Source: Trypanosoma brucei
Lineage: Eukaryota
Length of the DNA: 64,000 bases
Direction of reading: 5' to 3'
Assembly: GCA_000002445.1 (NCBI GenBank)
Contig: CM000208.1
Coordinates: forward strand, 1,088,001-1,152,000
Positions 1 to 64,000 of the stretch are shown piece by piece. The notes under the pieces were generated by a model. That model saw nothing but the letters and a program-made list of their open reading frames with translations. It was not told where the DNA came from and made no database searches. The translations under genes were made by a program, and so were the position numbers. Numbering within the stretch: position 1 is the stretch's first letter; every line of letters begins with the position of its first letter.

Positions 1-1052
1 TGAACTTCTGCTCCGTCAACGAGTTGTTCAAGACATACGGGGCACTTTTCTGCATTGTCAGGGTTTGCATTACCGCGCCTTGTAGCCCCCGACCTCTTGG
101 CCGCATTATAAGTGGTGCGCTTCAACCCGCGTAGTTGAGCTTCGGGAAGCCCAGTCTTCTCCGCATTATCGTCAAGTCTTAGTAAGTTCTCATATGAAAA
201 GTCATCAATCTCCCACCCACCACCTGCTCCACGAGAGCCGTTACCGTTTCCACCTCTCGGATCACCTCTGCCCGTGCCTTCATCAGAGCTAGAAATGTAG
301 AGAATGCGGCGGGGAACACCAGTAATGATATCAAAATCTGATCCACTTCTGTTGTTATTCCTTGTTCGCGTTGCGGGAGGCCCAGACCATTCATCAACCT
401 GCACTGCGACTTGTGGTCGCTGGCCATTCACAGACTGAGCCGCCACCATAACACGCCGTACTTGAACCCCGGAATTCGGACCTCTTTGAACTGAGCGCTG
501 TTGAGTAACTGACGTTACCTCATTACCGTGTAAAACCCTCGCTGACGCGGTCCCACCCATGGCATTCATTGCGTCGGAACGCCCCTCTGAAAAAAAATCA
601 TTGAACGCAGACACCATCGAGAGTTGAGCTTGGAGCATCTCGTTTGCTATCCCAGACAGTGCACTGAAAATATTTCCATCGGCGCGTACAAGTTGCTGCG
701 ATGTTTGTGGTCGCAACTGCGTATGGTGGCTATTGGGGTGAGAGCGGTTCAGCGAGCGCCTCTCCGATTCCTGCCTAACCTCACGCAGCTCCGGAACCCT
801 CGTTGCTCTGCGGACATCAGGCGCACCGCTCCCGGGGGACGCTGTTGATTGAACCAGTCGACGCTCCGCAACTGTAGGGGCGCCCATGTCTTCCGGTAGC
901 GGCCAATCCATCAGCATTGCCCGGCGAGGCGCCGCATTCCTAAGTGCAGCCCGTTCAATATTTCTCTGAGCAGTGATGTGTGGAGGAACCGCATTCTCCC
1001 AATCAACACCGTCGTTCATGTTACTGAAGTTTAAGCCCCTGAAAAAAGACAT
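1..1052 (-). CDS. RING-H2 zinc-finger protein, 5' portion only (about 350 codons; the gene continues left of the window)
   Basis: I translated the minus strand by hand from the ATG at 1052..1050. It is the first ATG after an in-frame TAA at 1116..1118. The frame stays open for all ~350 codons down to position 1. The peptide ends ...ENLLRLDDNAEKTGLPEAQLRGLKRTTYNAAKRSGATRRGNANPDNAEKCPVCLEQLVDGAEV, the classic GL-x-I-x-LP...C-x-V/I-C lead-in to a RING-H2 finger. It is absent from the ORF track because it runs off the window edge. The listed ORF 179..427 is a different frame with stops. Confidence 0.6.
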   Translation of the reverse strand, partial: MSFFRGLNFSNMNDGVDWENAVPPHITAQRNIERAALRNAAPRRAMLMDWPLPEDMGAPTVAERRLVQSTASPGSGAPDVRRATRVPELREVRQESERRSLNRSHPNSHHTQLRPQTSQQLVRADGNIFSALSGIANEMLQAQLSMVSAFNDFFSEGRSDAMNAMGGTASARVLHGNEVTSVTQQRSVQRGPNSGVQVRRVMVAAQSVNGQRPQVAVQVDEWSGPPATRTRNNNRSGSDFDIITGVPRRILYISSSDEGTGRGDPRGGNGNGSRGAGGGWEIDDFSYENLLRLDDNAEKTGLPEAQLRGLKRTTYNAAKRSGATRRGNANPDNAEKCPVCLEQLVDGAEV

Positions 1053-1535
1053 TTTGCTTATATTAGTCTCAGCTGTTGCTACTTTGGGTATTATCGCGTT
1101 TCTACTGTTATCCTTTTAACCAAAGAATACGCAAAGGGTGGTGTAATGTTAAGAAGTTAAATGATACGAGAATGGTGACGAGTGTCTCTTACCAAGGCAA
1201 GCGTATATTCGGATTGAAGGGGTGGCAGCACAAGCTTTTCAAGCATCATATAAATTTACTTTGTTGGTGGTGCCGTCACCAATAGCCGCCACCACACAGC
1301 GGCATAGTGGGGAGATTGGTCAAAACATATACACACAGCAGGGGAACAATACTGCGTCGACAACAAATAACAGCGAAAGGGACTACTGAAACGGGGGTAA
1401 CGCATGACACTACCAGCGGGGACCAAAGCAGCGCGATTCCAAATAAAAACCTGCAACACCTAAGAGACCAGGAAAAGATGCAAATACAGCACACACCTCG
1501 ACTCTTGCAGGTGTTCTGTTCTACCGCCACACAAC

Positions 1536-4500
1536 TTAAAATGACGGGGCCCTTGGAAGTGGAGGTGGTAAATCACTGTCTAGTGAAGGAAGCGGCTGTA
1601 CACAGCGGCGGTCTTCAGTTCCATGGACGTCACCAGAGTCTTTCTGCTGGGATTCAGAGTACGGCCAGGTGTCACCCTCCTGCACACTGCTTACGTCCTT
1701 AAAACGTTGTCTAAGTTCTTGAACCTCAGTCCGGTACCTCTCCGCAGTTAATTCAGCAGCTTGTAACCTTTTCTGCAATCTCGCCTGTTGCTCCGACATG
1801 GCGCTTCCTCCCATGGAAGAATCTAAGAGACGCCTCGACAACTTCTCGGATTGCTCGAGAAGCTGCTTTTCTCTGGATCGGAGCTCCCTTAGTTCACGCA
1901 CAAGGTCCATATGTTTGGCTACGCTAACAGTTTTCGACTTCAGGACAGAATTCTCCTGTTGAAGGCGCTCTACTACAACTTTCATATTCTCCACCAAAGT
2001 CTCAAGTGCCTCCACGCGACCACGCTCTTTATGCGCCCCTCCAACCCTCATATTAATGGAATCTGCCTTGAGGACGTCATCGAGGTGGCGTTCAAGGCGT
2101 GATACCTTCAGTTGCAAAGCCTCCCGCTCAAATCGAAGGTCGAGAATAATACCATTCTTCTCCAGCAGCTCCCGTTCAAGGGAATTTTGATCACTGGGCT
2201 TCATACTAGTTAACACGTTGAGCGCCGGCGCAGTAACGGCTGTTGTCGGTATTACCTGATAACGATTTAGTTCAACTGTCAAGCGTTGATTTTCAGCTAT
2301 TAGCTCCGCAACACGTTGTTCTAAACTACGGAACCTCACCTCGTTCTCGACTCTTAGCTCCCTCTGCAGAGACTCAATCACTGCTTCCAGCTTCAACACA
2401 GCACGCTTACTGGCACGCACGCCCGCTGGAGAGGTGGGCTGAATACAGTCAGGGGTGTTAACTTGTCGTCTGCGCAGTTCCTCGAGCTCCTTCTTATAGA
2501 AGTCAATCTGTTGCGCTGCATCGTCAAGGCTATCCAGGCGACTCTTTAACATCTCCACTTGACGTTGCAACTCCTCATTCTCCTTAATTTTGGCCTCCAT
2601 TTGCTGGATGAGCTGTGTGTTTGATCCTGCTGCTGCCTGTAACAGTGGAGAAACAAGAGCAGAGGGGTTGGAGAAGTGACCTTTTTCCACTCCGGATGGC
2701 CGGTGGTGCCTCTTCCCCCTTTCATCGAGGGATTGGTGAAGAATGGCGGTCTCCCGAACCGCACCGAGTTCCCGAGTCTCAAGTTCCTTCCTGGTGCTGA
2801 GCAATTGAGAGCGAAGGGTGTTATTGATGTCACGTTCACCGCGAAGCTGCTCGCTGACATCTTTTAAGTCACGGGCCTGGCGACTCACTAACGCGCGCAG
2901 CGACGATATTTCGTTCAGATTGTCTCGCTGTGCTCCCTCAACCTCACTGCGCGCAACGGCTGCCACCTGGGATTGGTCAATGACGTGAGATCCTACAACA
3001 GGAGTTGCACTACAATTAGTGCAGTCGGCTAAGGCTGGATGAAGTAGAGGCTCCCTTGGAGACTTCATAACTTCCAAAGGTCGCCCTTCCAAGTAGCCTC
3101 GTTGGCATAACTCCTGACCCTCACGTCGTTGCTGTTGCACTTTCCACGGCACCTCGGCAAGAACCTCACCCTCCCCATTCTCCTGAACTGTCTGAAGAAC
3201 CTGCGTTCCTCTCTCGTGTGAAGCCTGCATCCTCTTCGGTGACCGCCGTCCCTGCAACGACACCTTAGAGGGTTGTGCAGCTAGTTCCCGCTTCAGTCGC
3301 AAAATTTCATGCTCCTTCTCCTGGAGCTGAAGATGAAGTTCGTACGCCAGTTGCTGAACTTCCTCATGCTTCCTAAGAGTTTCTTCTTCACGACGAACCT
3401 TCTCCTCGAGTTCCTTCTGAATAGACTGTAACCGCAGGTTGACGCTCTTTAGATGCTCACTGGACTCTTGCTGAATGTTTCCCATCCGCTGTGCCAACGC
3501 CATCTCATGTTGGTGCTTACGGGAAATGCTATCACGTTCCTGCGCTTCATCAACAAGTCTCTGCTTCAGCAGGTTCGTCGCTATGATGAGTTTTTCATTC
3601 TGCTCTTCCATATGGTGGATGTCCGCGTTCAATCTTTCGTTCATCGCAACAAGCCTTCGCGCCCTCTCCACGTCGTTCTGTTGCTTTATAATTTCTTCAC
3701 GCAACGAGTCTAGTTGCTCTCGCCACTTATCGGTATCCGTCTGCAACCGCCGAGCTTCTCGTCTCTCTTCGTCCAACTTTTCTCGGGCTTCTGCAAGCTG
3801 TGTTTCTAGGAATGAGAGTTGAGCCCGCAGTTCAGTCTCTACCACACCTGGCTTCGCTGCTTTTGCTGCTACAACACTTTTGAGAACACCTCCCTGTTCC
3901 ACTGTAAGATTTCGTGCCTCGTACAACTGCTGGGCCAGCAAATCCCTTTCAGTGTGCGCCCGCTGCAATTCGTCGGTGAGGGCGAGCTCCCGCTGGCGTA
4001 AGTTTGCTATTACAACACTTTGGTCATCTATGATGTCAACAGCAGGTGTCGCACCTGATGGCGGCACCTGTGGCGTCCGGTGTGAGTGCTGCCTTTCCAC
4101 TTCAGTTGGGCATCCAGATACCGAAGGAAAATGCTGCTGTTGCCGTCGGGCATCCGCTACCTGGTCACTGAGTCGCGACTCCAACATTATGTTAGCAGTC
4201 CTCGCGTTTCTCAACTCCGCCCTAAGGCGAAGTACTTCTTTCGTGAGTACAGCGACGTGCTCAGACACCCCACTGGCTGGTTCCCCCGCATCGGGTAGTT
4301 GGGCGCCGTATTCGTACTGCTCAGCTGCACCGTTGATTGCCTCACGGAAACGTTCAACCATGGCGCTGTTTTCCTTGAAAAGTCGCTCATGCAAGCGTTC
4401 CATCCGCGTAGACTCTTCCACCTGGCACTCCAGGTATTTTCGGCGCTCTGCCTGCAGTTGTCCCTGCAACTGTTCAATGCACATGTCTTTGCTCTTCAGC

Positions 4501-7500
4501 ATATCCTGTAAACACCTACTATGGTGCTCAGCAGCGCGATGTGACACCTCCGCTTGGGCTTCATGTGAACGAATTACACGCCTCTCGCGCTCTTCAGCCC
4601 GCTGCCGCTCATCATGCAACTGCTGCTGTACGTTCTGTAGCCGCTCGCGGAGTCTGCCGACCTCACCCTTTAGAGCATCATTCTCTGCAGTCACCTTCCG
4701 TGCTGCAATACCCTCCTCCTTCAACTGCTTTTTGAGAAGGTCACATTCATGCACTAGCACCCCTTGCTTTTCCATAACCTGATTGTACTCTCGAGCGGCC
4801 ATATCAACAGCCTCGTGTTGATGTCGTTGACCGAAATCGCCCTGCTGGATGACGACAGCGGGGGATTCGGACTTACTGAAAACCGACTCTTTCAACTGTA
4901 AAAGATTTCTGAAAGCCTCCCCATCAGCGGCTGTAAGAGTGGTCCCGTTGAGCTCCAGGCGACTGATCTCCTCGGTCAGCTGCTGCACGTGCGTCTCCGC
5001 CCTTTTTAATTTCTGCTGGAGGAAACTACAATCCTCCCGCAACTCTACTATCTTCACATCTTTATCACGCACAGCGGACAAAGACGCCAGAAGCTTCGCA
5101 TGAAGCGCATCCACACGCCCCTCCCCATCCTTAACTTTAAGGAGCTCCAGCTGCTGCTGCAACAGTGCTGCGTTGCCCCTTGCCTCTGCCAGCTGGGCCG
5201 CAAGCTCGCTCCGGATTGCCTGGGACCGTTCATTGTCAGTAATGGCATCCATAAGACGTTTGTGTAGTATTTCCGTACGATGGGGCGATAAGGCACCAGC
5301 AAAGCAGCGCTGTTCACTACGCACGTAGTCAACTACTGCCACCGTCTGCTCGACGTACTTCCTATATAAACGGAAGGCATTCAGTTTGTAGGTAGTCGCT
5401 TCGTTCACAGCAACCCTGAGATTCGCCTCCATGGCGTGAAGCTGCATCCGAGCTTGTTTGAGCTGAAGAACGGCCAACTCACTCTGACAACGAAGAGCTG
5501 AGTGTTGTCGGATAGCAGCTGAGACAAAGTCACTTAACCTCTGCGAATTCCCTGCATCGCGAACCAGTGAAAGCTCCTGCTTCGTAGCTTCCAACTCAAT
5601 TTCAAGACGCTTACATTCCCCCTGCAAATCGAGTGAATAGTGAAGGACACCTAAATTAATGGACTTCAGCCTCGCAACCTCCCTCTCAAGTTGATAGATT
5701 TTACTTCCCTCCGACATGATTCCCCCTAGTTCTCGGTTATGTCCAATTGCTGCTCCCTCTTGTTGTTGCCTTTGTTCCTTTGCGACGCCGTTCTGCTGGT
5801 CTTGCGGGGTGCTGCAGACGGCCGGGACACCACTACCACTCGTACCAGTCCCGCTCCCAATTGAGTTATCTATATGTTCATGCAATAAGGCAAGCTCTCG
5901 TCGGGCGTCGCCAAGCTGAGCCTCTATGGTTGACACTTCTCGCTCTTTATCCTCACACCGTTTCATGTAGAGGTTGCACTTCTGCTGCCAAGTTGTGACC
6001 TCCGACTCCCAACGTGTAACCGACGAGATGACACCTCCGCCAACAACGGGACCATCCTTAACTTCGTTGGCCTCACTTACGGTATCGCGCAACCTCCGCA
6101 GACACTCCAGCTCGACTCGCTGCTCCTCTAATTTCTCCTCTATTACAATTCTATGTGCCCTTTGATTCTGCACCTCCAGGCGCAAAACTTTAAGCTCCTC
6201 GATATGTTCCATGTTACGATACACTCTCTGTAGGTGAAGAAGGTAAGTACTATCCTCCCTGAAGAGTCTACCACGCAAAATTCCTCCCAACCTTTGCTGC
6301 ATCTCGTCAATGACGTCATTCTCGATACACACACTACTCGAGGACCGGGGGAGAACAAATCCTGTAGAAGTGTTCTCAAGTGCCTCCTTTAGTGATTTAA
6401 AGACAGTGTTAACATACTCACGCATGGACCGCTCAGACTTCGAGGCCTCCCCATGCATTTCCATAACACGACGCAGGCGCTGCAGGAGTTTGGTCTCGCG
6501 CTGCCTTAACAAGACAATCTTTTGAAGTAGTTCCCGAGTATTCACAGATTCCATACGCTGTATGGTGCCTTCCACATCCTTCAGAATGTTGGTACGCTCA
6601 TTCAGTTTCTCTGTCAGTTCTCTATTCATTTCCTGCAGAGCAGCAACCTGGTTTCGGACGTCTTCCTGCTGAGAACTCGCCTCCGTGCACTTTCGCTTCA
6701 TTTCCTCGTGTACGGCGTGCTGCTGGGAAAGTTGGTCCTTCATAACATCAACTGTGCTTTTCAAAGACGTGATGAGTTCGTCCTTCTTACGTAATTGATT
6801 CTCGAAGGTCCGTTTGAGGTAGTTTAGGGAACTGGAGCGGACAGGGGTGCCACAGTTACAACCCTCAGGAAAGGACGGTGGTGAGAAAGCACCCTCTGCG
6901 CTCGAAGGAATCCGGGAGGGGCCTAAGTTGTCTACTGCTCCTTCTTTGGTCTCCAGAATCTGCGGACTGTCTTCCACGGTGTCATCGAAGACCAGACCCT
7001 CAAAGAAGGCTGAGCGATACTTGTCACGCTCATCTAGAAGCATGTCTCTTTCGGCTGTAGTTGCGGCGAGTTGCTCCCGTAGAGTTGTTTGTGTGGCTGC
7101 GTTGTCCTTAATAGTGAGCTCGGACTGCTCTAAAAGCTGGAGGGCACTCTGAAGCTGTTCCCTCAAGCGTAATGTGTCTGCAGCACCTTCGCCATTTTCA
7201 TCTGCTACCCGACTCGCCGCAATAATATCGACACGGTCGCGTAAGCGCTGTAGGGCAGACGCTGCCTCTACTGAGGAACTGAAGTCGGTTTTCCCCGAGA
7301 GTTCACGCAAAACCTCTTCCATTCGTTGTTTCACAAAATCATTAAAGTGTTCCATCTCCTTCCGCCTCAATCGAAGCTCCTGAAAGTACTTCTCTTTGTA
7401 ATTTTCCTCCCCAGCCTCCTCAACGATTACCCTACCGACCTTCATCTGACCTACAATTTTGTCTAGCTGCTTCAGTTGCTCGGGGTTGAGACCGAGTTCC

Positions 7501-9155
7501 AGTCGTAGCTTAGTGTCAAGCAGCGGCTGAAGGCGAACTCTGTCCATCCAATGCCGTCGTTCGCGTTCTAACCAATCAACTTCCTCCTTAAGTGTGATAA
7601 CCTCCGCCTTTAGCATCTCCACTTCACTACAATATAAGGTGGACCTCGGTCGCAGACGCTCGATTTCCTCCTGCGTAACACCAACTCGGATGCACAGTTC
7701 CTGTAGCGCGGAAGAAAACGTCAGGGAATCTGTCATCGCATTAAGCCGTTCTCGAAGTTGAGAATTTTCCTCACGAAGAAGCTCCAGAGTTCTGGTTGAA
7801 GTTTCAAGCTCACACCTGAGACGACGAAGTCCCTCATCGCCCCGTTCATAATTTTTGATAAGACGATTGATCCTGACAATTTCTTCCTCACGGGCTTCGG
7901 CTCGGAGCTCCATCTGTTGCAACTCCACTGAAAGACGGTCATTTTCCTGCTGAAGACGTTGAATGTCTGCCACGAGGATCTGCGTATCACGTTCCTCTAT
8001 GTTTGCCTTCAAACGAAACGGCCCCGTCTCGGCAAGGTTAGAAGAGTTTCTAGCTGATGGTGAAGAGCGTTTGGCGGTACCACCACTCTGCATTGCCCCA
8101 AACCCGAGGCTGCTGTTCGACATCGGCAGATTTTTCCCCATGTCGTGGCGTTTGTCGTCATCTTCCCTTAGATGGCTTGGACAGCGCTGCCGCTCTACTA
8201 CAACCTGTGTTGCCCGACGGTCAATATCCCGTTGCTTGCGGCTAAGTTCGTCGGTTAGTATCTGGACTCGGTTACGCTCCTCATCCACAACCTCGTGGTG
8301 AAGCTTTTGTAACTCTGTCATATCCTTCAGAGCTTCCATCTCTCGCTGCTCACAAAGCTCCTCGGCACGGTTACGTAGCTGAATGAGATTATGGTTTTCC
8401 AACTGCAATTCACGCACTTTTTGGCGCAATCGTTTTAGCTCTGATTCATCGTCTTGTAGTCTGTCTACCTCCGAACGACGTGTCTCCCTCAACATTTCCT
8501 TTACGCTGTTGTGCTTTTCTATAACTCGCTTATGTTTGGCCACGAGATGCTTGTACTCCAACTGCAGTTTTGCATTTTCTTGCACAACACTAGCTTTCTC
8601 ACCCTCACAAAACTGGGCAGTGCGCCGAAGTTGCTCGTTCTCATGCTTGAGACGATCTAACTCTCTAGCGTGTTTATCATATTTTTCTGTGATGTGCCTC
8701 ACCCCATGCCCCCCACTCAATTCGACACCTCGTGGGGAACGCATACCACAGACGCCTGCCTGGTTTTCCTCGTGCCGAAACGCCACTTTAAAGTACTCGT
8801 TTTCCTTAAAGAGTTGCGTCACGCGGTTGCGACAAGCTTCATCAGTGTCACAAACAGTTTGGACCACGTGTTGAAGGAACCCGTTCTCTTGCTGAAAACG
8901 ATCTTCATTGTCAAGATAAACCTTTGCCATAATACGCAATAAACGCATGATAGCAACCGCACACTGTCGATCGGCGAAGTGTTTATCATCCTTGTTCCAA
9001 TAAACTTTTGAGACTCCCTCAGCGAACTGCCGTAAGTCCCGTGGGTTTACCACCTTTTCCCATTCATCGATTGGGAGCGACAATATGAATGACCAATCAA
9101 CCTCAGGGTACGAAGCGTAAGGGCTCTCAGCTGTTAAAGCCGACGAAGAATTCAT
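1536..9155 (-). CDS. Giant (2539 aa) coiled-coil protein. It has a ~130-aa globular N-terminal domain followed by near-continuous E/L/R/K/Q-rich heptad sequence. It is probably a cytoskeletal or flagellar structural protein; no family assignment is possible from the sequence alone
   Basis: A single uninterrupted 7.6-kb ORF starts at a true ATG (cat at 9153..9155 on the plus strand). Composition is typical of coiled coils (LQ..E..RL..E, LEEL, RLRE repeats). A purine-rich plus-strand tract upstream, at 10325..10420, is a polypyrimidine tract on the coding strand. Confidence 0.85.
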   Translation of the reverse strand: MNSSSALTAESPYASYPEVDWSFILSLPIDEWEKVVNPRDLRQFAEGVSKVYWNKDDKHFADRQCAVAIMRLLRIMAKVYLDNEDRFQQENGFLQHVVQTVCDTDEACRNRVTQLFKENEYFKVAFRHEENQAGVCGMRSPRGVELSGGHGVRHITEKYDKHARELDRLKHENEQLRRTAQFCEGEKASVVQENAKLQLEYKHLVAKHKRVIEKHNSVKEMLRETRRSEVDRLQDDESELKRLRQKVRELQLENHNLIQLRNRAEELCEQREMEALKDMTELQKLHHEVVDEERNRVQILTDELSRKQRDIDRRATQVVVERQRCPSHLREDDDKRHDMGKNLPMSNSSLGFGAMQSGGTAKRSSPSARNSSNLAETGPFRLKANIEERDTQILVADIQRLQQENDRLSVELQQMELRAEAREEEIVRINRLIKNYERGDEGLRRLRCELETSTRTLELLREENSQLRERLNAMTDSLTFSSALQELCIRVGVTQEEIERLRPRSTLYCSEVEMLKAEVITLKEEVDWLERERRHWMDRVRLQPLLDTKLRLELGLNPEQLKQLDKIVGQMKVGRVIVEEAGEENYKEKYFQELRLRRKEMEHFNDFVKQRMEEVLRELSGKTDFSSSVEAASALQRLRDRVDIIAASRVADENGEGAADTLRLREQLQSALQLLEQSELTIKDNAATQTTLREQLAATTAERDMLLDERDKYRSAFFEGLVFDDTVEDSPQILETKEGAVDNLGPSRIPSSAEGAFSPPSFPEGCNCGTPVRSSSLNYLKRTFENQLRKKDELITSLKSTVDVMKDQLSQQHAVHEEMKRKCTEASSQQEDVRNQVAALQEMNRELTEKLNERTNILKDVEGTIQRMESVNTRELLQKIVLLRQRETKLLQRLRRVMEMHGEASKSERSMREYVNTVFKSLKEALENTSTGFVLPRSSSSVCIENDVIDEMQQRLGGILRGRLFREDSTYLLHLQRVYRNMEHIEELKVLRLEVQNQRAHRIVIEEKLEEQRVELECLRRLRDTVSEANEVKDGPVVGGGVISSVTRWESEVTTWQQKCNLYMKRCEDKEREVSTIEAQLGDARRELALLHEHIDNSIGSGTGTSGSGVPAVCSTPQDQQNGVAKEQRQQQEGAAIGHNRELGGIMSEGSKIYQLEREVARLKSINLGVLHYSLDLQGECKRLEIELEATKQELSLVRDAGNSQRLSDFVSAAIRQHSALRCQSELAVLQLKQARMQLHAMEANLRVAVNEATTYKLNAFRLYRKYVEQTVAVVDYVRSEQRCFAGALSPHRTEILHKRLMDAITDNERSQAIRSELAAQLAEARGNAALLQQQLELLKVKDGEGRVDALHAKLLASLSAVRDKDVKIVELREDCSFLQQKLKRAETHVQQLTEEISRLELNGTTLTAADGEAFRNLLQLKESVFSKSESPAVVIQQGDFGQRHQHEAVDMAAREYNQVMEKQGVLVHECDLLKKQLKEEGIAARKVTAENDALKGEVGRLRERLQNVQQQLHDERQRAEERERRVIRSHEAQAEVSHRAAEHHSRCLQDMLKSKDMCIEQLQGQLQAERRKYLECQVEESTRMERLHERLFKENSAMVERFREAINGAAEQYEYGAQLPDAGEPASGVSEHVAVLTKEVLRLRAELRNARTANIMLESRLSDQVADARRQQQHFPSVSGCPTEVERQHSHRTPQVPPSGATPAVDIIDDQSVVIANLRQRELALTDELQRAHTERDLLAQQLYEARNLTVEQGGVLKSVVAAKAAKPGVVETELRAQLSFLETQLAEAREKLDEERREARRLQTDTDKWREQLDSLREEIIKQQNDVERARRLVAMNERLNADIHHMEEQNEKLIIATNLLKQRLVDEAQERDSISRKHQHEMALAQRMGNIQQESSEHLKSVNLRLQSIQKELEEKVRREEETLRKHEEVQQLAYELHLQLQEKEHEILRLKRELAAQPSKVSLQGRRSPKRMQASHERGTQVLQTVQENGEGEVLAEVPWKVQQQRREGQELCQRGYLEGRPLEVMKSPREPLLHPALADCTNCSATPVVGSHVIDQSQVAAVARSEVEGAQRDNLNEISSLRALVSRQARDLKDVSEQLRGERDINNTLRSQLLSTRKELETRELGAVRETAILHQSLDERGKRHHRPSGVEKGHFSNPSALVSPLLQAAAGSNTQLIQQMEAKIKENEELQRQVEMLKSRLDSLDDAAQQIDFYKKELEELRRRQVNTPDCIQPTSPAGVRASKRAVLKLEAVIESLQRELRVENEVRFRSLEQRVAELIAENQRLTVELNRYQVIPTTAVTAPALNVLTSMKPSDQNSLERELLEKNGIILDLRFEREALQLKVSRLERHLDDVLKADSINMRVGGAHKERGRVEALETLVENMKVVVERLQQENSVLKSKTVSVAKHMDLVRELRELRSREKQLLEQSEKLSRRLLDSSMGGSAMSEQQARLQKRLQAAELTAERYRTEVQELRQRFKDVSSVQEGDTWPYSESQQKDSGDVHGTEDRRCVQPLPSLDSDLPPPLPRAPSF

Positions 9156-10324
9156 AACTGAAAGGGGGAAAGCCTCCTATGTCCACAACCCGCGCTCGCA
9201 ACCAACCACCCGAGATGTAGGTATATGTTGTCGGGCGTGCAGGTGAATTCTACCCCACCCAACTTTCCAACTCCTATACAAGTCAGATGACGCGATACTG
9301 AGTAAGCTGGTTCAGAGATGGGAAAGAAGCCACACATATGCAATATGCTAACGCATACAGAAGACAAATGCATTTGTCAAAAAAAAAAAAAAATGCAATC
9401 AGACAATTTATGTGAACAGTCCTTTTCAGGGAAGCAAAAAAGTGACTAGAATGGAAACGTTATCGAAAAGAAACGAAAAGCCGAAGAGCACTCGGCAAAC
9501 AAACACCTTCTGTATATGCATAATATGCGCAGGGGTAGACCTCGCCGACTGAATTCACCCCCTTTACCGATATAATGTCAACTCAGATTCGGCTTCCAAC
9601 AGGATACGAAACCTCCCTTAAAGTGTGCTGAAACCTTCATGACAGACGACGACACAAAAAAAAAAAAAAGACATTCTACTTGTCATCATCAGGAAGCTTT
9701 GAAACTCCCCCGTCATACAACACCATTCTTCCTTCAATTAAGAACACGGTGCTATTGTTCAACGTAAACGACATCCTCCTATTCCACTTGAACGACACGA
9801 TGACGCGGATTCCCAACACGCGCAGTCCACAAGTGTCAGTCACAAGAACGGCATAGGTTTAATCCAGCAAGTGCATACAAAAACACACTTAGCTTTACCA
9901 TTTTGTATCTTGCATTGAATATAACCCTACAACAAAAGTTTTTCAAAATAGGGGGAAAATGCAAGTGTAAAAAAAATATGTACAAAGACACGATAAAAGT
10001 AGCCTCAAATTAAAAAAAAAATAAACTCATGATCAGACGTGTTGCCATCGACATGCAGATATAGCAATATAGATATTTTTCTTTCCAGCACCTCTTACCA
10101 CCTTTCTTGACAACGTTTATATCTTAGTAGCACCTTCAGTCTTTTGAATATAGCGTCACCCATTAAGAATAAACCAGAGGAATAGTTCGTGGGAGACCGG
10201 CTCTTCACTGACGGTGGCAGCAAAAATCCTGCTACCCAAACGAGGAAGTAGATCACATATTAGTAAACGCAAGAGGCTCTATTGTTTAAAAACTGTTCCA
10301 AGCACAACAAGTTTGTACTACAAG

Positions 10325-10420
10325 TCAGACCTCTTCCCCCTCCCCCCGGAAAAGAAAAAAGAAAAAAGAAAAAGAACAACAGTAAGGGAAAAGAAAGAGG
10401 GAAAACTCAAACACATTACC
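10325..10420 (-). promoter_or_regulatory. Polypyrimidine tract on the minus strand; a candidate trans-splicing/polyadenylation signal between the phosphatase gene and the giant coiled-coil gene
   Basis: The plus strand reads ggaaaagaaaaaagaaaaaagaaaaagaacaacagtaagggaaaagaaagagggaaaac, so the coding strand is pyrimidine-rich. It lies upstream of the ATG at 9155. Confidence 0.4.
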
Positions 10421-11256
10421 CCCTTCACACGAACACGCACACAGAGACACGCAAAAAGGAGGCGCTTTCATCAGCCGGAAGAAGAAAGACAGGGAACCTT
10501 CGTCACCATCCATTCCACGGTGATCCGGCATTTCCATTTTTAGAATGTATTACATATGGGTCCCCACCTTCCTGTGGATGGACGAAGCAAGCTAGTTCAC
10601 CACAGACGTGAGACAAGGTAAAACACCTGCAGCGCTTGGCGTCAGCATTGAAAATGAAGTTCTGCACGCGATACGCACATTGCCATTACCTCTCCTTCTC
10701 TACGTTGCCTCTTTGGCAAGCTCACCCATGTGTGTATTTCAGCGCAAGCAACGCCATGCCATCCATCCGACAGTCTTTCTGGTCCTTTTTTTTTTTTTGC
10801 GTTGTTATTTACTTACCTCTAACTACCTCGTCTGGTTTACATCAAACAGTGCCGTCCTCCACTCTTTTTTATCTCCACCCTGCAAGTGTTGTTATCACGG
10901 ACACGTCCTTTTCACTTCACGCTGTCCTCTTACTCTTGTTTTCTCTCTTTATACAGACCACGTCCTTTTTTTTCTTCTCTTACAGCCCCGCACAGAAAAT
11001 GCCTCAGTGAAGCCAGCAAGCAAAAAACAAGACAACCCCGACACCAACTAGCAACTTTCATAGCATCGCCTTTCCCCCTTCTTTCGTCCATAGAATGTTC
11101 ACTTAGATAATATAAATTGTAGGAAGTTAATCAGTTTTAGATCGCGCAATCCCCTATAACACCATCTCCTTTCCGTATTTTATCATTCGTCCCCACATGT
11201 TGGAGGAGTATCACCCAATTCAAGTAATTGAATGCGCCCTCGCTCCGTCATATTTT

Positions 11257-12000
11257 TTAGCATTGCAATGACGCTAAGTCCCGATTGACGCGCACGTGCT
11301 CACCCGGTTTCCATACAGACGTGTCAAGTCTGTAAACGTCAATAAAATCACCCACGTCAGTTTGGATTGGACCATGCTTCAACATGTCACAAGAAGAAAT
11401 GAATTGCGGAACGGTCATGCCGCTGTCGCAAAGTCTCCGAACGAGTTCCTGGAGGGCGTGGATGGTGTTGTCGGCACTTTCCCCTCCTTCATAGTCTTCC
11501 ACAAGTATCCCATTCTGTTGATGGCCCCTAATACAATCAGGGGTGTTTTCGATTATCAGAACCATCTCAAGCGGCCTTCCAAGAACAGCTAAATCCTTCT
11601 GATAACCAGCACAGCCGGTAAACCATTTACTGTGTCGGTAGATGCAATGAGAAACAACCCTGTCCTTGTCGATGTTTCGAATGATCGCCTGAGCATATGC
11701 ACGTAAACCTGCCGTCCAAACGACGACCTCCACACATTTTTCCTTGCACAACTGGAAGAACTCATCAAGCCCTGGCCTCGCGTAAAGAGGGCCTTCGCGA
11801 GCATAAACAAGAGTTTCATCCAAGTCCAATGCTAGGGTAAGTTTGCCGTTGTATCTGGGATCTTGATCAGGAAGCACCCATCTGCTGTTCATCTCCTGAT
11901 TCATCGAGGGCGCACGTTGCCGAGTCCTTCGCAACGCTGCACATTGGTACTCCTGCTTAAATGAAGCACCACGAATTCTTTGGCGAGGGACAGTAGACAT
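11257..12000 (-). CDS. FCP1-homology / NIF-family phosphatase (CTD small-phosphatase-like, HAD superfamily)
   Basis: It contains LTLALDLDETLVYA (the DxDx(T/V) catalytic signature of FCP/SCP/Dullard phosphatases) and the downstream VVVWTAG and IIENTP family motifs. The ORF track starts at a GTG at 12114. The first real ATG is at 12000..11998 (MSTVPRQRIRG...). It is preceded on the coding strand by a long pyrimidine tract and AG sites. Confidence 0.8.
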   Translation of the reverse strand: MSTVPRQRIRGASFKQEYQCAALRRTRQRAPSMNQEMNSRWVLPDQDPRYNGKLTLALDLDETLVYAREGPLYARPGLDEFFQLCKEKCVEVVVWTAGLRAYAQAIIRNIDKDRVVSHCIYRHSKWFTGCAGYQKDLAVLGRPLEMVLIIENTPDCIRGHQQNGILVEDYEGGESADNTIHALQELVRRLCDSGMTVPQFISSCDMLKHGPIQTDVGDFIDVYRLDTSVWKPGEHVRVNRDLASLQC

Positions 12001-15000
12001 AGCCACAGATAACGTAATGAAATTGATAATCACTGGCACAGATAAGAAATTCCCAAGGGGAAACAGTACCCTCCTAACCTGCAAACACTGACAAGTGCTC
12101 TTTGTGTCGCTCACCTACTCTTCAATATCAAGTTAACATCAATAAAATATGTAACATACGAAGCGTCGGGACCGAAAGTCAAATATATATATATATATAT
12201 TATCATTATTATAACAGTGTTAATTATGCCAGAAACACTGCATCCCTCGAAAATTTGCAACCGAGTAGCGGAGTTTTCAAGAACGAAAAATCTAATAACA
12301 GTTTCACACAAAAAAATCATAACAACGTATCATACAAAACAATCAAGAAATAAAAGAAAACAACATTCATTTCGTTAAAGTTTGCTTTGGTGATTAATAT
12401 ATTAACAATGGAGTAAATGAAACTGTACATCGAAATAAACCCCACCATTTATGGGTGAACGATAAGTCTACTCATCAAAACATAATAACCAATGCCTCAG
12501 GGTTGGGTAAGTACAATATATACTTTCACACCTCCTCACCGGGGACTGAATGAACTAAACGATCGTTACTCCATCCCACCTTCACGTAACAGCCAAACGG
12601 AAATTCATCGGCATAAGCTAAAGCTGTTATTGCTAACGTGGAGCCTGCAGATAGCAAATCAACCGCTAAAACCCCAAAAAGATCACCGTCAGATAAGGCC
12701 TAACACAAGACCATACCATGCCTGCGGAGCACGTGTTCGAAAGTAGATGACAGCTACATTTTCTAAACCACCTGATATCTACATACATGACATCGTCCAC
12801 ATTCACATGCACGAAAAATGATCAGCGACAACACGGTCCCAACAGCGCGGAACCAAAGGCCCAAAGATGTCTAACAGGAAAAAAGGTTTATTACGGTCAA
12901 AAGAAGCAAGACAATACTGGTGAAAAAATAGGGCGTGACATCAATCCTACAAACGTATAAATATCGAGGCGGCACCTTTAAGCAATAAAAGGGTGGCTTC
13001 GGTGAAAATACACATCATTGTTTCGCCGGACAAACATGCTAACTTAGCACGCACACGCGCTCATACACACATAGGCATGTCGGCCCAGTATAAACAAGCA
13101 GACATCGGTTGTTCCGGGTAAAATGTTTATAATCAAATATGAAAAAAAATAAACGAAACATGGAAAGGAGGGTCCTGAGATAAAATTCGTCTCAACAAAG
13201 ACCCATCCACCAAGCTCCCGAATGCACTATGTAACAGAGTTACTCTAGTTACCGGCACGCGTGCTTACACGAATGTTACGTCCATCCTTTTGAGTAGTTA
13301 CTCACAAAGAAGACGACACCTCCACAGCACCCAGCCGGGAAATAACGGGGTCAAGATAAATAGAGATGCTTAATTTTGAGCGGGCATGAGTATGATCACA
13401 AAAACAATCCGTTAGCGCATTTTCAAATAGCAAACGTCCGTAAGGGCGCAACGAAGCCGTTGGCAGCAGTCAACAGCACATATGCATTTATAAATCTCCG
13501 AAAATAGAGGAATTACATCAACTAGGCCCATTTTGACAGACACAGTGGACCACGCGCTTGGCCGCCAGCTAACAAACGAGCGATAGGCAGCATTCTTTTG
13601 ACTTCCCATTCTTCCACCAGGGCCTCTGGCGGCGCCCGCCCACATGAAAGTTGGATGCCACGGCAACTATATCCTACGAGGTTGAACTCCCCGCAATGCA
13701 GCGAGTCTTGTAGGAGCGAACCCCCAGTAAGGTCCACGGTTCGTAGAACAACTGCTCTCCCTATTCATTTGACATTCGTTCCACTCCGCCCACGTCAATG
13801 AACGACAAAAGGTAGCCTCTGACATTGCTCAAATGACAAGAACAATTCTTTAGTGTTTTTTTTCTGAGAACATACACCACGCTAAATTTTTCTTTTTAAG
13901 TGCTTCATACACGAACTTGCCACTTTTGGCGAAATAGTACAACGGAGCCTCAACGATGGTTCCACAAATTTTTTTAAAAAATGGGCAAAAAAAAAATGTC
14001 AACAAGATGACGGCCAAATACACGAAAATGAGTGAGCCGCTTCCACGGGCACAGACAAACAAGCTGCCAGAAAGGAACAGAAGTCAGCCGCCCAGCCGAA
14101 CCTCCTCCACATCACCCAGACACTTTTTTGAGGCGGCTGCACTGCACGACCTAGAGTCCGCCCTGGTCTACAGTCGAAAGATGTACGGGGCAGCGCCAAA
14201 CCCTTGCCAACATTAATGACTACTGAAATGCGGGGAAACCTTCCGGCCGGTACGAGAGCGTGTCCCCAGGAGATTATTCATAGGGACAAAGTGGACTTCT
14301 GCCTTTTTCAGGGAGACACGCACGAGGGTCAGAGGAAGCACCCTGTCAAACGACCATGGTCACCGGTTCATTGGTTCTGAGTGCCCCAAAACGAACAATT
14401 GCGACGGGTCAGTGCCCGTTTGGGATGGAGTCGCCGCGCAGTTGAGATAGCTGAGACGGGTCAGGCTTTGGACGGCATGGTCGCTACGCAGTGCTCCCAA
14501 ACAATCAGCAGCCAGTTGTGACATCTGTCTCCTTCCCCCAAGGTCCCGGAAATTCGTAGGGAAAGTTCAGGGTGACTTTTCGAGAACCAAGACACGGAAA
14601 TAATCACAGCAGCGGCAAAACTTCACCACGCTGCCAGAGATTCCCCCGTTCCGGGACATGCAGACAGCAAGCCGATAGCAGATTGATGACTAGAACAGGG
14701 CTTTGCGGTTGGCGGCAACGGGCCCCGAACCGGACTGAAATAAGTATAAGTCTGCGCCTTTCCCATGGAATTTATCCCCTTTTTTTTCCACTGCGAGACG
14801 ACGGCGAGCCAAAATCGGGTGAACCCTGGACCGCGCTAACAACCAGATCATATTCTGTTTAACGGTCAGGGGCGCTGCTAAAGAAAAGGATTGTGTATTA
14901 TGAACGCCAAATGACCCCGTCCCCGCGGGTGTAGTGAAGGAGAAAAGCGAAATGGCAAATGCCCCTGAGCAAAGTGCGGTTGAGGCAAAGAAAAAGGGCT

Positions 15001-16474
15001 TTAAAGGGCAGCGAAGAATTGAAACAGACACTTCGATATCACTGCGTTTGCTATTCTCGTAGCGCTGGGAAAATCAATTCCAAAAGAGAGCTGTTGCGGC
15101 ACGGCCTGAACACCAAACCTCACTTCCGTCGGAGGGAGAATAGGGCAGTGTGCAAAATCGGAGATGCGACGCCCGTCGCGTGGAGGAGGGCCTTAGCTTA
15201 AACAGATGAATAAGGATAAAGAGATGGAGGCTTCCACAATATTCGGATGAGGGAAGAGCAGTTGGGTGCTGAATCAGATCCCCGGGAGACCCCCGCCGGC
15301 TGCAGGCGCTAAGATTACCCGCGGTAACACGCTGAAAAAGCGGCTACGGGAACGAGTGTTGGTGAATATACATGAGAACCTTTTCAGGAAGATACCAGCA
15401 ACTCTGCGAATCTTAATCCCCAGTACCACGAGTTATCAACTTCGGTGGTGCGCGACCGCTATGCGGGAGAACGGTGGGGTGCTTCACAGGTGCGTCGGGA
15501 CAAAAGGACACGGAGCTTGCTCTGTGACAGAGGCAACGGAGACGACCCCGGAACGATACGGTGTTCTCCCGCGGTTTCCACCCCTTTTCTTTCATATTAA
15601 AACTCCTGTGGCGGAAACCCCTGCGGGACCGAGGTCACAAAAGTCGCTGCCTTTTTTACTGGGAACAAAACACAAGGAAACGGTTAGTGGCGTAAAGTTT
15701 CGGTCCACGGAGTCGGAAATGTCCGGAAAAAAACGCACGCATAGGAGTCCAACCGTTGTGTGAGGAAGGTTCTGATTTGGGTGAAGTATCCACGGAATGC
15801 AAGAGCGAACCCTCCACGCTCATTGCTGGTTGTGGTGTTCTGCGGCGACATGCTGTCCAGCGCGTAATCCAGGCGAAAGACTTGCGAGTGTGAATACGAT
15901 GGCACCGCACAACGATTTTTCTCAACTTCATCTTCGTGAATTCGGTTGTGCTCTAAAGGAAATATCACATATTGCACTCTAGAGTATCGGAAGGGCCGCA
16001 GCGCGTCACGACCCAACGGGTGTGCTTAGTATCAGGGGGCGAACTAAGTGCAGCTGAGCCGTGCCTTGAAAAGTTAGTTCCCATACCTGGTTTAAAAACA
16101 GGAGTGTAAACATCCGCAGCGCGTTGTTTCGCTGTAGAGTATCGTGTGGGAGGTAGTTTAGCGACTTTGATTTGCCCCTTTTAAAAAACATTACGTTTAA
16201 TATTTTCAAATCTACTTTTGAATACCGAATTGTTGTTTTTCATCACTCACCTAATGTGGCATGGGAGTAATTCACATGATGTGACCCTACAAGGCGATCA
16301 AGATCTTTACAATAATAGCAATAATAATAATAGATTGTATGTGCCGTTATACTGTCATCCCTATCTCATTATCAACCGGTCTTGTGTTGATGTATGGTAC
16401 AACGAACCTCGGAAGTTTCCCTATAGTTTAACTACCACTTGCGATTGATATCCTCATCTTATTCTGCTTTAGTC
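12001..16474. other. Divergent strand-switch region (minus-strand genes to the left, plus-strand genes to the right); a presumptive RNA polymerase II transcription start zone
   Basis: No ORF in this 4.4-kb region exceeds 165 aa and none look protein-like. Gene orientation flips across it. It includes an A-rich part (12.1-14.2 kb) and a GC-rich complex part (14.2-16.1 kb). Confidence 0.6.
12183..12200. repeat. (AT)9 microsatellite
   Basis: atatatatatatatatat read directly. Confidence 0.9.
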
Positions 16475-19069
16475 ATGTCATCCAAGCAGGAGAGAATAGC
16501 CGATGCTATGAAGGAGCGCGTCACCCAACTAGAAAGGGAATTGAGGGAATGCCAGCAGCAGCTACAGGAGGCGTTGCAAAGAGGTGATGATATACAGTGC
16601 GCCAAGGAAGCGTTACAGTGCGAAGCCCATGATATTGTGGATCAGTGGTCTAGAAAAACAGCAGAGTTGCAGACAAAACTCAACGAATGCTTATGTGAAC
16701 TAAGTGAAGCTCGTCGTTTAATTGCACTTTCTGAGGATAGGAACACTGGACTGCAAAATCAGCTTCAACAGTTGGAGGCACACCATTTATCTCAGTTTCA
16801 AGAGTTAGAGAAATATGAAACACAAAACAAGGAACTTTCGGAGAAACTGGCTGCGACGGAAAGAAGTTTGTGTTTTGCCTCTCAGCAAGTAGGTGCCATG
16901 GAGGGGCGCGTCAACGAAATGGTTGCAGAAATCGAGCAGAAGAGTGAACAAATCACGTCACTTTCCCGAAAGGAGGACATGCTCGCGGAGGCGTTGTTGG
17001 AGCTTCAAAAAAGCAGGAAACAAGCAGAGACTATATATAATGAGGGAAGGGAAAGAGTTTCCCTGCTTGACGATGAGCTTTCACGTGCGAAACGACTATT
17101 GGCGCGCACGAGAGATGCATTGCTTCTCACAGAGCAGGAGGTATTTTGCCGGTGTAAAATTATCGCTGATGAAGCAAACACTATGGTTGGGGCTCTATTT
17201 AATCAACTGCTTTCTGCGATTCACAGTAACGAGTCATATGGGGAAGCCCTGAAAGAAGCTCAACATAATAGTGCCTCTCTGGCAGAAGAAAATGGGCTGC
17301 TTCTGCTGAAACTACAGGAAGCGGAACAGGATCTGTCCAAGCTGCGCGTCGAGCAAGGGCAAGAAACTGCAACGTGCCGAGAGCAAATACGGCTACTCGA
17401 ACTAGACGTGAGGGAACTTCAGGACGCACGAATAAACTGGTCTCGTGAACTAGAAGCCGTGCAAAATGAACTAGGTAGATCCGAGACCAATCGCCACACT
17501 CTTGAGGAGTCGAAAATGAGCCTCAACGCGGAGCTAAAGATTGTTAAGGATTGTTATAGCACCCTGCTCGTGGAGCACGATGAACTAAAGATATCAGTTC
17601 AGATAATGCGACGGGAGTCAGAAGCAGAGATTTCGCGGCTAGTGACAGAGAAGGCCAGCGCTATGAATAGTTACGAAATGAAATTGCAAGAGGTATGTAT
17701 GAGAAACACAACCCTGAACCAAATTTTGAAATTCAAAGAGCATGAGATGTTGTGTCACAGAGAATCTAACGGACGTCAGTCCATTTTGGTCGAGAACTAT
17801 CATGAGTTGGTGGGCCTGACGCAACTTTATATTAGTAAATGTGAATTCATTCACAGCAGAATGTATAATCAGGTTTTGGACAGCAGGGAAAAAATAGCAT
17901 CTTTAACTCAAACTATAAGCGAGAAACAACTGGAAAACAGCAAGCTCGTTTCAATTGCTAGGGACTTGGAGGAGAAGGTTACTTCAGCTCAAAACGACGC
18001 TAAGATGTTTCGATCGAAGGTAGTAGAACTATCTACTGCTCTCAACTCGAACAGAGAGGAAGCTGATAATCTCGTCAGTGAAAATAAGTGGCTTAGTGAT
18101 CAAGTTTTCGGCATGCGTGAAGAACTACGTGACATTGATGTCTTATTCAACTGCACACTCAATGACATGCGAGAGCAAGGTGAAAATCAGCAAAGAGAAC
18201 GTGAAATGTTATCTGAAGAGGTTAATCGTTACGAAAAGCTTTTGCAAAAATCCCAGCAGAAAATAAGTAGATGCGAGGAACGATGTTCTGTTTTTGCTGC
18301 CGAAAAGGCCGCAATGTTGAAAACTTTGACGCTGGCAGAAGAGGAGCTTCTCACAGCAAAGTCAGAGTGTTCTCGTGCTCGCGAGCGCGAACAATTTTCT
18401 TTGAAAGAGAAGGGTATTCTTGAAAAGGAACTTTCGCAAATGAGAAGGGATTATGTTAGTTCAACAAATCAGGTCAAAGCGCTAATGGAAGAGTTGAGAA
18501 CCCATGATGTTAAACAACAATTAATGAACTCGTCATCTCGCACAGAAGTGGAAGCAACGAAAACGAAACTGAATACATACATAGAATTGTATGAGAACGC
18601 TAACGTCCAAGTTGCGCAACTCACAAAATCTCTGCAGGAATCTCGAGATGCTTATGACAACTTACATGAGTCACACCAAAAAGCGAAGGTTGCGTTGGAG
18701 GATGCCAAGCAACGTTGTTGCCATGACGCGCAAGAAATACAAAAGGCATTGGAAGAACGCCAGCGCATAGCAAGTGAACGAGACACATTGGTGGAAAAGT
18801 ACAACAAGGTTCATGATGTGCTCAAGTTAATAAAAAAAGAGAACTCTGGGACTATGGCTGAAGAAGTACGAAAACTATCCGATCTTTGTTCTCAGCAAGA
18901 AGCTGAACTACAAGAACTGCGTCACCAAAATGTGATACTAAAGCGTGGCATCGTGAAAGTGGCGGATGAAACTCACAATCCCGTAGAAAGGGGAAAGTTT
19001 GTAGAACGCCTCAACCTCGCCGAGGGTCCACTTCGTCGACCGAAGAAGCGTCCTGCAACAGATTCTTGA
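16475..19069 (+). CDS. Coiled-coil protein (864 aa), function unknown
   Basis: Long ORF with strong heptad, E/L/K/Q-rich composition. The listed ORF start 16439 is a TTG. The first ATG is at 16475 (MSSKQERIADAMKER...), preceded by tcctcatcttattctgctttag, a pyrimidine tract plus AG. Confidence 0.75.
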   Translation: MSSKQERIADAMKERVTQLERELRECQQQLQEALQRGDDIQCAKEALQCEAHDIVDQWSRKTAELQTKLNECLCELSEARRLIALSEDRNTGLQNQLQQLEAHHLSQFQELEKYETQNKELSEKLAATERSLCFASQQVGAMEGRVNEMVAEIEQKSEQITSLSRKEDMLAEALLELQKSRKQAETIYNEGRERVSLLDDELSRAKRLLARTRDALLLTEQEVFCRCKIIADEANTMVGALFNQLLSAIHSNESYGEALKEAQHNSASLAEENGLLLLKLQEAEQDLSKLRVEQGQETATCREQIRLLELDVRELQDARINWSRELEAVQNELGRSETNRHTLEESKMSLNAELKIVKDCYSTLLVEHDELKISVQIMRRESEAEISRLVTEKASAMNSYEMKLQEVCMRNTTLNQILKFKEHEMLCHRESNGRQSILVENYHELVGLTQLYISKCEFIHSRMYNQVLDSREKIASLTQTISEKQLENSKLVSIARDLEEKVTSAQNDAKMFRSKVVELSTALNSNREEADNLVSENKWLSDQVFGMREELRDIDVLFNCTLNDMREQGENQQREREMLSEEVNRYEKLLQKSQQKISRCEERCSVFAAEKAAMLKTLTLAEEELLTAKSECSRAREREQFSLKEKGILEKELSQMRRDYVSSTNQVKALMEELRTHDVKQQLMNSSSRTEVEATKTKLNTYIELYENANVQVAQLTKSLQESRDAYDNLHESHQKAKVALEDAKQRCCHDAQEIQKALEERQRIASERDTLVEKYNKVHDVLKLIKKENSGTMAEEVRKLSDLCSQQEAELQELRHQNVILKRGIVKVADETHNPVERGKFVERLNLAEGPLRRPKKRPATDS

Positions 19070-19427
19070 GTAGAAGTTGTATAAACTTTTTACTAGATAC
19101 TACTGTACAAACATTGGCGGGAAATGCCTTAGATTCATTTTTTTTTAAAAAAAAGAAAAGGTAAGGTAACTCGACGATGTGCTTCTCTTCTGTTTGTGCG
19201 TCCACATTAGATTGGGGCGTTTCTTTCTATGCGTCCCCGTGCATTTATATACGTGTGTCCCTGTGATGTAAACTACTTCTCCTGTCTTTGCTTGAATTTA
19301 GCAAAGATACTTCGGTTTTCCTTGCACAAGTTACCGGCGACTACAAGGGTCAACGCGCATATCCGAGCACGGTGCGCCCCCAAGGGGCTCTTACGGTTAT
19401 CACCGTCCTATTTTTGATTTTGGTGGT

Positions 19428-20411
19428 ATGGAAAGCAGATGCCTGAGTAGCGCTACGTACACCCAAAAATGTGTCGAGTTGGACCGCCTGATTCGCAACC
19501 ATCTTATACAATGTCACATAGTCATCAAAGCATTGAAAACCCGACTTCATGATGCGGAGGAAGATGTAAAAAGGCTTAAGCACGATCGTTGCCTACTAAT
19601 GACCAAACTGACGGAAGAAAAATCAAAGTGCGAAACTCTAAAGTCAGTACATGCCGACCTGGAAAAAGTCAGTGCAAACGAATTCCATCGCCAACAGAAG
19701 GCTATCCAGGAGAGGGAAAGGGAGCTTCAAGTGCGTACCAAACACTTAGACGTTAGGGCAAAAGAGTGTGAGCGGTGGGCGCATCACTTAAAAGGAATGG
19801 AGGACAAGCTTTTTGCGCAGCAGATTCGGCTCGAGTCGATTAAAGCTTCGCTTGAAGGTGACATGGAATTGGTACATAGGTGGGTAGAGGGAGGTTACGG
19901 TCGTACCGAAAACTTAGGGAGGGAGTCGAGACACTTTCTTGAAAGATCCAACTCTCAGGCCTTGTGTACCAGGCATTGTAGGTGTGATGCCGAAGCTGCC
20001 TTCTGCAACGAACGAGAGTGTTTTTACCTTGAGAAGGAAGAAACCCTGCAGCGGCTGTCTATCATGCAGCAGGAGTTATTTTTTGTAAATAAGATTATTT
20101 CTTCGCGAGTTTCGCACGTGCTGCTTGTCGAAGAGAATTTGATGGGAGTTCAAACATGGATCAACAGAAAGGACTTTCGAGACTCTGTGCCTATTAGAAC
20201 TAAAGGTGAAGGACCCGTTTACTCCAAACTCACGGAAGGACAGCTAACAAACTCAAAAGGGTGGATGACAGGGGGGCAGTATGTGGAGTACCCCAATGCG
20301 TCAGAAAGCGTCAATTCTTTAGAGGTCGGTTTGTCGTTGAAAGCAGAAGAGTCTCATTTAGATAGATTGAAACAGTTTGAAAAACTTCTGACCATGTCCC
20401 TAGAAGAGTAA
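19428..20411 (+). CDS. Hypothetical protein (327 aa), coiled-coil N-terminal half
   Basis: ATG start verified at 19428. Same strand and spacing as the flanking genes. No recognisable domain. Confidence 0.55.
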   Translation: MESRCLSSATYTQKCVELDRLIRNHLIQCHIVIKALKTRLHDAEEDVKRLKHDRCLLMTKLTEEKSKCETLKSVHADLEKVSANEFHRQQKAIQERERELQVRTKHLDVRAKECERWAHHLKGMEDKLFAQQIRLESIKASLEGDMELVHRWVEGGYGRTENLGRESRHFLERSNSQALCTRHCRCDAEAAFCNERECFYLEKEETLQRLSIMQQELFFVNKIISSRVSHVLLVEENLMGVQTWINRKDFRDSVPIRTKGEGPVYSKLTEGQLTNSKGWMTGGQYVEYPNASESVNSLEVGLSLKAEESHLDRLKQFEKLLTMSLEE

Positions 20412-20668
20412 TTTGTAGATATCCGTACTGTTCAAGTGATAAGTCACAGATGCAGCATTATGTTTCACACTTTTTTGCGAGTTGTTTATTTTAGCCCTCT
20501 TTTCACATACAGCGGTCCACCTTCCCCCTGCGTGCCCACGGGAAGAACACTTTACCGTCGTTACCAATGGCTGCGCTGCCATTTATTCTGGACACGCACA
20601 CATAGTTCTATTGATTACAAAATGCTTCCCCTCGTTTTAATTGTTGCGACACTCTGATTTTTTTGTCC

Positions 20669-20699
20669 GAATTCCTGGTGGGTTCGTCACCAGGAATTC
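20669..20699 (+). other. Perfect 12-bp inverted repeat (gaattcctggtg / caccaggaattc) with a 7-nt loop; a potential RNA/DNA hairpin in the intergenic or UTR region
   Basis: Read directly. Arms are at 20669..20680 and 20688..20699, with the loop ggttcgt. Confidence 0.8.
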
Positions 20700-20863
20700 A
20701 GTAAAAGAGACGTTTAAAAGATTTGTTGTCGGGTGCGTCTGTAATAGTACTCTCAATCACCTGATTGCTGGGTTGCAAGTGCCTAACCAAACGCGCTCTT
20801 CGTTTGTGTTTTGATCATCTCCTCTCTTTAATAATTGTGCAGCGCGCTACAGTAGCATTCACG

Positions 20864-21793
20864 ATGTCGTACCGGCGAAAGGTCTCTTCGATTATACAGC
20901 TGAGTACCCTCCGGCAGCTGCAGCTCATGTGCAATGCCGAGGCCATGTCGTTACCTTTTCAAGTTCATAATGCTCAAGCGCTACTTGAGCAACTGAAGGT
21001 TTATCATCCGGCAAAGTATGAACAGTTCTCGAAGAATCCTACTACACAGGAATTTGTTCCAAGTAGGGTTATTTCCAATGCTGATGGCGGTAGCGTTACC
21101 AAAGGGGCACCGATTTTTACCCTGCCTTTGCCGAAGCACTTTATAAACCCTACCGATAGCGCAGAAGACATTATTCCACGCACCTTTTATCACTCATCAG
21201 TGGCGAGAGTAGTTGCCGACCCTGACGCGGAATGTTACCTACCCCGCTGTGGTTTGACAGGTCTATTTTTTTCTAGAGAGGAAGTCGTGGATAATCTTCA
21301 AGCCGCTGCTGCGGAGCTGCACTTTAGATCACCCTTCTGGATTCGAACTGACCACCCAGCACTCGGTGATTTTCTCACACTCAAGGATGACAGTGAGGCG
21401 ATCTGCATAAGTCTGACGGCAGCTGTGATCAGTATAGAAGACGTGGAACCCTTTCCCGTTGACCTGTTGCACCCTAAGCTCAAACAAGCCTTGGCTCTGG
21501 GTAAGCATGCTTTTTCCGAACAGATACCTCCTGGCATGAACGCGCTATCGGGGTTTGTTACTAAAAATCCATTTGTACAAAGCTTACCTAACGGTGGTGT
21601 GTGGTTGTCACATAAACAAGTGCTACAACAGAGCTTTCAAATTAAGAAGAAATCATCCGCCGGTGAGAGCCCCTTCGTTTTAGCAGAGATAGAGCAATGG
21701 GAGCTTCACAATGCTGACCAGCTCTCCGTTCCAGGGAGATTGGCTCTTAATCACAACGCCAACAATTCGAAACGTACTTCAGTGTTTACGTAG
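20864..21793 (+). CDS. Hypothetical protein (309 aa)
   Basis: The ORF track starts at a TTG at 20765. The first ATG is at 20864 (MSYRRKVSS...). No recognisable domain. Confidence 0.5.
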   Translation: MSYRRKVSSIIQLSTLRQLQLMCNAEAMSLPFQVHNAQALLEQLKVYHPAKYEQFSKNPTTQEFVPSRVISNADGGSVTKGAPIFTLPLPKHFINPTDSAEDIIPRTFYHSSVARVVADPDAECYLPRCGLTGLFFSREEVVDNLQAAAAELHFRSPFWIRTDHPALGDFLTLKDDSEAICISLTAAVISIEDVEPFPVDLLHPKLKQALALGKHAFSEQIPPGMNALSGFVTKNPFVQSLPNGGVWLSHKQVLQQSFQIKKKSSAGESPFVLAEIEQWELHNADQLSVPGRLALNHNANNSKRTSVFT

Positions 21794-22069
21794 TTTCAGC
21801 ACGTTTATGCATCTCCTTGTGCTTGCGCACAGACAGCCAACCATCAGAAACCATAGAGTGCCGCATAGTGGCGGCAGCGACGATGTTATGCGTGGAGTGT
21901 CCGGCTCCAACACGTTTTGTTGGTGCCGCGGGGATTTCCATGTAGTGGAAGTGAACAGCGCAGCGTATTTTCTGATTACTCTTCCCTCCGTCTATTTGAT
22001 TTTCCAACAAACAATCGCCCCTTCCCATGTTTGACAAGCAGTGACATTAGGTCTTAAACATTTGCTGTA

Positions 22070-22933
22070 ATGGACAGCTGTATCGTTGACGGCGCCTTGG
22101 GGTACATGGCCAGTGTTACAACCACAATTATTCTCTTCCCGTACCGTGATTATGTCAAAGCGTTTGACGCCAGGGCAGTACGGCGTGTTGACCCCGGTTC
22201 GTTTTGCGCAGCTCGGTATAGGGGAATGTTGTTCCAACCCTCACAACCACTGCTAATTGCGTTGCCGAGTGGCCTCCTGTACACAGGGTTCTTGCTTGGA
22301 AACGGATCTGTGTCGGGGGCGTTTTGTGGTGGAGCACTTCATGGATTAGGGAAAGTGGGGGTTCGCACCCTCGCCTACCGGTGGAATCTGTCGCATAGGC
22401 CCAAAGAAGTATCCTATAAGTCGGTTCTAAAGTGCTTGCAACAGAGTGTGAAGCACTATGGGGTGTTGTCCTTTTTTTCAGGTGCCTCTGCGACCATCGT
22501 CATATCAACTGCTTGGCATAGTACGACCTTAGTTGCGTTGCAGCGCTGCGGAGAGAGAGGTTTTTTTGAGTCTTGGTGGGATGCTTTTCGCACACACTCC
22601 TTCCTAACATTTGTTACCTCACCGTTGCGTAACACATTTAGATCGGCGTTGTTCAGCCGGGAGCGATCCAGTGGCATTCATAACGCGTCAACCTTCTTGG
22701 CTGGAGAGGCAGCCATCCTCAAGGAAGCCAAGGGTGTATTCAGTAACATGCTCCGGACTGAGGGTGTCCGTTTTTTTGTAGGCGGGGTGCTGCGCTCAAC
22801 GTTTAAGACGTCCCTTCCATTTGGTCTCACGTTCGCTACGTTTTCATTAATTGGTGGCTCCTTACCTCGTGGTGGGGAGGGCCGCGGAAATGATCACCGA
22901 CGCCACCATGTGCCACATCGTCGATTTATCTGA
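22070..22933 (+). CDS. Hypothetical membrane protein (287 aa); possibly a highly divergent mitochondrial-carrier-family protein
   Basis: ATG verified at 22070. There are three roughly 95-aa segments with hydrophobic helices. The third segment carries EGVRFFVGGVLRSTFKTSLPFGLTFATF, which resembles the EG.R.FYKG..P..LR..P...I.F..YE carrier signature. The canonical Px[DE]xx[KR] motifs are not conserved, so the assignment is tentative. Confidence 0.35.
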   Translation: MDSCIVDGALGYMASVTTTIILFPYRDYVKAFDARAVRRVDPGSFCAARYRGMLFQPSQPLLIALPSGLLYTGFLLGNGSVSGAFCGGALHGLGKVGVRTLAYRWNLSHRPKEVSYKSVLKCLQQSVKHYGVLSFFSGASATIVISTAWHSTTLVALQRCGERGFFESWWDAFRTHSFLTFVTSPLRNTFRSALFSRERSSGIHNASTFLAGEAAILKEAKGVFSNMLRTEGVRFFVGGVLRSTFKTSLPFGLTFATFSLIGGSLPRGGEGRGNDHRRHHVPHRRFI

Positions 22934-23158
22934 GTTGGTTGTACAAGTGGTGTTTTTATTTCTCCCCGGGCACGGGCCTTTTTTTTTTTTTTGCGCATTG
23001 GATCTTTACTATTAATTCAACGACTCTTCATTCCTCTAGTCCCTTCCCTGTGGTGGGGCTACTCGGGCTACTTCCTGTGTGATTTCCGTTTGCCATAGTT
23101 TCGTTCCCTCTTTGATTTCTTTTATGTAGTTTTTAGGCATTAATATTGATCCAAAGCG

Positions 23159-23521
23159 ATGATGAGAAACTCCCGGTTTCTGTTGGTCGTATGTAACAAG
23201 GCTCCCGCGAGACCTGGTCCCATGCTCTATGGATGGGGTCGCACCGAGCAAAAGAGGCGGCTTGAGTACGAGTCGGTGGAATCTAAGTACCACAAACGGG
23301 AGTTCAACAAGAACTGGGACCTTGCCGGCGTAGAGCAGAGGTATACGGACTTCATGGTTGTGCGGACGTACTTTTCTATTGGCTCCCGTTGGGGCACCTG
23401 GGTGTATAACATGCTTCAGTTCTACGTTCTCGCGTTTCTCCCCATATTTGCGTTCATGCACACGCTACACAAAAATGTAGAGTGGTACGACGAGCGCATC
23501 CGGCACGCAGCTTGGTGGTAA
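23159..23521 (+). CDS. Small hypothetical protein (120 aa) with one C-terminal hydrophobic segment
   Basis: ATG verified at 23159. It fills an otherwise ~850-bp gap in the plus-strand array. No homology recognised. Confidence 0.35.
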   Translation: MMRNSRFLLVVCNKAPARPGPMLYGWGRTEQKRRLEYESVESKYHKREFNKNWDLAGVEQRYTDFMVVRTYFSIGSRWGTWVYNMLQFYVLAFLPIFAFMHTLHKNVEWYDERIRHAAWW

Positions 23522-23640
23522 ATGAGGAAAAAGCCCTCTATGTAGGAAATTAGGATCGGCGGCCGATGTTAGAAGGTAATGGGGTTACTATTAGGAACCA
23601 CTTTTTTAGTTTTTATCGCACGCTAAAGGACGACAATCGT

Positions 23641-23770
23641 TTTGTCTTATTGCTTACCCTCGTTTTGTTCCTTTTTTCTCCCTTTCGAGGAATGTCCATC
23701 CTTACCCCACTTCCAAATAGTTGGGTGTCGTTGCTTCGCCTCAAAATCTCCACCCCCTGATCTTTCTTAG
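23641..23770 (+). promoter_or_regulatory. Polypyrimidine tracts and an AG acceptor upstream of ARL2 (candidate trans-splice signal)
   Basis: tttgtcttattgcttaccctcgttttgttccttttttctccctttcg ... ccaccccctgatctttcttAG lies 18 nt before the ATG at 23788. Confidence 0.45.
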
Positions 23771-23787
23771 GTGTAGTGCGAGGTAGT

Positions 23788-24348
23788 ATGGGTTTACTAT
23801 CGATCATCCGCAAAACGAAGCGGAAAGAGCGCGAGATGCGCATTCTGATGCTTGGATTAGACAACGCAGGGAAGACGACGTGTGTGAAGAAGTTTTGTGG
23901 TAAAGACACGAGTTCGATTAGTCCGACACTTGGGTTCCAAATCACCGCCTTCTCCCTAAATGGGTGCACATTGAACATATGGGATGTTGGTGGTCAGCAG
24001 TCACTCCGCAGTTACTGGCGAAATTACTTCGAGAGCACTGATGGGTTAATATGGGTGGTGGATAGCAACGACGTTGCTCGTTTGGATGACTGCAGGCGAG
24101 AACTCCACACACTATTACAGGAAGAACGGCTTGCCGGCGCTAGCCTGCTTATCCTTCTAAACAAACAGGATCTATCAGGTGCCCTTCCTCCCGGAGAGAT
24201 TGAACGACACCTTGGAATTGACATTATCCGCAAGGGAAAACGACACGTTTATCTGTGCGCGTGTAGTGCGAAGACAGGTGCTGGCCTGTTGCAGGGAATG
24301 GAGTGGATTGTACAGGATGTATCCAGTAGAATGTATTTTGCGGGGTAG
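23788..24348 (+). CDS. ARL2: ADP-ribosylation factor-like GTPase 2 (ARL2)
   Basis: [31 protein letters not shown]...[32 protein letters not shown]...[10 protein letters not shown] matches the ARL2 family essentially residue-by-residue, including the G1, G3 and NKQD motifs. The ORF track starts at a GTG at 23776; the true ATG is at 23788. Confidence 0.9.
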
Positions 24349-24612
24349 GAATCCACAAATACTTGATGCAGGTATAAGTACGCGCGGTTGGTTTATTCAG
24401 GGTTTTTCTCCTTTCCCTTCTCACACCCCGTGTTTTTGTTGTTCAAAAGGGCCCCGATGCCCATACGTGGTATAGCCCCTAATTCTAATATAATTTTGTT
24501 AATTGCAGCTGTGTAGTCAATCCCGCTCTAATATCCTTTTTAACTGATTTTATAGCTTTGTTTGGAGGAAAGGAAAAGGAAAAGTGGAAGAGGCAGCGGC
24601 TATTGAGAAACC

Positions 24613-26025
24613 ATGGATTGGGTATTTTTTCTCATGGCGGCCTTGGCGGCCCTTATGGTGTTCGGACTCATCATCCATCTTGTGTCGATTTTCAGTTCTG
24701 AGGGTGACAACAACGATGGTTTCTTCGGGAAGCTGATCATCGTGGTGTCCTTCACGCTTGTCTCCTACAACTTACTTATGCTCCCATACAGTGTTGCAGC
24801 TTTGCAGTATGCAGCACTCATCCCTGAGTCCAAATCGAATGTGCTGTTGCTGTGGACCATTGTTGCTGTCGCCTTGGTGATTTTTGGTCTTGTTATATGC
24901 CCTTTTGTGCTGGTGTACCATGAGGTCGGGAATCACAATAACTCGAATGCTTGGAAGAGAGTGTGCGTGTCTGTAGCTATGACGTTGTTGGTTGTGGTAC
25001 TTGCCTCATCTGCATTTTACTGCGGATGGCATTTTGCCGGGTATGCCAACGTCGGATACACGGCGTATTCCACATCAATTCAACCCGTCACAAGCTTCGA
25101 GTCTATCAAGGAGTTCAGTGATCAGTCGCAAGGGGAATCACTCCGTCTTCAGGTGTCGCTTTTCGTTTATCTTATTGCGTTGCTGTGTGCTGCTGGATGG
25201 ATACCTCTGTGCACCTTTGGTGGTATAGGACTAGTAGCCGTCCCGCAGGAGTTCTTGCTGTACTTCCGTGATCGACCAAGGCCCATCACTGCTTCCGAAT
25301 ACGCCTACCGACGGGATGAAGTTGCGAGGGAGTCACAGCGCCTTATTGATAAGGGAAGAATGATTGAAGAAACAAGCGCCGAGCATTCGTATGGTGGACA
25401 CGCCAGAAAAGTGCTGGCGTTCAGGCAAGCCGTGAGGGAGTTAGAGGCATACCATACAACGTTAGAAATTTCTTACCACCAACAAGGGGGCAAAGTGTTG
25501 CAGGGCTATCTATGCCTCTTGGCCGGCTTAGTTTTTACGTTTCTATCGATAAGGTGGATTCTATATATAACGTTGAGCAATGTCTCAGACACGCATCCGA
25601 TGTATGGTGGAATGCTTCGCCAACTAAGTGACACTTCATTAACACTGTGTGTAACCGTGTACAGCTGTTTTGCGTTCTACTTACTTTGCTGCACAATAAA
25701 AGGCTGCATTAAACTCGGAGGAAACCTGGCTTTGTACCACATCTACCCTGTGGAGGTTAGCAAGACGCTTACCACATCATTCCTGTTCAATGCTATACTT
25801 TGCATAATTACTTCTTCCGCTGTGCTGAATCTTTGCGCGGACAGTTTTCCTGTGTACGCTGTGAACAGTGATGTAAGTGTGCTGTTTTCAGTGTTCGTGG
25901 CGAATCTTGCTGTAGTGAAATATGTGGTGAGTTACACACCATATTTTCTTGTTGTTGTTTCATGCCTTGCGTTGATGTGGCTGATCGTCTCCCCCAGGAG
26001 GTACGCTAGAGTCAGTCGGTGGTAA
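24613..26025 (+). CDS. Polytopic membrane protein (470 aa, about 9 TM). Its topology is LMBR1-like: 4-5 TM helices, a charged helical cytoplasmic loop, then 4 TM helices
   Basis: ATG at 24613. There are multiple ~20-aa hydrophobic helices and a central loop PQEFLLYFRDRPRPITASEYAYRRDEVARESQRL... The family assignment rests on topology only. Confidence 0.6.
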   Translation: MDWVFFLMAALAALMVFGLIIHLVSIFSSEGDNNDGFFGKLIIVVSFTLVSYNLLMLPYSVAALQYAALIPESKSNVLLLWTIVAVALVIFGLVICPFVLVYHEVGNHNNSNAWKRVCVSVAMTLLVVVLASSAFYCGWHFAGYANVGYTAYSTSIQPVTSFESIKEFSDQSQGESLRLQVSLFVYLIALLCAAGWIPLCTFGGIGLVAVPQEFLLYFRDRPRPITASEYAYRRDEVARESQRLIDKGRMIEETSAEHSYGGHARKVLAFRQAVRELEAYHTTLEISYHQQGGKVLQGYLCLLAGLVFTFLSIRWILYITLSNVSDTHPMYGGMLRQLSDTSLTLCVTVYSCFAFYLLCCTIKGCIKLGGNLALYHIYPVEVSKTLTTSFLFNAILCIITSSAVLNLCADSFPVYAVNSDVSVLFSVFVANLAVVKYVVSYTPYFLVVVSCLALMWLIVSPRRYARVSRW

Positions 26026-26363
26026 AAGCATGGCAAGGTTCTCCATCTTTTTTTCTTCAGTCTTTTGCTTGGAGGATGAATGAATGTGAATGGGAACGGA
26101 TTGGTGTGTCAGTGGGTGTAGTCACCAAACTGTTTTGCTTTTCTCACTTCCTTCCCCTTTTTATCTTGTTATGCCGATATGCATTCCTCTGTGCATAGTG
26201 CACCATTTGTTCCTTGCTTCCCAACCTTTCGCCGTGCAACCACGCGATGACGCTAACTTCAACACTACCGTGGGTCATGGCAAAGTGGTAACGAACAAAG
26301 GAGGAACGAAGTGAACCGAAAGTTTATACATGATGATGGAATGCAGTATCCCCCGACATGAAC

Positions 26364-26446
26364 TTTATTTTTTTTATAGCTCTCTCATTTTTACTTTTTG
26401 TTGTGTTTACTTCTTTTGGTCTTTCTCTGCTTTTCGTGAATCAGTC
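26364..26446 (+). promoter_or_regulatory. Polypyrimidine tract upstream of the zeta-COP ATG (candidate trans-splice signal; AG at 26451)
   Basis: ctttattttttttatagctctctcatttttactttttgttgtgtttacttcttttggtctttctctgcttttcgtg. Confidence 0.45.
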
Positions 26447-26524
26447 GGAAAGAAATTTGCTCACATCTATAGGTGCTTTGAAGCAGGGTCATCTCCCAGG
26501 TTCCCACTGCGACGAGCTGCAAGT

Positions 26525-27076
26525 ATGGAGTACATGCATCATATTCAGGGCGTGGTCGTCCTCAATGACTCAGGTAACCGCGTATTTGTCAAGTATTATC
26601 TCAACGAAGATATGAAAGCACGTGGTGTGCTGACAACGTTAGAAAAACAACGCGCCTTGGAACGCGTTATATATGACGCCGTTTCGGCGCCCAAACGCAA
26701 TTGGGCGGCATCAAAGGACGGAGACATCGTGCTTCACGATGTTCACAGTATACTGTTCCATGTTTGGGGCAGTATAACGTTCGCAATTGTTGGTGACATT
26801 AAGGAAAATGAAATGGTTATGCACACCGTTCTTCGATGCATTGTTGACGCCCTGCAGCGGATACTGAAAACGCAAGACATCACTCACAAAGGTATATTGG
26901 AGAAATACGATGCGCTTGTACTGGCAGTGGACGAGGTAATAGACGACGGCATTGTTCTTGAGACGTCCGCACAGAACGTTGCTGATGATGTCGCACCATT
27001 CATGGCGGATGCCGAGACCGATACGGCTCGTTCGGCGCTCAGCAAGGTCAACGAATACCTTAAGGAGAATCTTTAA
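26525..27076 (+). CDS. Coatomer zeta subunit (zeta-COP)
   Basis: MEYMHHIQGVVVLNDSGNRVFVKYYLNED...LFHVWGSITFAIVGDIKENEMVMHTVLRCIVDALQRIL...LAVDEVIDDGIVLETS aligns with the zeta-COP / AP-sigma longin fold. Its ~183-aa length and the ILILDNDG.R.FAKYY-type N-terminus fit zeta-COP. The listed ORF 26330 carries a 65-aa F-rich extension that translates the pyrimidine tract. The true ATG is at 26525. Confidence 0.8.
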   Translation: MEYMHHIQGVVVLNDSGNRVFVKYYLNEDMKARGVLTTLEKQRALERVIYDAVSAPKRNWAASKDGDIVLHDVHSILFHVWGSITFAIVGDIKENEMVMHTVLRCIVDALQRILKTQDITHKGILEKYDALVLAVDEVIDDGIVLETSAQNVADDVAPFMADAETDTARSALSKVNEYLKENL

Positions 27077-27480
27077 GGATGGTTTTAGGACATACTCTCA
27101 TAAAAGGGCGCAGCAAAGAAGGTGCCGAGAAGTTCGTGTGGGGTATCGCAGTTGGGTTGTTCCCACTTGCAACAGTCCTTGTTTGGCCAACGAAACGAAA
27201 GCACGGGTACTGGTGCGTGAATAAATGATTGGTAAAAATGCGACGTCATTACTGAAGTGAGCTTTTTATCCGCCCTCCCCACACACACCTTCCTGCTATC
27301 ATCATTTTTATTGGCATATCGTCCTCTCCCGTAGCTTCTATTGGTCTCGCCAAGCATTCATTTCTATCCGTTGTTGCGATACCTTTTTTTTCTCGGACAC
27401 ATTCAGGGACATCCGCTAGACACGTGTAAGGAAGCAAAAACAGGCAGAGAAGCGTGTAGGTGCGGTTGGAAGGCGGGAAA

Positions 27481-28086
27481 ATGCGGTCAACAGCTCCTCT
27501 TTTCATGGCCCAGGGCATTTGGGCAGGGTTCCGCTACTACCTTGGTCACTTCTTTTACCCCAACATGTACAGGGAGTATCTCTCAGTCCAGAACGCCCAC
27601 AAAATTGAGCGGGCGCTGCGCATCCAAACTGCCATCAAAGCAAACAGGGTGGACTATCGTGCCCTACTTGCTCTTCCTGTGACGGACCATGCGCATCCAT
27701 ACAAAATGGAATACCCTTGGGAGAAGGTCATTAACACGGACAAAAGTAAACTTAGTGGGTACGGAAAGTGGTACGCTAGCAAAATTATGTGTTTCTACGA
27801 AGGCCTGCAATACCATAAATATGGCTGCCTTCAGGATGATCTCATCAATGCACATGGCTGGTGGAACCGTGCTGCCCGTACCCGCGCCCCACAGGACAAA
27901 ATCGTACACGGAGACCGCCGTGTGATGAGGGCCCGTGTGCTTCGCGACAAATACATTTATGAGCCGAAGAGCCGCTGGGTACACCCAATCGACAACGTGG
28001 CATACTTCGGTCCGTACGTAATGATGGTGTGTGACGAGTGGGAGGAAAAGTGGGGATTTTTCGCGGGGCAGGAGGTAGAGTACTGA
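27481..28086 (+). CDS. Hypothetical protein (201 aa), unusually rich in W/Y/H
   Basis: The ORF track starts at a GTG at 27460; the first ATG is at 27481 (MRSTAPLFMAQGIW...). No recognisable motif. Confidence 0.45.
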   Translation: MRSTAPLFMAQGIWAGFRYYLGHFFYPNMYREYLSVQNAHKIERALRIQTAIKANRVDYRALLALPVTDHAHPYKMEYPWEKVINTDKSKLSGYGKWYASKIMCFYEGLQYHKYGCLQDDLINAHGWWNRAARTRAPQDKIVHGDRRVMRARVLRDKYIYEPKSRWVHPIDNVAYFGPYVMMVCDEWEEKWGFFAGQEVEY

Positions 28087-28701
28087 TAGCAGCTCCATTG
28101 GTGGTATATAGGGGTGGGGCATGCCGATGGTGGTAGAAGTGTGGGCGAGAAGAAAAATAATGAGGGTCACTGGTGACGGTGGTGTTGGATTACTTCTTCC
28201 CCCCTCCCCCCTCAATTGCCCTTTTCCCCTACTGCATCGGTGATTACTGATGAAAGTTAGGAATTTAGGAGGTCCACGTATTGTGAACCGAAATGTGGGT
28301 TGATTGATGTTATGGTATGTTATGTTATTTTTTTCGTTACTTACTCACATGTAACTATCGCTATCGATATTAATACACATGCATATTATTTTTTTTGTTA
28401 TATTGAATGGAGTTGGGAGTTTGGGTGGGTAAATAATATTTGTCAAAGTTGCGTAGGCTCCCTCGACGGATGTCTACACGCCGTTGGTGCGTCCCGTGAC
28501 CGGACTGATCTTCCCTTACCTTTGTTCTTGTATTCGTTCCTTTCGTCACCTTATTCTTTTTCCCACTTTCCGCACCTTAAGCCCCACAGTCCTGTTATTG
28601 CTTATAGCGTAGTATCACGTTTTCCACATTCAAGGTGTGGACAGAGCTGAGGAATCGAGATATATTCGTAGGAGAGAGAGATAGGGCGGAGGAGCGTCTC
28701 G

Positions 28702-29529
28702 ATGCAGAAGCTTGCTGATCGCGACGAAATTGCCCTTGCGGTGACAAGCGACGCGTATTCGGTGTCTGGTTTGATCGAGCAGGACAGACAGTACAACATC
28801 GCATGTAGAAACCTCCGGCGACTGGACCAGCTCGAAAAGGATCAGGAGTACGAGTGGAAGGCGTTTAACGACTCCAAAAAGCAGTGGCTTCGACGTGCGA
28901 GACTAAAGACTGCCATGAGTGACATTGTACAAACGGAGCACCTTCACCGCAAGTACAATGATATATGCAGTGCGCACAAGGAGGAACTGGAGTCGTACAG
29001 ATTGGCGACACGAAAGGATGTGTTGCGCCAACCCGTTGCGATGTCATCGCTTTCGGTGGCCGTGCGCACCTTGGGGGATCGTCTTATGCGAGCCAACCTT
29101 ACCGGTAGTGCGTTGGATATGCAAAACATGTACGACACGCTACAACAGGAAGAAAGGGAAGAGGCGGTGAACCGCAAACATGAAACTATTGAACGAAAGG
29201 TCGCAAAAAAGAAACATCTCCTGGACGAAAAGGAAGCTTCAGCTTATAGGAAGGTGCTTCTTGCGGAACGTTTGGGCAAACGGCGTGGAGAAGAAAATAT
29301 GCAGGCTCTCGCCGCGAACCTAGAACACAAAGAGGATCAGATGGCTTCAGCACATTTTAGACAGAGAATCGCACCCTATTTTCCATTAGTGAAGGGCCGC
29401 GCGTTTGGCAGGGCACAGAAGCATGTGGCTTCGCGCGGCACACAGCTAAAAACGAGCTTGAATAAGGGCCATTTCCACGTACCCTCACTTTGTGGTCTCT
29501 ACGGGGGCCTCCTGGAGGTGGAACAGTGA
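28702..29529 (+). CDS. Hypothetical protein (275 aa), partly coiled-coil
   Basis: ATG verified at 28702. Collinear with neighbouring genes. Confidence 0.5.
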   Translation: MQKLADRDEIALAVTSDAYSVSGLIEQDRQYNIACRNLRRLDQLEKDQEYEWKAFNDSKKQWLRRARLKTAMSDIVQTEHLHRKYNDICSAHKEELESYRLATRKDVLRQPVAMSSLSVAVRTLGDRLMRANLTGSALDMQNMYDTLQQEEREEAVNRKHETIERKVAKKKHLLDEKEASAYRKVLLAERLGKRRGEENMQALAANLEHKEDQMASAHFRQRIAPYFPLVKGRAFGRAQKHVASRGTQLKTSLNKGHFHVPSLCGLYGGLLEVEQ

Positions 29530-29964
29530 AGTTTTTCCAAATAAAAGGCGAGTATCCGTTGGTTTCCACCCCCCCCCAAAGTATGTAAAAAAAATTGTAA
29601 CCATTATTTTCATCTCTTTTACTCAACGAAGCGCGAAAGGGACGGGGAGAGAAGGGCATCGTCTATGTAACCATTGCAGAGCTCGCTTCCTTTTAGAACG
29701 TTGAGTCCAATTTATCCATTAACAGTGCGGCATATCTTTGTGCAGTTTTCTTTCCACGGAGCATGTGATTCGTGGATGCTTCCCTTGACAGAAGGCCGTT
29801 TTTTTTTGTTGCAATCGCGCAGCTACTGATGCCTGTTCTTATCGGCAGCAACGCCCGAACCCACCAACTCTACTTCCCTCTTGTATCGCTGTGCGCGGTA
29901 AATGCCCGCGCGTACGCGTAGCGTTTACATGTAAAAGACGTTTGCCCCACCCTTACCACGCGAT

Positions 29965-31764
29965 ATGGCCAGTCAAGGAGAAACGGTTTCTTCTCCGATC
30001 TGTGTATCAAACAGGATCGCATCAACTGGTCTTGTAGGTTTGGAGGTGGGCGCCACTTCACCCGTGAGGGACCGGGCACACCAGGGCGGTGCGCGTGTGA
30101 GGTTGGACCGAGGACTCAGGGAGTGTGAGGATGCTGGTGAGGTTCCTTGCTTTAACACTCGGATTGGGGCGAAGACCACTCTGTCGGCCATATCGGAACT
30201 ACTTGAGTTGAAAACCGATGCTGGACTCTCCCTCACAGAAGCACAGGAGTGTCTTGTTCGGCGGATCAACTTTATAAGGAGGCATTACATCTATTTGCAT
30301 GCAGCATATATAATGCTGATTGCTCTTACTGGGGCCACTGCGCTATGTTACACCGAGGACAATCTGGCCTTCGTCGACGCCCTGTTCGCAGCAATGTCTG
30401 CCGTGTGCTGCTGTGGGCTGAGCACTGTGGAGGTTGCAGAATGGAAAGCGGAAACGCATGCCTTCCTCCACGTAATGATGCTGGCAGGTGGGGCGATCTT
30501 AACAAGTGCCTACCAACCCCTGCTCCGGTTGTGGGCGGTTAGTAAACTCTGCCCGATGCTCGAAGGAGACACAAAGGATTCTGATGGTGGAAACGCGCTT
30601 GGAGGCAATTACCTGAGTAAATCAATGCGGTTGTGGTACGCGTCCGCATTGTGTGTCGTCACGACGCTTATGTATGTGATCCTCGTGCACATAAGCCTAG
30701 CGTTCTTTCTCGGAATGTTCAATCGATCAAATTTGAGGGTTCCCGATGTTGTTCTGCTGGCGGTTGCCTCCTTTCATGGCGCTATCTTTACTCCCATGGA
30801 GCCCTATGTCGATGACCCGGCAGTTGTAGCGGTGGCCAGCGTCGGCTGTGCACTGGGGTTTACGATGTTTCCCGTGCTGCTGCGCTGTTTCCTGCGCATG
30901 GAGTGGTTTTTCTTCAGCGGTGTGAAACGGCTTTTTTCCAGCTTCAGACAGACGTCAACTGTACGACAACGAAGTCTCTTTCCTGCGGATAATGGTGAGG
31001 AGGCGGCGCTCCTCGGTTGCGTTGACGTGCCACTGAAGAAAGGTGCTAAGGAAGGCGAGTTCGAAGGTGGAGTTAAGGGATACAGCACGTGGGACAGGGC
31101 TTTCTGCGACATCTTAAAAAGCAAGCAACCCGCGTCGATGCACACATTTTTGTTCGACCTGAGGGAGACTGTCTACTTGGGCGTTGCTTGGGTGGTCATC
31201 ACAGTTATAGCGGCGGCCCCCTTTTGGTTTCAGCAGTGGAGTGGCGATGGCCTACTGGCTCCATATTCAGCACCATACAAAGTGTTTCTTGCTCTCTGCC
31301 AGGCTGCTATCGTTCGGTTTGGTGGTGCATCTTTTCTATCGTGCTTGGACTACAGTGACTCTCACATTGCGATTACGATAATGGCGATGTATGTGCCTCC
31401 CATACCTGTTCCGACGTATCGTGTCTATAAGAAATGGAAGTCGGTTCCTCTTGCGTACGCCATCAGACCATTCACCTCGCGCAAATTTTGGTTATTTGTT
31501 GCCGTATTTTGTATTCTTATCTTTGAGGAGGAGTGGCCAGATGGTCCGGACGCTCCTTACTACGACATGATAACCCGAACAATGTTTGAGGTTGTGAGTG
31601 CCTTCTCGGGTTGTGGATTATCACTTCCTCCACGGTGGTCAGCACTCTCTTTTAGTGGGACACTGGGTGTTTTCAGTAAACTCGTGATAGTGGCGGTAAT
31701 GTTTGCTGGCCGCCACTATACTGTGGATTTCAGCATTGATATTGGTTTCAATTCGCTGCCGTGA
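29965..31764 (+). CDS. HKT1: HKT/Trk-family cation (K+) transporter
   Basis: Four pore-loop modules include ...SAVCCCGLSTVE... and the C-terminal FEVVSAFSGCGLSLP. This matches the Trk/HKT signature S-A-[YF]-[GS]-N-x-G-[LF]-S, with a glycine filter residue. Multiple TM pairs are present. ATG verified at 29965. Confidence 0.85.
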   Translation: MASQGETVSSPICVSNRIASTGLVGLEVGATSPVRDRAHQGGARVRLDRGLRECEDAGEVPCFNTRIGAKTTLSAISELLELKTDAGLSLTEAQECLVRRINFIRRHYIYLHAAYIMLIALTGATALCYTEDNLAFVDALFAAMSAVCCCGLSTVEVAEWKAETHAFLHVMMLAGGAILTSAYQPLLRLWAVSKLCPMLEGDTKDSDGGNALGGNYLSKSMRLWYASALCVVTTLMYVILVHISLAFFLGMFNRSNLRVPDVVLLAVASFHGAIFTPMEPYVDDPAVVAVASVGCALGFTMFPVLLRCFLRMEWFFFSGVKRLFSSFRQTSTVRQRSLFPADNGEEAALLGCVDVPLKKGAKEGEFEGGVKGYSTWDRAFCDILKSKQPASMHTFLFDLRETVYLGVAWVVITVIAAAPFWFQQWSGDGLLAPYSAPYKVFLALCQAAIVRFGGASFLSCLDYSDSHIAITIMAMYVPPIPVPTYRVYKKWKSVPLAYAIRPFTSRKFWLFVAVFCILIFEEEWPDGPDAPYYDMITRTMFEVVSAFSGCGLSLPPRWSALSFSGTLGVFSKLVIVAVMFAGRHYTVDFSIDIGFNSLP

Positions 31765-32252
31765 GTTCTGTGGCTTTTGATCAGAACGATGCAAGTCGAT
31801 TTGACGACGTTTAAAAAAGCTACATGAATTGTGTGCCCCTTTCCTGCATCAAAATTCGAAGTGAGGGGCGAATAACCCTACTCGCAAAGAGGCTGCACCT
31901 GTGCCGCGTTACACTGGTACTGGTGGCTGGTTGTCTTTGTGTTGTCGTGCATCCTGTGCCTCTCGCTATTCCTGCCGTTTGTAAAAAGAAATACTTCACG
32001 CTTAGGAGGATATCTTGTAGGCGTTTTCACAGTGCAGATCTTTCCTGTGCTCTCGATTCCCGACTCGCCACACACTCACTGTTTATTCTCAGTACTCTTT
32101 CAGTTATTCTTTTCGCCACGAGTGTATCACTAACCAGTTTAGTAAATAAAGCAGAGGTGAAAAGTGGTAAGATTGTTACGTGAGCGCCCCCGTGAAGAAA
32201 CAAGGAAGGTTGTAGTGTCATATTTTATCGGTTCCTAATATATATTTTTGGT

Positions 32253-33140
32253 ATGTCCCGGGCACCTCCACCACCGGATTTTTCACGAATTGCTGCTGAA
32301 ATCCGCAAGAGGTTGGGTAATTTTGGTGATATCGCAGGGCTTACAGCTCTGGTCGGTTTTGGGGGATTGGTTTGTGCAGGTTTGTACAAATCCATTTACT
32401 TCGTTGATGGCGGCTGCTGCGCGGTCAAGTTTAATGCCATCACAGGTCTGAAAAACCGAACGTACGGCGAGGGAGCCAACTTCGCCATCCCGTTTCTTGA
32501 AACTCCTGTTGTGTTCGATATCCGAAATAAGCCAACAGAAGTGCTGACTGCAACTGGGAGTCGTGACCTGCAGACGGTCAACTTGGCTGTACGTGTCCTC
32601 TACCAGCCGCACGTGAGCGCCCTCCCCGACATATACCGTAACGTTGGAATGGAATATGCAGAAACTGTGTTGCCATCGCTGGTGAACGAGATTATTCGCG
32701 CCGTAATAGCACAGTTCAACGCCTCGGATTTGCTGGTGAAGCGCCCGGAGGTGAGCAACCGGATTGGGGTAATGTTGGCCGAACGTGCCAAGCGGTTTCA
32801 TATTGACATTACGGATGTCTCCATTACCCAAATGAGTTTTGGTAAGGAATACACGAGTGCTGTAGAGGCGAAACAGGTCGCCCAGCAGATGGCGGAACGA
32901 GCGAAGTGGCGTGTTGAACAAGCGGAACAGGAAAAGGAAGGCGCAATTTTGTTGGCGAAGGGTGAAGCGGAGGCGGCCAAGCTTATTGGAATGGCCGTGC
33001 AGAAGAACCCAGCCTTTATTACGCTGCGAAGCCTTGAGGCGTCCAGGACTATTGCCGATCTCATGCGACAGAAGGGGTCTGGAAGCTTCTACATCGACAG
33101 TGATACCTTGTCTCTGAACACCCAAACTATTGGACATTAG
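32253..33140 (+). CDS. PHB2: Prohibitin (PHB2 type, SPFH/band-7 family)
   Basis: ...FGKEYTSAVEAKQVAQQMAERAKWRVEQAEQEKEGAILLAKGEAEAAKLIGMAVQKNPAFITLRSLEASRTIADLM... is near-identical in pattern to prohibitin-2 (VVA.FNAS.L.; KNPGYIKLRKI). ATG at 32253. Confidence 0.95.
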   Translation: MSRAPPPPDFSRIAAEIRKRLGNFGDIAGLTALVGFGGLVCAGLYKSIYFVDGGCCAVKFNAITGLKNRTYGEGANFAIPFLETPVVFDIRNKPTEVLTATGSRDLQTVNLAVRVLYQPHVSALPDIYRNVGMEYAETVLPSLVNEIIRAVIAQFNASDLLVKRPEVSNRIGVMLAERAKRFHIDITDVSITQMSFGKEYTSAVEAKQVAQQMAERAKWRVEQAEQEKEGAILLAKGEAEAAKLIGMAVQKNPAFITLRSLEASRTIADLMRQKGSGSFYIDSDTLSLNTQTIGH

Positions 33141-33586
33141 AGGGCATCTTTAGGAACTTCGGTTTGCGCATGCGTTTGGTGAATCTTAGCGGAACTGCTT
33201 CCACTCCTCTTAGCAATGAGTAGGTTGTCAATGACTCCTTTTGTCTTTCTTCGGCGTGCGTGGTATTGTTTCGTATGGGTGGAGGCTGGATGGCGAGATC
33301 GGTAAAAACCTACCACACATCGTGGAAACTCTGTTAACAGCTAAAAGGGTTGTGTTTTTCTCACTTGTGGATGACGGGCAAAGCAAACCAAAAACACTTT
33401 CAGTATTAACGACATTCATGCACTTACTTATCCGCTTGTTTGTGCCTTCCTATCCGTATGTACCGCCGCTAACTGCCGCACTTTTCATAGACTTATCTAT
33501 TATTATTATTGCCGTGCTCCTGAACGTTTTCCGCACAAAATAAGCTAGTAGCGCTTTGTCAGAGTTGCTTAGATACATTATAGGCC

Positions 33587-35578
33587 ATGAAACCGCGAGA
33601 CCTATGGGAACTCATGGTGGAGATCCTCGGTCCGTGCCTAAACAAGTCTGATACGCGCGACACGGACGTTATTGTGGATGAAACGCTTATGACATGTAGT
33701 ACACTGGAGGATGGGCAGGAAGCCCTAGTACGCGACGCCGTGTCAGGCACCCTTCATTTTGAGAAAGTGTGTGAAGGGATGTTGAGAGGTTTTTGTGATT
33801 ACTGCCGGCGAACCAATTTAGACAGATGCTCCATGTACCTTATCGCGTATTTTGTGGTGTTTCGGTACGAAAAAGTAGGAGGTCACAATCTACGGGAAAT
33901 GTTCTATCGCAGCACTACTACAAATATTCTCGTGGATTACTTGGAGTACATGACCGACCCGGAGGGTGTCACGGAACACTCGTGTGGTTACTGGAACGCG
34001 CATTATGATTCTTCCTTTGTTGAAAACTTTGTTTGTCACACACTGCAAGATGTGGCGACCCAAGTGCGCCAAGATATTGTCGAGTGGTTGCAGGCGAAAG
34101 TCCCTGGTGGCGTGGTGCCAGTACGTGAGTCGACGGAGGAGGATGTGTGTAAGAGGCTTTTATCCACCGCGAAACCAGCTTCCACTGTCAAAGCTCCACC
34201 TTCATCGCTCTGGGAAGTTAAACCTCCGACGCTTCCACCAGCGGAGGTAAGAGAAATGATGTTCACTATCCCTGAGGAGCGGCCGCCGCGTATCGACTGT
34301 TCAAAACCGCCAACGGCCGCAGTGCTTCCTCGCAAGACTCCGACGGTGCCCATTGGGTTTAGTTTCATGCAACGGCGCCCGCTTTCCTCTTTTAGAAAGA
34401 AGATACAGGAGCGAGGGGAAGCTGGAGCTGCAGCCGCATCCTCAGAACTTCGACCACCCGAAGTGAAGGTGGTGACGGATAAGCCAGTTGAAGTACGCCC
34501 GACTGCTGGCACTATACGGAGGGAGGCGTTGTTGTATATTAAAAGAGAGGAAGAAAGGAAACGTGCATTGAAAGAAGTGGAGGTGAGTCTTCATGACGCT
34601 CGAGAATACGATGACTGGAGGGAGAGGGAAAGGAAGAAAGAAGAGCAGGAACAAGCTGAAGAGGTCGTTAGGCGCAAGGAAAAAATTAAGCAAATCGCTG
34701 AAAGTGCAACAGAAAAGCGAAAAGCAATTGAAGAAGCGAAGAAAGCTATGACTCAGAAGTGTAGGTCGGAAAAACTCTCGCTAGAGGAAGCCTATGCCGC
34801 TCAGAAAGAATTTTACAAAACCTACCAACAGGGCATTGTGGAGGAAAGAAAGAAGGAGAATTTAGAAAAGCGTGAGAGGGCTTTGAAGCGCATGAACAGA
34901 GCTCGGTTCTCCGCTGCTGCGCGTGTGCGAGATGAAAGGGAGAGGCTCAAGGAGGAGGCAAACGAGGAACAAGAAAGGATAAGGGAAGAACGGCTCGCCA
35001 TCATTCAGGAGATGCAGGCGCTGCGAGAACGAAACCGCCAGCGGAAGGAAGAGCAGGCACAAATGAATTTTGAGAGTCGCGAGGTGCCTTCCCACTCTTA
35101 TGTGAGTCATACGATGACTGATCGCGAACTAAGGGAAGAATTGAGTCGGTTAAAGGTAGAAAACGCTCATCTTGAGGAGGAGCGGCGGGCTCAACTTCGG
35201 GCCGCGAGGCAAAAGGAGCGTGAAAAATTGGAGGCGTTGCTGCTGATGTGTGCCAAACGACGTCAAAATGTGCGGCGCGCGCGCGTTGAGGAAATCGCGA
35301 TCAAGAAGGCACAGAGGGCCGCTCTCGAGGAGGCACAGAACGATGAAGCACAGAAGAAGGCTCAAGCCACATGTGATATGCTAAAGCAAAAGAGGAACAA
35401 CAAACGGGCAGAACATTTGGCGTTTGCAAGGGAAGACCGGATGCGGCAAAACAAACTAGTTCTCCTCGCAAAAGATGCACACACTGTTGAGGAGAACCGC
35501 TGGAAACAGCAGGAACTTGGCGTCGTAAATAGAATTACACTGAACCAGAACAAGAGACTTTACTCTATGCAGGCGTAG
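33587..35578 (+). CDS. Hypothetical protein (663 aa) with a globular N-terminal third and an E/R/K-rich charged coiled-coil C-terminal two-thirds
   Basis: ATG at 33587. The C-terminal half is dominated by ERERLKEEA, REER, KEREK repeats. Confidence 0.65.
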   Translation: MKPRDLWELMVEILGPCLNKSDTRDTDVIVDETLMTCSTLEDGQEALVRDAVSGTLHFEKVCEGMLRGFCDYCRRTNLDRCSMYLIAYFVVFRYEKVGGHNLREMFYRSTTTNILVDYLEYMTDPEGVTEHSCGYWNAHYDSSFVENFVCHTLQDVATQVRQDIVEWLQAKVPGGVVPVRESTEEDVCKRLLSTAKPASTVKAPPSSLWEVKPPTLPPAEVREMMFTIPEERPPRIDCSKPPTAAVLPRKTPTVPIGFSFMQRRPLSSFRKKIQERGEAGAAAASSELRPPEVKVVTDKPVEVRPTAGTIRREALLYIKREEERKRALKEVEVSLHDAREYDDWRERERKKEEQEQAEEVVRRKEKIKQIAESATEKRKAIEEAKKAMTQKCRSEKLSLEEAYAAQKEFYKTYQQGIVEERKKENLEKRERALKRMNRARFSAAARVRDERERLKEEANEEQERIREERLAIIQEMQALRERNRQRKEEQAQMNFESREVPSHSYVSHTMTDRELREELSRLKVENAHLEEERRAQLRAARQKEREKLEALLLMCAKRRQNVRRARVEEIAIKKAQRAALEEAQNDEAQKKAQATCDMLKQKRNNKRAEHLAFAREDRMRQNKLVLLAKDAHTVEENRWKQQELGVVNRITLNQNKRLYSMQA

Positions 35579-36473
35579 ACCCACAACCCTTTTTGTGTAA
35601 AGAGCATTGGCCCATGTAGATGGGGAGCACTGCCATCCGGAGTGCATATGTATTACTTTTTAAAAGAAAAAACAAGAAAACACCGCTAGACTTTCTCCCC
35701 GTCTTTCATATGTATTTATTGTTATTATTATTGCGCACTACTCACCACATCTATTTTGCCCTCCCCCTCCCCCCTCCTTCAGATGATATTAGATCGTTGT
35801 AAAGAGGTAAACCGAAGTTGCAAACTTTTCGTTGCAGGGTCGATGTTGATGTGCTAGAGGCGGAGACACGGCGTTGCCCCTTTGGTCGCTTGGAACAAAG
35901 TGTGGGAGGGCACGCGCATCCTCAGCGCTTTTTGAATTTTTTGCTTGATGTGCCAACCAACGCAACATTTCGTTGAGCCTTTGCGGAAAGGTATTGAACA
36001 ATTCGGTGGAGGGTTGCGATGTTTGTTTGAGCGGTGTTGGAAATGACAGTTAGTGGCGCATGCAGTGACGGGAGCTTTTTTTTGGGGGGGGGTGTAGGGA
36101 CTGTGCAAGAAGAGGGGAATTGTGGAGTCATGTTTCGGGGGTATTACTGCGGTGTTAGTGTCTCAGAAGGGGCGTCGGCCACGCATTTTTACTTCGCAGA
36201 TGCTTGCACACATTGGTATAATCATCCCCGGAGGAATCCAGTAGCTGTGTTCAGCGTGTTTCTTCGTCAGAAGTTTTTTTCTTCTTTTGCGTCGTCAGTC
36301 GCCGCAGGTTTTGTAAGCGGTGATGCAGTTGCAACCAAAAGAAAACCACTTTAACGTAACTGAAGCTGTGTAGTCCGCATGCTTAACTTCCATTTGTGTG
36401 TGCACATAGATCAACACTTCACCGCTGGGGTTATTTGTTGTTTGTTGAGTTTGTAGGAAGGCAACCCCGTGGT

Positions 36474-37580
36474 ATGAGGCGGTGGGCCAGTTACACTTGC
36501 TTCGGTGCCATCACGATGCGGCTCCCCATTCCTAAGTTGGCGGAAAGGCATATGCACTCACCGGCGTCTCTGACGTGTCGAAAGGGAGTCCCTACAAGCA
36601 CGACCGCGGCGGTGGAAATGACTTACTTCCAGGCAATCAACTCTGCGCTCGATCTTTCACTTTTGCGCGACCCGAAGACGGTGCTGTTCGGGGAAGACGT
36701 CTCATTCGGTGGTGTATTCCGTTGCTCACTTGGCTTGGCTAAGAAGTATGGTTCTAAAAGGGTCTTTGACTCACCGCTTTCCGAGCAAGGCATAGTTGGC
36801 TTCGCAATTGGAATGGCTGCCGTTGGATGGAAACCAATTGCAGAGGTGCAGTTCGCAGATTACATATTTCCGGCTTTCGACCAAATTGTTAACGAGGCCG
36901 CAAAGATGCGCTTCCGCTCAGGAGGTCAGTTCTCCTGTGGTGGGCTCGTGGTGCGCTCTCCGTGCTCAGCTGTGGGGCATGGAGGGCTTTATCACTCCCA
37001 AAGTGTGGAGGGTTATTTTAACCACTGTGCCGGTGTCAAGATTGTTATGCCCTCCACTCCATCGGAAGCGAAGGGGTTATTGCTGCAATGTGTTGAGGAG
37101 GAGGATCCGTGTATCTTCTTTGAACCAAAGCTCCTGTACCGCTCCGCGGTGGAACTTGTTGAGCCATCGTATTACACAATACCGCTGGGAACCGGTCGGA
37201 TTGTCCGGGAGGGGAAGGATGTGACTATTGTCACGTATGGAACACAAGTTGCGGTTGCTTCGAAGGCGGCTCAGCGTGCGGAAAAGGAGGGCATCTCGGT
37301 GGAGGTTATTGACCTTCGGTCATTAAAACCATGGGATCGAGAGATGGTGGCGCAGTCCGTTCGGAAGACTGGTCGGGTAATCGTGACGCACGAAGCCCCT
37401 AAAACTAGTGGTTTTGGTGCGGAGCTTATCTCCAGCATCGTCGAGGACTGTTTTCTTTCACTGGAGGCGCCCCCGAAGCGTGTGTGTGGGTTAGACACGC
37501 CTCACCCGTTACATGAGCAGTTGTATTTACCGAATGAGGCGAAAGTATACGAGGCAGTGAAGGAAGTGATCGCGTTCTAG
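36474..37580 (+). CDS. 2-oxoisovalerate (branched-chain alpha-keto acid) dehydrogenase E1 component, beta subunit
   Basis: [83 protein letters not shown]...[33 protein letters not shown]...VCGLDTP matches BCKDH E1-beta block for block, including [29 protein letters not shown] and GxDTPFP. The ORF track starts at a GTG at 36396. I place the start at the ATG at 36474 ([10 protein letters not shown]..., a plausible mitochondrial presequence). The ATG at 36516 is an alternative. Confidence 0.85.
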   Translation: [368 protein letters not shown]

Positions 37581-40500
37581 GCAATATCGACATTCGTACA
37601 TTTTATTTTTTTTGAGGGATTTACCAGTGACTACCGTGCGTTGTCAATGTATCTGTTTTTCCATACATATCGCTGTACCTCCTGTGTGGCAGTAGAACGG
37701 GTATCAGTGAAGCTTCGGAAAAAATAAAACGTTTACAAACAACCCGAAGCAGAGGTGGTACGGGTTCACACGTGGATCCTGTGGTCACAACCAAATGTCA
37801 GTTTACTCAGCTCGCCTCTGTTTGTCCTTTTTATCTTTACTTGCGCCAACTGGCAATCTGGGGTAGTTGCAGAGAACTCTACTTCCTAGGAGGATTTCCG
37901 GTGTGTGGGGAAGTGATGTCTGCTCGGGTGGTTTCGTAACAAGGATGCGGCTGTTGTTTGGATCACGGCGTCCCTGTCGCTCCAACAGTGCAGCGGTTAC
38001 CCGCTCTTGGACCGATGCCCAAAAAGTAAAAAGCCATGACGGAGAGGAACCGTTGGTCGCTTGAGCTGCGGGACCGGAACCCGAAAAAAAAAGGTCAAAA
38101 TATCAAACAGCACAAATGGGTTTGCGCAGAACGTGGCTTTCAATCTAAGAGTGCAGGTGTACTAACATTGCGCGGGCCGCAGAAACACTACATGACCAAC
38201 GACAGTCCCTTTCCACCCCACACTGGCGGAACCATAATCCACACTGAATATGATAAAAAAACACACTCCAGTGAGGAATCTGTGGGTTCAAATTGATTTA
38301 GCAGAGAGGCTCGACAATACGTCATGGAATAAAGAGCAGAGGTCAGCTTTAGCACATCATTCCAGTGGTGGAGAAACGGATAGGCACACAAAGTGAAAAC
38401 CGACCGCATCAACCCAACACCAATGAACAAAGTGATAACACCACCAGTTCAACCCCTGGAGAAAATGAAGCGATATATGGACCTCGCGGCTACATATTTC
38501 ACACGTAAAATGGACTAGTGATACGTCACGGGATGAAATACTGCGAAGTACAACCGCAAACGGAGTCGCAAGAAATAAAGAGGCAACGGTAACTCGAAGA
38601 GAATGCAAGTATTCCAACTAAGGGCTCCCGAGCGCCGGAAACGAGAGGGCATCCAGTGAACTACCCAGCAGGCACATCTGAGCCGCTACAATGCACGCGA
38701 TGTGGCTTTGTATCACAATCAAAAGGGGGAACAACACCAAACACCAATATTCAACACCGCAGAGGCCATCCCCTGGAGAGTAACGCTGGTACAAAACGGA
38801 GCCGTTCCATCACAGAACAAGAGGTATCCCTCATTTGGGACACGGTAACTATAGGTGTAAATGACACCTGTTGCACGCAATGCCGTCATACGCATGTATC
38901 AAAAGACAGCCTGATGGGGCACTTCGGGGGAATGCATAGACAGCATCCCTTCTCCGTAGCAAAAGAATCTCCACCACCGCTCCGGAGCTTCAACGTCAGA
39001 GGATTTCATCTACACTTCACGTTCGTAAACCGAAATCAGACGTCCCACTCAACATCAGGTTCATCTATACATCGCCATCAAAAAACATGAAATCTGCGTT
39101 GAAAGGAAACATACACACTCCAACGACTGCGAAGGGAATCCCACCCACATACTCGTGCGCTCAAGCCTAAAGTGCTCCGCAGTTACTTCGGGCTTGAGGG
39201 CGAAAATATGCAGAAGATAGTGTTCACCAAGAACCTTGCACAATTCCTCCTAGAACTTGAGAAACCCCTCATTCTCTTCCAACATGTACTTTCTTCATTC
39301 GAGAGGAACACCCCTATAAAGGAGAATAGACTACACAAAAAGCTGCCCACTCCTCTGAATGAAAATTGTAAACTTCACTATGCTCTTCTACGCTTGGCTC
39401 AAAAAAAAAAAAAAGAGGCAGAAGCCTTTCACTCTCAAGTAAGCTGTTTTCGCCATTACGGAAGACCGAGGACTAAAAGCTGAACGTTTGCAACTGGTCA
39501 CGCATAACTAGTTCGGACATAACCTACAAATGTCTTCCGTAAAGCAAATATAGTGCGCTCCAACCTAGATGGCAATTCGTTGACGGCACGTCCACTGAGG
39601 AGCATTATAAAAAAAAAACGTTTAAGCGATTGAGGTCGCGACGACACAAGCAACTTGTACAGCGACCTCATAGATAATGAAATCGCCACCATCATTCGAT
39701 CAGCCGCACGACCGGCCGCCAGCAACGGCAGTAATGGGACGTGAAGATCGCTTTGATGCGCGTTTCACCCTAATCCAGTTTCGAGTGTAGCGTATTCCCC
39801 TTTGCGCTTCTGCTTTATGTCTCCCACCAAAATATCAACGATGCATATTAGGTGCACAGTTCTGCCCTTGTTTTCTTTGATTGCAATCTCATCTGCTATT
39901 CCACTGTTTATCCAAGCAACGTGGTGGGAGAAAATAAGCTGCACCGAAATCACCGCATTCCTTTTACTGACTGTGAAAATCACCCTTCCATACACAGCGC
40001 GGGATTCCATCCTCCGCGCGACTCTGTCTTTCATTGTTTCCAGTAACGTATTTAGCACCTTTTCAATTGGCACCGCTTCCGCACAATGACTGCATCCCAG
40101 TATTCAGATGTCCCTTTAATTCTGTATTCTTCCATGTTGCCGAAGATTACCGTTTCTGTGCCCGATGAAGCGTCTAAACTCACCAGTTCATTTGTTCAAA
40201 CGTTTCAGTCCTTATTGAATATCCCCATTTTTTTCGGCGTATGAGCCCTCCTCCATTTGTCTTTTGCGTTTGCTTTTATACCCACCCACGTATGGCAAAT
40301 TTGTGTACACTCTGGAGCCAATGTCCAAGGAGCTTTAAGTATGGAGTGCACCTTGATTTTTGGTGTCGGAGCACCAGACCTCCACTGAATTCAGCCATTC
40401 AGGTATTGGATGACTTCTAGGATATTGCCGGTTTATTATGTCTGAAAAGCATCCTCTTTTGGCGCTTGATTGCATGTAATATTCCGTCGCCCTCGTGTTT

Positions 40501-43500
40501 GCCGCTTTTCAAACAAATATCAGTCGTGCTTTTTTGAGCATGTCTTGTTTGTTTGCGTGCGACGAAATCTCAGCAATGTTGCCCACCAACTGGGGTTGGA
40601 TTCTTTTGTGGACTGGGTACGTTTCCTTTGCCATCCTGCACGGCCGTAGCGGAAAAACACGACGAGGGGATGCTGTTCTCGAGTTTTTGCTTTGTCTACC
40701 ATCTGTGTGTCTTCGTCCGCTAAAATCAACAATGCTCTGGAGAATCTGATCCGAGACCGGGCCTCAGCACAGCAGTGGGGAGTTTGAGATCCTTTGCAAG
40801 ATTTGCGGCATAACACAAGTGAAGGAACCGAGACCTGAATTTGGCAACCGAAAGGAGGATGAGGTGGCGGGGTTTGAGGCGATTGTGGGTGTTGACGGGA
40901 TCGCGGCAATGCCGGAACAACATGGAAGATGCCGTCAAAAAGACGATTAACATCTGCAGTGAGGTGGCAAAGAAACACAGCATTACAGCTCGTAGGGATG
41001 ATCGACGGAAGCGGAAAGTGTGCGGCAACGCTAGAAGAGATGTGTCACATTGGAACGGAGGCGGTGCGTGATTCCAGGAAAACGGGAAGTTGTTGGGACA
41101 ATTAAACCGGTGCTACCGGTAACAATATCGGTGCCCCAAGGGATGCAGAGCTTGAGAGAGCAACAGAAATGTTGGCAGGCGATAGCGATCCCATGAGCCC
41201 CATAATCACTTTAAGGAAACGTTTCACTGGACGATTTTGAGAGGAAAGGAAACGCGAAATCTGGGCGTGGCAGCCACATTGGCCGCTAGCAAGGAATGAT
41301 TTCAAGTTTGGGCGGAATATTTTACGGAAATGAACGAAACTGCATCCGGAACGAATCATCAGGAAGAACTAAGCCCTAAGACCAGTTTCCCTATTAAAGT
41401 TTATTTACCATTGACCTCACAAAAATTTTGAAACTCAACGGTGAATCTAGCGGCTTTTCGGCTACTCCCCCAGACCTGGAAAAAAAAAACAGTTTCCCTG
41501 AACCCGAAAAGCTCTGCCCGCTCAGCAAACTTACGCCATGCACAATCCCGTGAAGGTGACACATCCCCAAAACACTCTGCACAGCCCATTTCGCTGGACT
41601 GCACACTTCTTTCATACCGCTAATATTTTCACCCCTAAATTAACGTGCCCGGACACTCACATGTATACCTGTAAAATTATGCAAGTGCTTTGACGAAGCT
41701 ACACCCACGTTGTGTTGGGTGCTTTTGTAATCCTATGGTGTTCAGCGCTCTCCCATACTTTAAAAAGCATACTACGCCGTTGTTTTTAGTACTACACCCT
41801 TCCCGTTTCCATTGGCACGCCCTCCGTAGTGGCATTTGCCGCCAGAATCCCTGTTCTAGAGGAGGTTTGTTGCATTTTTACGCTTCTTTCGGTAGCGGCC
41901 GTTTGTACGCACAGGGTGGTGTACATGCGTATATGTAGTGGTTGTTATTTTTTATGGAAAAAAAAAGCTGTTGAACCCTGTGACTTTAAGGTGCTGAAAA
42001 TAAGATTGGGACGAGGTTACATCTTATCCGTGGATAACCTTATAGGTGTGGAAGTGGGGGGACCATTCTCGAGAGTTACTTGGGGGTCAAACACACATAC
42101 AAGCGGCAGGCAAATACACTGAAAGGGGTGTGCCCGTGTTGGTGTTTGTGTGTGCGCGCAAATGTCGCCCCTGGCGTTTTTAATGGATATGTAAGCTTTG
42201 AAAGCAACCTCCTAGGGATTTGAAACATCTGTTGGATTCTGAAACTTGACAATTTCAGACTCGCGCAACACTGAGTAGCCTTTTTGACTTACTTACGTTT
42301 TGTGACCAAGCGGAGAAGTGAGGGAGACGCGATGGCGAAGAACCACTTCTTCAGATTCACTAGTTGGGGTAACAAAAGTTCCAGCCCCCTTTCAGGCGTA
42401 GTGAACAGCGGAGGCACAACTAATGAGGGCGGTGGATTCTTCACCAACTTCGACCCACCTCATTAAAATGAATGCCTCCTTACCGCGCCAACGCAACGGC
42501 AGGTGGCTAAATCGCGCATATTTTTGTGCCCATTCCCTCGCCACACAACTCTATGAAAATATCTTCCTCGAGGAGCTAATGGGAAAACATATCTCAGTCA
42601 CCATTTGCGAACGCAACTTCGTATGTTGAAGCGGGGGTTGTGTGAGGTGGGAACCGCGAAGGAAAGGTTGTACGTTGTGGTGGCGGTTGTGAGGTGGCGC
42701 TGTTTTTTTTTTCCTCCCTTTTTTTCTTGAGTGGGGATTACGGGGTTGCCGGTTCGTGGAGTATTATAACGCATGCTTTCCACCTGTAAGCTGCGGTGGT
42801 CCTCCTTTCCCCCAATCATCTCGCCCCGTACGGACAATAATGGAAGTGAAGTTTGTTTTGAGTGTGGCGTTGTCAGACCATTTGGAGGAAGTTATAGTTA
42901 AGGGATATAAGTCCCCGTGGAGAAAGTAAACGCCTGTCCAAATACTTATTCTATGTCACATTGTACGGAAACGCCACCACCCATATACTGGTCGTACCGT
43001 CAGTTGAAGTTCTCCATCCTGGCGTCAACGAAGTGCTTTTAAGGGTTCTCCTAGCGTCTAAACTCGTCCACTTTCACTGATGCCGTTTGGGTACACTCCC
43101 TCCAACCCAACCTTAACTAGCCTCTCTACACACCGCTTCATATCTTCAAACACATTTTTGTACCACCGTGAACTTTTGTTCTACACCTTTATTATGACAC
43201 ACATCCGTAGGAAGTAGCATCCCCTCTCCGCCACAAAAAAAGAAAATTATTGGGTGCGACAGTGTTCCCAGTATAATGGCTCTCGCCATGTGTTTTTTGG
43301 TTTTATTTTTCAGTGAGCCGTTCGCAAAGGTGTATTTCCTCCTCCGTAAGCTTGGCCTGTGCTACAAACATTGATACGATATCATAATATTTCCACATAA
43401 CCCCCTCAATATCATGACTACCTCCCCACATGAACCACATTTGCTCCGATAAGCGCCTTCCCACACCCACACACACCCCCCACACACACACACGCTGACT

Positions 43501-44323
43501 GAAATCTTAAACTACATAGGGGAATACCCTATTTGCATCACAGCGAAATTCACCTTGGCTGTGGGAACCCCACCGAACAACTTCACGCTTGCAAATTTAC
43601 TCGGATCACAACGGATACTTAAAAATTTTCCCAACACAACTACATTCCACACCGCAGTGTGGCACCCCACGAGGTGTCCAAAATGAACATCCTCTCAATT
43701 TTCCTTATTCCTCACATACTTACAAAACAGAAGAGAAGCACATGCGGGGAGGAGGGGGGGGCGAGGAAAGATGCACCCAACCCATTTCCATCGGATATCA
43801 TAAATCACCAGGGGTAACTTGTTCTTTTTTTTTTTTTAAGTCTTCCCAAACCCTCCCCAAATATCAAAACGCCCCCCCCCCCAGCCCACAACACCACCAG
43901 AAATTGGTGGCAGAAATCGCTCCCCTCCCTTTCCGGTCTTTTCGTTGGCCGGTGAAGTGCAGAATGGAAAACATCACGTCGAGTTCACCTTCACTACGCA
44001 CCAACTATCCGCACTCTTCGCCTCCACAACGATGCGGTACATCCTCAGAACCCCACCACCTCCAAAAAAGAAGGCGGTGATGGAATGTTATTATCCCTGT
44101 CTTTCCTTCTTTTCCATCGTGAATATTAGCGCTATCAATAATACCCTCACATAATATCTCTACACAAGCCCATTACAGACACCGCTTCAGCTAGTTTTCA
44201 TCCCTTTGGCGGTATATCTCGATGGGGAAATTATGCGTCATTCACCCATGATATCATCACAACAAGTAAACATACCACACACCAATTCGGAGTGTCAGAG
44301 AATGTGGTATGATGTTGTTGGGT
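37581..44323. other. Convergent strand-switch region (transcription termination zone), 6.7 kb, gene-free
   Basis: Plus-strand genes end at 37580 and minus-strand genes end at 44324. Only short unconvincing ORFs lie between. Homopolymers cluster near the right edge: G10 at about 43747, T15 at 43815 and C13 at 43865. Confidence 0.6.
38593..39090 (+). pseudogene. ATG-less ORF encoding two C2H2-type zinc-finger motifs; a candidate remnant of a degenerate retroelement or decayed gene
   Basis: A stop-to-stop frame spans 38593..39090 with no ATG; the ORF track starts it at a GTG at 38656. It carries CTRCGFVSQSKGGTTPNTNIQHRRGH (C-x2-C ... H-x3-H) and CTQCRHTHVSKDSLMGHFGGMH (C-x2-C-x12-H-x4-H). It is isolated in a gene desert and flanked by stops in all frames. 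Confidence 0.3.
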
Positions 44324-45493
44324 CTACTTTTTATTCAGAGGTCCAATAAGCCACCGGGGGTTCGCGGCGTTTGAAACGTTGCAGACAGTACTAAATTTTA
44401 CGTACTTACGAGAGCCCCACACGGTGTGGATTTCAGTAGTATAACGTTCCAACAAGTATTTGTACGCTTCCCGTTGGGTGGAAGAGTCCCGTAGTGCCCT
44501 ATACCAACTCGTCTCGTTGATGAATTGGAGCATCTTTTCGCTTCGAGCGGCGGGTGGGCCTGGGAAGTGCAAGATCATGCCATTTTTAACCGGCACCCCG
44601 GACGGATAGTGAAAATATCGTGTCTCGTAATCGAGAGACATTATTCCCCTTCGAAGCAACAACTTTCGATTCGCATGTTTTGGCCTGGTAACACTCCATA
44701 TAAACACCATTGTCCACATGCTCTGGTCGCACCACCACTTGAAACTCCGTCGTTTCAGAGCGAAGAAAACCTCCAAAGCTTCCTTTAGTGCCCACACTCT
44801 GGCTATCATCCCTCCTCCATTAAGGTGTGATTCCCCCGAGGGAGTTTCCCTCAAAAGAGCTTGCGTTCCCTCTTTAATGGAAACCGCGAGTGCTCCCTCA
44901 TAGAGGTTCATACACATATCCCTCGGTTTAACCTTCCGAGTGTCTACACCCGTCATGATATACGTTTGTGGGGCATGGCAATTCTTTTCAGCGGCGAATA
45001 ATAACGGTGGTGCCATTTTCCCATGAAGAGTGTCTTCCTCGCTAAACAACTCTCGCGTGCTCGGTGTTGTGTTCATAAAATACTCGATTGCTTCTTCTCT
45101 TCTCGCTGCTTCTGAGAAGAACGTATCGCCGCCGTCAAATATCACCATCACATCATTATCCTGCATCCTCTTCCACAACATATACTTTCGAATCCACGCC
45201 CACCTCCATGCATGCACATAAACCGCACCTGCGCCCACCGTCGCAACTCTCACATTTGTAAGAACAGAACTCAGAAGCATTCGACACCACCCTGGGGAAG
45301 GTTTCGTTTGCACCACAACATAATACACTCCTGGCGAATGGTCATTTAAACTACTATTTTTCACCCACCGCTTGGCCTCCCTCTTCCTGAAATCCATTAC
45401 CCCCATAAACATTAACACAATCAACAGCATTACCGCCGCCATGACATATAATCTTTTTCTCGCATCTCCCCCAACCCAGGGCCCCTTTAACAT
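44324..45493 (-). CDS. Type-II membrane glycosyltransferase-like protein (short cytoplasmic tail, one TM anchor, ~340-aa lumenal domain with a DGGD acidic motif)
   Basis: The listed ORF 44324..45703 begins with a 70-aa F-rich translation of the pyrimidine tract. The first plausible ATG is at 45493 (MLKGPWVGGDARKRLYVMAAVMLLIVLMFMGVM...). The architecture and the VMVIFDGGDTFF motif resemble the trypanosomatid UDP-sugar glycosyltransferase family. Assignment is by architecture only. Confidence 0.55.
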   Translation of the reverse strand: MLKGPWVGGDARKRLYVMAAVMLLIVLMFMGVMDFRKREAKRWVKNSSLNDHSPGVYYVVVQTKPSPGWCRMLLSSVLTNVRVATVGAGAVYVHAWRWAWIRKYMLWKRMQDNDVMVIFDGGDTFFSEAARREEAIEYFMNTTPSTRELFSEEDTLHGKMAPPLLFAAEKNCHAPQTYIMTGVDTRKVKPRDMCMNLYEGALAVSIKEGTQALLRETPSGESHLNGGGMIARVWALKEALEVFFALKRRSFKWWCDQSMWTMVFIWSVTRPKHANRKLLLRRGIMSLDYETRYFHYPSGVPVKNGMILHFPGPPAARSEKMLQFINETSWYRALRDSSTQREAYKYLLERYTTEIHTVWGSRKYVKFSTVCNVSNAANPRWLIGPLNKK

Positions 45494-45910
45494 AAACCAA
45501 CCTTTCTCAGAAAAATGAAAAGAAAAAAAGAATACAGAAAAAGATTTTACAACAAAACAAAAAGGCATAAATAAGCAATATCCATACAGTCTCGATTCAT
45601 TGGAGGAGAATATGAGATAAGTGACAAACATGCCTCCACCGCAATATGGAACCACAACAACAAAAAAAAAAAACATCACCCGTTTAGTATATATAAACCA
45701 CAAAAAGAAATTATAGCCGCCTCCAGGGCAGCGTGTACGTATATTACGCTATAAATTGTAATGGAAATATATTTATTTAAAATAACGTTTGAGGATATGC
45801 GCTTTTGTATTCCACCGGAGAAGCGGATGCATACATATACGCATACACATATATACACTATGGTATACACAAAATAAAATAGCAAATTCGAATAAGAATA
45901 AAATAGTTGT

Positions 45911-46651
45911 TTACGCTAAAAGAAAAAAAGGGATGAGAAACATTGCTTTACCAGCATTTGAAGAAAAGTGGCATGTGTTGGTGACCGGTGCAGGTCGCGG
46001 TGACTCCGTGGGACCGGGTGCCTCATTTGATGCATTTGTGGTTCCTTTTTTACCAACTTGAGTCTCTTCTCCATCTTTTCCCTTTCCCTTTCCATTTCCA
46101 TTTCCATTTTCTCCTTCTCCTTCTCTTTCTTTTTCCTCTTCCTTTCCTTTCCCACCAGATCCGCTTTGAACTTTACCACTTTCCGCTTTATCGTTTTTAC
46201 TGTCACTTCTTCCCCCTCCAGCACCATTTGTTGTACTCTTTTGTTTTTCATTGGTTGCGGGTTTACACACATCCACACCCCAGTTTGCATTGGCGTGTCC
46301 GACACCGTGCGGATTTACGTTCCCTCCTCCACCGGGAAAAGCTTGCGTCAATGCACCGATGTCACAAGTGTAGTTTCGGTGATCTCCCGGATACGGAATT
46401 TCTATTATACAGAAGGGACTCCGCTCATTACTGACTTGTTGGGCCGCATGGAATCGACAGTTTGTCCGGACATATTTACACAAACCGGCGATGCCCGCGG
46501 GCCCTTTATCCTCCTGCATAGTTTTGACATCAGGACAGGGAGGCGGTCCCAATGGTGGGTCCACTTCTCCCATTGGATATTGGACCACATTTCCTCTTCC
46601 AAATAATACCGACAGTTCAATTAACACAAGCAACACTTTCAGGTTATTCAT
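45911..46651 (-). CDS. Putative GPI-anchored cell-surface protein, copy 1. It has a signal peptide, a ~90-aa six-cysteine domain, a G/K/E/N-rich low-complexity stalk and a C-terminal hydrophobic GPI signal
   Basis: The true ATG is at 46651 (MNNLKVLLVLIELSVLFGRG...); the ORF track starts at a TTG at 46657. The protein ends ...CHFSSNAGKAMFLIPFFLLA, a small-residue omega site followed by a hydrophobic tail. Spurious overlapping ORFs in other frames come from the low-complexity stalk. Confidence 0.65.
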   Translation of the reverse strand: MNNLKVLLVLIELSVLFGRGNVVQYPMGEVDPPLGPPPCPDVKTMQEDKGPAGIAGLCKYVRTNCRFHAAQQVSNERSPFCIIEIPYPGDHRNYTCDIGALTQAFPGGGGNVNPHGVGHANANWGVDVCKPATNEKQKSTTNGAGGGRSDSKNDKAESGKVQSGSGGKGKEEEKEREGEGENGNGNGKGKGKDGEETQVGKKGTTNASNEAPGPTESPRPAPVTNTCHFSSNAGKAMFLIPFFLLA

Positions 46652-47052
46652 TTCCAAACTTCCTGAAAACCAAAGTCACATTTTAAAAAAAAAAACACCA
46701 TTGGAATATTTTCATTCATACAACACAAGCCCTCACATTAAAACATCATTCACAGCAGTATGCTTTTAAAAATAGTGCATTGGGTTGAAAACACTACACT
46801 TTGAAGAACAAAAAACATCACCCGTTTAGTATATATAAACCACAAAAAGAAATTATAGCCGCCTCCAGGGCAGCGTGTACGTATATTACGCTATAAATTG
46901 TAATGGAAATATATTTATTTAAAATAACGTTTGAGGATATGCGCTTTTGTATTCCACCGGAGAAGCGGATGCATACATATACGCATACACATATATACAC
47001 TATGGTATACACAAAATAAAATAGCAAATTCGAATAAGAATAAAATAGTTGT

Positions 47053-47772
47053 TTACGCTAAAAGAAAAAAAGGGATGAGAAACATTGCTTTACCAGCATT
47101 TGAAGAAAAGTGGCATGTGTTGGTGACCGGTGCAGGTCGCGGTGACTCCGTGGGACCGGGTGCCTCATTTGATGCATTTGTGGTTCCTTTTTTACCAACT
47201 TGAGCCTCTTCTCCATCTTTTCCCTTTCCCTTTCCATTTCCATTTTCTCCTTCTCTTTCTTTTTCCTCTTCCTTTCCTTTCCCACCAGATCCGCTTTGAA
47301 CTTTACCACTTTCCGCTTTATCGTTTTTACTCTCACTTCTTCCCCCTCCAGCACCATTTGTTGCACTCTTTTGTTTTTCATTGGTTGCGGGTTTACACAC
47401 ATCCACACCCCAGTTTGCATTGGCGTATTCGACACCTGTCGGGTCGCGGTCGTCGCCGGCAGGAAAAGCTTGCGTCAACTCACGTGTGTTGCATGTGTAG
47501 TCACGTTTATCTCCCGGATACGGAATTTCTATTATGCAGAAGGGACTTGGTTCATCCGTCATTTTTTCGTTTGCGCCGACCCGACATTTGGTTTTCACGA
47601 AATTGCACACATTTATGACACCATCGGGCCCCTTGCTCGCTTCCCACACGTAAGCGGGGGGACAGTGACCCGGTCCCAATGGTGGTCCTTCCACGGGATC
47701 TTGGGCCAAATTTCCTCTTCCAAATAATACCGACAGTTCAATAAAAACGAGCAACACTTTTATGCTATTCAT
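47053..47772 (-). CDS. Putative GPI-anchored cell-surface protein, copy 2. It is a paralogue of copy 1 with a diverged N-terminal cysteine domain
   Basis: ATG at 47772 (MNSIKVLLVFIELSVLFGRG...). The C-terminal ~130 aa are virtually identical to copy 1. The N-terminal ~110 aa are ~60% identical with cysteine positions conserved. Confidence 0.65.
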   Translation of the reverse strand: MNSIKVLLVFIELSVLFGRGNLAQDPVEGPPLGPGHCPPAYVWEASKGPDGVINVCNFVKTKCRVGANEKMTDEPSPFCIIEIPYPGDKRDYTCNTRELTQAFPAGDDRDPTGVEYANANWGVDVCKPATNEKQKSATNGAGGGRSESKNDKAESGKVQSGSGGKGKEEEKEREGENGNGKGKGKDGEEAQVGKKGTTNASNEAPGPTESPRPAPVTNTCHFSSNAGKAMFLIPFFLLA

Positions 47773-49029
47773 TTCCAAACTTCCTGAAAACCAAAGTCAC
47801 ATTTTTAAAAAAAAAACACCATTGGAATATTTTCATTCATACAACACAAGCCCTCATATCAAAATACCATTCACAACAGTATGATTTAAAAATAGTGCAT
47901 TGAGTTGAAAACACTACATCATGCATAGCAGCGTGTCCACCGAATAACCCAATCCCACAATCACCATTGATTACACGTGGGAGACACCCACTAACAAGTG
48001 TGGTTATTTAACCTTTTTTTTTAAAAAAAAAGACGTTGTCATAAGTAAAAAAAAAACAGAAACACAAAGGCACACACACACACGTATTTATTTATTTATG
48101 TACGGGGAAGTAACTTTTATTTCATGTGGGCAGTATTAAAAAGACGACAAAATTGCGTAAAGAGGAGAGGCAGGAAAAGGAATTATGACAAGAATACAGA
48201 CACATGCATCTCCAACAAAATGTTATTGCAGCCGAGGGGCTCAGACATGTTTTAGGGGAAATACATAAAACACGGGCCCTTCTCTATGGCCAATGATTCA
48301 GAGGAAAAAGAAACAAAAAAAACAAAAAGAAACAACATATGCAAATCAACGAGCAGAACTGGAGGACAAAACAAATGACAGAGAGTACTTCAACTTCTTT
48401 TTCATTAATCCCCCCCCTTCCGTCCCGCACGAGTGGGATAAAAGTAACAAACAACTCGGCAACCAAAGTTTTTTTTTTAAAAAAAAAAGACTTCGTTTAA
48501 CAGAAACAAAAAAAACAAACAAAAACACACAATTATCTGTTAGAGGAATGGTCACGTAACCAATAAAACAATGCACTCATCCGAGACGAAGGATTTAACA
48601 AGCTGACAAATAAACGATACATAAAACCTCACGCAGCCTTTTGTTTAGCAAAAAGCCGAGTCGCAACAGGGCTCTATTAATTCGTTTTCATTATTGAGGT
48701 GACATGATAGTGAGACAATATCCATATAAGGATGGAAAGACACACAAGCACACACAAAAAAACAAACAAGGAAAGTTAATTACTTCTATTATGAAAGTAG
48801 AGTGCCCGGTATATCGCAGTTCTAACAACGATAGTGCTGTGAATTTCATGTAAACAGTTGGGAGTTAAACAACTCTGTGCAACATCATTGTGAGTTAAAG
48901 ACATACGCACATATTCTGTATTATCCATCCTCATCATTCTGCTACTTTCCAGTCATCTCTCCATCTCTATATATTTCTTTTTTTTTCTTATCTTATGGGA
49001 TAAGAGACATCTGGTTCCATATTAATACA

Positions 49030-49521
49030 TCAAAGTGGAATGTTGTGTAGATTTGGGCATTTGTGTGTGTCCGTTACTTCTGAGGAAATGGCATTTGTGT
49101 GATATCGCAATTTTAAATTCCACAGCACTTCACGTGTCGTTTCCTTGCGCTTAAGCGAATGGAGAAGAACTTCCACCTCCAGGTGTCCTTCATTTTCTCT
49201 TCCCACCACTGCGTAACTAAATTGGCCGCGCCATTTTCTCCTAATCAAATCATCTTTGAAGAATTTCATGAAGAGATTTCCCACACGATCGATCTCGCTG
49301 TGAGTTTGTGGGACTTTACACTTCTCTACCCATATTTCTTTTCGTGTTTCTGCCGGACTCCCAATAATATGATGAACAAATAAAGCCCATTCATCCTTTA
49401 GTGTGGCGGCTACGGGATTTCTTTTTATCATTTCCTCTAATTCGCTACAATCCGCCTCTGACATGTTTGGGGCGGGTGTTTCCCGCCTAAACTTTTTCAT
49501 AAACTTGCCGAAGAAACTCAT
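49030..49521 (-). CDS. Hypothetical protein (about 163 aa)
   Basis: The ORF track starts at a TTG at 49545. The first ATG is at 49521 (MSFFGKFMKKFRRETPAPNMSEADCSELEEM...). No recognised domain. Positioned between the spacer and the duplicated genes. Confidence 0.4.
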   Translation of the reverse strand: MSFFGKFMKKFRRETPAPNMSEADCSELEEMIKRNPVAATLKDEWALFVHHIIGSPAETRKEIWVEKCKVPQTHSEIDRVGNLFMKFFKDDLIRRKWRGQFSYAVVGRENEGHLEVEVLLHSLKRKETTREVLWNLKLRYHTNAISSEVTDTHKCPNLHNIPL

Positions 49522-49545
49522 TAAAGGAAAGGAAAAACAAAACAA

Positions 49546-51088
49546 AACAAGTTCACAAGCTGCTACGGAAATCTTCGCAAAAGAAAAGAAAAGAAAAAAA
49601 GGGAAAAAATGTACTGCGTGAAGAAGAAGAAGGAAAGAAAGAAGATAAGGAATATAAGGAATATAAGAAAAGCGTAGAATGAAGCAGAGACTTCCCCATC
49701 TTATCCATCATATATATATATATATATGAACAAGCGCTCATAACCCCACATTAAATAAACAAATTTGCATACACACTCGAACATGTGCAAACGACAAGAA
49801 AAAAGGGGGGAAAAAACTACCCTCATCTCAACGCCAAGACTGCCGGTACTCCTTGTTTTTTCTTTTGCTGTTGTTGTTACTGTTGTTTCTTTTCTTTTAA
49901 GATAACAGAATAAACACCGGCTCAAGCCACAACCGTCCATACAATAATCACTTTATCTCTTTCTCTCCCTCCTTGCTTCAAGCAAATCTTGCCGCCACCA
50001 CATGGGAAAGAGAAAGAAAGAGACACAGAGAGAAAGGGTGAGTTGGAAAACAAAAGAAAGAAAGAAAGAAAGCAGAAAAAAGAGGAAAAAAATAAATAAA
50101 TAATAGTGATATTAATAACGAACAAGTAAGCACATGAAAGGATGAAAGACAGGTGTTAAATACACATATAACAGCCCGTGCTCATGTGCAAACAAAACAC
50201 AAACAAAAGGAAGGAAAAGAAAAAGAAAAAAAAGAAAAAAAAGAGGGGGGGACGCACAAATGTAAGTAAGCAAAGCGAATAGTGAAAATGCCGACTCGCA
50301 CAAACCAGCGGTGGACGCCCTCACGCAAAAGCCACACGCATCAATACCAACAGTGGGGAAGGGGAAAAAAAAAACAAACAAAAGAGAAAAGAAAAAACAA
50401 AAAAAAACAAAAACGAGATCACCCCTCAGCCAAACCGCAAAGCGGAAAAGTAAAAAAAAAAAGGTGGGGAGTAATATGTTAATTCTGATAAAAACAAAAA
50501 CAAAGCACACGCAAAATAGATGCACTACGCAGAGGTCAAATAATGAAGTATCATTTAACAGATACGACAAAGATAAACAACCAAACAAAAAAGATAACAA
50601 TAACAATAGTAATAGTAAGGAAAATAACATAACACAAGTAAACCGCAAAAAAAAAAACGCCAAAAGAAAGCAAAAAAAAAAAGTACAGCAAGGAATGTGT
50701 GTAAAAGTACGGTAATCGACCAAAACCAGCGGTCCACCGTGTTGCTCCACACGCATATTTTGCCAACCGCCCACCTCCATCATCACCGCCTCCTCTCCAA
50801 TGAGGAAAAAAAAAAAAAGAAAAAAAAACAAAAAAAAAACTACCCTCCTTCCCCTCTTTGTTTTTTTTTGTTTTGGATCATCCCCTGCATTAGCCACAAT
50901 TGCTGTGCGTTTGTGTATGTGTGTGGGTAAATGAATATTTACAGAATTATTATTATTATTACTACTTTCCCCCACATACCACTATTGCAAAGAAACAAAA
51001 AAAAAAAAGAAAACTGTAACAAAAACGCAGTGTACGCATACATGTTACACAAGTATAAATGTATATATGCGTGTGCGTAGGAAGAACT

Positions 51089-51120
<32 letters not shown>

Positions 51121-52443
51121 TATTATTTCCTCAAGAATTTTGTCTTCTTCTTCTTTTAGATAATCAAAGACATTACAACAGTGATGAAGCACGTTGTGAG
51201 CATATTTCATGCAGGGGACGGGATGAGGTAAGGAGGAGTTAAAAGAAAGAAAGGAAAGAAAGAAAAAAAAAAGAAAGGGAGAGGAAAGATAAAAGAAGCA
51301 AGCAAAGCAGGAAGCAGGAAGCAAAGAAAAAGAAAGAAAGCAAGAAAAAAGCAAGAAAAGTTGCGCAAAGGTCAGGTACATGGTGACTTAACCAGACTTC
51401 GATTTGGGGTGGAGGAGGAGAAAAAAAAAACAGATGGAGAATCGGAGGGGTGAGAAGAGTTTTTTTCTTTTTTTTTCTTCCTTTGTCGTTGATGTTGGTG
51501 TCGCGGTGTCGAGGTGGAGGGAGGGCGCCGGGGGGAGAGGGAGACAGAGAGAGGATTTTTTTTTTAAAAAGGGAAGGAACGTTAGGCGCTGTGGCTGCCG
51601 GATCCCCCTTTATTACGTTTGTTCTTTTTTTTTTCTTTTTTGTTTCCCTCTTTTTTCTCATTCTTACCTTCCTTCCACGCAGCATCTCCTTTCGTTTCGG
51701 TCTCACACGTACCTCTTTACTTCCTTCTCGTTAAACTCCTTTTTCTTTTTCTTCCTTTTTTTTTATTTTCTCTAAGATGCTCCAGCATCATGGTAGCAGA
51801 ACCGACAATGATACTGGCTGATGTTGCGGGAAAGAAAAGAGAAGATAAGAAACAAGGGGGTACCCCAGTTGTTCTTTTCTTCCTTTGCTTTATTAGTTTC
51901 ATTTGTTTTTTTTAGTTTTTATCTTAATTTTGCGCCGCCGTTGTTGCTGTTGCCACACACCTCCCTCCGCTCCCCTACCTCCATTTCACCGAGTCAATAC
52001 AGTTTTGAACAGGCATACACATACAACAAAAAAAAACAATCAACGCCACTGTTTTGATTTTTTTTCTTTTTACACAGTAACGATGTGCTGCACAGCTCTT
52101 TTCGCCTTGCAGCACCACGTACACATACGCATTACATCGCAAATTTCCCTCGTTACAACGTGTTTAACGAAAATTTTCCTTCTTTCACTAAGAAAGCAAA
52201 CAAACAAACAAACAAGCCCTTGCCCAAGTTTTATTTCATTAGAAACAGTTTTTCTCTAACGCCTAACTTTCGCAGTCTTGACTTCCCTCATTTCCGCACC
52301 TGTTTGCTCCCATCCCCATCCCCATCGCCATTCCCATTCCTTTCATCCTTTTTCTTCCTCTTTTGTATGTGTTTTCCTCTTCCTCATTCGTCAGTCCATT
52401 TCTTCCTGTTGTCGTAACCCCTTTTCTCTCCATGAGCCTCCCA
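49546..52443. repeat. About 2.9 kb low-complexity intergenic spacer. The plus strand is purine-rich (GAAA/GA/A-run) from 49.55 to 51.4 kb, then pyrimidine-rich from 51.6 to 52.44 kb. Microsatellites are embedded
   Basis: Read directly: (gaaa)n around 50055..50077, (TA)13 at 51089..51115, (TA)8 at 49711..49727, a (tta)n variant at 50947..50965 and long A/T runs. The listed ORFs here (for example 50112..50975, F/L-rich) are translations of this low-complexity DNA. Confidence 0.85.
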
Positions 52444-54162
52444 CTATGTTCCTTTCTTGCTTTCCGGATGATGCAGTAACGTAAAACCTTGCTGTGGGTC
52501 CCATATGTTACCTCCCTTCATAATATCCATTGGAAACTGCTGTTGTGGATAACCCTGCGGCAGACCAATGAGTGTCTGTTGTCCCGGAAGCATTAAAGGC
52601 ATGTATTGAGTGGGAGTCATGATGGGAACCGCTTCTTTTGCTACACCCGGAAGCGACAAGGCAGGTCCACCAAACTCATCCGTTCCAACAATCGTTGGAA
52701 TACCAGCCATACCGGGGAGTATGTGAGTACCAATGAAACCCTCATGCATTCCCTTCTCCATTACTTGCGGTGCAGGTTGGGCCCATCGTTTCTTATTCTT
52801 TTGATTGCCGTTCTTTCGAGCCAGCTCACGCTGCTGGCGCACCAGTTTTGATTCCACCTTCACACCATGGGGAGAGTTCTTAAGCATCCTTTGCAGTGGC
52901 ATAATGGAGTCCCGCAGCTGAGTGAACTGCTTCTCCTCGGTAGAAGTCACTATCGCTGTTTGGATAACGTAGTTTGCAAAACTATCCGTCAAGAGCTTCG
53001 GCAGGATCTGCGGATCGGTCAGCTCATCCACAAGAAGCTGCCGCACATCTGGTGTCGCACTCTTCAGGCACTTTTCAATAACGTTGCTGCAAAACTTATT
53101 GCATGAAAGTGCCGCCACGTTGTGGAGCATTTGCCTTATTATCCGGTTTGTGTAATCAGCCCCCTCGCTGCCTGTACTTGACCGCTGCGAGAGCTCCTGC
53201 TCATGATCCAAAATGAATTGAATCACATAGTTTCCAAACGGATCGTGAACGAGTTTGATGGTATCGTGGACGATTGTGTCCATCAATGTTGAGAAGTATG
53301 GCTCTGGCGCCCACTGAAGGCATTTCTGAATGACGCAACATCCGTGTCGGTTCCCGCACACATCCACGCAGCTTTCAGGGAATTTGCCGTAGAGCAGCTG
53401 GTGTATATGCGCCAGCTTTGACGAAGAATCGTCACCCGCAGCACCACTTTCCCACAGCGGGGTGCCTCGAGCCGCCGCCAGCAGTCGCGAAACCGCGTGG
53501 TTACCGTCGATGTCTTTGCAAAGTTCGATAATACACTCCGAGAAGCACTGTGCGCTGAACTCGACCTCCTCCAAACTTTTCAAGGAGTCAAAAACCTTTT
53601 GCATCGCCCTACTTCCATTGGTATCACAGCAGATCTGAGGTATTTTGTCCTTCAGTACCTCAAGAAGCAAAAGAAACTCAGACAGATCGCTTTCTGAAGC
53701 CGCTATGTAGTCTGTGGAGTACAGTACAGGGGCGACTTTGCCTCCACTCTTCAACATCCCGAGGGCATGTTGGATCAACTCACTCCCGTTGGCATCGACC
53801 ATCAGCTCACCCGACCTGGCAATCATCGCGTGTACGAACGTGTTGCGAGACAGGTGTTTTTTCCTATTGACTTCGTCATCACTTGTGCACTCCTTCAGCG
53901 CTTTCAATGCATCGACGTACCGGATCGCTTCCCGCAAACCGTTGGCGTCCCGCATGCAAAAATCCAACAGGTAACTCTCCCGGTCATCATCTCCACCGAA
54001 TTTTACTACCAGTTCCTCGACCCTCCTAGTTTCATTGTTATTTGACTTCTCGTTTATTTGTTGTTCAGCAGTTCTTATCTCGTTGTTAACCTCGCTCAAC
54101 TGCTTTAAGATGTTCTGGCGCCGTAAGTAAAGAGTTGTGATGGTTTCCTCATCCGACGACAT
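52444..54162 (-). CDS. Pumilio/PUF-family RNA-binding protein (572 aa)
   Basis: ATG verified at 54162. PUF repeat cores are present: DPFGNYVIQFILDH, DSFANYVIQTAI, HGCCVIQKCLQ, DGNHAVSRLL and SNVIEKCL. The N-terminus carries a short coiled-coil segment. Confidence 0.9.
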   Translation of the reverse strand: MSSDEETITTLYLRRQNILKQLSEVNNEIRTAEQQINEKSNNNETRRVEELVVKFGGDDDRESYLLDFCMRDANGLREAIRYVDALKALKECTSDDEVNRKKHLSRNTFVHAMIARSGELMVDANGSELIQHALGMLKSGGKVAPVLYSTDYIAASESDLSEFLLLLEVLKDKIPQICCDTNGSRAMQKVFDSLKSLEEVEFSAQCFSECIIELCKDIDGNHAVSRLLAAARGTPLWESGAAGDDSSSKLAHIHQLLYGKFPESCVDVCGNRHGCCVIQKCLQWAPEPYFSTLMDTIVHDTIKLVHDPFGNYVIQFILDHEQELSQRSSTGSEGADYTNRIIRQMLHNVAALSCNKFCSNVIEKCLKSATPDVRQLLVDELTDPQILPKLLTDSFANYVIQTAIVTSTEEKQFTQLRDSIMPLQRMLKNSPHGVKVESKLVRQQRELARKNGNQKNKKRWAQPAPQVMEKGMHEGFIGTHILPGMAGIPTIVGTDEFGGPALSLPGVAKEAVPIMTPTQYMPLMLPGQQTLIGLPQGYPQQQFPMDIMKGGNIWDPQQGFTLLHHPESKKGT

Positions 54163-55013
54163 AGCTTTGGTCCTCTTCTTTTTTCGCTTATGTTACTTCT
54201 CCCCCAACGTTCCACTTGCCCTCGTTCTTTCTTTGTTGTCCCTTTCCTCCCTATTATTCACCCTTTCCCCTTCTTCGAAGGACAGAAGACACCCACAAAA
54301 GTGACTTAGCGGTTTCTCTCCTGTGATTTTTTTCTTCGTGCTATTTGAGCCGTTTCTCTTCTCTTCACTTCCTACTCACTCTCCCCCACCTTCGCACGTT
54401 TGTTTGTGTGTGTGCCCGCGTATGTCACCAATGAGTGGCACATTCAAGGGTTACAAGAACATCATGAAAGAAGCAAGGAGGGAGACCGAGAAACAATAGC
54501 AACATAGGATTATGCTGACATATGAAAGATTGCCAAACGTACAGATACAAATTTCGCTTACGTGCGATCGACTGGCCGACTGGTTGAAGCGAAAGCTGAG
54601 TAATACATCCTGGAATTGCGCGATAGGCCACGCAGTTTCCTATCAAGCGCAACCCATCATTACGCAGCGAAAAAACGCAAAGGAAATGTACAAACCCACC
54701 CCACCCTCAGCCGATCCTTGCACAAATGTGAAAGATAGTGCGTGAAAGGGCGGGAAGTAAAAACAGTTTCCACACAGGAAGAAGAGAAGGGTCATATCCA
54801 CACACCGCATGCTGAGACAGCTATAAAAAGAAAAATGACCATAAACATAACGGTACACACCCGTAAGAGCGGTACCCGCGCAGAGGTGCACAACGGTGGA
54901 TACACCCAGTAAGCAAAGAAAAGGACAGGAAGAAGGTGAAGGCAGCGCACATGATTGAGTAACAAGAATTAACCTTGAAAAAAAAACGGGTGCTGATAAT
55001 GTAACCAATGCAC

Positions 55014-55877
55014 CTAAACGCTCCTGCGGCGCTTGAGTCCCGATACATGACCGCCTTCAGAAACACTGCCTGTAGACGCTCGGAACAGTCTTGAGCCAAA
55101 ACTTAGCAGAGAACTCAGCATTGATGTCGGTCCAGCCGCGGTCACACGACCGGACACATTTCCACATGAAGCACTGCACACATCCTCTGACCTCTCAGTC
55201 TTTGTACACTCACCTGCAGAGCCGTCAAGTTCCTCCTGTTCCTTCTGCTCTTCCCCTTCTTCCTTTGATTTGGATAGCTGCATATCGCTCTGTTCCAAGC
55301 GGGCGACGAGGACCTTTTTGATCCCACAGGTGGATAGCCCTCTTTTATGGAGAAGCCGACGAAGTTGCACGACAATCATGGCGTTGTACCCTGTTTGTTC
55401 ATTCGCTTGTTTAGCAGCACGACGGCGGCCTCGCTGCGGTGACACGTCACTGTATTCCGAGCTGCTGGTCGGATCGGAGGAACAAAATGATGGACAGGAC
55501 CATGAGGATTCGGAATCGGTTTCTAATTTGGGGGCCATGCTGTCCGACAAACTTGCCCGCAAAAACCGGCAACACTTTCTCAGCGATTTGTAAAGCTGAG
55601 CACCATTCCGCCTCGTCGTTGGGGGGTGCAGGGTGCCTGACCCATCCGCCAAAGTATAGCCGCCGTACGATACAAGAAGTTCGTTCCCAATACTTTCGTA
55701 ACCTGGTGACCCTGTGGTTCCATTACTGCCCGTCTCTGCATGACCATTGTCAGACATACTTGGTGACTTCAGTCGAAGTAAATCGGAAACCCGAGGTGGA
55801 AGGGGATCTGACATCGACCCGAGAAATTGGGCATCATCGTCAGGAACGTACACAATTTTCCGCCCGGGTTTCCTCAT
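55014..55877 (-). CDS. SAP-domain protein (287 aa), otherwise Ser-rich and low-complexity
   Basis: The SAP motif is NAMIVVQLRRLLHKRGLSTCGIKKVLVARLEQ (L..L+..L...GL...G.K..L..RL). The listed ORF extends to 56045 through a (CA)n tract translated as VCVCVCVC. The first ATG after the pyrimidine tract and AG is at 55877 (MRKPGRKIVYV...). Confidence 0.55.
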   Translation of the reverse strand: MRKPGRKIVYVPDDDAQFLGSMSDPLPPRVSDLLRLKSPSMSDNGHAETGSNGTTGSPGYESIGNELLVSYGGYTLADGSGTLHPPTTRRNGAQLYKSLRKCCRFLRASLSDSMAPKLETDSESSWSCPSFCSSDPTSSSEYSDVSPQRGRRRAAKQANEQTGYNAMIVVQLRRLLHKRGLSTCGIKKVLVARLEQSDMQLSKSKEEGEEQKEQEELDGSAGECTKTERSEDVCSASCGNVSGRVTAAGPTSMLSSLLSFGSRLFRASTGSVSEGGHVSGLKRRRSV

Positions 55878-55884
55878 TCCTTTG

Positions 55885-55909
55885 CACACACACACACACA
55901 CACACACAC
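55885..55909. repeat. (CA)12 dinucleotide microsatellite immediately upstream of the SAP-domain gene start codon
   Basis: cacacacacacacacacacacacac read directly. Confidence 0.9.
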
Positions 55910-56342
55910 GCTGGGGATGATCCGCTGGGCAAGACAAAATAAAGAACAGAGTAAGATGAGCTCGGATCAAAGAGGACAGATGGGAGCGAAAGCGACCGCA
56001 GTTACAAGTGAGTCGGTGCAGGTGGGAAAACGGCACCCACAACACCTACCACAGACACGAACATAAGGAAGCAAGGAAACATAACATGGGCGTCCATGAG
56101 CCAGATGGAGCGCCTGCAAACATAATGAAACAAACAACAGTAAAATAGGAATAAAGTTATTAAACCCCTCTACGCACTAGCACGAAGCACATACTGCACC
56201 ACACGCGCTCCCATGGCAAATACGTCCCTCCCCCCCCCCCCTCCGCTGGCTTGCAGTGGTGTGCGCCATAGACCCAATGTTAGGGAAGCGGAGAGTGGCG
56301 TACGCACCGCCTACGGGACCATGAGTCTTCCATGCCATGCAT

Positions 56343-57116
56343 TTAACCCCTAACAGCCCGTTGGCATCGCAGAACTCCCTGAGAGACGGATTGATTACCC
56401 GGGGCCAGTCGATTAACCTGGTTATAGTCCTCCAGCGCCTTCTTCCACTTCTCCAACCCCTCGTACGCAATTGCGCGACGAAGAAGCGCCTTTACGTGAG
56501 CCGGCTCGATGGAAAGCGCCGCGTTGCAGTCATCAATGACAAGTTGGTAACTGTGTGTTTGTTGATTACAAGCCGCACGGTTCGCGTAGTAATTAGCAAC
56601 TTCGGCACCACCTCCGGTTGACAGTTCAATGGCTCGTGAATAAAAGAGTGCGGCGCGCTCGTACTTGCCAGCACCGAATAGGGAGTTACCGATAACTTTA
56701 GCCTCTTCAGGTGTTCGGCAAGACGCAGGAGAAGCCTTTTCGTTGCGCTCCTTCAATATGTTGTTGATTTCCTGCAACCTCGCCATCAGTTCTTCGTTGT
56801 TGGGATCCGTTTTTAAAGACTGCTGAAGAGCCTTCTGCGCCTCGTCATAGTTACCCATCGCTTGGAGCGCTGCTCCCTTCCTGAAGTACCCCTTAAACCA
56901 CTGCGGTTTAACGGAAATGCAGCCCTCCGCATCCTCCAGGGCCTCCTTGTACTTTGCTAAGGCATTCCAGCACGCTGCCCTGTTAGAGTACAACGCTGCT
57001 GCACCCTCGGATTGGGGATCGACGTTGATAGCCTTCGTGTACCATTCAATTGCCTCTTCATATCTCTTCGCTGTGAAGGCCTCATTTCCCTTTGCCTTTA
57101 AGTCAGCTACAGACAT
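56343..57116 (-). CDS. Tetratricopeptide-repeat protein (257 aa). It has two TPR triplets of the Hsp70/Hsp90 co-chaperone (STI1/TTC1-like) type
   Basis: ATG verified at 57116. The first triplet is LKAKGNEAFTAKRYEEAIEWYTKAINVDP...YSNRAACW and the second is KVIGNSLFGAGKYERAALFYSRAIEL...YANRAAC. Both are canonical TPR-clamp patterns. Confidence 0.8.
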   Translation of the reverse strand: MSVADLKAKGNEAFTAKRYEEAIEWYTKAINVDPQSEGAAALYSNRAACWNALAKYKEALEDAEGCISVKPQWFKGYFRKGAALQAMGNYDEAQKALQQSLKTDPNNEELMARLQEINNILKERNEKASPASCRTPEEAKVIGNSLFGAGKYERAALFYSRAIELSTGGGAEVANYYANRAACNQQTHSYQLVIDDCNAALSIEPAHVKALLRRAIAYEGLEKWKKALEDYNQVNRLAPGNQSVSQGVLRCQRAVRG

Positions 57117-57433
57117 ATTACCTTATGCTCTTCTTCCTTCCTTTTTTTTAAAAAAAAGACTTAGTGATGTCTCCTTCACGGTGACATGGTTGTTCCATTG
57201 GGGGGAGGGTTGGAAGATATGCAACGAGAAAAAGTAATTTTAGTAACCGCAACCCGTACTACAAGTGGGAGGTGAATCAACAATCATGTGTCTAAATACC
57301 CCCCACTGACAAGCACAGTGACATGTGGCAAGGCAACACACGACAGGGATATGTATAAAGGGTCAATGGCTGCAGCCGACGCGCACATCACATATATATA
57401 ATGATGATCAATCAGGTACAAGGGGAGGTTATC

Positions 57434-58336
57434 TCACGTCCACAACGACGTGGGAACGGCATCGGGTTTGTTCGACGCCAAGACAAAGCAGTAGTGGTCA
57501 AGCATGATACACCATTCATCCCAGTCATCGACTATTTCCAGCTTACACAGCCACTTCTGAGTACTCTGTGGTACTTCTAAGTAAAGTTGTTTCATGGATT
57601 TGGAAATGACGTGTGGGAGTCCAACCTTTCTACAGCGCTCCGCATGTGCCTCCACAGTGGGCAATTCGTGGATGCCACGGAGCATAACCCCCATGGCCTT
57701 TAGATTATTCACCATAACCTCACCAAAACGGTCATCTGGTCGAATAGCATCGTAAGCTATCAACAAGGCTGATGTGTCCTTATCCAGTACATCACTCAGT
57801 GTTAGTGTAAGAAGGGTGGAGGATACACGTTCTTCTAAGTACACAAAGATCATCTCAGCCAGTATCACCGTGGGAGCATTGTTGAGAGCGCTCTTTTTAA
57901 GCAGCTCACGCATCTCATCCGTTTTTCTTAGGTCGCACGCAACCAGCTCGTACTCGGGGCCCGTGTAACGAGTAAGGGCTTCTGTGTCGTCGATGACGCG
58001 GCGTTTCCTCGCAACCAGATCAGGGAAGTCTAACTCAATATATTTGGCGATATGTATGTCTGGTTGATCCTTCTTCAAGCGGAAATATAGAGTGTCCATG
58101 CCGCTCCCAAAGCTGATCACTTGCAAACCAACCTCACCGCATTGTCCCCTGGCAAAATGAAGCAAACTGCGCTCTATTGCCTCTGTTCGGAGCCAAGTGC
58201 CACGATTCATAAGGGGACTGTTCATCACTGTAGAATCCATGACGAAACAGGAGGCGAATGGATCGTTCAAGTACGTCTTACTTACACAGTGCACCCTGCG
58301 GGAGCATGCACTATACGCCGTTTGCTGAAGCGCCAT
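57434..58336 (-). CDS. Leucine carboxyl methyltransferase (LCMT1/PPM1-like; the PP2A methyltransferase family)
   Basis: VISFGSGMDTLYFRL..., IELDFPDLVARK, LVACDLR, PTVILAEMIFVYL, DAIRPDDRFGEVMVNNL and HYCFVLAS parallel LCMT1 block for block. The ORF track starts at a TTG at 58471. A minus-strand pyrimidine tract and AG sites lie between 58445 and 58400. This makes the ATG at 58336 (MALQQTAYSACSRR...) the likely start. Confidence 0.8.
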   Translation of the reverse strand: MALQQTAYSACSRRVHCVSKTYLNDPFASCFVMDSTVMNSPLMNRGTWLRTEAIERSLLHFARGQCGEVGLQVISFGSGMDTLYFRLKKDQPDIHIAKYIELDFPDLVARKRRVIDDTEALTRYTGPEYELVACDLRKTDEMRELLKKSALNNAPTVILAEMIFVYLEERVSSTLLTLTLSDVLDKDTSALLIAYDAIRPDDRFGEVMVNNLKAMGVMLRGIHELPTVEAHAERCRKVGLPHVISKSMKQLYLEVPQSTQKWLCKLEIVDDWDEWCIMLDHYCFVLASNKPDAVPTSLWT

Positions 58337-58805
58337 CTGAGGAAAGCAGCTATTGCTTCCCTGTATCACTTCCCCCCCCCTACTTCCACACCCAAGGGTA
58401 ACAACTATGTGACACATATGAAGAAAAAAAAAGCAAAATAGAAGCTCAGTACCGACATCAAAAGAATCCAACTTTGGGTTGGCTACAAAGCATCCCCACT
58501 ATCGCACTGGAGATCTACGAGATGAAAGGAAAGGAAAAGAAACACAGTATTTTTTTTTCACCATTCTTCAGTCCATAATAATCTTTTGTCTTGATTCTTG
58601 TGGCTTTCAAATGCGTTAGACCGCCTTTTCTTCTCATTTCAGCCACACTGAAAAGGTGCTTACTTGTCCGCACTTTTCGTTTTTCCCCCCTCCTCACAAC
58701 ACCAGACATAGCGAACGCATAACGGCACAATCCATGGTTTGGTTGTCTTTTTTCTTTTTTTCTTCTTCCTTCGGGCTTTTGTGAGGATTTTTTCTTTCCT
58801 TTTTT

Positions 58806-61800
58806 TTAAACGAGAAGAATGCCCCTTATTCCACAAAGGCTTTCCGAAATTATTTCTGAGAGACTACGTAGAGAGATAATCCTCTGCCGGTCATTAAACA
58901 CTGAGCACTGCTGCGCCGTGGTGAGCATGCGACGGAGTATTGCTGCAGCGTGTGGATTTGAACCCGACAGTGTTGATGTTGTTGTTTGTATTATTTCTTC
59001 CATGTAGTCCAAAGGGAGGCAACCGCAGAGAGCGACCAGGCACCGTGCGACCTGAGGAGACAGTGCCATTGAGAGCTTACCAGAGAGAAAACTCTTCGTG
59101 AGAGCCGAAAGCAGAGAAGAAAACAGCTCACTATTATCCGCTCCCGTGCGGTGGAGGAATGTAACGACAGTCTCTGCGACACTTGTTCCGATACGCTGAA
59201 CGTCAATAGCATCCGAGTTCAGTGTGAACATGAGTACTATCAGGAACGCTTGAAAATCCGGAGAGGACACAAACTCTGCTGTGAATGCATCCGCACAGAG
59301 TTGAAAAGCCTGGAGAACTGATCCCTTTAACTCGGGCAGTTTCAGGCAGCGTTCATCAAAGAAACTAAGAAACGTTGCCAGTGCTGACACGACACACAAA
59401 CCTAATGAATGAGTTACGTCAGGTGGAAGGCTTGACTCCATCATAGACCACTGCGCAACGTCACGGAGGAGGGAAGACATGAGCTTAAGCATGCTTTGCT
59501 TCTCTTCTTCCGCATTCTCCGAGCACCAGGTTGGGTCCTCACGCAGCACCTTCATGGCAGCATGTAGCGTTGCGGTCACTTTTTCCATCAACCACAGCAA
59601 CGGCTCGTCCATTAGCAGTGGTGAGTATGCCAAAAATAGTTGTGATACCATCTTGATGCTGCGAACGGCGAGCTCCTTCTCGTAAAACCTGGTGGCGCTC
59701 ACTGACAGAACACGGTTGCAGATCCCCATTATAATTTCAAGGCAGGAAACAAGTCTATCGCCGTCCTTTAGTGAGCTGAGGAAACCACCCAACGACCCGC
59801 AACGCTCCAAACACATGTCAACATCCACAGAGGTAAAGTCGGTGACTTGTGTGTCAAAATTGCAAAGAATACGCAGGAGATCTGTCGGTGTTGCATCTAG
59901 TGGAAGACACGCGATGCAGAAAGCCGCGATGCATCCCCTCGCCGTTCCTTGCACTTGTTGGTTGTTATGAACCATTTCTTCGGCCTCTCGCAAGACCTCG
60001 GGGGATTCTTGAAGAGCGGCAATTATACTTACACTACGCGTACTGGCATCGAGTACCTTGCAGCTAGCTAGTCCAACATCCTCATCATGTGCAAAAACGC
60101 GCAGTGAATAGAGAGCACATCGGATGATCGTAACACACGCACTAGCCAGCGCCAAATTATCACCCAAGGGATCATGCATGTAAACGGTTATGAAGTTCCC
60201 CAGCACATCCAATAAGGCAGACATCACAGCGGGACTTGCTAATGACACGTTTTGTTGTAAATCCTGGAATGCGTTCATGGCCGAAGTTGTAAGTCTCAGC
60301 GCCGGATGCGAAGCAGACAAAGGATACGGTACGAAGCAAACGGGTGTTGAAATGTGTTCCCCATCACAGGGGTCAGCAATGAACGCCGCGGTGAGTTTTA
60401 GGACCACCCACATACTTTCTTGCACCTGCTCCCACTCCGATCCCACACGACTCCCCAAACCGGCGCGCCACCTCTGAAGGTGGTCCAAAGCACTGCAGAG
60501 AAGCACTGTGGTTTTCTCCGGATCCTGCCGGCCCATGTGAGCGACGAGTGTGATGTGGGACGTTGTAAAAGCTTCGGTGAAGTGTTCCTGGTCGTCGGAC
60601 GAATGGGCATATGTCAGCTTCGAAGAGAGGAATGCGTCAAACACGCTGAGAGCCATTGCAGCTACAGAAGCCTCGGCACTCGACGTCATTTGTGTTGTCC
60701 TGAAAAGACAGCTGAGTACCTCATCCAGCGCGGCCATAATTCCGTCGTTGTCTGGGTAGCGTCTGTCAAGTTCAATTAGGCGGTTGGCGATAAAAGACAA
60801 TTCAGAGAGGAAAGGTTCCATTATTTCTGAGAGGCTGAAAATGTCTGAAAGGTTCTCCAAAATGCTGCTGCTACCAGAGAGAATCAAAGATAACGCGGTG
60901 CTCGCTTCTTCATCTTGTTCGACTCTAGCTAGAAGATCTCTCGCCACGGCGGTGACGAGTAGGAGAAACTTCCTTCCATACCTTAACCGGTCATTCAGGT
61001 CCCATGCATCCACTACAATGTTGCAAAACTCGCGTATCAGCTCTACAACAGGTCTCTGTTCGAACGGCACATCGCAGATACGCCCCTCCAAGTACCATGC
61101 CTGCAGCATCTCCTCGATACCTCTCCTCCTAGCACCTTGCATAGGGACGCCTGCCACAAGTAACTCATGCCACAAAGCGCCGGAAACCCTCAGGGGTTGG
61201 CTACACGGATCACCCTCCGGTATGTCTTCTTCGAAGAAAATGTGGTGAGACCACGAAAGGGCGGTGTTAAGGCCTGCCATGATCGTCTGGAGGACACGAT
61301 GGCTTAAGACTGACCCGCTAGAGGCAGCGCAGAGGAGCACATTGAGGAAGCGGGCCAAGCCATCGCACTCGAATGCGGAGCGGCACTCACGGTGGAACTT
61401 GAGCGACATACCGCGACCCCGAGAAGGAGGACGGTAGAGACCAAACTCTTCGATCAGGTGTATAACCACGGACCCATTAAGCATAACGAGGAGCTCCGAC
61501 TCGCAGTTGCTCAGCTGATCCAGCATTTCAGATACCATCTTCTCGCACGCTGTTGCGTCAAAAGCACCCTCTGCGTTTGCACAGCCAAGTTTCAAAATAA
61601 CCGCCACGTCCAGCGCCGTCTCTGACAACACGGGACGCCATGGAGGGCTAAGAAGCCTGTCACCTATAACTTTTGCATATGCTGTCAGCGAATCAACTAA
61701 CCCTTTTCCACGCTTGCTTACGGTCAACCCACAGCGCGTCAAGTACACCCTCAACAACCTAAGGGAAGTGAAATGCACATATATCATGTCGTCGCTAACA

Positions 61801-61961
61801 CCAGCCCCTGCACTATCAATAAGGACAGTAACAACACACTCAGCCGCTTGCACATTATCAATGGATTGCAAAACTCGGACAATACTCTCGGCATCGTTAT
61901 GGCGCCCTTCCTTGATGCACTGTGCCGCGCACTCAAGCTGTTGACGGAAGTGGCAATCCAT
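58806..61961 (-). CDS. Large alpha-helical repeat protein (about 1051 aa), possibly an exportin-4/7-like karyopherin
   Basis: The listed ORF start 62171 lies upstream of the minus-strand polypyrimidine tract (plus strand cgcaaaaaaaaaaaataggggaaaac at 62011..62035). The likely start is therefore the ATG at 61961 (MDCHFRQQLECAAQC...). It is Leu-rich and amphipathic-helix-rich throughout. The segment AGLNTALSWSHHIFFEE resembles the N.VLSWNF block of exportin-4/7. The family call is weak. Confidence 0.55.
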   Translation of the reverse strand: MDCHFRQQLECAAQCIKEGRHNDAESIVRVLQSIDNVQAAECVVTVLIDSAGAGVSDDMIYVHFTSLRLLRVYLTRCGLTVSKRGKGLVDSLTAYAKVIGDRLLSPPWRPVLSETALDVAVILKLGCANAEGAFDATACEKMVSEMLDQLSNCESELLVMLNGSVVIHLIEEFGLYRPPSRGRGMSLKFHRECRSAFECDGLARFLNVLLCAASSGSVLSHRVLQTIMAGLNTALSWSHHIFFEEDIPEGDPCSQPLRVSGALWHELLVAGVPMQGARRRGIEEMLQAWYLEGRICDVPFEQRPVVELIREFCNIVVDAWDLNDRLRYGRKFLLLVTAVARDLLARVEQDEEASTALSLILSGSSSILENLSDIFSLSEIMEPFLSELSFIANRLIELDRRYPDNDGIMAALDEVLSCLFRTTQMTSSAEASVAAMALSVFDAFLSSKLTYAHSSDDQEHFTEAFTTSHITLVAHMGRQDPEKTTVLLCSALDHLQRWRAGLGSRVGSEWEQVQESMWVVLKLTAAFIADPCDGEHISTPVCFVPYPLSASHPALRLTTSAMNAFQDLQQNVSLASPAVMSALLDVLGNFITVYMHDPLGDNLALASACVTIIRCALYSLRVFAHDEDVGLASCKVLDASTRSVSIIAALQESPEVLREAEEMVHNNQQVQGTARGCIAAFCIACLPLDATPTDLLRILCNFDTQVTDFTSVDVDMCLERCGSLGGFLSSLKDGDRLVSCLEIIMGICNRVLSVSATRFYEKELAVRSIKMVSQLFLAYSPLLMDEPLLWLMEKVTATLHAAMKVLREDPTWCSENAEEEKQSMLKLMSSLLRDVAQWSMMESSLPPDVTHSLGLCVVSALATFLSFFDERCLKLPELKGSVLQAFQLCADAFTAEFVSSPDFQAFLIVLMFTLNSDAIDVQRIGTSVAETVVTFLHRTGADNSELFSSLLSALTKSFLSGKLSMALSPQVARCLVALCGCLPLDYMEEIIQTTTSTLSGSNPHAAAILRRMLTTAQQCSVFNDRQRIISLRSLSEIISESLCGIRGILLV

Positions 61962-62010
61962 CCACAATGTCTCAGCGATTTGACAGCATCGAGTGGTTAA
62001 AAATGCACGG

Positions 62011-62075
62011 CGCAAAAAAAAAAAATAGGGGAAAACATCAAAGAATACAAAGATGGAAAGGTATACAAATACACC
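62011..62075 (-). promoter_or_regulatory. Polypyrimidine tract (minus strand) upstream of the exportin-like gene
   Basis: The plus strand reads aaaaaaaaaaaaataggggaaaacatcaaagaatacaaagatggaaaggtatacaaatac, which is pyrimidine-rich on the coding strand. Confidence 0.4.
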
Positions 62076-62197
62076 ACACTCACACAATCTGAGGTTTCTG
62101 GTATAACTAGACGCGGGGAGCGCACATGGGGAAAATAAAGCAGACCAATGATGGACCGGGTGGATGAACATGTTTCGAGAGTAAATTTATTTCTAAC

Positions 62198-64000
62198 CTA
62201 TGTAAAAGCAACAGGGTGAGGCAATAAACCTTGTGCAAAAGAAACTAATGTACGAAACAACTCTTTCATCTCCCCAGAAGGTTTGGGGCTTTCGGCACAC
62301 CTCAAAGCCGCGATGCGGATAAGGGCTTTCAGTGTTGTGTAGTCAACCTGTTTACCGGCTTGGACGGCGAGTTTCTTCCACTCGGAGACGAATGAATCGT
62401 CCACATTGTGGTTCATCAAATCATCCAATGCGAGGAAGTCTATTGAGTCCCCAGAAGATGATGGGGGCCTCTTCGCTGGCTTCCCTCCATTTACAAGTGA
62501 CCCCTTCTGGTTTGACGCCCTTTTCGAAAAGGCATCGGCAAGCGACAGTTGCACGCCGGTTGTATGCTTCGGAGTATCTTTCCCATCGTGCTCCAGACGG
62601 ACGGCCGTGGCTTGTATGGACATTCCACGGATATCCTCAATAACAATGTCTGTAATGGTGTCAACACCAACGGTCCAAATAATCCCTGACTTTGTACTTT
62701 CTTGTAAGCCAAGTTCCTCCACCCTTTCCTCGTCACGCATTGTACGGCCAAGGACAAGGAGAGGCCCAAGTGCGCGCTCTACACAAGCAAGCATTATTTC
62801 CATATCACAAGACTTCAGCACGGAGCTGAAGTTGACGGGAATATGGAACTCAAGGCATTTTCCCCTTCCCATATACTTTAGGGTCTCCTTCGGGTGCAGC
62901 GGGTGCCGCTCCAATATGGTAACTCTTAGCCCGGAACAGCAGTACGGACCACGCCCCATCTTGGCACATACTACATCCAGCAACTGCCTGGCGATGCTCC
63001 ATACATCTTCAACAGTTTTAGGTCGAACGGCATAATTCATTGAGCAACCAATACTTGCACGTGTCCTCTTTCCCATTAGTCTTTGATTTTCCTCGTCGCC
63101 AGTACGGGTCACCAGACGCACATCATTACCCCGGCACAAGTTATAGAAGTTTTCTCCCGTCTTTTGCCCGAGGACACGCTGCAGTTGCTGCTTCGTCAAC
63201 TTCTGAACGTGCTGACACAAAATGTTTTCCTCACCTACGCCTTCCATATCCCCGAGATAATCACCCAGTAGAGGCACCAACTTAGCAATAGTTGAACTCC
63301 CCGCTCCATGTATCTCCGAAAAAGGCAACTGCGAAACGATTGCCGTCACGTCCTCAGGGCGGACAATGAACGTTCCATCCGGCTTTGCAGATTGCGTTGC
63401 GATTCGGGCAAGCATCACATTAGGCCCGATCCCACAAGACACCGTACACTTCGTGGCAGCTTCCAGCTCACGACGGACTTCGTTACAGTAGTCTTCCACC
63501 GCCTCATAGCTATCAGTGTCGAACGCGATCATCACCTCGTCAACACTGTAGACCTCAACGGACATGGTCAGGTGAGCAGGGCAGAGCTCGAAGATCATGC
63601 GGTAAAGACACATCGCCACCTCTCCACTCCGCTCGAGGTCATAACTCAGAACACGCAAGTCGGGGCAAAGAACCCTCGCAGCGTTGACGTACATGCCTGC
63701 ACGAACGCCGAAAGACCTCGCAACGTAGTTACAAGAGGAAATGTCACTGTTTCCTCGCCCGGCTGCAACGCAAACCGGCTTATCACGAAGATGAGCATTC
63801 TCCTCCCTCGCCAATACTACGCTGCAGAAGAAGGCATCCATATCCAAATGCGCAAAGATTGCTTGGCGATCAAGGACGCCGTGATTCCAAGCAGGATTCT
63901 CCGCGAACCACTCCTTAAACAAATCATGTGCCTTCGTCTTCCATTGACCAATGAAGTGAAGGCGTGAGTGCTGTTGGAAATGCTTAAGACTGTTTAATTG
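62198..64000 (-). CDS. REV1: REV1-type Y-family DNA polymerase (deoxycytidyl transferase), 3' portion. The N-terminal region continues beyond the right window edge
   Basis: The catalytic core is HLDMDAFFCSVV (the DxD of the Y-family palm), GRGNSDISSCNYVARSFGVRAGM, SYDLERS and HVQKLTKQQLQRVLG. Reading the frame upstream of the listed TTG at 63922 gives no stop up to 64000 (QLNSLKHFQQHSRLHFIGQWKTKAHDLFKEW...). It includes the SRLHH-x-x-WK block that sits just before the catalytic domain in REV1. The gene is therefore truncated by the window. Confidence 0.8.
   Translation of the reverse strand, partial: QLNSLKHFQQHSRLHFIGQWKTKAHDLFKEWFAENPAWNHGVLDRQAIFAHLDMDAFFCSVVLAREENAHLRDKPVCVAAGRGNSDISSCNYVARSFGVRAGMYVNAARVLCPDLRVLSYDLERSGEVAMCLYRMIFELCPAHLTMSVEVYSVDEVMIAFDTDSYEAVEDYCNEVRRELEAATKCTVSCGIGPNVMLARIATQSAKPDGTFIVRPEDVTAIVSQLPFSEIHGAGSSTIAKLVPLLGDYLGDMEGVGEENILCQHVQKLTKQQLQRVLGQKTGENFYNLCRGNDVRLVTRTGDEENQRLMGKRTRASIGCSMNYAVRPKTVEDVWSIARQLLDVVCAKMGRGPYCCSGLRVTILERHPLHPKETLKYMGRGKCLEFHIPVNFSSVLKSCDMEIMLACVERALGPLLVLGRTMRDEERVEELGLQESTKSGIIWTVGVDTITDIVIEDIRGMSIQATAVRLEHDGKDTPKHTTGVQLSLADAFSKRASNQKGSLVNGGKPAKRPPSSSGDSIDFLALDDLMNHNVDDSFVSEWKKLAVQAGKQVDYTTLKALIRIAALRCAESPKPSGEMKELFRTLVSFAQGLLPHPVAFT

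What the first reader, a model, noticed from the sequence alone, without database searches (positions are those of the whole stretch)
37581..44323. 6.7-kb gene-free convergent strand-switch region containing an ATG-less double C2H2 zinc-finger ORF
Convergent regions of this size in trypanosomes usually hold tRNA genes or decayed retroelements. I found no tRNA-like A/B boxes or T-loops. I did find a 166-codon stop-to-stop frame (38593..39090) with two good C2H2 fingers and no ATG. Retroelement ORFs of the ingi/SLACS type carry such fingers, so this may mark a degenerate element. No reverse-transcriptase or endonuclease-like frames are nearby, so it could also be a decayed cellular gene. The right edge of the region carries G10, T15 and C13 homopolymers within 130 bp (43747..43877).
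Basis: partly seen in the sequence, partly recalled or inferred. Interest (0 to 1): 0.5.

Follow-up and report, generated by a model that had tools for sequence, protein, structure and literature searches.

The report
Truncated degenerate ingi-type retroposon relic
The "zinc-finger ORF" is the broken tail end of a known kind of dead jumping gene (a degenerate ingi-type retroposon, DIRE-like) that landed between two converging gene clusters on Trypanosoma brucei chromosome 10; it is ordinary, not a new gene.

Summary
The window is T. b. brucei TREU927 chromosome 10. The 6.7-kb convergent strand-switch region (37581-44323) is real and holds no tRNA, no Rfam RNA, no tandem array and no credible gene.

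The zinc-finger frame lies inside a 1.53-kb dispersed repeat (38087-39618, + strand). This repeat is 93-96% identical to copies on other chromosomes. Those copies share an A-rich 3' end and have variable 5' ends. Full-length copies (about 5.8 kb) start with the Pr77 hallmark and carry a degenerate reverse transcriptase. They are colinear at protein level with a near-intact ingi element (summed E 8e-119).

The window's frame-repaired translation matches the ingi C-terminal finger region (38% over 73 aa, E 4e-12). The copy here is pseudogenised: the family ATG is at 38533, followed by an in-frame TAA at 38590 and a +1 frameshift at 39080-85. The ORF family evolves neutrally.

Some details were off: in-frame ATGs do exist, finger 1 is non-canonical, and the homopolymers are G8/T13/C11. 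This is an already known kind of element in a known kind of place, so interest is low.

The parts
36474..37580 (+). Last gene of the + strand cluster: 2-oxoisovalerate dehydrogenase E1-beta (XP_822681, T. b. brucei TREU927 chr10)
   Evidence: Transket_pyr and Transketolase_C domains. Exact protein match to the GenBank entry.
37581..38086 (+). Unique non-coding sequence between the stop codon and the retroposon fragment; presumably 3'UTR (inferred)
   Evidence: 98.8-99.0% identical to the syntenic loci of T. b. equiperdum and T. b. gambiense. No repeat matches.
38087..39618 (+). 5'-truncated, 1.53-kb 3' fragment of a degenerate ingi-clade (DIRE-type) retroposon
   Evidence: 93-96% identical to copies L002-L005 on other chromosomes. 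The short-read T. equiperdum OVI contig ends exactly at 38093. Strong A-rich skew of the sense strand, +0.32 to +0.38. Ends in A10.
38533..38592 (+). Start of the family's 228-aa ORF (MKYCEV...) ending in a premature in-frame TAA (GAA in other copies)
   Evidence: Alignment to P0001 and 13 other full-length members.
38593..39090 (+).
   Evidence: 95% identical to P0001.
38692..38769 (+). Finger 1 relic, CX2CX17HX3H (non-canonical spacer). Its start, TSEPLQCTRC, matches the first ingi finger, TSEPTKCTEC
38872..38937 (+). Finger 2, CX2CX12HX4H, the same spacing as the upstream finger of L1Tc
   Evidence: the only strict match in the window, seen in 2% of shuffles. L1Tc peptide sequences from PMC2805920.
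38914..39090 (+). GenBank-annotated 58-aa 'hypothetical protein Tb10.70.2890' (XP_822682), an artefact ORF inside the relic
   Evidence: Exact match. Siegel et al. 2010 noted more than 20% non-unique RNA-seq tags for it.
39080..39085 (+). A6 run carrying a +1 frameshift relative to the family. It creates the TGA at 39088-39090.
   Evidence: The intact orthologous ORFs in L006 and L007 read ...HQKHEICIERK....
39086..39220 (+). Out-of-frame tail of the family ORF (HEICVERK...AKICRR*)
39172..39483 (+). Downstream frame (…GLEGENMQKIVFTKNLAQFLLELEK…) homologous to the extreme C-terminus of the ingi polyprotein. It contains an internal A14 (39401-39414) that is not the element's tail.
   Evidence: BLASTP of the frame-repaired window translation against the ingi C-terminus: 38% over 73 aa, E 4e-12. 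P0009 gave E 6e-11.
39609..39618 (+). A10 terminal tail of the retroposon fragment. A possible A-rich target-site duplication with 38084-38092 is ambiguous.
40087..40606 (.). Second, unidentified repeat ('X'), 68-77% identical to a stretch 0.8 kb downstream of the chr3 copy, with a 65-nt core of about 95% identity (about 40495-40560)
   Evidence: Only 91% identical to the orthologous loci, with differences clustered at 40290-40600.
39619..44323 (.). Remaining unique non-coding DNA of the convergent region; presumed 3'UTRs and transcription-termination zone (inferred)
   Evidence: No similarity to the retroposon family by blastn or tblastx. No Pfam hit, no Rfam hit, no tandem arrays. 97.6-99% identical to syntenic loci outside X.
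43742..44080 (+). GenBank 112-aa 'hypothetical protein Tb10.70.2870', probably a spurious ORF. It overlaps the G8 (43754-61), T13 (43825-37) and C11 (43872-82) runs.
44324..45631 (-). Last gene of the - strand cluster (435-aa hypothetical protein in the syntenic annotations)
   Evidence: 99.3-99.4% identical to orthologues.

Best explanation
The zinc-finger frame is not a gene. It is the decayed C-terminal finger-domain coding region of a non-LTR retroposon of the ingi clade.

Shown:
- A T. brucei-specific, degenerate, roughly 5.8-kb family of the DIRE type (degenerate ingi/L1Tc-related element) left a 5'-truncated copy of its last 1.53 kb here. The copy lies 0.5 kb downstream of the last gene of the + strand cluster, in the same orientation.
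- The copy carries a premature stop and a frameshift. It is shared at the same site by T. b. gambiense and T. b. equiperdum, so it predates their split.

Inferred:
- The copy arose by target-primed reverse transcription, since 5' truncation plus an A-rich tail is the normal product of incomplete reverse transcription.
- It is now a passive passenger in the RNA polymerase II termination zone.
- The other roughly 5 kb of the gap is unique non-coding DNA: 3'UTRs plus the termination zone.
For: - Organism and locus: exact protein matches to T. b. brucei TREU927 chr10 entries.
- Dispersed repeat: the ORF belongs to a 21-member cluster spread over many chromosomes of three T. brucei subspecies.
- Element limits: window 38087-39618 is 93-96% identical to four copies elsewhere.
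- LINE-like ends: those copies share the 3' end. Their 5' ends fall at element positions 1, 1, about 2730 and about 3540, against about 4300 in the window.
- Target-site duplications: the two full-length copies are flanked by 10-11-nt duplications with one mismatch.
- Pr77: full-length copies begin with the hallmark, scoring 35 and 26 against a shuffled maximum of 18. The reference sequence came from PMC1874656.
- Reverse transcriptase: RVT_1 is hit above Pfam's threshold in both full-length copies.
- Degeneracy: the frames are full of stops.
- Colinearity with ingi: tblastx against a near-intact ingi-type element in L004 is colinear over 3.8 kb at 27-53% aa identity, summed E 7.8e-119. That reference element has Exo_endo_phos_2 at 5e-13 and RVT_1 at 1e-41.
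- Finger domain: the window's frame-repaired translation aligns to the ingi C-terminal finger region at E 4e-12. Finger 1 aligns with the first ingi finger.
- Neutral decay: variable sites fall 16/17/18 across codon positions, and dN/dS is 0.4-1.7.
- Same insertion in other subspecies: present at the syntenic site in L006 and L007.
- Literature: DIREs are about 5-kb degenerate ingi-related elements in all trypanosomatids (PMC3820030), and retroelements cluster at strand-switch regions (PMC1868937; PMC4748587).
Against: - The window copy itself lacks every enzymatic domain and the Pr77 hallmark, so its assignment rests on its relatives.
- The 228-aa ORF alone finds no homologue outside T. brucei by phmmer. 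It reaches no Pfam zinc-finger threshold.
- The link to ingi needed a frame-repaired translation and a pairwise E-value. tblastn of the ingi C-terminus against the raw window was not significant because the match is split over three frames.
- Endonuclease and RNase H remnants of the family were seen only by tblastx and by eye, not by Pfam.
- I could not check the curated TriTrypDB or Repbase label, so 'DIRE' is my classification.
- The copies are only about 3-5% diverged from one another, which is young for a 'vestigial' family.
Confidence: 0.9

Rival explanations
1. The 228-aa double-finger ORF is a domesticated, functional T. brucei-specific protein family, for example a nucleic-acid chaperone like C2-L1Tc. 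The TREU927 chr10 copy would be one dead member.
For: At least 12 copies keep an intact 228-aa ORF. These include the orthologous chr10 copies of T. b. gambiense and T. b. equiperdum. The rest of the element is riddled with stops. The C-terminal finger domain of L1Tc has chaperone activity (PMC5814959, PMC2805920).
Against: Substitutions are spread evenly over codon positions (16/17/18), and dN/dS is about 0.4-1.7. ORF identity equals that of the non-coding 5' part of the fragment. At about 2-3% divergence from the master copy, roughly half of 684-nt ORFs would stay open by chance (my estimate). Annotation lists only open copies, which is a bias. One conserved finger histidine is lost in P0006. 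No Pfam finger hit.
Confidence: 0.06
2. A decayed single-copy cellular zinc-finger gene that once ended the + strand cluster.
For: Same orientation as the cluster and position right after its last gene.
Against: Multi-copy on many chromosomes. Embedded in a retroposon with an A-rich tail. No homologue outside T. brucei among 1.84 billion representatives. Homologous to the ingi C-terminus.
Confidence: 0.01
3. A chance open frame with chance Cys/His spacing in A-rich non-coding DNA.
For: No Pfam zinc-finger hit. Finger 1 has an abnormal spacer.
Against: The strict CX2CX12HX3-5H pattern occurs once in the whole window and in 2% of shuffles. The frame is 95% identical to an annotated ORF family and aligns to the ingi fingers.
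Confidence: 0.01
4. A remnant of a site-specific SLACS/CZAR (CRE-clade) element, which also carries fingers.
For: CRE-clade elements carry one or two zinc-finger-like motifs (PMC12278014).
Against: The family is colinear with ingi and has the Pr77 hallmark. The locus is not a spliced-leader gene array. No restriction-enzyme-like endonuclease signal was found.
Confidence: 0.01

Closest known systems
DIRE (degenerate ingi/L1Tc-related elements) of trypanosomatids
   Same: - About 5 kb long.
- Pr77 / 79-bp signature at the 5' end.
- Ingi-like domain order with many stops and frameshifts.
- Frequent location at strand-switch regions (PMC3820030, PMC1874656, PMC1868937).
   Different: - This family's copies are only about 3-5% apart, comparable to 'potentially active' TbRIME (median 4% from consensus).
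- Full-length copies are 5.8 kb because about 1.1 kb is inserted between the RNase H region and the finger region. The insert begins with a 228-nt copy of the ingi/RIME 5' end.
- I could not check the curated label for this locus.
Tbingi, the autonomous 5.2-kb LINE of T. brucei
   Same: - Same domain order and colinear protein similarity over 3.8 kb.
- C-terminal multi-finger region homologous to the window's frame.
- A-rich tail and target-site duplications.
   Different: - Only 27-53% amino-acid identity, with no nucleotide-level match apart from the 228-nt 5'-end piece.
- No long ORF.
- The ingi C-terminus has four or five fingers in about 400 aa. This family keeps two recognisable fingers plus one relic in about 215 aa.
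C2-L1Tc, the C-terminal two-finger nucleic-acid chaperone domain of T. cruzi L1Tc
   Same: - Two CCHH motifs near the 3' end of an ingi-clade element.
- Finger 2 has the same CX2CX12HX4H spacing as the upstream L1Tc finger (PMC2805920).
   Different: - No significant sequence similarity was shown here.
- No RRR/RRRKEK basic stretches.
- Finger 1 has a 17-residue spacer.
- The window copy is a pseudogene, so no activity is expected.
RIME / 5'-truncated LINE insertions in general
   Same: A non-autonomous fragment with an A-rich tail, left by target-primed reverse transcription.
   Different: RIME is a defined 0.5-kb fusion of both ingi ends. The window holds a plain 5'-truncated 3' fragment without any 5' hallmark.

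Membership tests
ingi-clade non-LTR retroposon, degenerate (DIRE-type) | Pr77 / 76-79-bp signature at the 5' end of full-length copies | tested here: met
   L002 5262-5337 and L005 5257-5332 align to the L1Tc Pr77 with scores of 35 and 26. The shuffled maximum is 18. The window copy is 5'-truncated and lacks it.
ingi-clade non-LTR retroposon, degenerate (DIRE-type) | Reverse transcriptase and ingi-like domain order (endonuclease, RT, RNase H, C-terminal fingers) | tested here: met
   RVT_1 is above threshold in two copies. tblastx is colinear with a near-intact ingi over 3.8 kb, summed E 7.8e-119. Endonuclease and RNase H are not seen by Pfam.
ingi-clade non-LTR retroposon, degenerate (DIRE-type) | Coding capacity destroyed by many stops and frameshifts | tested here: met
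   No ORF longer than 135 aa upstream of the finger ORF in either full-length copy. The window copy has a nonsense mutation plus a frameshift.
ingi-clade non-LTR retroposon, degenerate (DIRE-type) | A-rich 3' tail, target-site duplication and variable 5' truncation (target-primed reverse transcription) | tested here: met
   Common 3' end and five different 5' ends. 10-11-nt flanking duplications for L002 and L005. For the window copy the duplication is ambiguous because both junctions are A-runs.
ingi-clade non-LTR retroposon, degenerate (DIRE-type) | The window fragment itself is homologous to an ingi-clade protein | tested here: met
   Frame-repaired translation against the ingi C-terminus: 38% over 73 aa, E 4e-12 pairwise. 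TSEPxxCTxC is shared at finger 1. The unrepaired tblastn was not significant.
Tbingi proper (autonomous element) | Nucleotide-level identity to ingi and a long ORF | tested here: not met
   Only a 228-nt internal piece is 88-90% identical to the ingi 5' end. The rest is 27-53% identical at protein level.
SLACS/CZAR (CRE clade) | Insertion in spliced-leader RNA genes and a restriction-enzyme-like endonuclease | tested here: not met
   The locus is a convergent strand-switch region between protein-coding genes. The family is colinear with ingi, whose reference copy has an Exo_endo_phos_2 endonuclease.
Classical C2H2 zinc finger (Pfam zf-C2H2 families) | Profile match at or above the gathering score | tested here: not met
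   Best hits are E 2.1 (window frame) and 0.67 (P0001), at 8.6-10.2 bits against a cut-off of 27. Only the Cys/His spacing of finger 2 is canonical.
Convergent strand-switch region holding tRNA or small RNA genes | tRNA, snRNA or snoRNA genes in the gap | tested here: not met
   ARAGORN found none. Rfam found none at gathering score or at E<=1.
T. brucei centromeric strand-switch region | Kilobase-scale AT-rich tandem repeat array next to the retroelements | tested here: not met
   Tandem Repeats Finder reports only microsatellite-size rows. The definition is from PMC1868937.
siRNA-producing convergent transcription unit / pol II termination zone | DCL2-dependent small RNAs from both strands; H3.V, H4.V and base J marks | not testable with these tools
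   Tschudi et al. list Tb927_10_v5_CTU38 (1,123,000-1,138,000) with 310 wild-type reads and 0.6% of that in dcl2-/-. Equating it with this locus rests on the syntenic coordinates of L006 and L007 and is inferred.

The most novel reading that the evidence does not exclude
This degenerate family may not be a fossil. Supporting observations:
- Its copies are about as similar to one another as 'potentially active' RIME copies.
- They show fresh-looking target-site duplications and graded 5' truncations.
- Most keep the 228-aa finger ORF open.

The family could therefore still be mobilised in trans by ingi, perhaps helped by the ingi 5'-end piece it carries, with the finger ORF serving as its own chaperone.

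In addition, the repeat segments in this termination zone diverge 3-9 times faster between subspecies than their unique flanks. That suggests ongoing ectopic gene conversion at convergent strand-switch regions.
Probability: 0.12. Interest if true: 0.4.

Novelty: already known. Interest (0 to 1): 0.12.

Why it matters
It matters mainly as an annotation clean-up.
- The 'hypothetical protein, conserved' / 'T. brucei spp.-specific protein' family (Tb927.6.3400 and relatives, and the 58-aa Tb10.70.2890 here) is a retroposon relic that evolves neutrally. It should not be treated as a lineage-specific gene family.
- The locus adds one more example of retroelement debris parked at a convergent termination zone, which is well documented for trypanosomatids.
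- The locally raised divergence of the two repeat segments between subspecies hints at ectopic conversion, but it is a side observation.

Tried and rejected
- Pfam on all six frames of 37581-44323 found nothing relevant. The first attempt failed because the tool refuses stop codons.
- A word-indexed protein search with the degenerate RT fragment found nothing at E<=0.01.
- A full phmmer search of the 228-aa ORF against 1.84 billion representatives gave only itself and a low-complexity artefact, P0016.
- Exact-protein look-ups for TREU927 proteins were not on record in the contig index. T. b. equiperdum and T. b. gambiense entries worked instead.
- Pfam on hand-picked endonuclease-like and RNase H-like segments of the family found no hit.
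- tblastn of the ingi C-terminus against the raw window was not significant, because the match is split over three frames.
- A search for further retroposon remnants in 39630-44323 and in the divergent region at 12.1-15.3 kb found none.
- A Pr77 scan of the window found nothing above the shuffled range.
- A centromere reading was rejected because there is no tandem array.
- The A14 at 39401-39414 was first considered as the poly(A) tail. It was rejected because the family continues past it and it lies inside a conserved frame.
- A literature search for Tb927.6.3400 found nothing. The Eukaryotic Cell 2009 paper on ingi subfamilies is not held.
Full report
**Where the window comes from**

Three proteins encoded in the window match GenBank entries of Trypanosoma brucei brucei TREU927 chromosome 10 exactly:
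- 2-oxoisovalerate dehydrogenase E1-beta, 36474-37580, XP_822681.
- The 58-aa 'hypothetical protein Tb10.70.2890', 38914-39090, XP_822682.
- The 112-aa 'Tb10.70.2870', 43742-44080, XP_822684.

Genes run on the + strand from about 15.3 kb to 37580 and on the - strand from 44324 onward. So 37581-44323 is a genuine 6743-bp convergent strand-switch region.

**Checking the observation**

What holds up:
- ARAGORN finds no tRNA.
- Rfam finds nothing at gathering score in the whole window, and nothing meaningful at E<=1 in the gap.
- Tandem Repeats Finder finds only microsatellite-size rows.
- Pfam on all six frames of the gap gives no reverse transcriptase, endonuclease or zinc-finger hit.
- The stop-to-stop frame 38593-39090 is there and is 166 codons long.

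What needs correcting:
- The frame is not ATG-less. It has two in-frame ATGs inside the second finger, and GenBank used the one at 38914.
- Finger 2 (38872-38937) has canonical CX2CX12HX4H spacing. It is the only such match in all six frames of the 64-kb window, and it occurs in 2% of shuffles of the gap.
- Finger 1 (38692-38769) has a 17-residue spacer.
- No Pfam C2H2 model comes near its threshold.
- The homopolymers at the right edge are G8, T13 and C11, not G10, T15 and C13.

**The frame belongs to a dispersed repeat**

A protein search with the frame returned one cluster, 95% identical. Its representative is a 228-aa 'hypothetical protein, conserved' of TREU927. The cluster has 21 members on many chromosomes of T. 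b. brucei, T. b. gambiense and T. b. equiperdum, some named 'T. brucei spp.-specific protein'.

Against these members the window copy shows three features:
- The family's start ATG is at 38533.
- An in-frame TAA at 38590-38592 replaces a GAA.
- A +1 frameshift in the A6 run at 39080-39085 throws the last 44 codons (39086-39220) out of frame.

The 'ATG-less ORF' is therefore a pseudogenised copy of a 228-codon frame.

**Limits and nature of the repeat**

I fetched four copies with 10-kb flanks from T. b. equiperdum (L002-L005).
- BLASTN shows window 38087-39618 is 93-96% identical to all four.
- L002 and L005 share 5.75 kb with each other. L003 starts about 2.7 kb in, L004 about 3.5 kb in, and the window copy about 4.3 kb in. 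All share the same A-rich 3' end.
- The two full-length copies are flanked by 10-11-nt duplications with one mismatch.
- A short-read T. equiperdum OVI contig ends exactly at window 38093, as expected at a repeat boundary.
- The fragment also stands out by a strong A excess on the + strand.

A graded 5' truncation, a common A-rich tail and target-site duplications are the signature of a non-LTR retroposon.

**Which retroposon**

The full-length copies have these properties:
- They begin with the Pr77 hallmark. Alignment scores to the L1Tc sequence published in PMC1874656 are 35 and 26, against a shuffled maximum of 18.
- They carry an RVT_1 match above Pfam's threshold in both copies.
- They have no ORF longer than 135 aa upstream of the finger frame.

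By luck, locus L004 also holds a near-intact ingi-type element on its minus strand. That element has Pr77, the 2A motif DVEENPGP, Exo_endo_phos_2 at 5e-13, RVT_1 at 1e-41, a weak RNase H match and several C2H2 fingers.

Comparison with that element gives the following:
- tblastx of the degenerate family against it is colinear from position 1 to about 3790, at 27-53% amino-acid identity and summed E 7.8e-119.
- About 1.1 kb then follows that ingi lacks. It opens with a 228-nt copy of the ingi/RIME 5' end at 88-90% nucleotide identity.
- Colinearity then resumes at the first ingi finger: TSEPTKCTEC in ingi against TSEPLQCTRC in the window.

The tail also matches. The window's frame-repaired translation aligns to the ingi C-terminus at 38% over 73 aa, E 4e-12. 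An equiperdum family member gave E 6e-11. The repair followed the family's own reading frames, not ingi, so the test is not circular.

The family is thus a degenerate ingi-related element of the kind the literature calls DIRE: about 5 kb, with a 5' signature, riddled with stops, and common at strand-switch regions (PMC3820030, PMC1874656, PMC1868937). The window holds its last 1.53 kb.

**Is the ORF a gene?**

Across five copies the variable sites fall 16, 17 and 18 on codon positions 1, 2 and 3. Pairwise dN/dS ranges from 0.4 to 1.7. The ORF is no better conserved than the non-coding part of the fragment upstream of it. The data set is small (51 variable sites), but it points to neutral decay.

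A full phmmer search of 1.84 billion representative proteins found no relative outside the family. Many copies are still open probably because the family is young, and because annotators list only open frames.

**The same site in other subspecies**

The syntenic loci of T. b. equiperdum (L006) and T. b. gambiense (L007) are colinear over 10.4 kb. Both carry the same fragment at the same place, with the 228-aa frame intact. The insertion therefore predates the split of these subspecies.

Identity of TREU927 to the two other subspecies, by segment:

| Segment | Identity |
|---|---|
| Flanking coding sequence | 99.3-99.7% |
| Unique non-coding DNA | about 98-99% |
| Retroposon fragment | 96.5% |
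| Second repeat (X), 40087-40606 | 91%, differences packed into about 300 bp |

The two other subspecies agree with each other at more than 99% over the retroposon fragment and X. This pattern suggests ectopic gene conversion of the repeats. I did not test it formally.

**The rest of the gap**

Outside the fragment, 39619-44323 shows no similarity to the retroposon family, no RNA family and no protein domain.

One 520-bp stretch (40087-40606) resembles a sequence 0.8 kb downstream of the chr3 copy. It includes a 65-nt core at about 95% identity. Its nature is unknown.

The G8, T13 and C11 runs lie 440-570 nt downstream of the - strand gene's stop. They overlap a probably spurious GenBank ORF.

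From established knowledge of T. brucei, convergent regions are RNA polymerase II termination zones and yield DCL2-dependent small RNAs. Tschudi et al. list a chr10 unit, CTU38 at 1,123,000-1,138,000, with low read counts. This unit probably corresponds to the locus, judging from the syntenic coordinates. That identification is inferred.

**Verdict**

The frame marks a degenerate ingi-type retroelement. RT and endonuclease frames are missing because the copy is 5'-truncated. The 'decayed cellular gene' alternative is rejected.

This is a known kind of element in a known kind of place in a reference genome, so interest is low. The practical value is in annotation: the 'T. brucei spp.-specific protein' family is retroposon debris.

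Noticed in passing
window 40087-40606 (core about 40495-40560); L002 11903-12426: A second, unidentified repeat. It is 68-77% identical between this gap and a site 0.8 kb downstream of the chr3 retroposon copy, with a 65-nt core at about 95% identity. It has no Rfam, Pfam or Pr77 match.
   Followed up: partly
window 38087-39618 and 40290-40600, compared with L006 and L007: Both repeat segments are much more diverged from the orthologous loci of T. b. equiperdum and T. b. gambiense (96.5% and 91%) than the unique flanks (98-99.7%). Those two subspecies agree with each other at more than 99%. This looks like ectopic gene conversion tracts.
   Followed up: partly
window 39621-40086, compared with L006 and L007: Mosaic relationship. 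TREU927 and T. b. equiperdum are 98.5% identical here, but T. b. gambiense differs from both (92-93%). This is the opposite grouping from the neighbouring segments.
   Followed up: no
L002, L003, L004 and L005 at about 9141-9376 (element positions about 3887-4115): Every longer copy of the degenerate family carries an internal 228-nt copy of the ingi/RIME 5' end, including a second Pr77 hallmark (88-90% nucleotide identity). It opens a roughly 1.1-kb insert between the RNase H and finger regions. The window copy starts inside this insert.
   Followed up: partly
L004 15300-20718, minus strand: A near-intact ingi-type LINE next to ESAG1 and VSG genes. It has Pr77, the 2A motif DVEENPGP, an 858-aa endonuclease-RT ORF, RNase H and several C2H2 fingers. 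I used it as the reference for the homology tests.
   Followed up: yes
L001 (T. equiperdum OVI contig CZPT02000552.1), end of contig = window 38093: The short-read contig stops exactly at the 5' edge of the retroposon fragment. This is an independent sign that the sequence beyond is repeated in the genome.
   Followed up: yes
window 43742-44080 (+), 38914-39090 (+); L006 14049-14231 and L007 16077-16487: Public annotations place small 'hypothetical protein' ORFs (58-136 aa) in this gap, and the ORFs differ between the three assemblies. They look like annotation noise rather than genes.
   Followed up: partly
window about 47800-52000: A low-GC stretch (0.376-0.395) with an unusual density of A runs of 10-13 nt, about a dozen between 50365 and 51430, lying between - strand genes.
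   Followed up: no
window about 12115-15265: A divergent strand-switch region lies in the same window, where the - strand and + strand clusters part. It has no similarity to the retroposon family.
   Followed up: partly
flanks of L002, L004, L005 and the window copy: The insertion sites all read A-rich followed by GGAT or GG (AAGGAT, AAAAGGAT, AAATGAAT, AAAAAAAAAGG). This hints at a target preference like that described for the ingi endonuclease.
   Followed up: no

What the first reader, a model, noticed from the sequence alone, without database searches (positions are those of the whole stretch)
45664..47920. Tandem pair of mosaic GPI-anchored cysteine-framework surface-protein genes
Two 1142-bp units lie head-to-tail. 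Each encodes a ~240-aa protein with a signal peptide, a six-cysteine ~90-aa domain, a G/K/E/N-rich stalk and a GPI-type C-terminus (...SSNAGKAMFLIPFFLLA). The UTR flanks and the C-terminal ~130 codons are virtually identical between copies. The N-terminal domain is only ~60% identical, although the cysteine spacing is conserved. This mosaic pattern suggests concerted evolution of the flanks and stalk, with diversification of the exposed N-terminal domain. That is what one expects of a host-facing or developmentally regulated surface family. I cannot place the cysteine domain in any family I know.
Basis: seen in the sequence. Interest (0 to 1): 0.7.

Follow-up and report, generated by a model that had tools for sequence, protein, structure and literature searches.

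The report
Known trypanosome tandem surface-protein gene pair
These are two already-annotated neighbouring genes of Trypanosoma brucei (Tb927.10.4380 and Tb927.10.4390). They encode small, lipid-anchor-predicted surface proteins found only in this species, with anciently different head domains and near-identical tails and flanks kept alike by recombination.

Summary
Two head-to-tail units (45662-46803 and 46804-47918) each carry one minus-strand gene: copy A (246 aa) and copy B (239 aa). The window is T. brucei TREU927 chromosome 10, and the genes are Tb927.10.4380 and Tb927.10.4390.

Prior literature:
- The pair is catalogued as tandem array 97e (Jackson 2007).
- It is listed as a predicted signal-peptide plus GPI-anchored family (Savage 2012).
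- Both transcripts rise in stumpy forms and after REG9.1 or CTR9 knock-down.

The mosaic is confirmed and quantified:
- Head domain: 97/288 nt differ (dS 0.91, dN 0.37, dN/dS 0.40).
- C-terminal 123 codons plus 3'UTR: 5/619 nt differ (dS 0).

The heads are therefore ancient and under relaxed purifying selection; positive selection is not shown. The rest was homogenised or duplicated recently. T. b. gambiense and T. equiperdum have one gene at this site. It has an A-type 5' end, a B-type head and a third version of the Cys5-Cys6 loop, which points to modular recombination and copy-number change.

The six-cysteine head is an orphan. It has no Pfam or PDB match and no homologue outside T. brucei among 1.84 billion representatives. 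AlphaFold confidence was low.

Verdict: already-known genes of modest interest.

The parts
45662..46803 (-). Repeat unit 1 (copy A, Tb927.10.4380 / Tb10.70.2850): 5' flank, CDS and 3'UTR
   Evidence: blastn self-alignment; global alignment; exact protein match to XP_822686
46804..47918 (-). Repeat unit 2 (copy B, Tb927.10.4390 / Tb10.70.2840)
   Evidence: exact protein match to XP_822687
45911..46651 (-). CDS of copy A, 246 aa plus stop
   Evidence: Length 741 nt matches Jackson 2007 Table S3 and Rico 2017 S2 Table
47053..47772 (-). CDS of copy B, 239 aa plus stop
   Evidence: Length 720 nt matches Rico 2017 S2 Table
46592..46651 (-). Copy A predicted signal peptide (codons 1-20)
   Evidence: Hydropathy peak at residues 3-18; signal peptide predicted in Jackson 2007 and Savage 2012
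47713..47772 (-). Copy B predicted signal peptide (codons 1-20); 6/60 nt differ from A
46265..46591 (-). Copy A six-cysteine head domain (residues 21-129, A type); carries an NYT sequon that B lacks
   Evidence: divergence 33.7% nt, dS 0.91, dN 0.37
47395..47712 (-). Copy B six-cysteine head domain (residues 21-126, B type)
   Evidence: Codons 22-94 match the T. b. gambiense gene except for one non-synonymous (V27M) and one synonymous change
46382..46420 (-). Island of near-identity inside the divergent head (SPFCIIEIPYPGD; 1 synonymous change in 39 nt). Counterpart in B is 47509-47547
45974..46264 (-). Copy A low-complexity G/K/E/N/S/T stalk (residues 130-226) with one NAS sequon. Counterpart in B is 47116-47394, lacking 12 nt
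   Evidence: composition; TRF period-12 and period-36 arrays; indel
45914..45964 (-). Copy A predicted GPI signal: SSN small residues, AGK spacer, AMFLIPFFLLA tail. Preceded by an unpaired Cys227. Counterpart in B is 47056-47106
   Evidence: BigPI and FragAnchor positive in Savage 2012
45664..45910 (-). 3'UTR/intergenic stretch of copy A. It differs at 2/247 nt from that of copy B (46806-47052)
46685..46695 (-). T11 polypyrimidine tract upstream of copy A. The first downstream AG (46663-46664) is 11 nt before the ATG. This is an inferred trans-splice signal. Counterpart in B is T10 at 47807-47816, with AG at 47784-47785
   Evidence: sequence inspection; the functional assignment is inferred from standard trypanosome gene structure
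46796..46812 (-). Junction between the units: the truncated T-run of unit B, about 9 nt of filler (CTTCAAAG), then the start of unit A (GTAGTGTTTTCAAC)
44324..45631 (-). Context: ESAG3-like gene (Tb10.70.2860). It is the last gene of the transcription unit and starts about 30 nt after the unit-A T-run
   Evidence: 99% identical to a protein named 'expression site-associated (ESAG) protein'; 57% to one named 'ESAG3-like'
37581..44323 (.). Context: convergent strand-switch (transcription stop) region. Plus-strand ORFs end at 37580 and minus-strand ORFs end at 44324
   Evidence: ORF map. The CTR9 paper places the two genes 2-3 kb from a convergent stop

Best explanation
The region holds two tandem paralogous genes of Trypanosoma brucei brucei TREU927 chromosome 10: Tb927.10.4380 (copy A) and Tb927.10.4390 (copy B). 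Both are on the minus strand. They are the second- and third-to-last genes of an RNA polymerase II polycistronic unit. An ESAG3-like gene and a convergent strand-switch region follow them.

Each unit carries its own polypyrimidine/AG trans-splice signal and a near-identical 3'UTR. Each gene encodes a small secretory protein made of:
- a signal peptide;
- a ~110-aa six-cysteine head of an orphan, T. brucei-restricted family;
- a ~95-aa flexible, charged and probably glycosylated low-complexity stalk;
- one extra cysteine;
- a C-terminal GPI-addition signal.

Inferred function: the head is held on the stalk at the parasite surface, or is shed. Expression is mainly in transmission stages (stumpy bloodstream forms and early fly stages). 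This would make the pair part of the REG9.1-repressed cohort of T. brucei-specific surface genes. No ligand is known.

The mosaic reflects recombination history, not rapid evolution of the head. The two head types are old (dS about 0.9) and remain under relaxed purifying selection (dN/dS about 0.4). The C-terminal half, the 3'UTR and, less completely, the 5' flank were homogenised by gene conversion or unequal crossing-over, or were duplicated recently. Modules (5' end, head, Cys5-Cys6 loop) are shuffled between haplotypes, and copy number varies: two copies in TREU927, one in T. b. gambiense and T. equiperdum.

Shown: gene identity, architecture, divergence pattern, orphan status, synteny and copy number. 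Taken from the literature: the signal peptide and GPI predictions and the transcript regulation. Inferred: GPI anchoring, surface display and the function of the stalk.
For: - Identity: exact matches to XP_822686 and XP_822687. CDS lengths and spacing match published coordinates.
- Coding and functional: both ORFs are intact, all indels are in frame, six Cys are conserved, and dN is below dS in the head.
- Topology: the only two hydrophobic segments are the N- and C-termini. Signal peptide, BigPI and FragAnchor are positive, with N- and O-glycosylation predicted.
- Mosaic: 33.7% versus 0.8% nt divergence; dS 0.91 versus 0.
- Recombination, part 1: B and the T. b. gambiense gene differ by only one non-synonymous and one synonymous change over codons 22-94. 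They then differ at 23 nt in the next 22 codons.
- Recombination, part 2: the T. b. gambiense 5' flank and signal peptide are A-type at 13 of 14 informative sites, while its head is B-type at 86 of 93.
- Copy number: the gambiense and equiperdum loci have a single unit that aligns to both window units.
- Context: end of a transcription unit, with an ESAG3-like neighbour.
- Regulation: stumpy/slender ratios of 3.58x and 2.57x. REG9.1 RNAi gives logFC 1.26 and 0.86, adjusted P 0.016 and 0.019. CTR9 RNAi gives 39x and 7.8x. Tb927.10.4390 is preferentially expressed in proventriculus and bloodstream forms.
- Orphan status: no Pfam hit. HMMER against 1.84 billion representatives finds only its own cluster. 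No PDB hit.
Against: - No protein-level evidence was found for expression, GPI anchoring or surface location.
- The hydrophobic tail is short (11 residues) and the spacer is only 3-4 residues.
- Transcript levels are low in culture (rpkm 0.8 and 3.6) and in fly stages (2-15 RPM). The CTR9 increase for Tb927.10.4380 could not be confirmed by RT-PCR.
- The genes are not listed in the base J/H3.V/PNUTS supplementary tables searched. Termination-linked silencing is therefore unsupported.
- With only four sequences, gene conversion between old paralogues cannot be separated from a recent duplication that captured two old alleles.
- Both AlphaFold models have low confidence (pLDDT 41 and 37). That the head is a single folded domain rests only on the conserved cysteines.
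Confidence: 0.75

Rival explanations
1. Captured allelic dimorphism. The locus was single-copy, with two or more ancient allele classes of the head maintained by balancing selection. TREU927, or its lineage, acquired the tandem pair recently by unequal exchange between homologues. The identical flanks would then be young duplicate DNA rather than the product of concerted evolution.
For: - T. b. gambiense and T. equiperdum have a single copy.
- The A-type head occurs only in TREU927 among all database proteins.
- A/B divergence in the 3' part (5/619) is about the same as the TREU927-gambiense divergence over the same stretch (4/619).
- The junction carries about 9 nt of filler, as expected for a non-homologous duplication join.
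- Modules are shuffled as they would be among recombining alleles.
Against: - The 5' flank and signal codons of A and B differ by 5.5-10%. That is too much for a very recent duplication unless the alleles also differed there.
- No population data are available.
- Savage 2012 detected both transcripts with different expression profiles, though this would also fit alleles.
Confidence: 0.35
2. One reading: the exposed head is evolving fast under diversifying (immune or host-driven) positive selection, while the rest is constrained.
For: - Amino-acid identity of the heads is only 59%.
- The pre-Cys1 segment has pN/pS of 2.1, and the Cys5-Cys6 loop has 0.6-0.9 with three distinct versions.
- The surface-antigen analogy.
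Against: - Head-wide dN/dS is 0.40, with dS 0.91.
- Third codon positions change most (31, 27 and 41 changes at positions 1, 2 and 3).
- The segment with pN/pS above 1 has only about 11 changes.
- The near-zero divergence elsewhere includes synonymous and non-coding sites (dS 0; 2/247 in the 3'UTR). That signals recombination, not protein-level constraint.
Confidence: 0.2
3. The proteins are not GPI-anchored surface molecules. They would instead be secreted or shed like ESAG9, retained in the endomembrane system, or scarcely translated.
For: - The C-terminal hydrophobic tail and spacer are short.
- mRNA levels are low.
- Rico 2017 notes that the co-regulated Family 5 and Family 7 proteins are not detected in stumpy proteomes and may be released.
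- No proteomic mention of these genes was found in the main-text searches.
Against: - Two independent GPI predictors and a signal-peptide predictor agree.
- Small residues (SSN) precede the tail.
- Purifying selection and conserved cysteines argue for a translated, folded product.
Confidence: 0.15
4. Assembly artefact: two divergent alleles of a single-copy gene were wrongly placed in tandem in the TREU927 reference.
For: The two other genomes examined have a single copy.
Against: - The join has a unique junction sequence.
- The 1142-bp spacing persists between the 2005 coordinates and the later assembly coordinates.
- The divergent heads would have let Sanger reads resolve the copies.
Confidence: 0.04
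5. The head is a diverged peritrophin-A/CBM14-type chitin-binding domain that would bind the tsetse peritrophic matrix.
For: The first four Cys spacings (18, 6, 15, 14) fall inside the CBM14 consensus ranges as recalled from memory. Expression is in stumpy and proventricular stages.
Against: - The fifth spacing is 32, against 4-14 in the consensus.
- Pfam CBM_14 gives no hit even at E <= 10, while three control seeds score E 5e-7 to 2e-11.
- hhalign probability is 0.16%.
- The Foldseek search returned nothing, though the model was weak.
Confidence: 0.03

Closest known systems
T. brucei-specific, stumpy-enriched, REG9.1-repressed predicted surface families (ESAG9 = cell-surface phylome Family 2; Families 5 and 7)
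   Same: - Restricted to T. brucei.
- Small proteins (about 230-270 aa) with a signal peptide.
- Arrayed in tandem next to strand-switch regions.
- Transcripts raised in stumpy forms and after REG9.1 depletion.
   Different: - No detectable sequence similarity to any of them.
- Only two members, so the pair is not listed in the phylome's family table (Table S1).
- Architecture of a six-Cys head plus a low-complexity stalk with a predicted GPI signal, and no transmembrane helix.
Procyclins (EP/GPEET) and other stalked GPI-anchored trypanosome coat proteins
   Same: - Small GPI-signal proteins.
- Much of the mature length is an extended, charged, low-complexity region.
- Stage-regulated expression.
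- Tandemly duplicated genes.
   Different: - Procyclins have no cysteine-rich head, are transcribed by Pol I and are very abundant.
- Here the repeats are G/K/E/N-rich rather than EP or GPEET.
- Transcription is from the end of a Pol II unit, and mRNA levels are low.
Dimorphic merozoite surface proteins of Plasmodium falciparum (e.g. MSP2). The comparison is from general knowledge.
   Same: - A small GPI-anchored protein with conserved termini.
- A sharply bounded central or N-terminal block that exists as deeply divergent types.
- Modules that recombine.
   Different: - No homology.
- The variable block here is a cysteine-framed domain, not disordered repeats.
- The two types sit in tandem in one genome.
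- No population evidence for balancing selection is available here.
Tandem gene arrays of T. brucei with partial gene conversion (Jackson 2007)
   Same: The pair is listed there as array 97e. The downstream ESAG3-like gene is one of only two cases of ectopic gene conversion reported in that study.
   Different: Most arrays are near-identical dosage repeats. This pair retains a 34% divergent block inside otherwise near-identical units.

Membership tests
GPI-anchored secretory surface protein (generic class) | Cleavable N-terminal signal peptide | tested here: met
   Hydrophobic residues 3-18 followed by small residues (G-R-G). Predicted by software in Jackson 2007 and Savage 2012.
GPI-anchored secretory surface protein (generic class) | C-terminal GPI signal: small omega-region residues, short polar spacer, hydrophobic tail, and no other membrane-spanning segment | tested here: met
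   SSN, then AGK, then AMFLIPFFLLA. There is no internal hydropathy peak apart from one marginal window in B. BigPI and FragAnchor are both positive. The tail and spacer are short.
GPI-anchored secretory surface protein (generic class) | Biochemical proof of the anchor and of surface location | not testable with these tools
   No protein-level data were found in the papers searched.
REG9.1-regulated T. brucei-specific transmission-stage surface cohort (functional grouping, not a homology family) | Restricted to T. brucei; stumpy-enriched mRNA; de-repressed by REG9.1 RNAi | tested here: met
   Homologues occur only in T. b. brucei, gambiense and equiperdum. Jensen 2009 Table 5. Rico 2017 S2 Table.
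ESAG9 / phylome Families 5 and 7 (homology families) | Detectable sequence homology to family members | tested here: not met
   The word-indexed search and the exhaustive HMMER profile search returned only the pair's own clusters.
Peritrophin-A / CBM14 chitin-binding domain | Match to the Pfam PF01607 profile, and six Cys with the consensus spacing | tested here: not met
   No hit at E <= 10, while control seeds hit at E 5e-7 to 2e-11. hhalign probability is 0.16%. The last Cys spacing is 32 residues.
Other cysteine-framework surface domains in Pfam (e.g. the VSG, s48/45 6-Cys, Ly6/uPAR and PAN/apple families) | Match to the corresponding Pfam or PDB sequence profiles | tested here: not met
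   Pfam-A scans of the full-length proteins and of the head alone gave zero families. The PDB profile search gave only E > 4 noise.
Any known fold (structural membership) | Confident 3-D model matching a known structure | tested here: inconclusive
   AlphaFold2 pLDDT was 41 and 37 with alignments of 3-4 sequences. Foldseek against the PDB gave one hit at E = 6.5.

The most novel reading that the evidence does not exclude
The locus encodes a T. brucei-only, new-fold six-cysteine head that exists as several ancient haplotype modules: two head types and three Cys5-Cys6 loop types. These would be maintained by balancing selection and reshuffled by recombination, on a GPI-anchored stalk displayed by stumpy and early fly-stage parasites. 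It would be a polymorphic transmission-stage ligand or antigen that contributes to T. brucei-specific vector or host interactions.
Probability: 0.2. Interest if true: 0.55.

Novelty: already known. Interest (0 to 1): 0.3.

Why it matters
The transmission stages of T. brucei express several species-specific predicted surface families of unknown function. This pair belongs to that poorly understood cohort. It may add an unusually clear example of ancient head-domain variants kept inside recently homogenised gene units, with copy number differing between subspecies.

If the dimorphism proves to be maintained by selection, the head would be a candidate for a polymorphic host- or vector-facing ligand and a useful population marker. 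As it stands, the genes, their tandem arrangement, their predicted anchoring and their stage regulation are already on record. The practical gain is a sharper evolutionary description, not a discovery.

Tried and rejected
- Pfam-A on the full-length proteins (E <= 1) and on the heads alone (E <= 10): nothing.
- Word-indexed search of 5.8 billion proteins: only T. brucei subspecies orthologues.
- Exhaustive HMMER profile search of 1.84 billion representatives: own cluster plus P0005. P0005 is an unnamed metagenomic tandem-repeat ORF. Its 35-residue, 40% match is repeated 11 times and does not conserve Cys1, so I rejected it as a repeat-inflated chance hit.
- PDB sequence profile search: only E > 4 hits to methionine aminopeptidase through the low-complexity stalk.
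- Two AlphaFold2 runs (heads of A and B, with alignments of 3-4 sequences): pLDDT 41 and 37, unusable. Foldseek against the PDB: nothing. I ran no further search on such weak models.
- Peritrophin-A/CBM14 lead from cysteine spacing: rejected at the sequence level.
- Silencing by base J/H3.V/PNUTS-dependent termination: the genes do not appear in the supplementary tables held for two key papers. This is unsupported, though some of those files may be incomplete.
- Cell-surface phylome family assignment: the pair is not in Table S1.
- tRNA and Rfam scans of the window: none.
- Exact-sequence look-up of three neighbouring ORFs failed, probably because of start-codon choice or the included stop.
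- More strains could not be examined. The protein collection holds only four distinct sequences of this family, and no tool searches other T. brucei genomes.


Full report
**1. What is in the sequence**

The window is Trypanosoma brucei brucei TREU927 chromosome 10. The two predicted proteins match XP_822686 (Tb10.70.2850) and XP_822687 (Tb10.70.2840) exactly. The CDS lengths (741 and 720 nt) and their 1142-nt spacing match the published coordinates for Tb927.10.4380 and Tb927.10.4390.

blastn aligns 45662-46798 with 46804-47918 at 88.6% identity (E = 0). The window holds no third copy.

Both genes are on the minus strand. Copy A runs 46651->45911 (246 aa). Copy B runs 47772->47053 (239 aa).

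Each unit has a T10-11 tract 34-44 nt upstream of the ATG, followed by an AG 11 nt before the ATG. From the standard anatomy of trypanosome genes, I infer that this is the trans-splice signal.

Unit A ends in a T-run. About 30 nt after it comes the start codon of the next gene.

**2. Protein architecture**

- Only the N-terminus (residues 3-18) and the C-terminus (last 11-12 residues) are clearly hydrophobic.
- Six cysteines are conserved in register: positions 39, 58, 65, 81, 96 and 129 in A.
- A 93-97-residue stalk follows. It is rich in G, K, E, N, S and T, has three hydrophobic residues and carries one NAS sequon. Copy A has an extra NYT sequon in the head.
- A seventh cysteine lies three residues before SSNAGKAMFLIPFFLLA.
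- Savage et al. 2012 scored both genes positive for signal peptide, BigPI and FragAnchor, and predicted N- and O-glycosylation.
- Jackson 2007 lists the pair as tandem array 97e with a signal peptide.
- Anchoring and surface location are therefore well predicted, but I found no experimental proof.

**3. The mosaic, quantified**

| Segment | A/B nucleotide differences |
|---|---|
| 5' flank | 8/146 |
| Signal codons | 6/60 |
| Head (codons 21-119) | 97/288, plus 9 gap columns |
| C part | 3/372, plus one 12-nt indel in the repetitive stalk |
| 3'UTR | 2/247 |

The longest identical run is 395 nt. Head versus 3' part gives Fisher P = 8e-51.

Nei-Gojobori estimates are as follows:
- Head: dS 0.91, dN 0.37, dN/dS 0.40.
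- C part: no synonymous and three non-synonymous differences in 123 codons.

All indels are in frame. Third codon positions change most, with 31, 27 and 41 changes at positions 1, 2 and 3.

I draw three conclusions from these figures:
- Both genes are under protein-level constraint.
- The heads are old lineages, not recently accelerated ones.
- The near-identity elsewhere extends to synonymous and non-coding sites, so it reflects recombination or a recent duplication, not selection on the protein.

Inside the divergent head there is an island of 39 nt (SPFCIIEIPYPGD) with a single synonymous change. At the surrounding 34% divergence this is very unlikely by chance. It suggests either a small conversion patch or strong constraint.

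**4. Other genomes**

T. b. gambiense DAL972 and T. b. equiperdum each have one unit at the syntenic site. That unit aligns to the upstream flank of B and to the downstream flank of A.

Their gene is modular:
- The 5' flank and signal codons match A at 13 of 14 informative sites.
- The head matches B at 86 of 93 informative sites, with only one non-synonymous (V27M) and one synonymous change over codons 22-94.
- The 22 codons between Cys5 and ANANW then carry 23 nt differences from B and differ from A as well.

This abrupt switch cannot be clock-like divergence. At least three old versions of that loop, two of the head and two of the 5' end exist and have been recombined.

The A-type head is found only in TREU927 among about 15 billion database proteins.

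In the 3' part, A and B differ at 5/619 nt. That is about the same as the T. b. gambiense-specific differences over the same stretch (4/619). The homogenisation or duplication therefore dates to roughly the age of the subspecies radiation.

I cannot decide between two origins with four sequences: old paralogues with concerted evolution and loss of one copy elsewhere, or a recent duplication that captured two ancient alleles.

**5. Genomic and regulatory context**

Minus-strand ORFs run from 63922 down to 44324. Plus-strand ORFs end at 37580. The pair therefore lies at the far end of a polycistronic unit.

It is followed only by an ESAG3-like gene and a convergent strand-switch region. This agrees with the '2 kb, ESAG' and '3 kb' annotations in the CTR9 study. 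Jackson 2007 reported ectopic gene conversion involving that ESAG3-like gene, so the neighbourhood is recombinationally active.

Transcript data from the literature:
- Low in cultured bloodstream forms: rpkm 0.8 and 3.6, against a median of 30.6.
- Raised 39-fold and 7.8-fold after CTR9 RNAi. The increase for Tb927.10.4380 was not confirmed by RT-PCR.
- Higher in stumpy than in slender forms: 3.58x and 2.57x.
- Raised after REG9.1 RNAi, together with ESAG9 and phylome Families 5 and 7: logFC 1.26 and 0.86, adjusted P 0.016 and 0.019.
- Tb927.10.4390 is preferentially expressed in proventricular and bloodstream forms. Tb927.10.4380 is low and constitutive by semi-quantitative RT-PCR.
- Low counts in fly stages in a later RNA-seq study.
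- The genes are not listed in the base J/H3.V/PNUTS supplementary tables I could search.

**6. The head domain is an orphan**

- Pfam-A gives nothing for the full-length proteins or for the heads alone.
- The PDB sequence profile search gives only noise.
- The exhaustive HMMER search of 1.84 billion representatives finds only its own cluster and one repeat-inflated artefact.
- Two AlphaFold2 runs were of low confidence (pLDDT 41 and 37), and Foldseek found nothing.
- A lead from memory failed. The first four Cys spacings fit the peritrophin-A/CBM14 consensus. But there was no Pfam hit while three control seeds hit strongly, hhalign probability was 0.16%, and the fifth spacing is far too long.

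**7. Most likely mechanism**

Shown:
- Two intact, constrained tandem genes for small secretory proteins with a cysteine-framed head, a flexible stalk and a GPI-type tail.
- Modular recombination and copy-number change.

From the literature: stage-regulated, REG9.1-repressed transcripts.

Inferred:
- The proteins are GPI-anchored.
- The stalk lifts the head towards or through the surface coat of stumpy and early fly-stage cells.
- The odd seventh cysteine near the anchor could make a membrane-proximal dimer.
- The ligand is unknown.

**8. Comparison, novelty and verdict**

In function and regulation the pair resembles the T. brucei-specific stumpy-enriched families (ESAG9, Families 5 and 7), but it shares no sequence homology with them. 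In architecture it resembles stalked GPI proteins such as procyclins. Its sharply bounded dimorphic block recalls Plasmodium MSP2; this last comparison is from general knowledge only.

The genes, their tandem arrangement, their predicted anchoring and their regulation are already published. I did not find a prior description of three points:
- the dS contrast between the head and the rest of the unit;
- the three-way loop mosaic;
- the single recombinant copy in gambiense and equiperdum.

I rate the finding as already known, with an interest of 0.3.

Noticed in passing
window 44324-45631 (-): An ESAG3-like chromosome-internal gene lies directly downstream of copy A and is the last gene before the convergent strand-switch region. 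Its start codon lies about 30 nt after the T-run that ends repeat unit A, so the duplication boundary coincides with this gene's likely polypyrimidine tract. Jackson 2007 reported ectopic gene conversion between this gene and an array 1.17 Mb away.
   Followed up: partly
window 37581-44323 and 12115-16438: The ORF strand map shows a convergent strand-switch region (about 6.7 kb without long ORFs) and a divergent one (about 4.3 kb). No tRNA or Rfam family was found in the window, so the stop region has no recognisable RNA gene.
   Followed up: partly
L001 10001-10729 and L002 10001-10729, compared with window 47395-47712: The B-type head of TREU927 and the T. b. gambiense gene differ by only one non-synonymous and one synonymous change across codons 22-94. 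The surrounding locus differs by about 2-4%. The next 22 codons then differ at 23 nt. The near-identity may reflect recent exchange between subspecies or strong constraint.
   Followed up: partly
L002 10001-10729 (T. b. equiperdum) compared with L001 (T. b. gambiense): These two single-copy genes differ almost only by non-synonymous changes and small rearrangements in the repetitive stalk (EKEREGEGENG versus EKEKERENGNG). The apparent dN/dS is above 6, based on about 9 changes. Slippage in the GAA/GGA-rich repeat is the probable cause, not selection.
   Followed up: no
window 46660-46680 and 47781-47801 (-): A minimal upstream ATG immediately followed by TGA (AAAATGTGAC) sits between the polypyrimidine tract and the predicted splice-acceptor AG of both copies. 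It would be present in the mRNA only if a more upstream acceptor is used.
   Followed up: no
window 52444-54162 (-), 55014-56045 (-), 36396-37580 (+): The neighbouring housekeeping genes have clear domains. One is a PUF RNA-binding protein. One is a SAP-domain protein. One has transketolase pyrimidine-binding and C-terminal domains and looks like a 2-oxo-acid dehydrogenase E1 beta subunit. The ORFs at 49030-49545 and 50112-50975 have no Pfam match.
   Followed up: partly
window 50220-51360: An AT- and purine-rich low-complexity intergenic stretch: a poly-A run of 34, (TA)13.5 at 51089-51115, and AAAG-type repeats at 51242-51359. GC drops to 0.38 over 48-52 kb.
   Followed up: no
protein P0005 (ENA metagenome contig, 5851 bp): A 752-aa ORF built of 11-12 tandem repeat units of about 57 aa. 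It gave the only non-trypanosome HMMER hit, through a short motif (W-Q-A-S-P-D-G-V-V-V-A-C) resembling VWEASKGPDGVINVC of the B-type head. I judged it to be chance inflated by repetition.
   Followed up: yes
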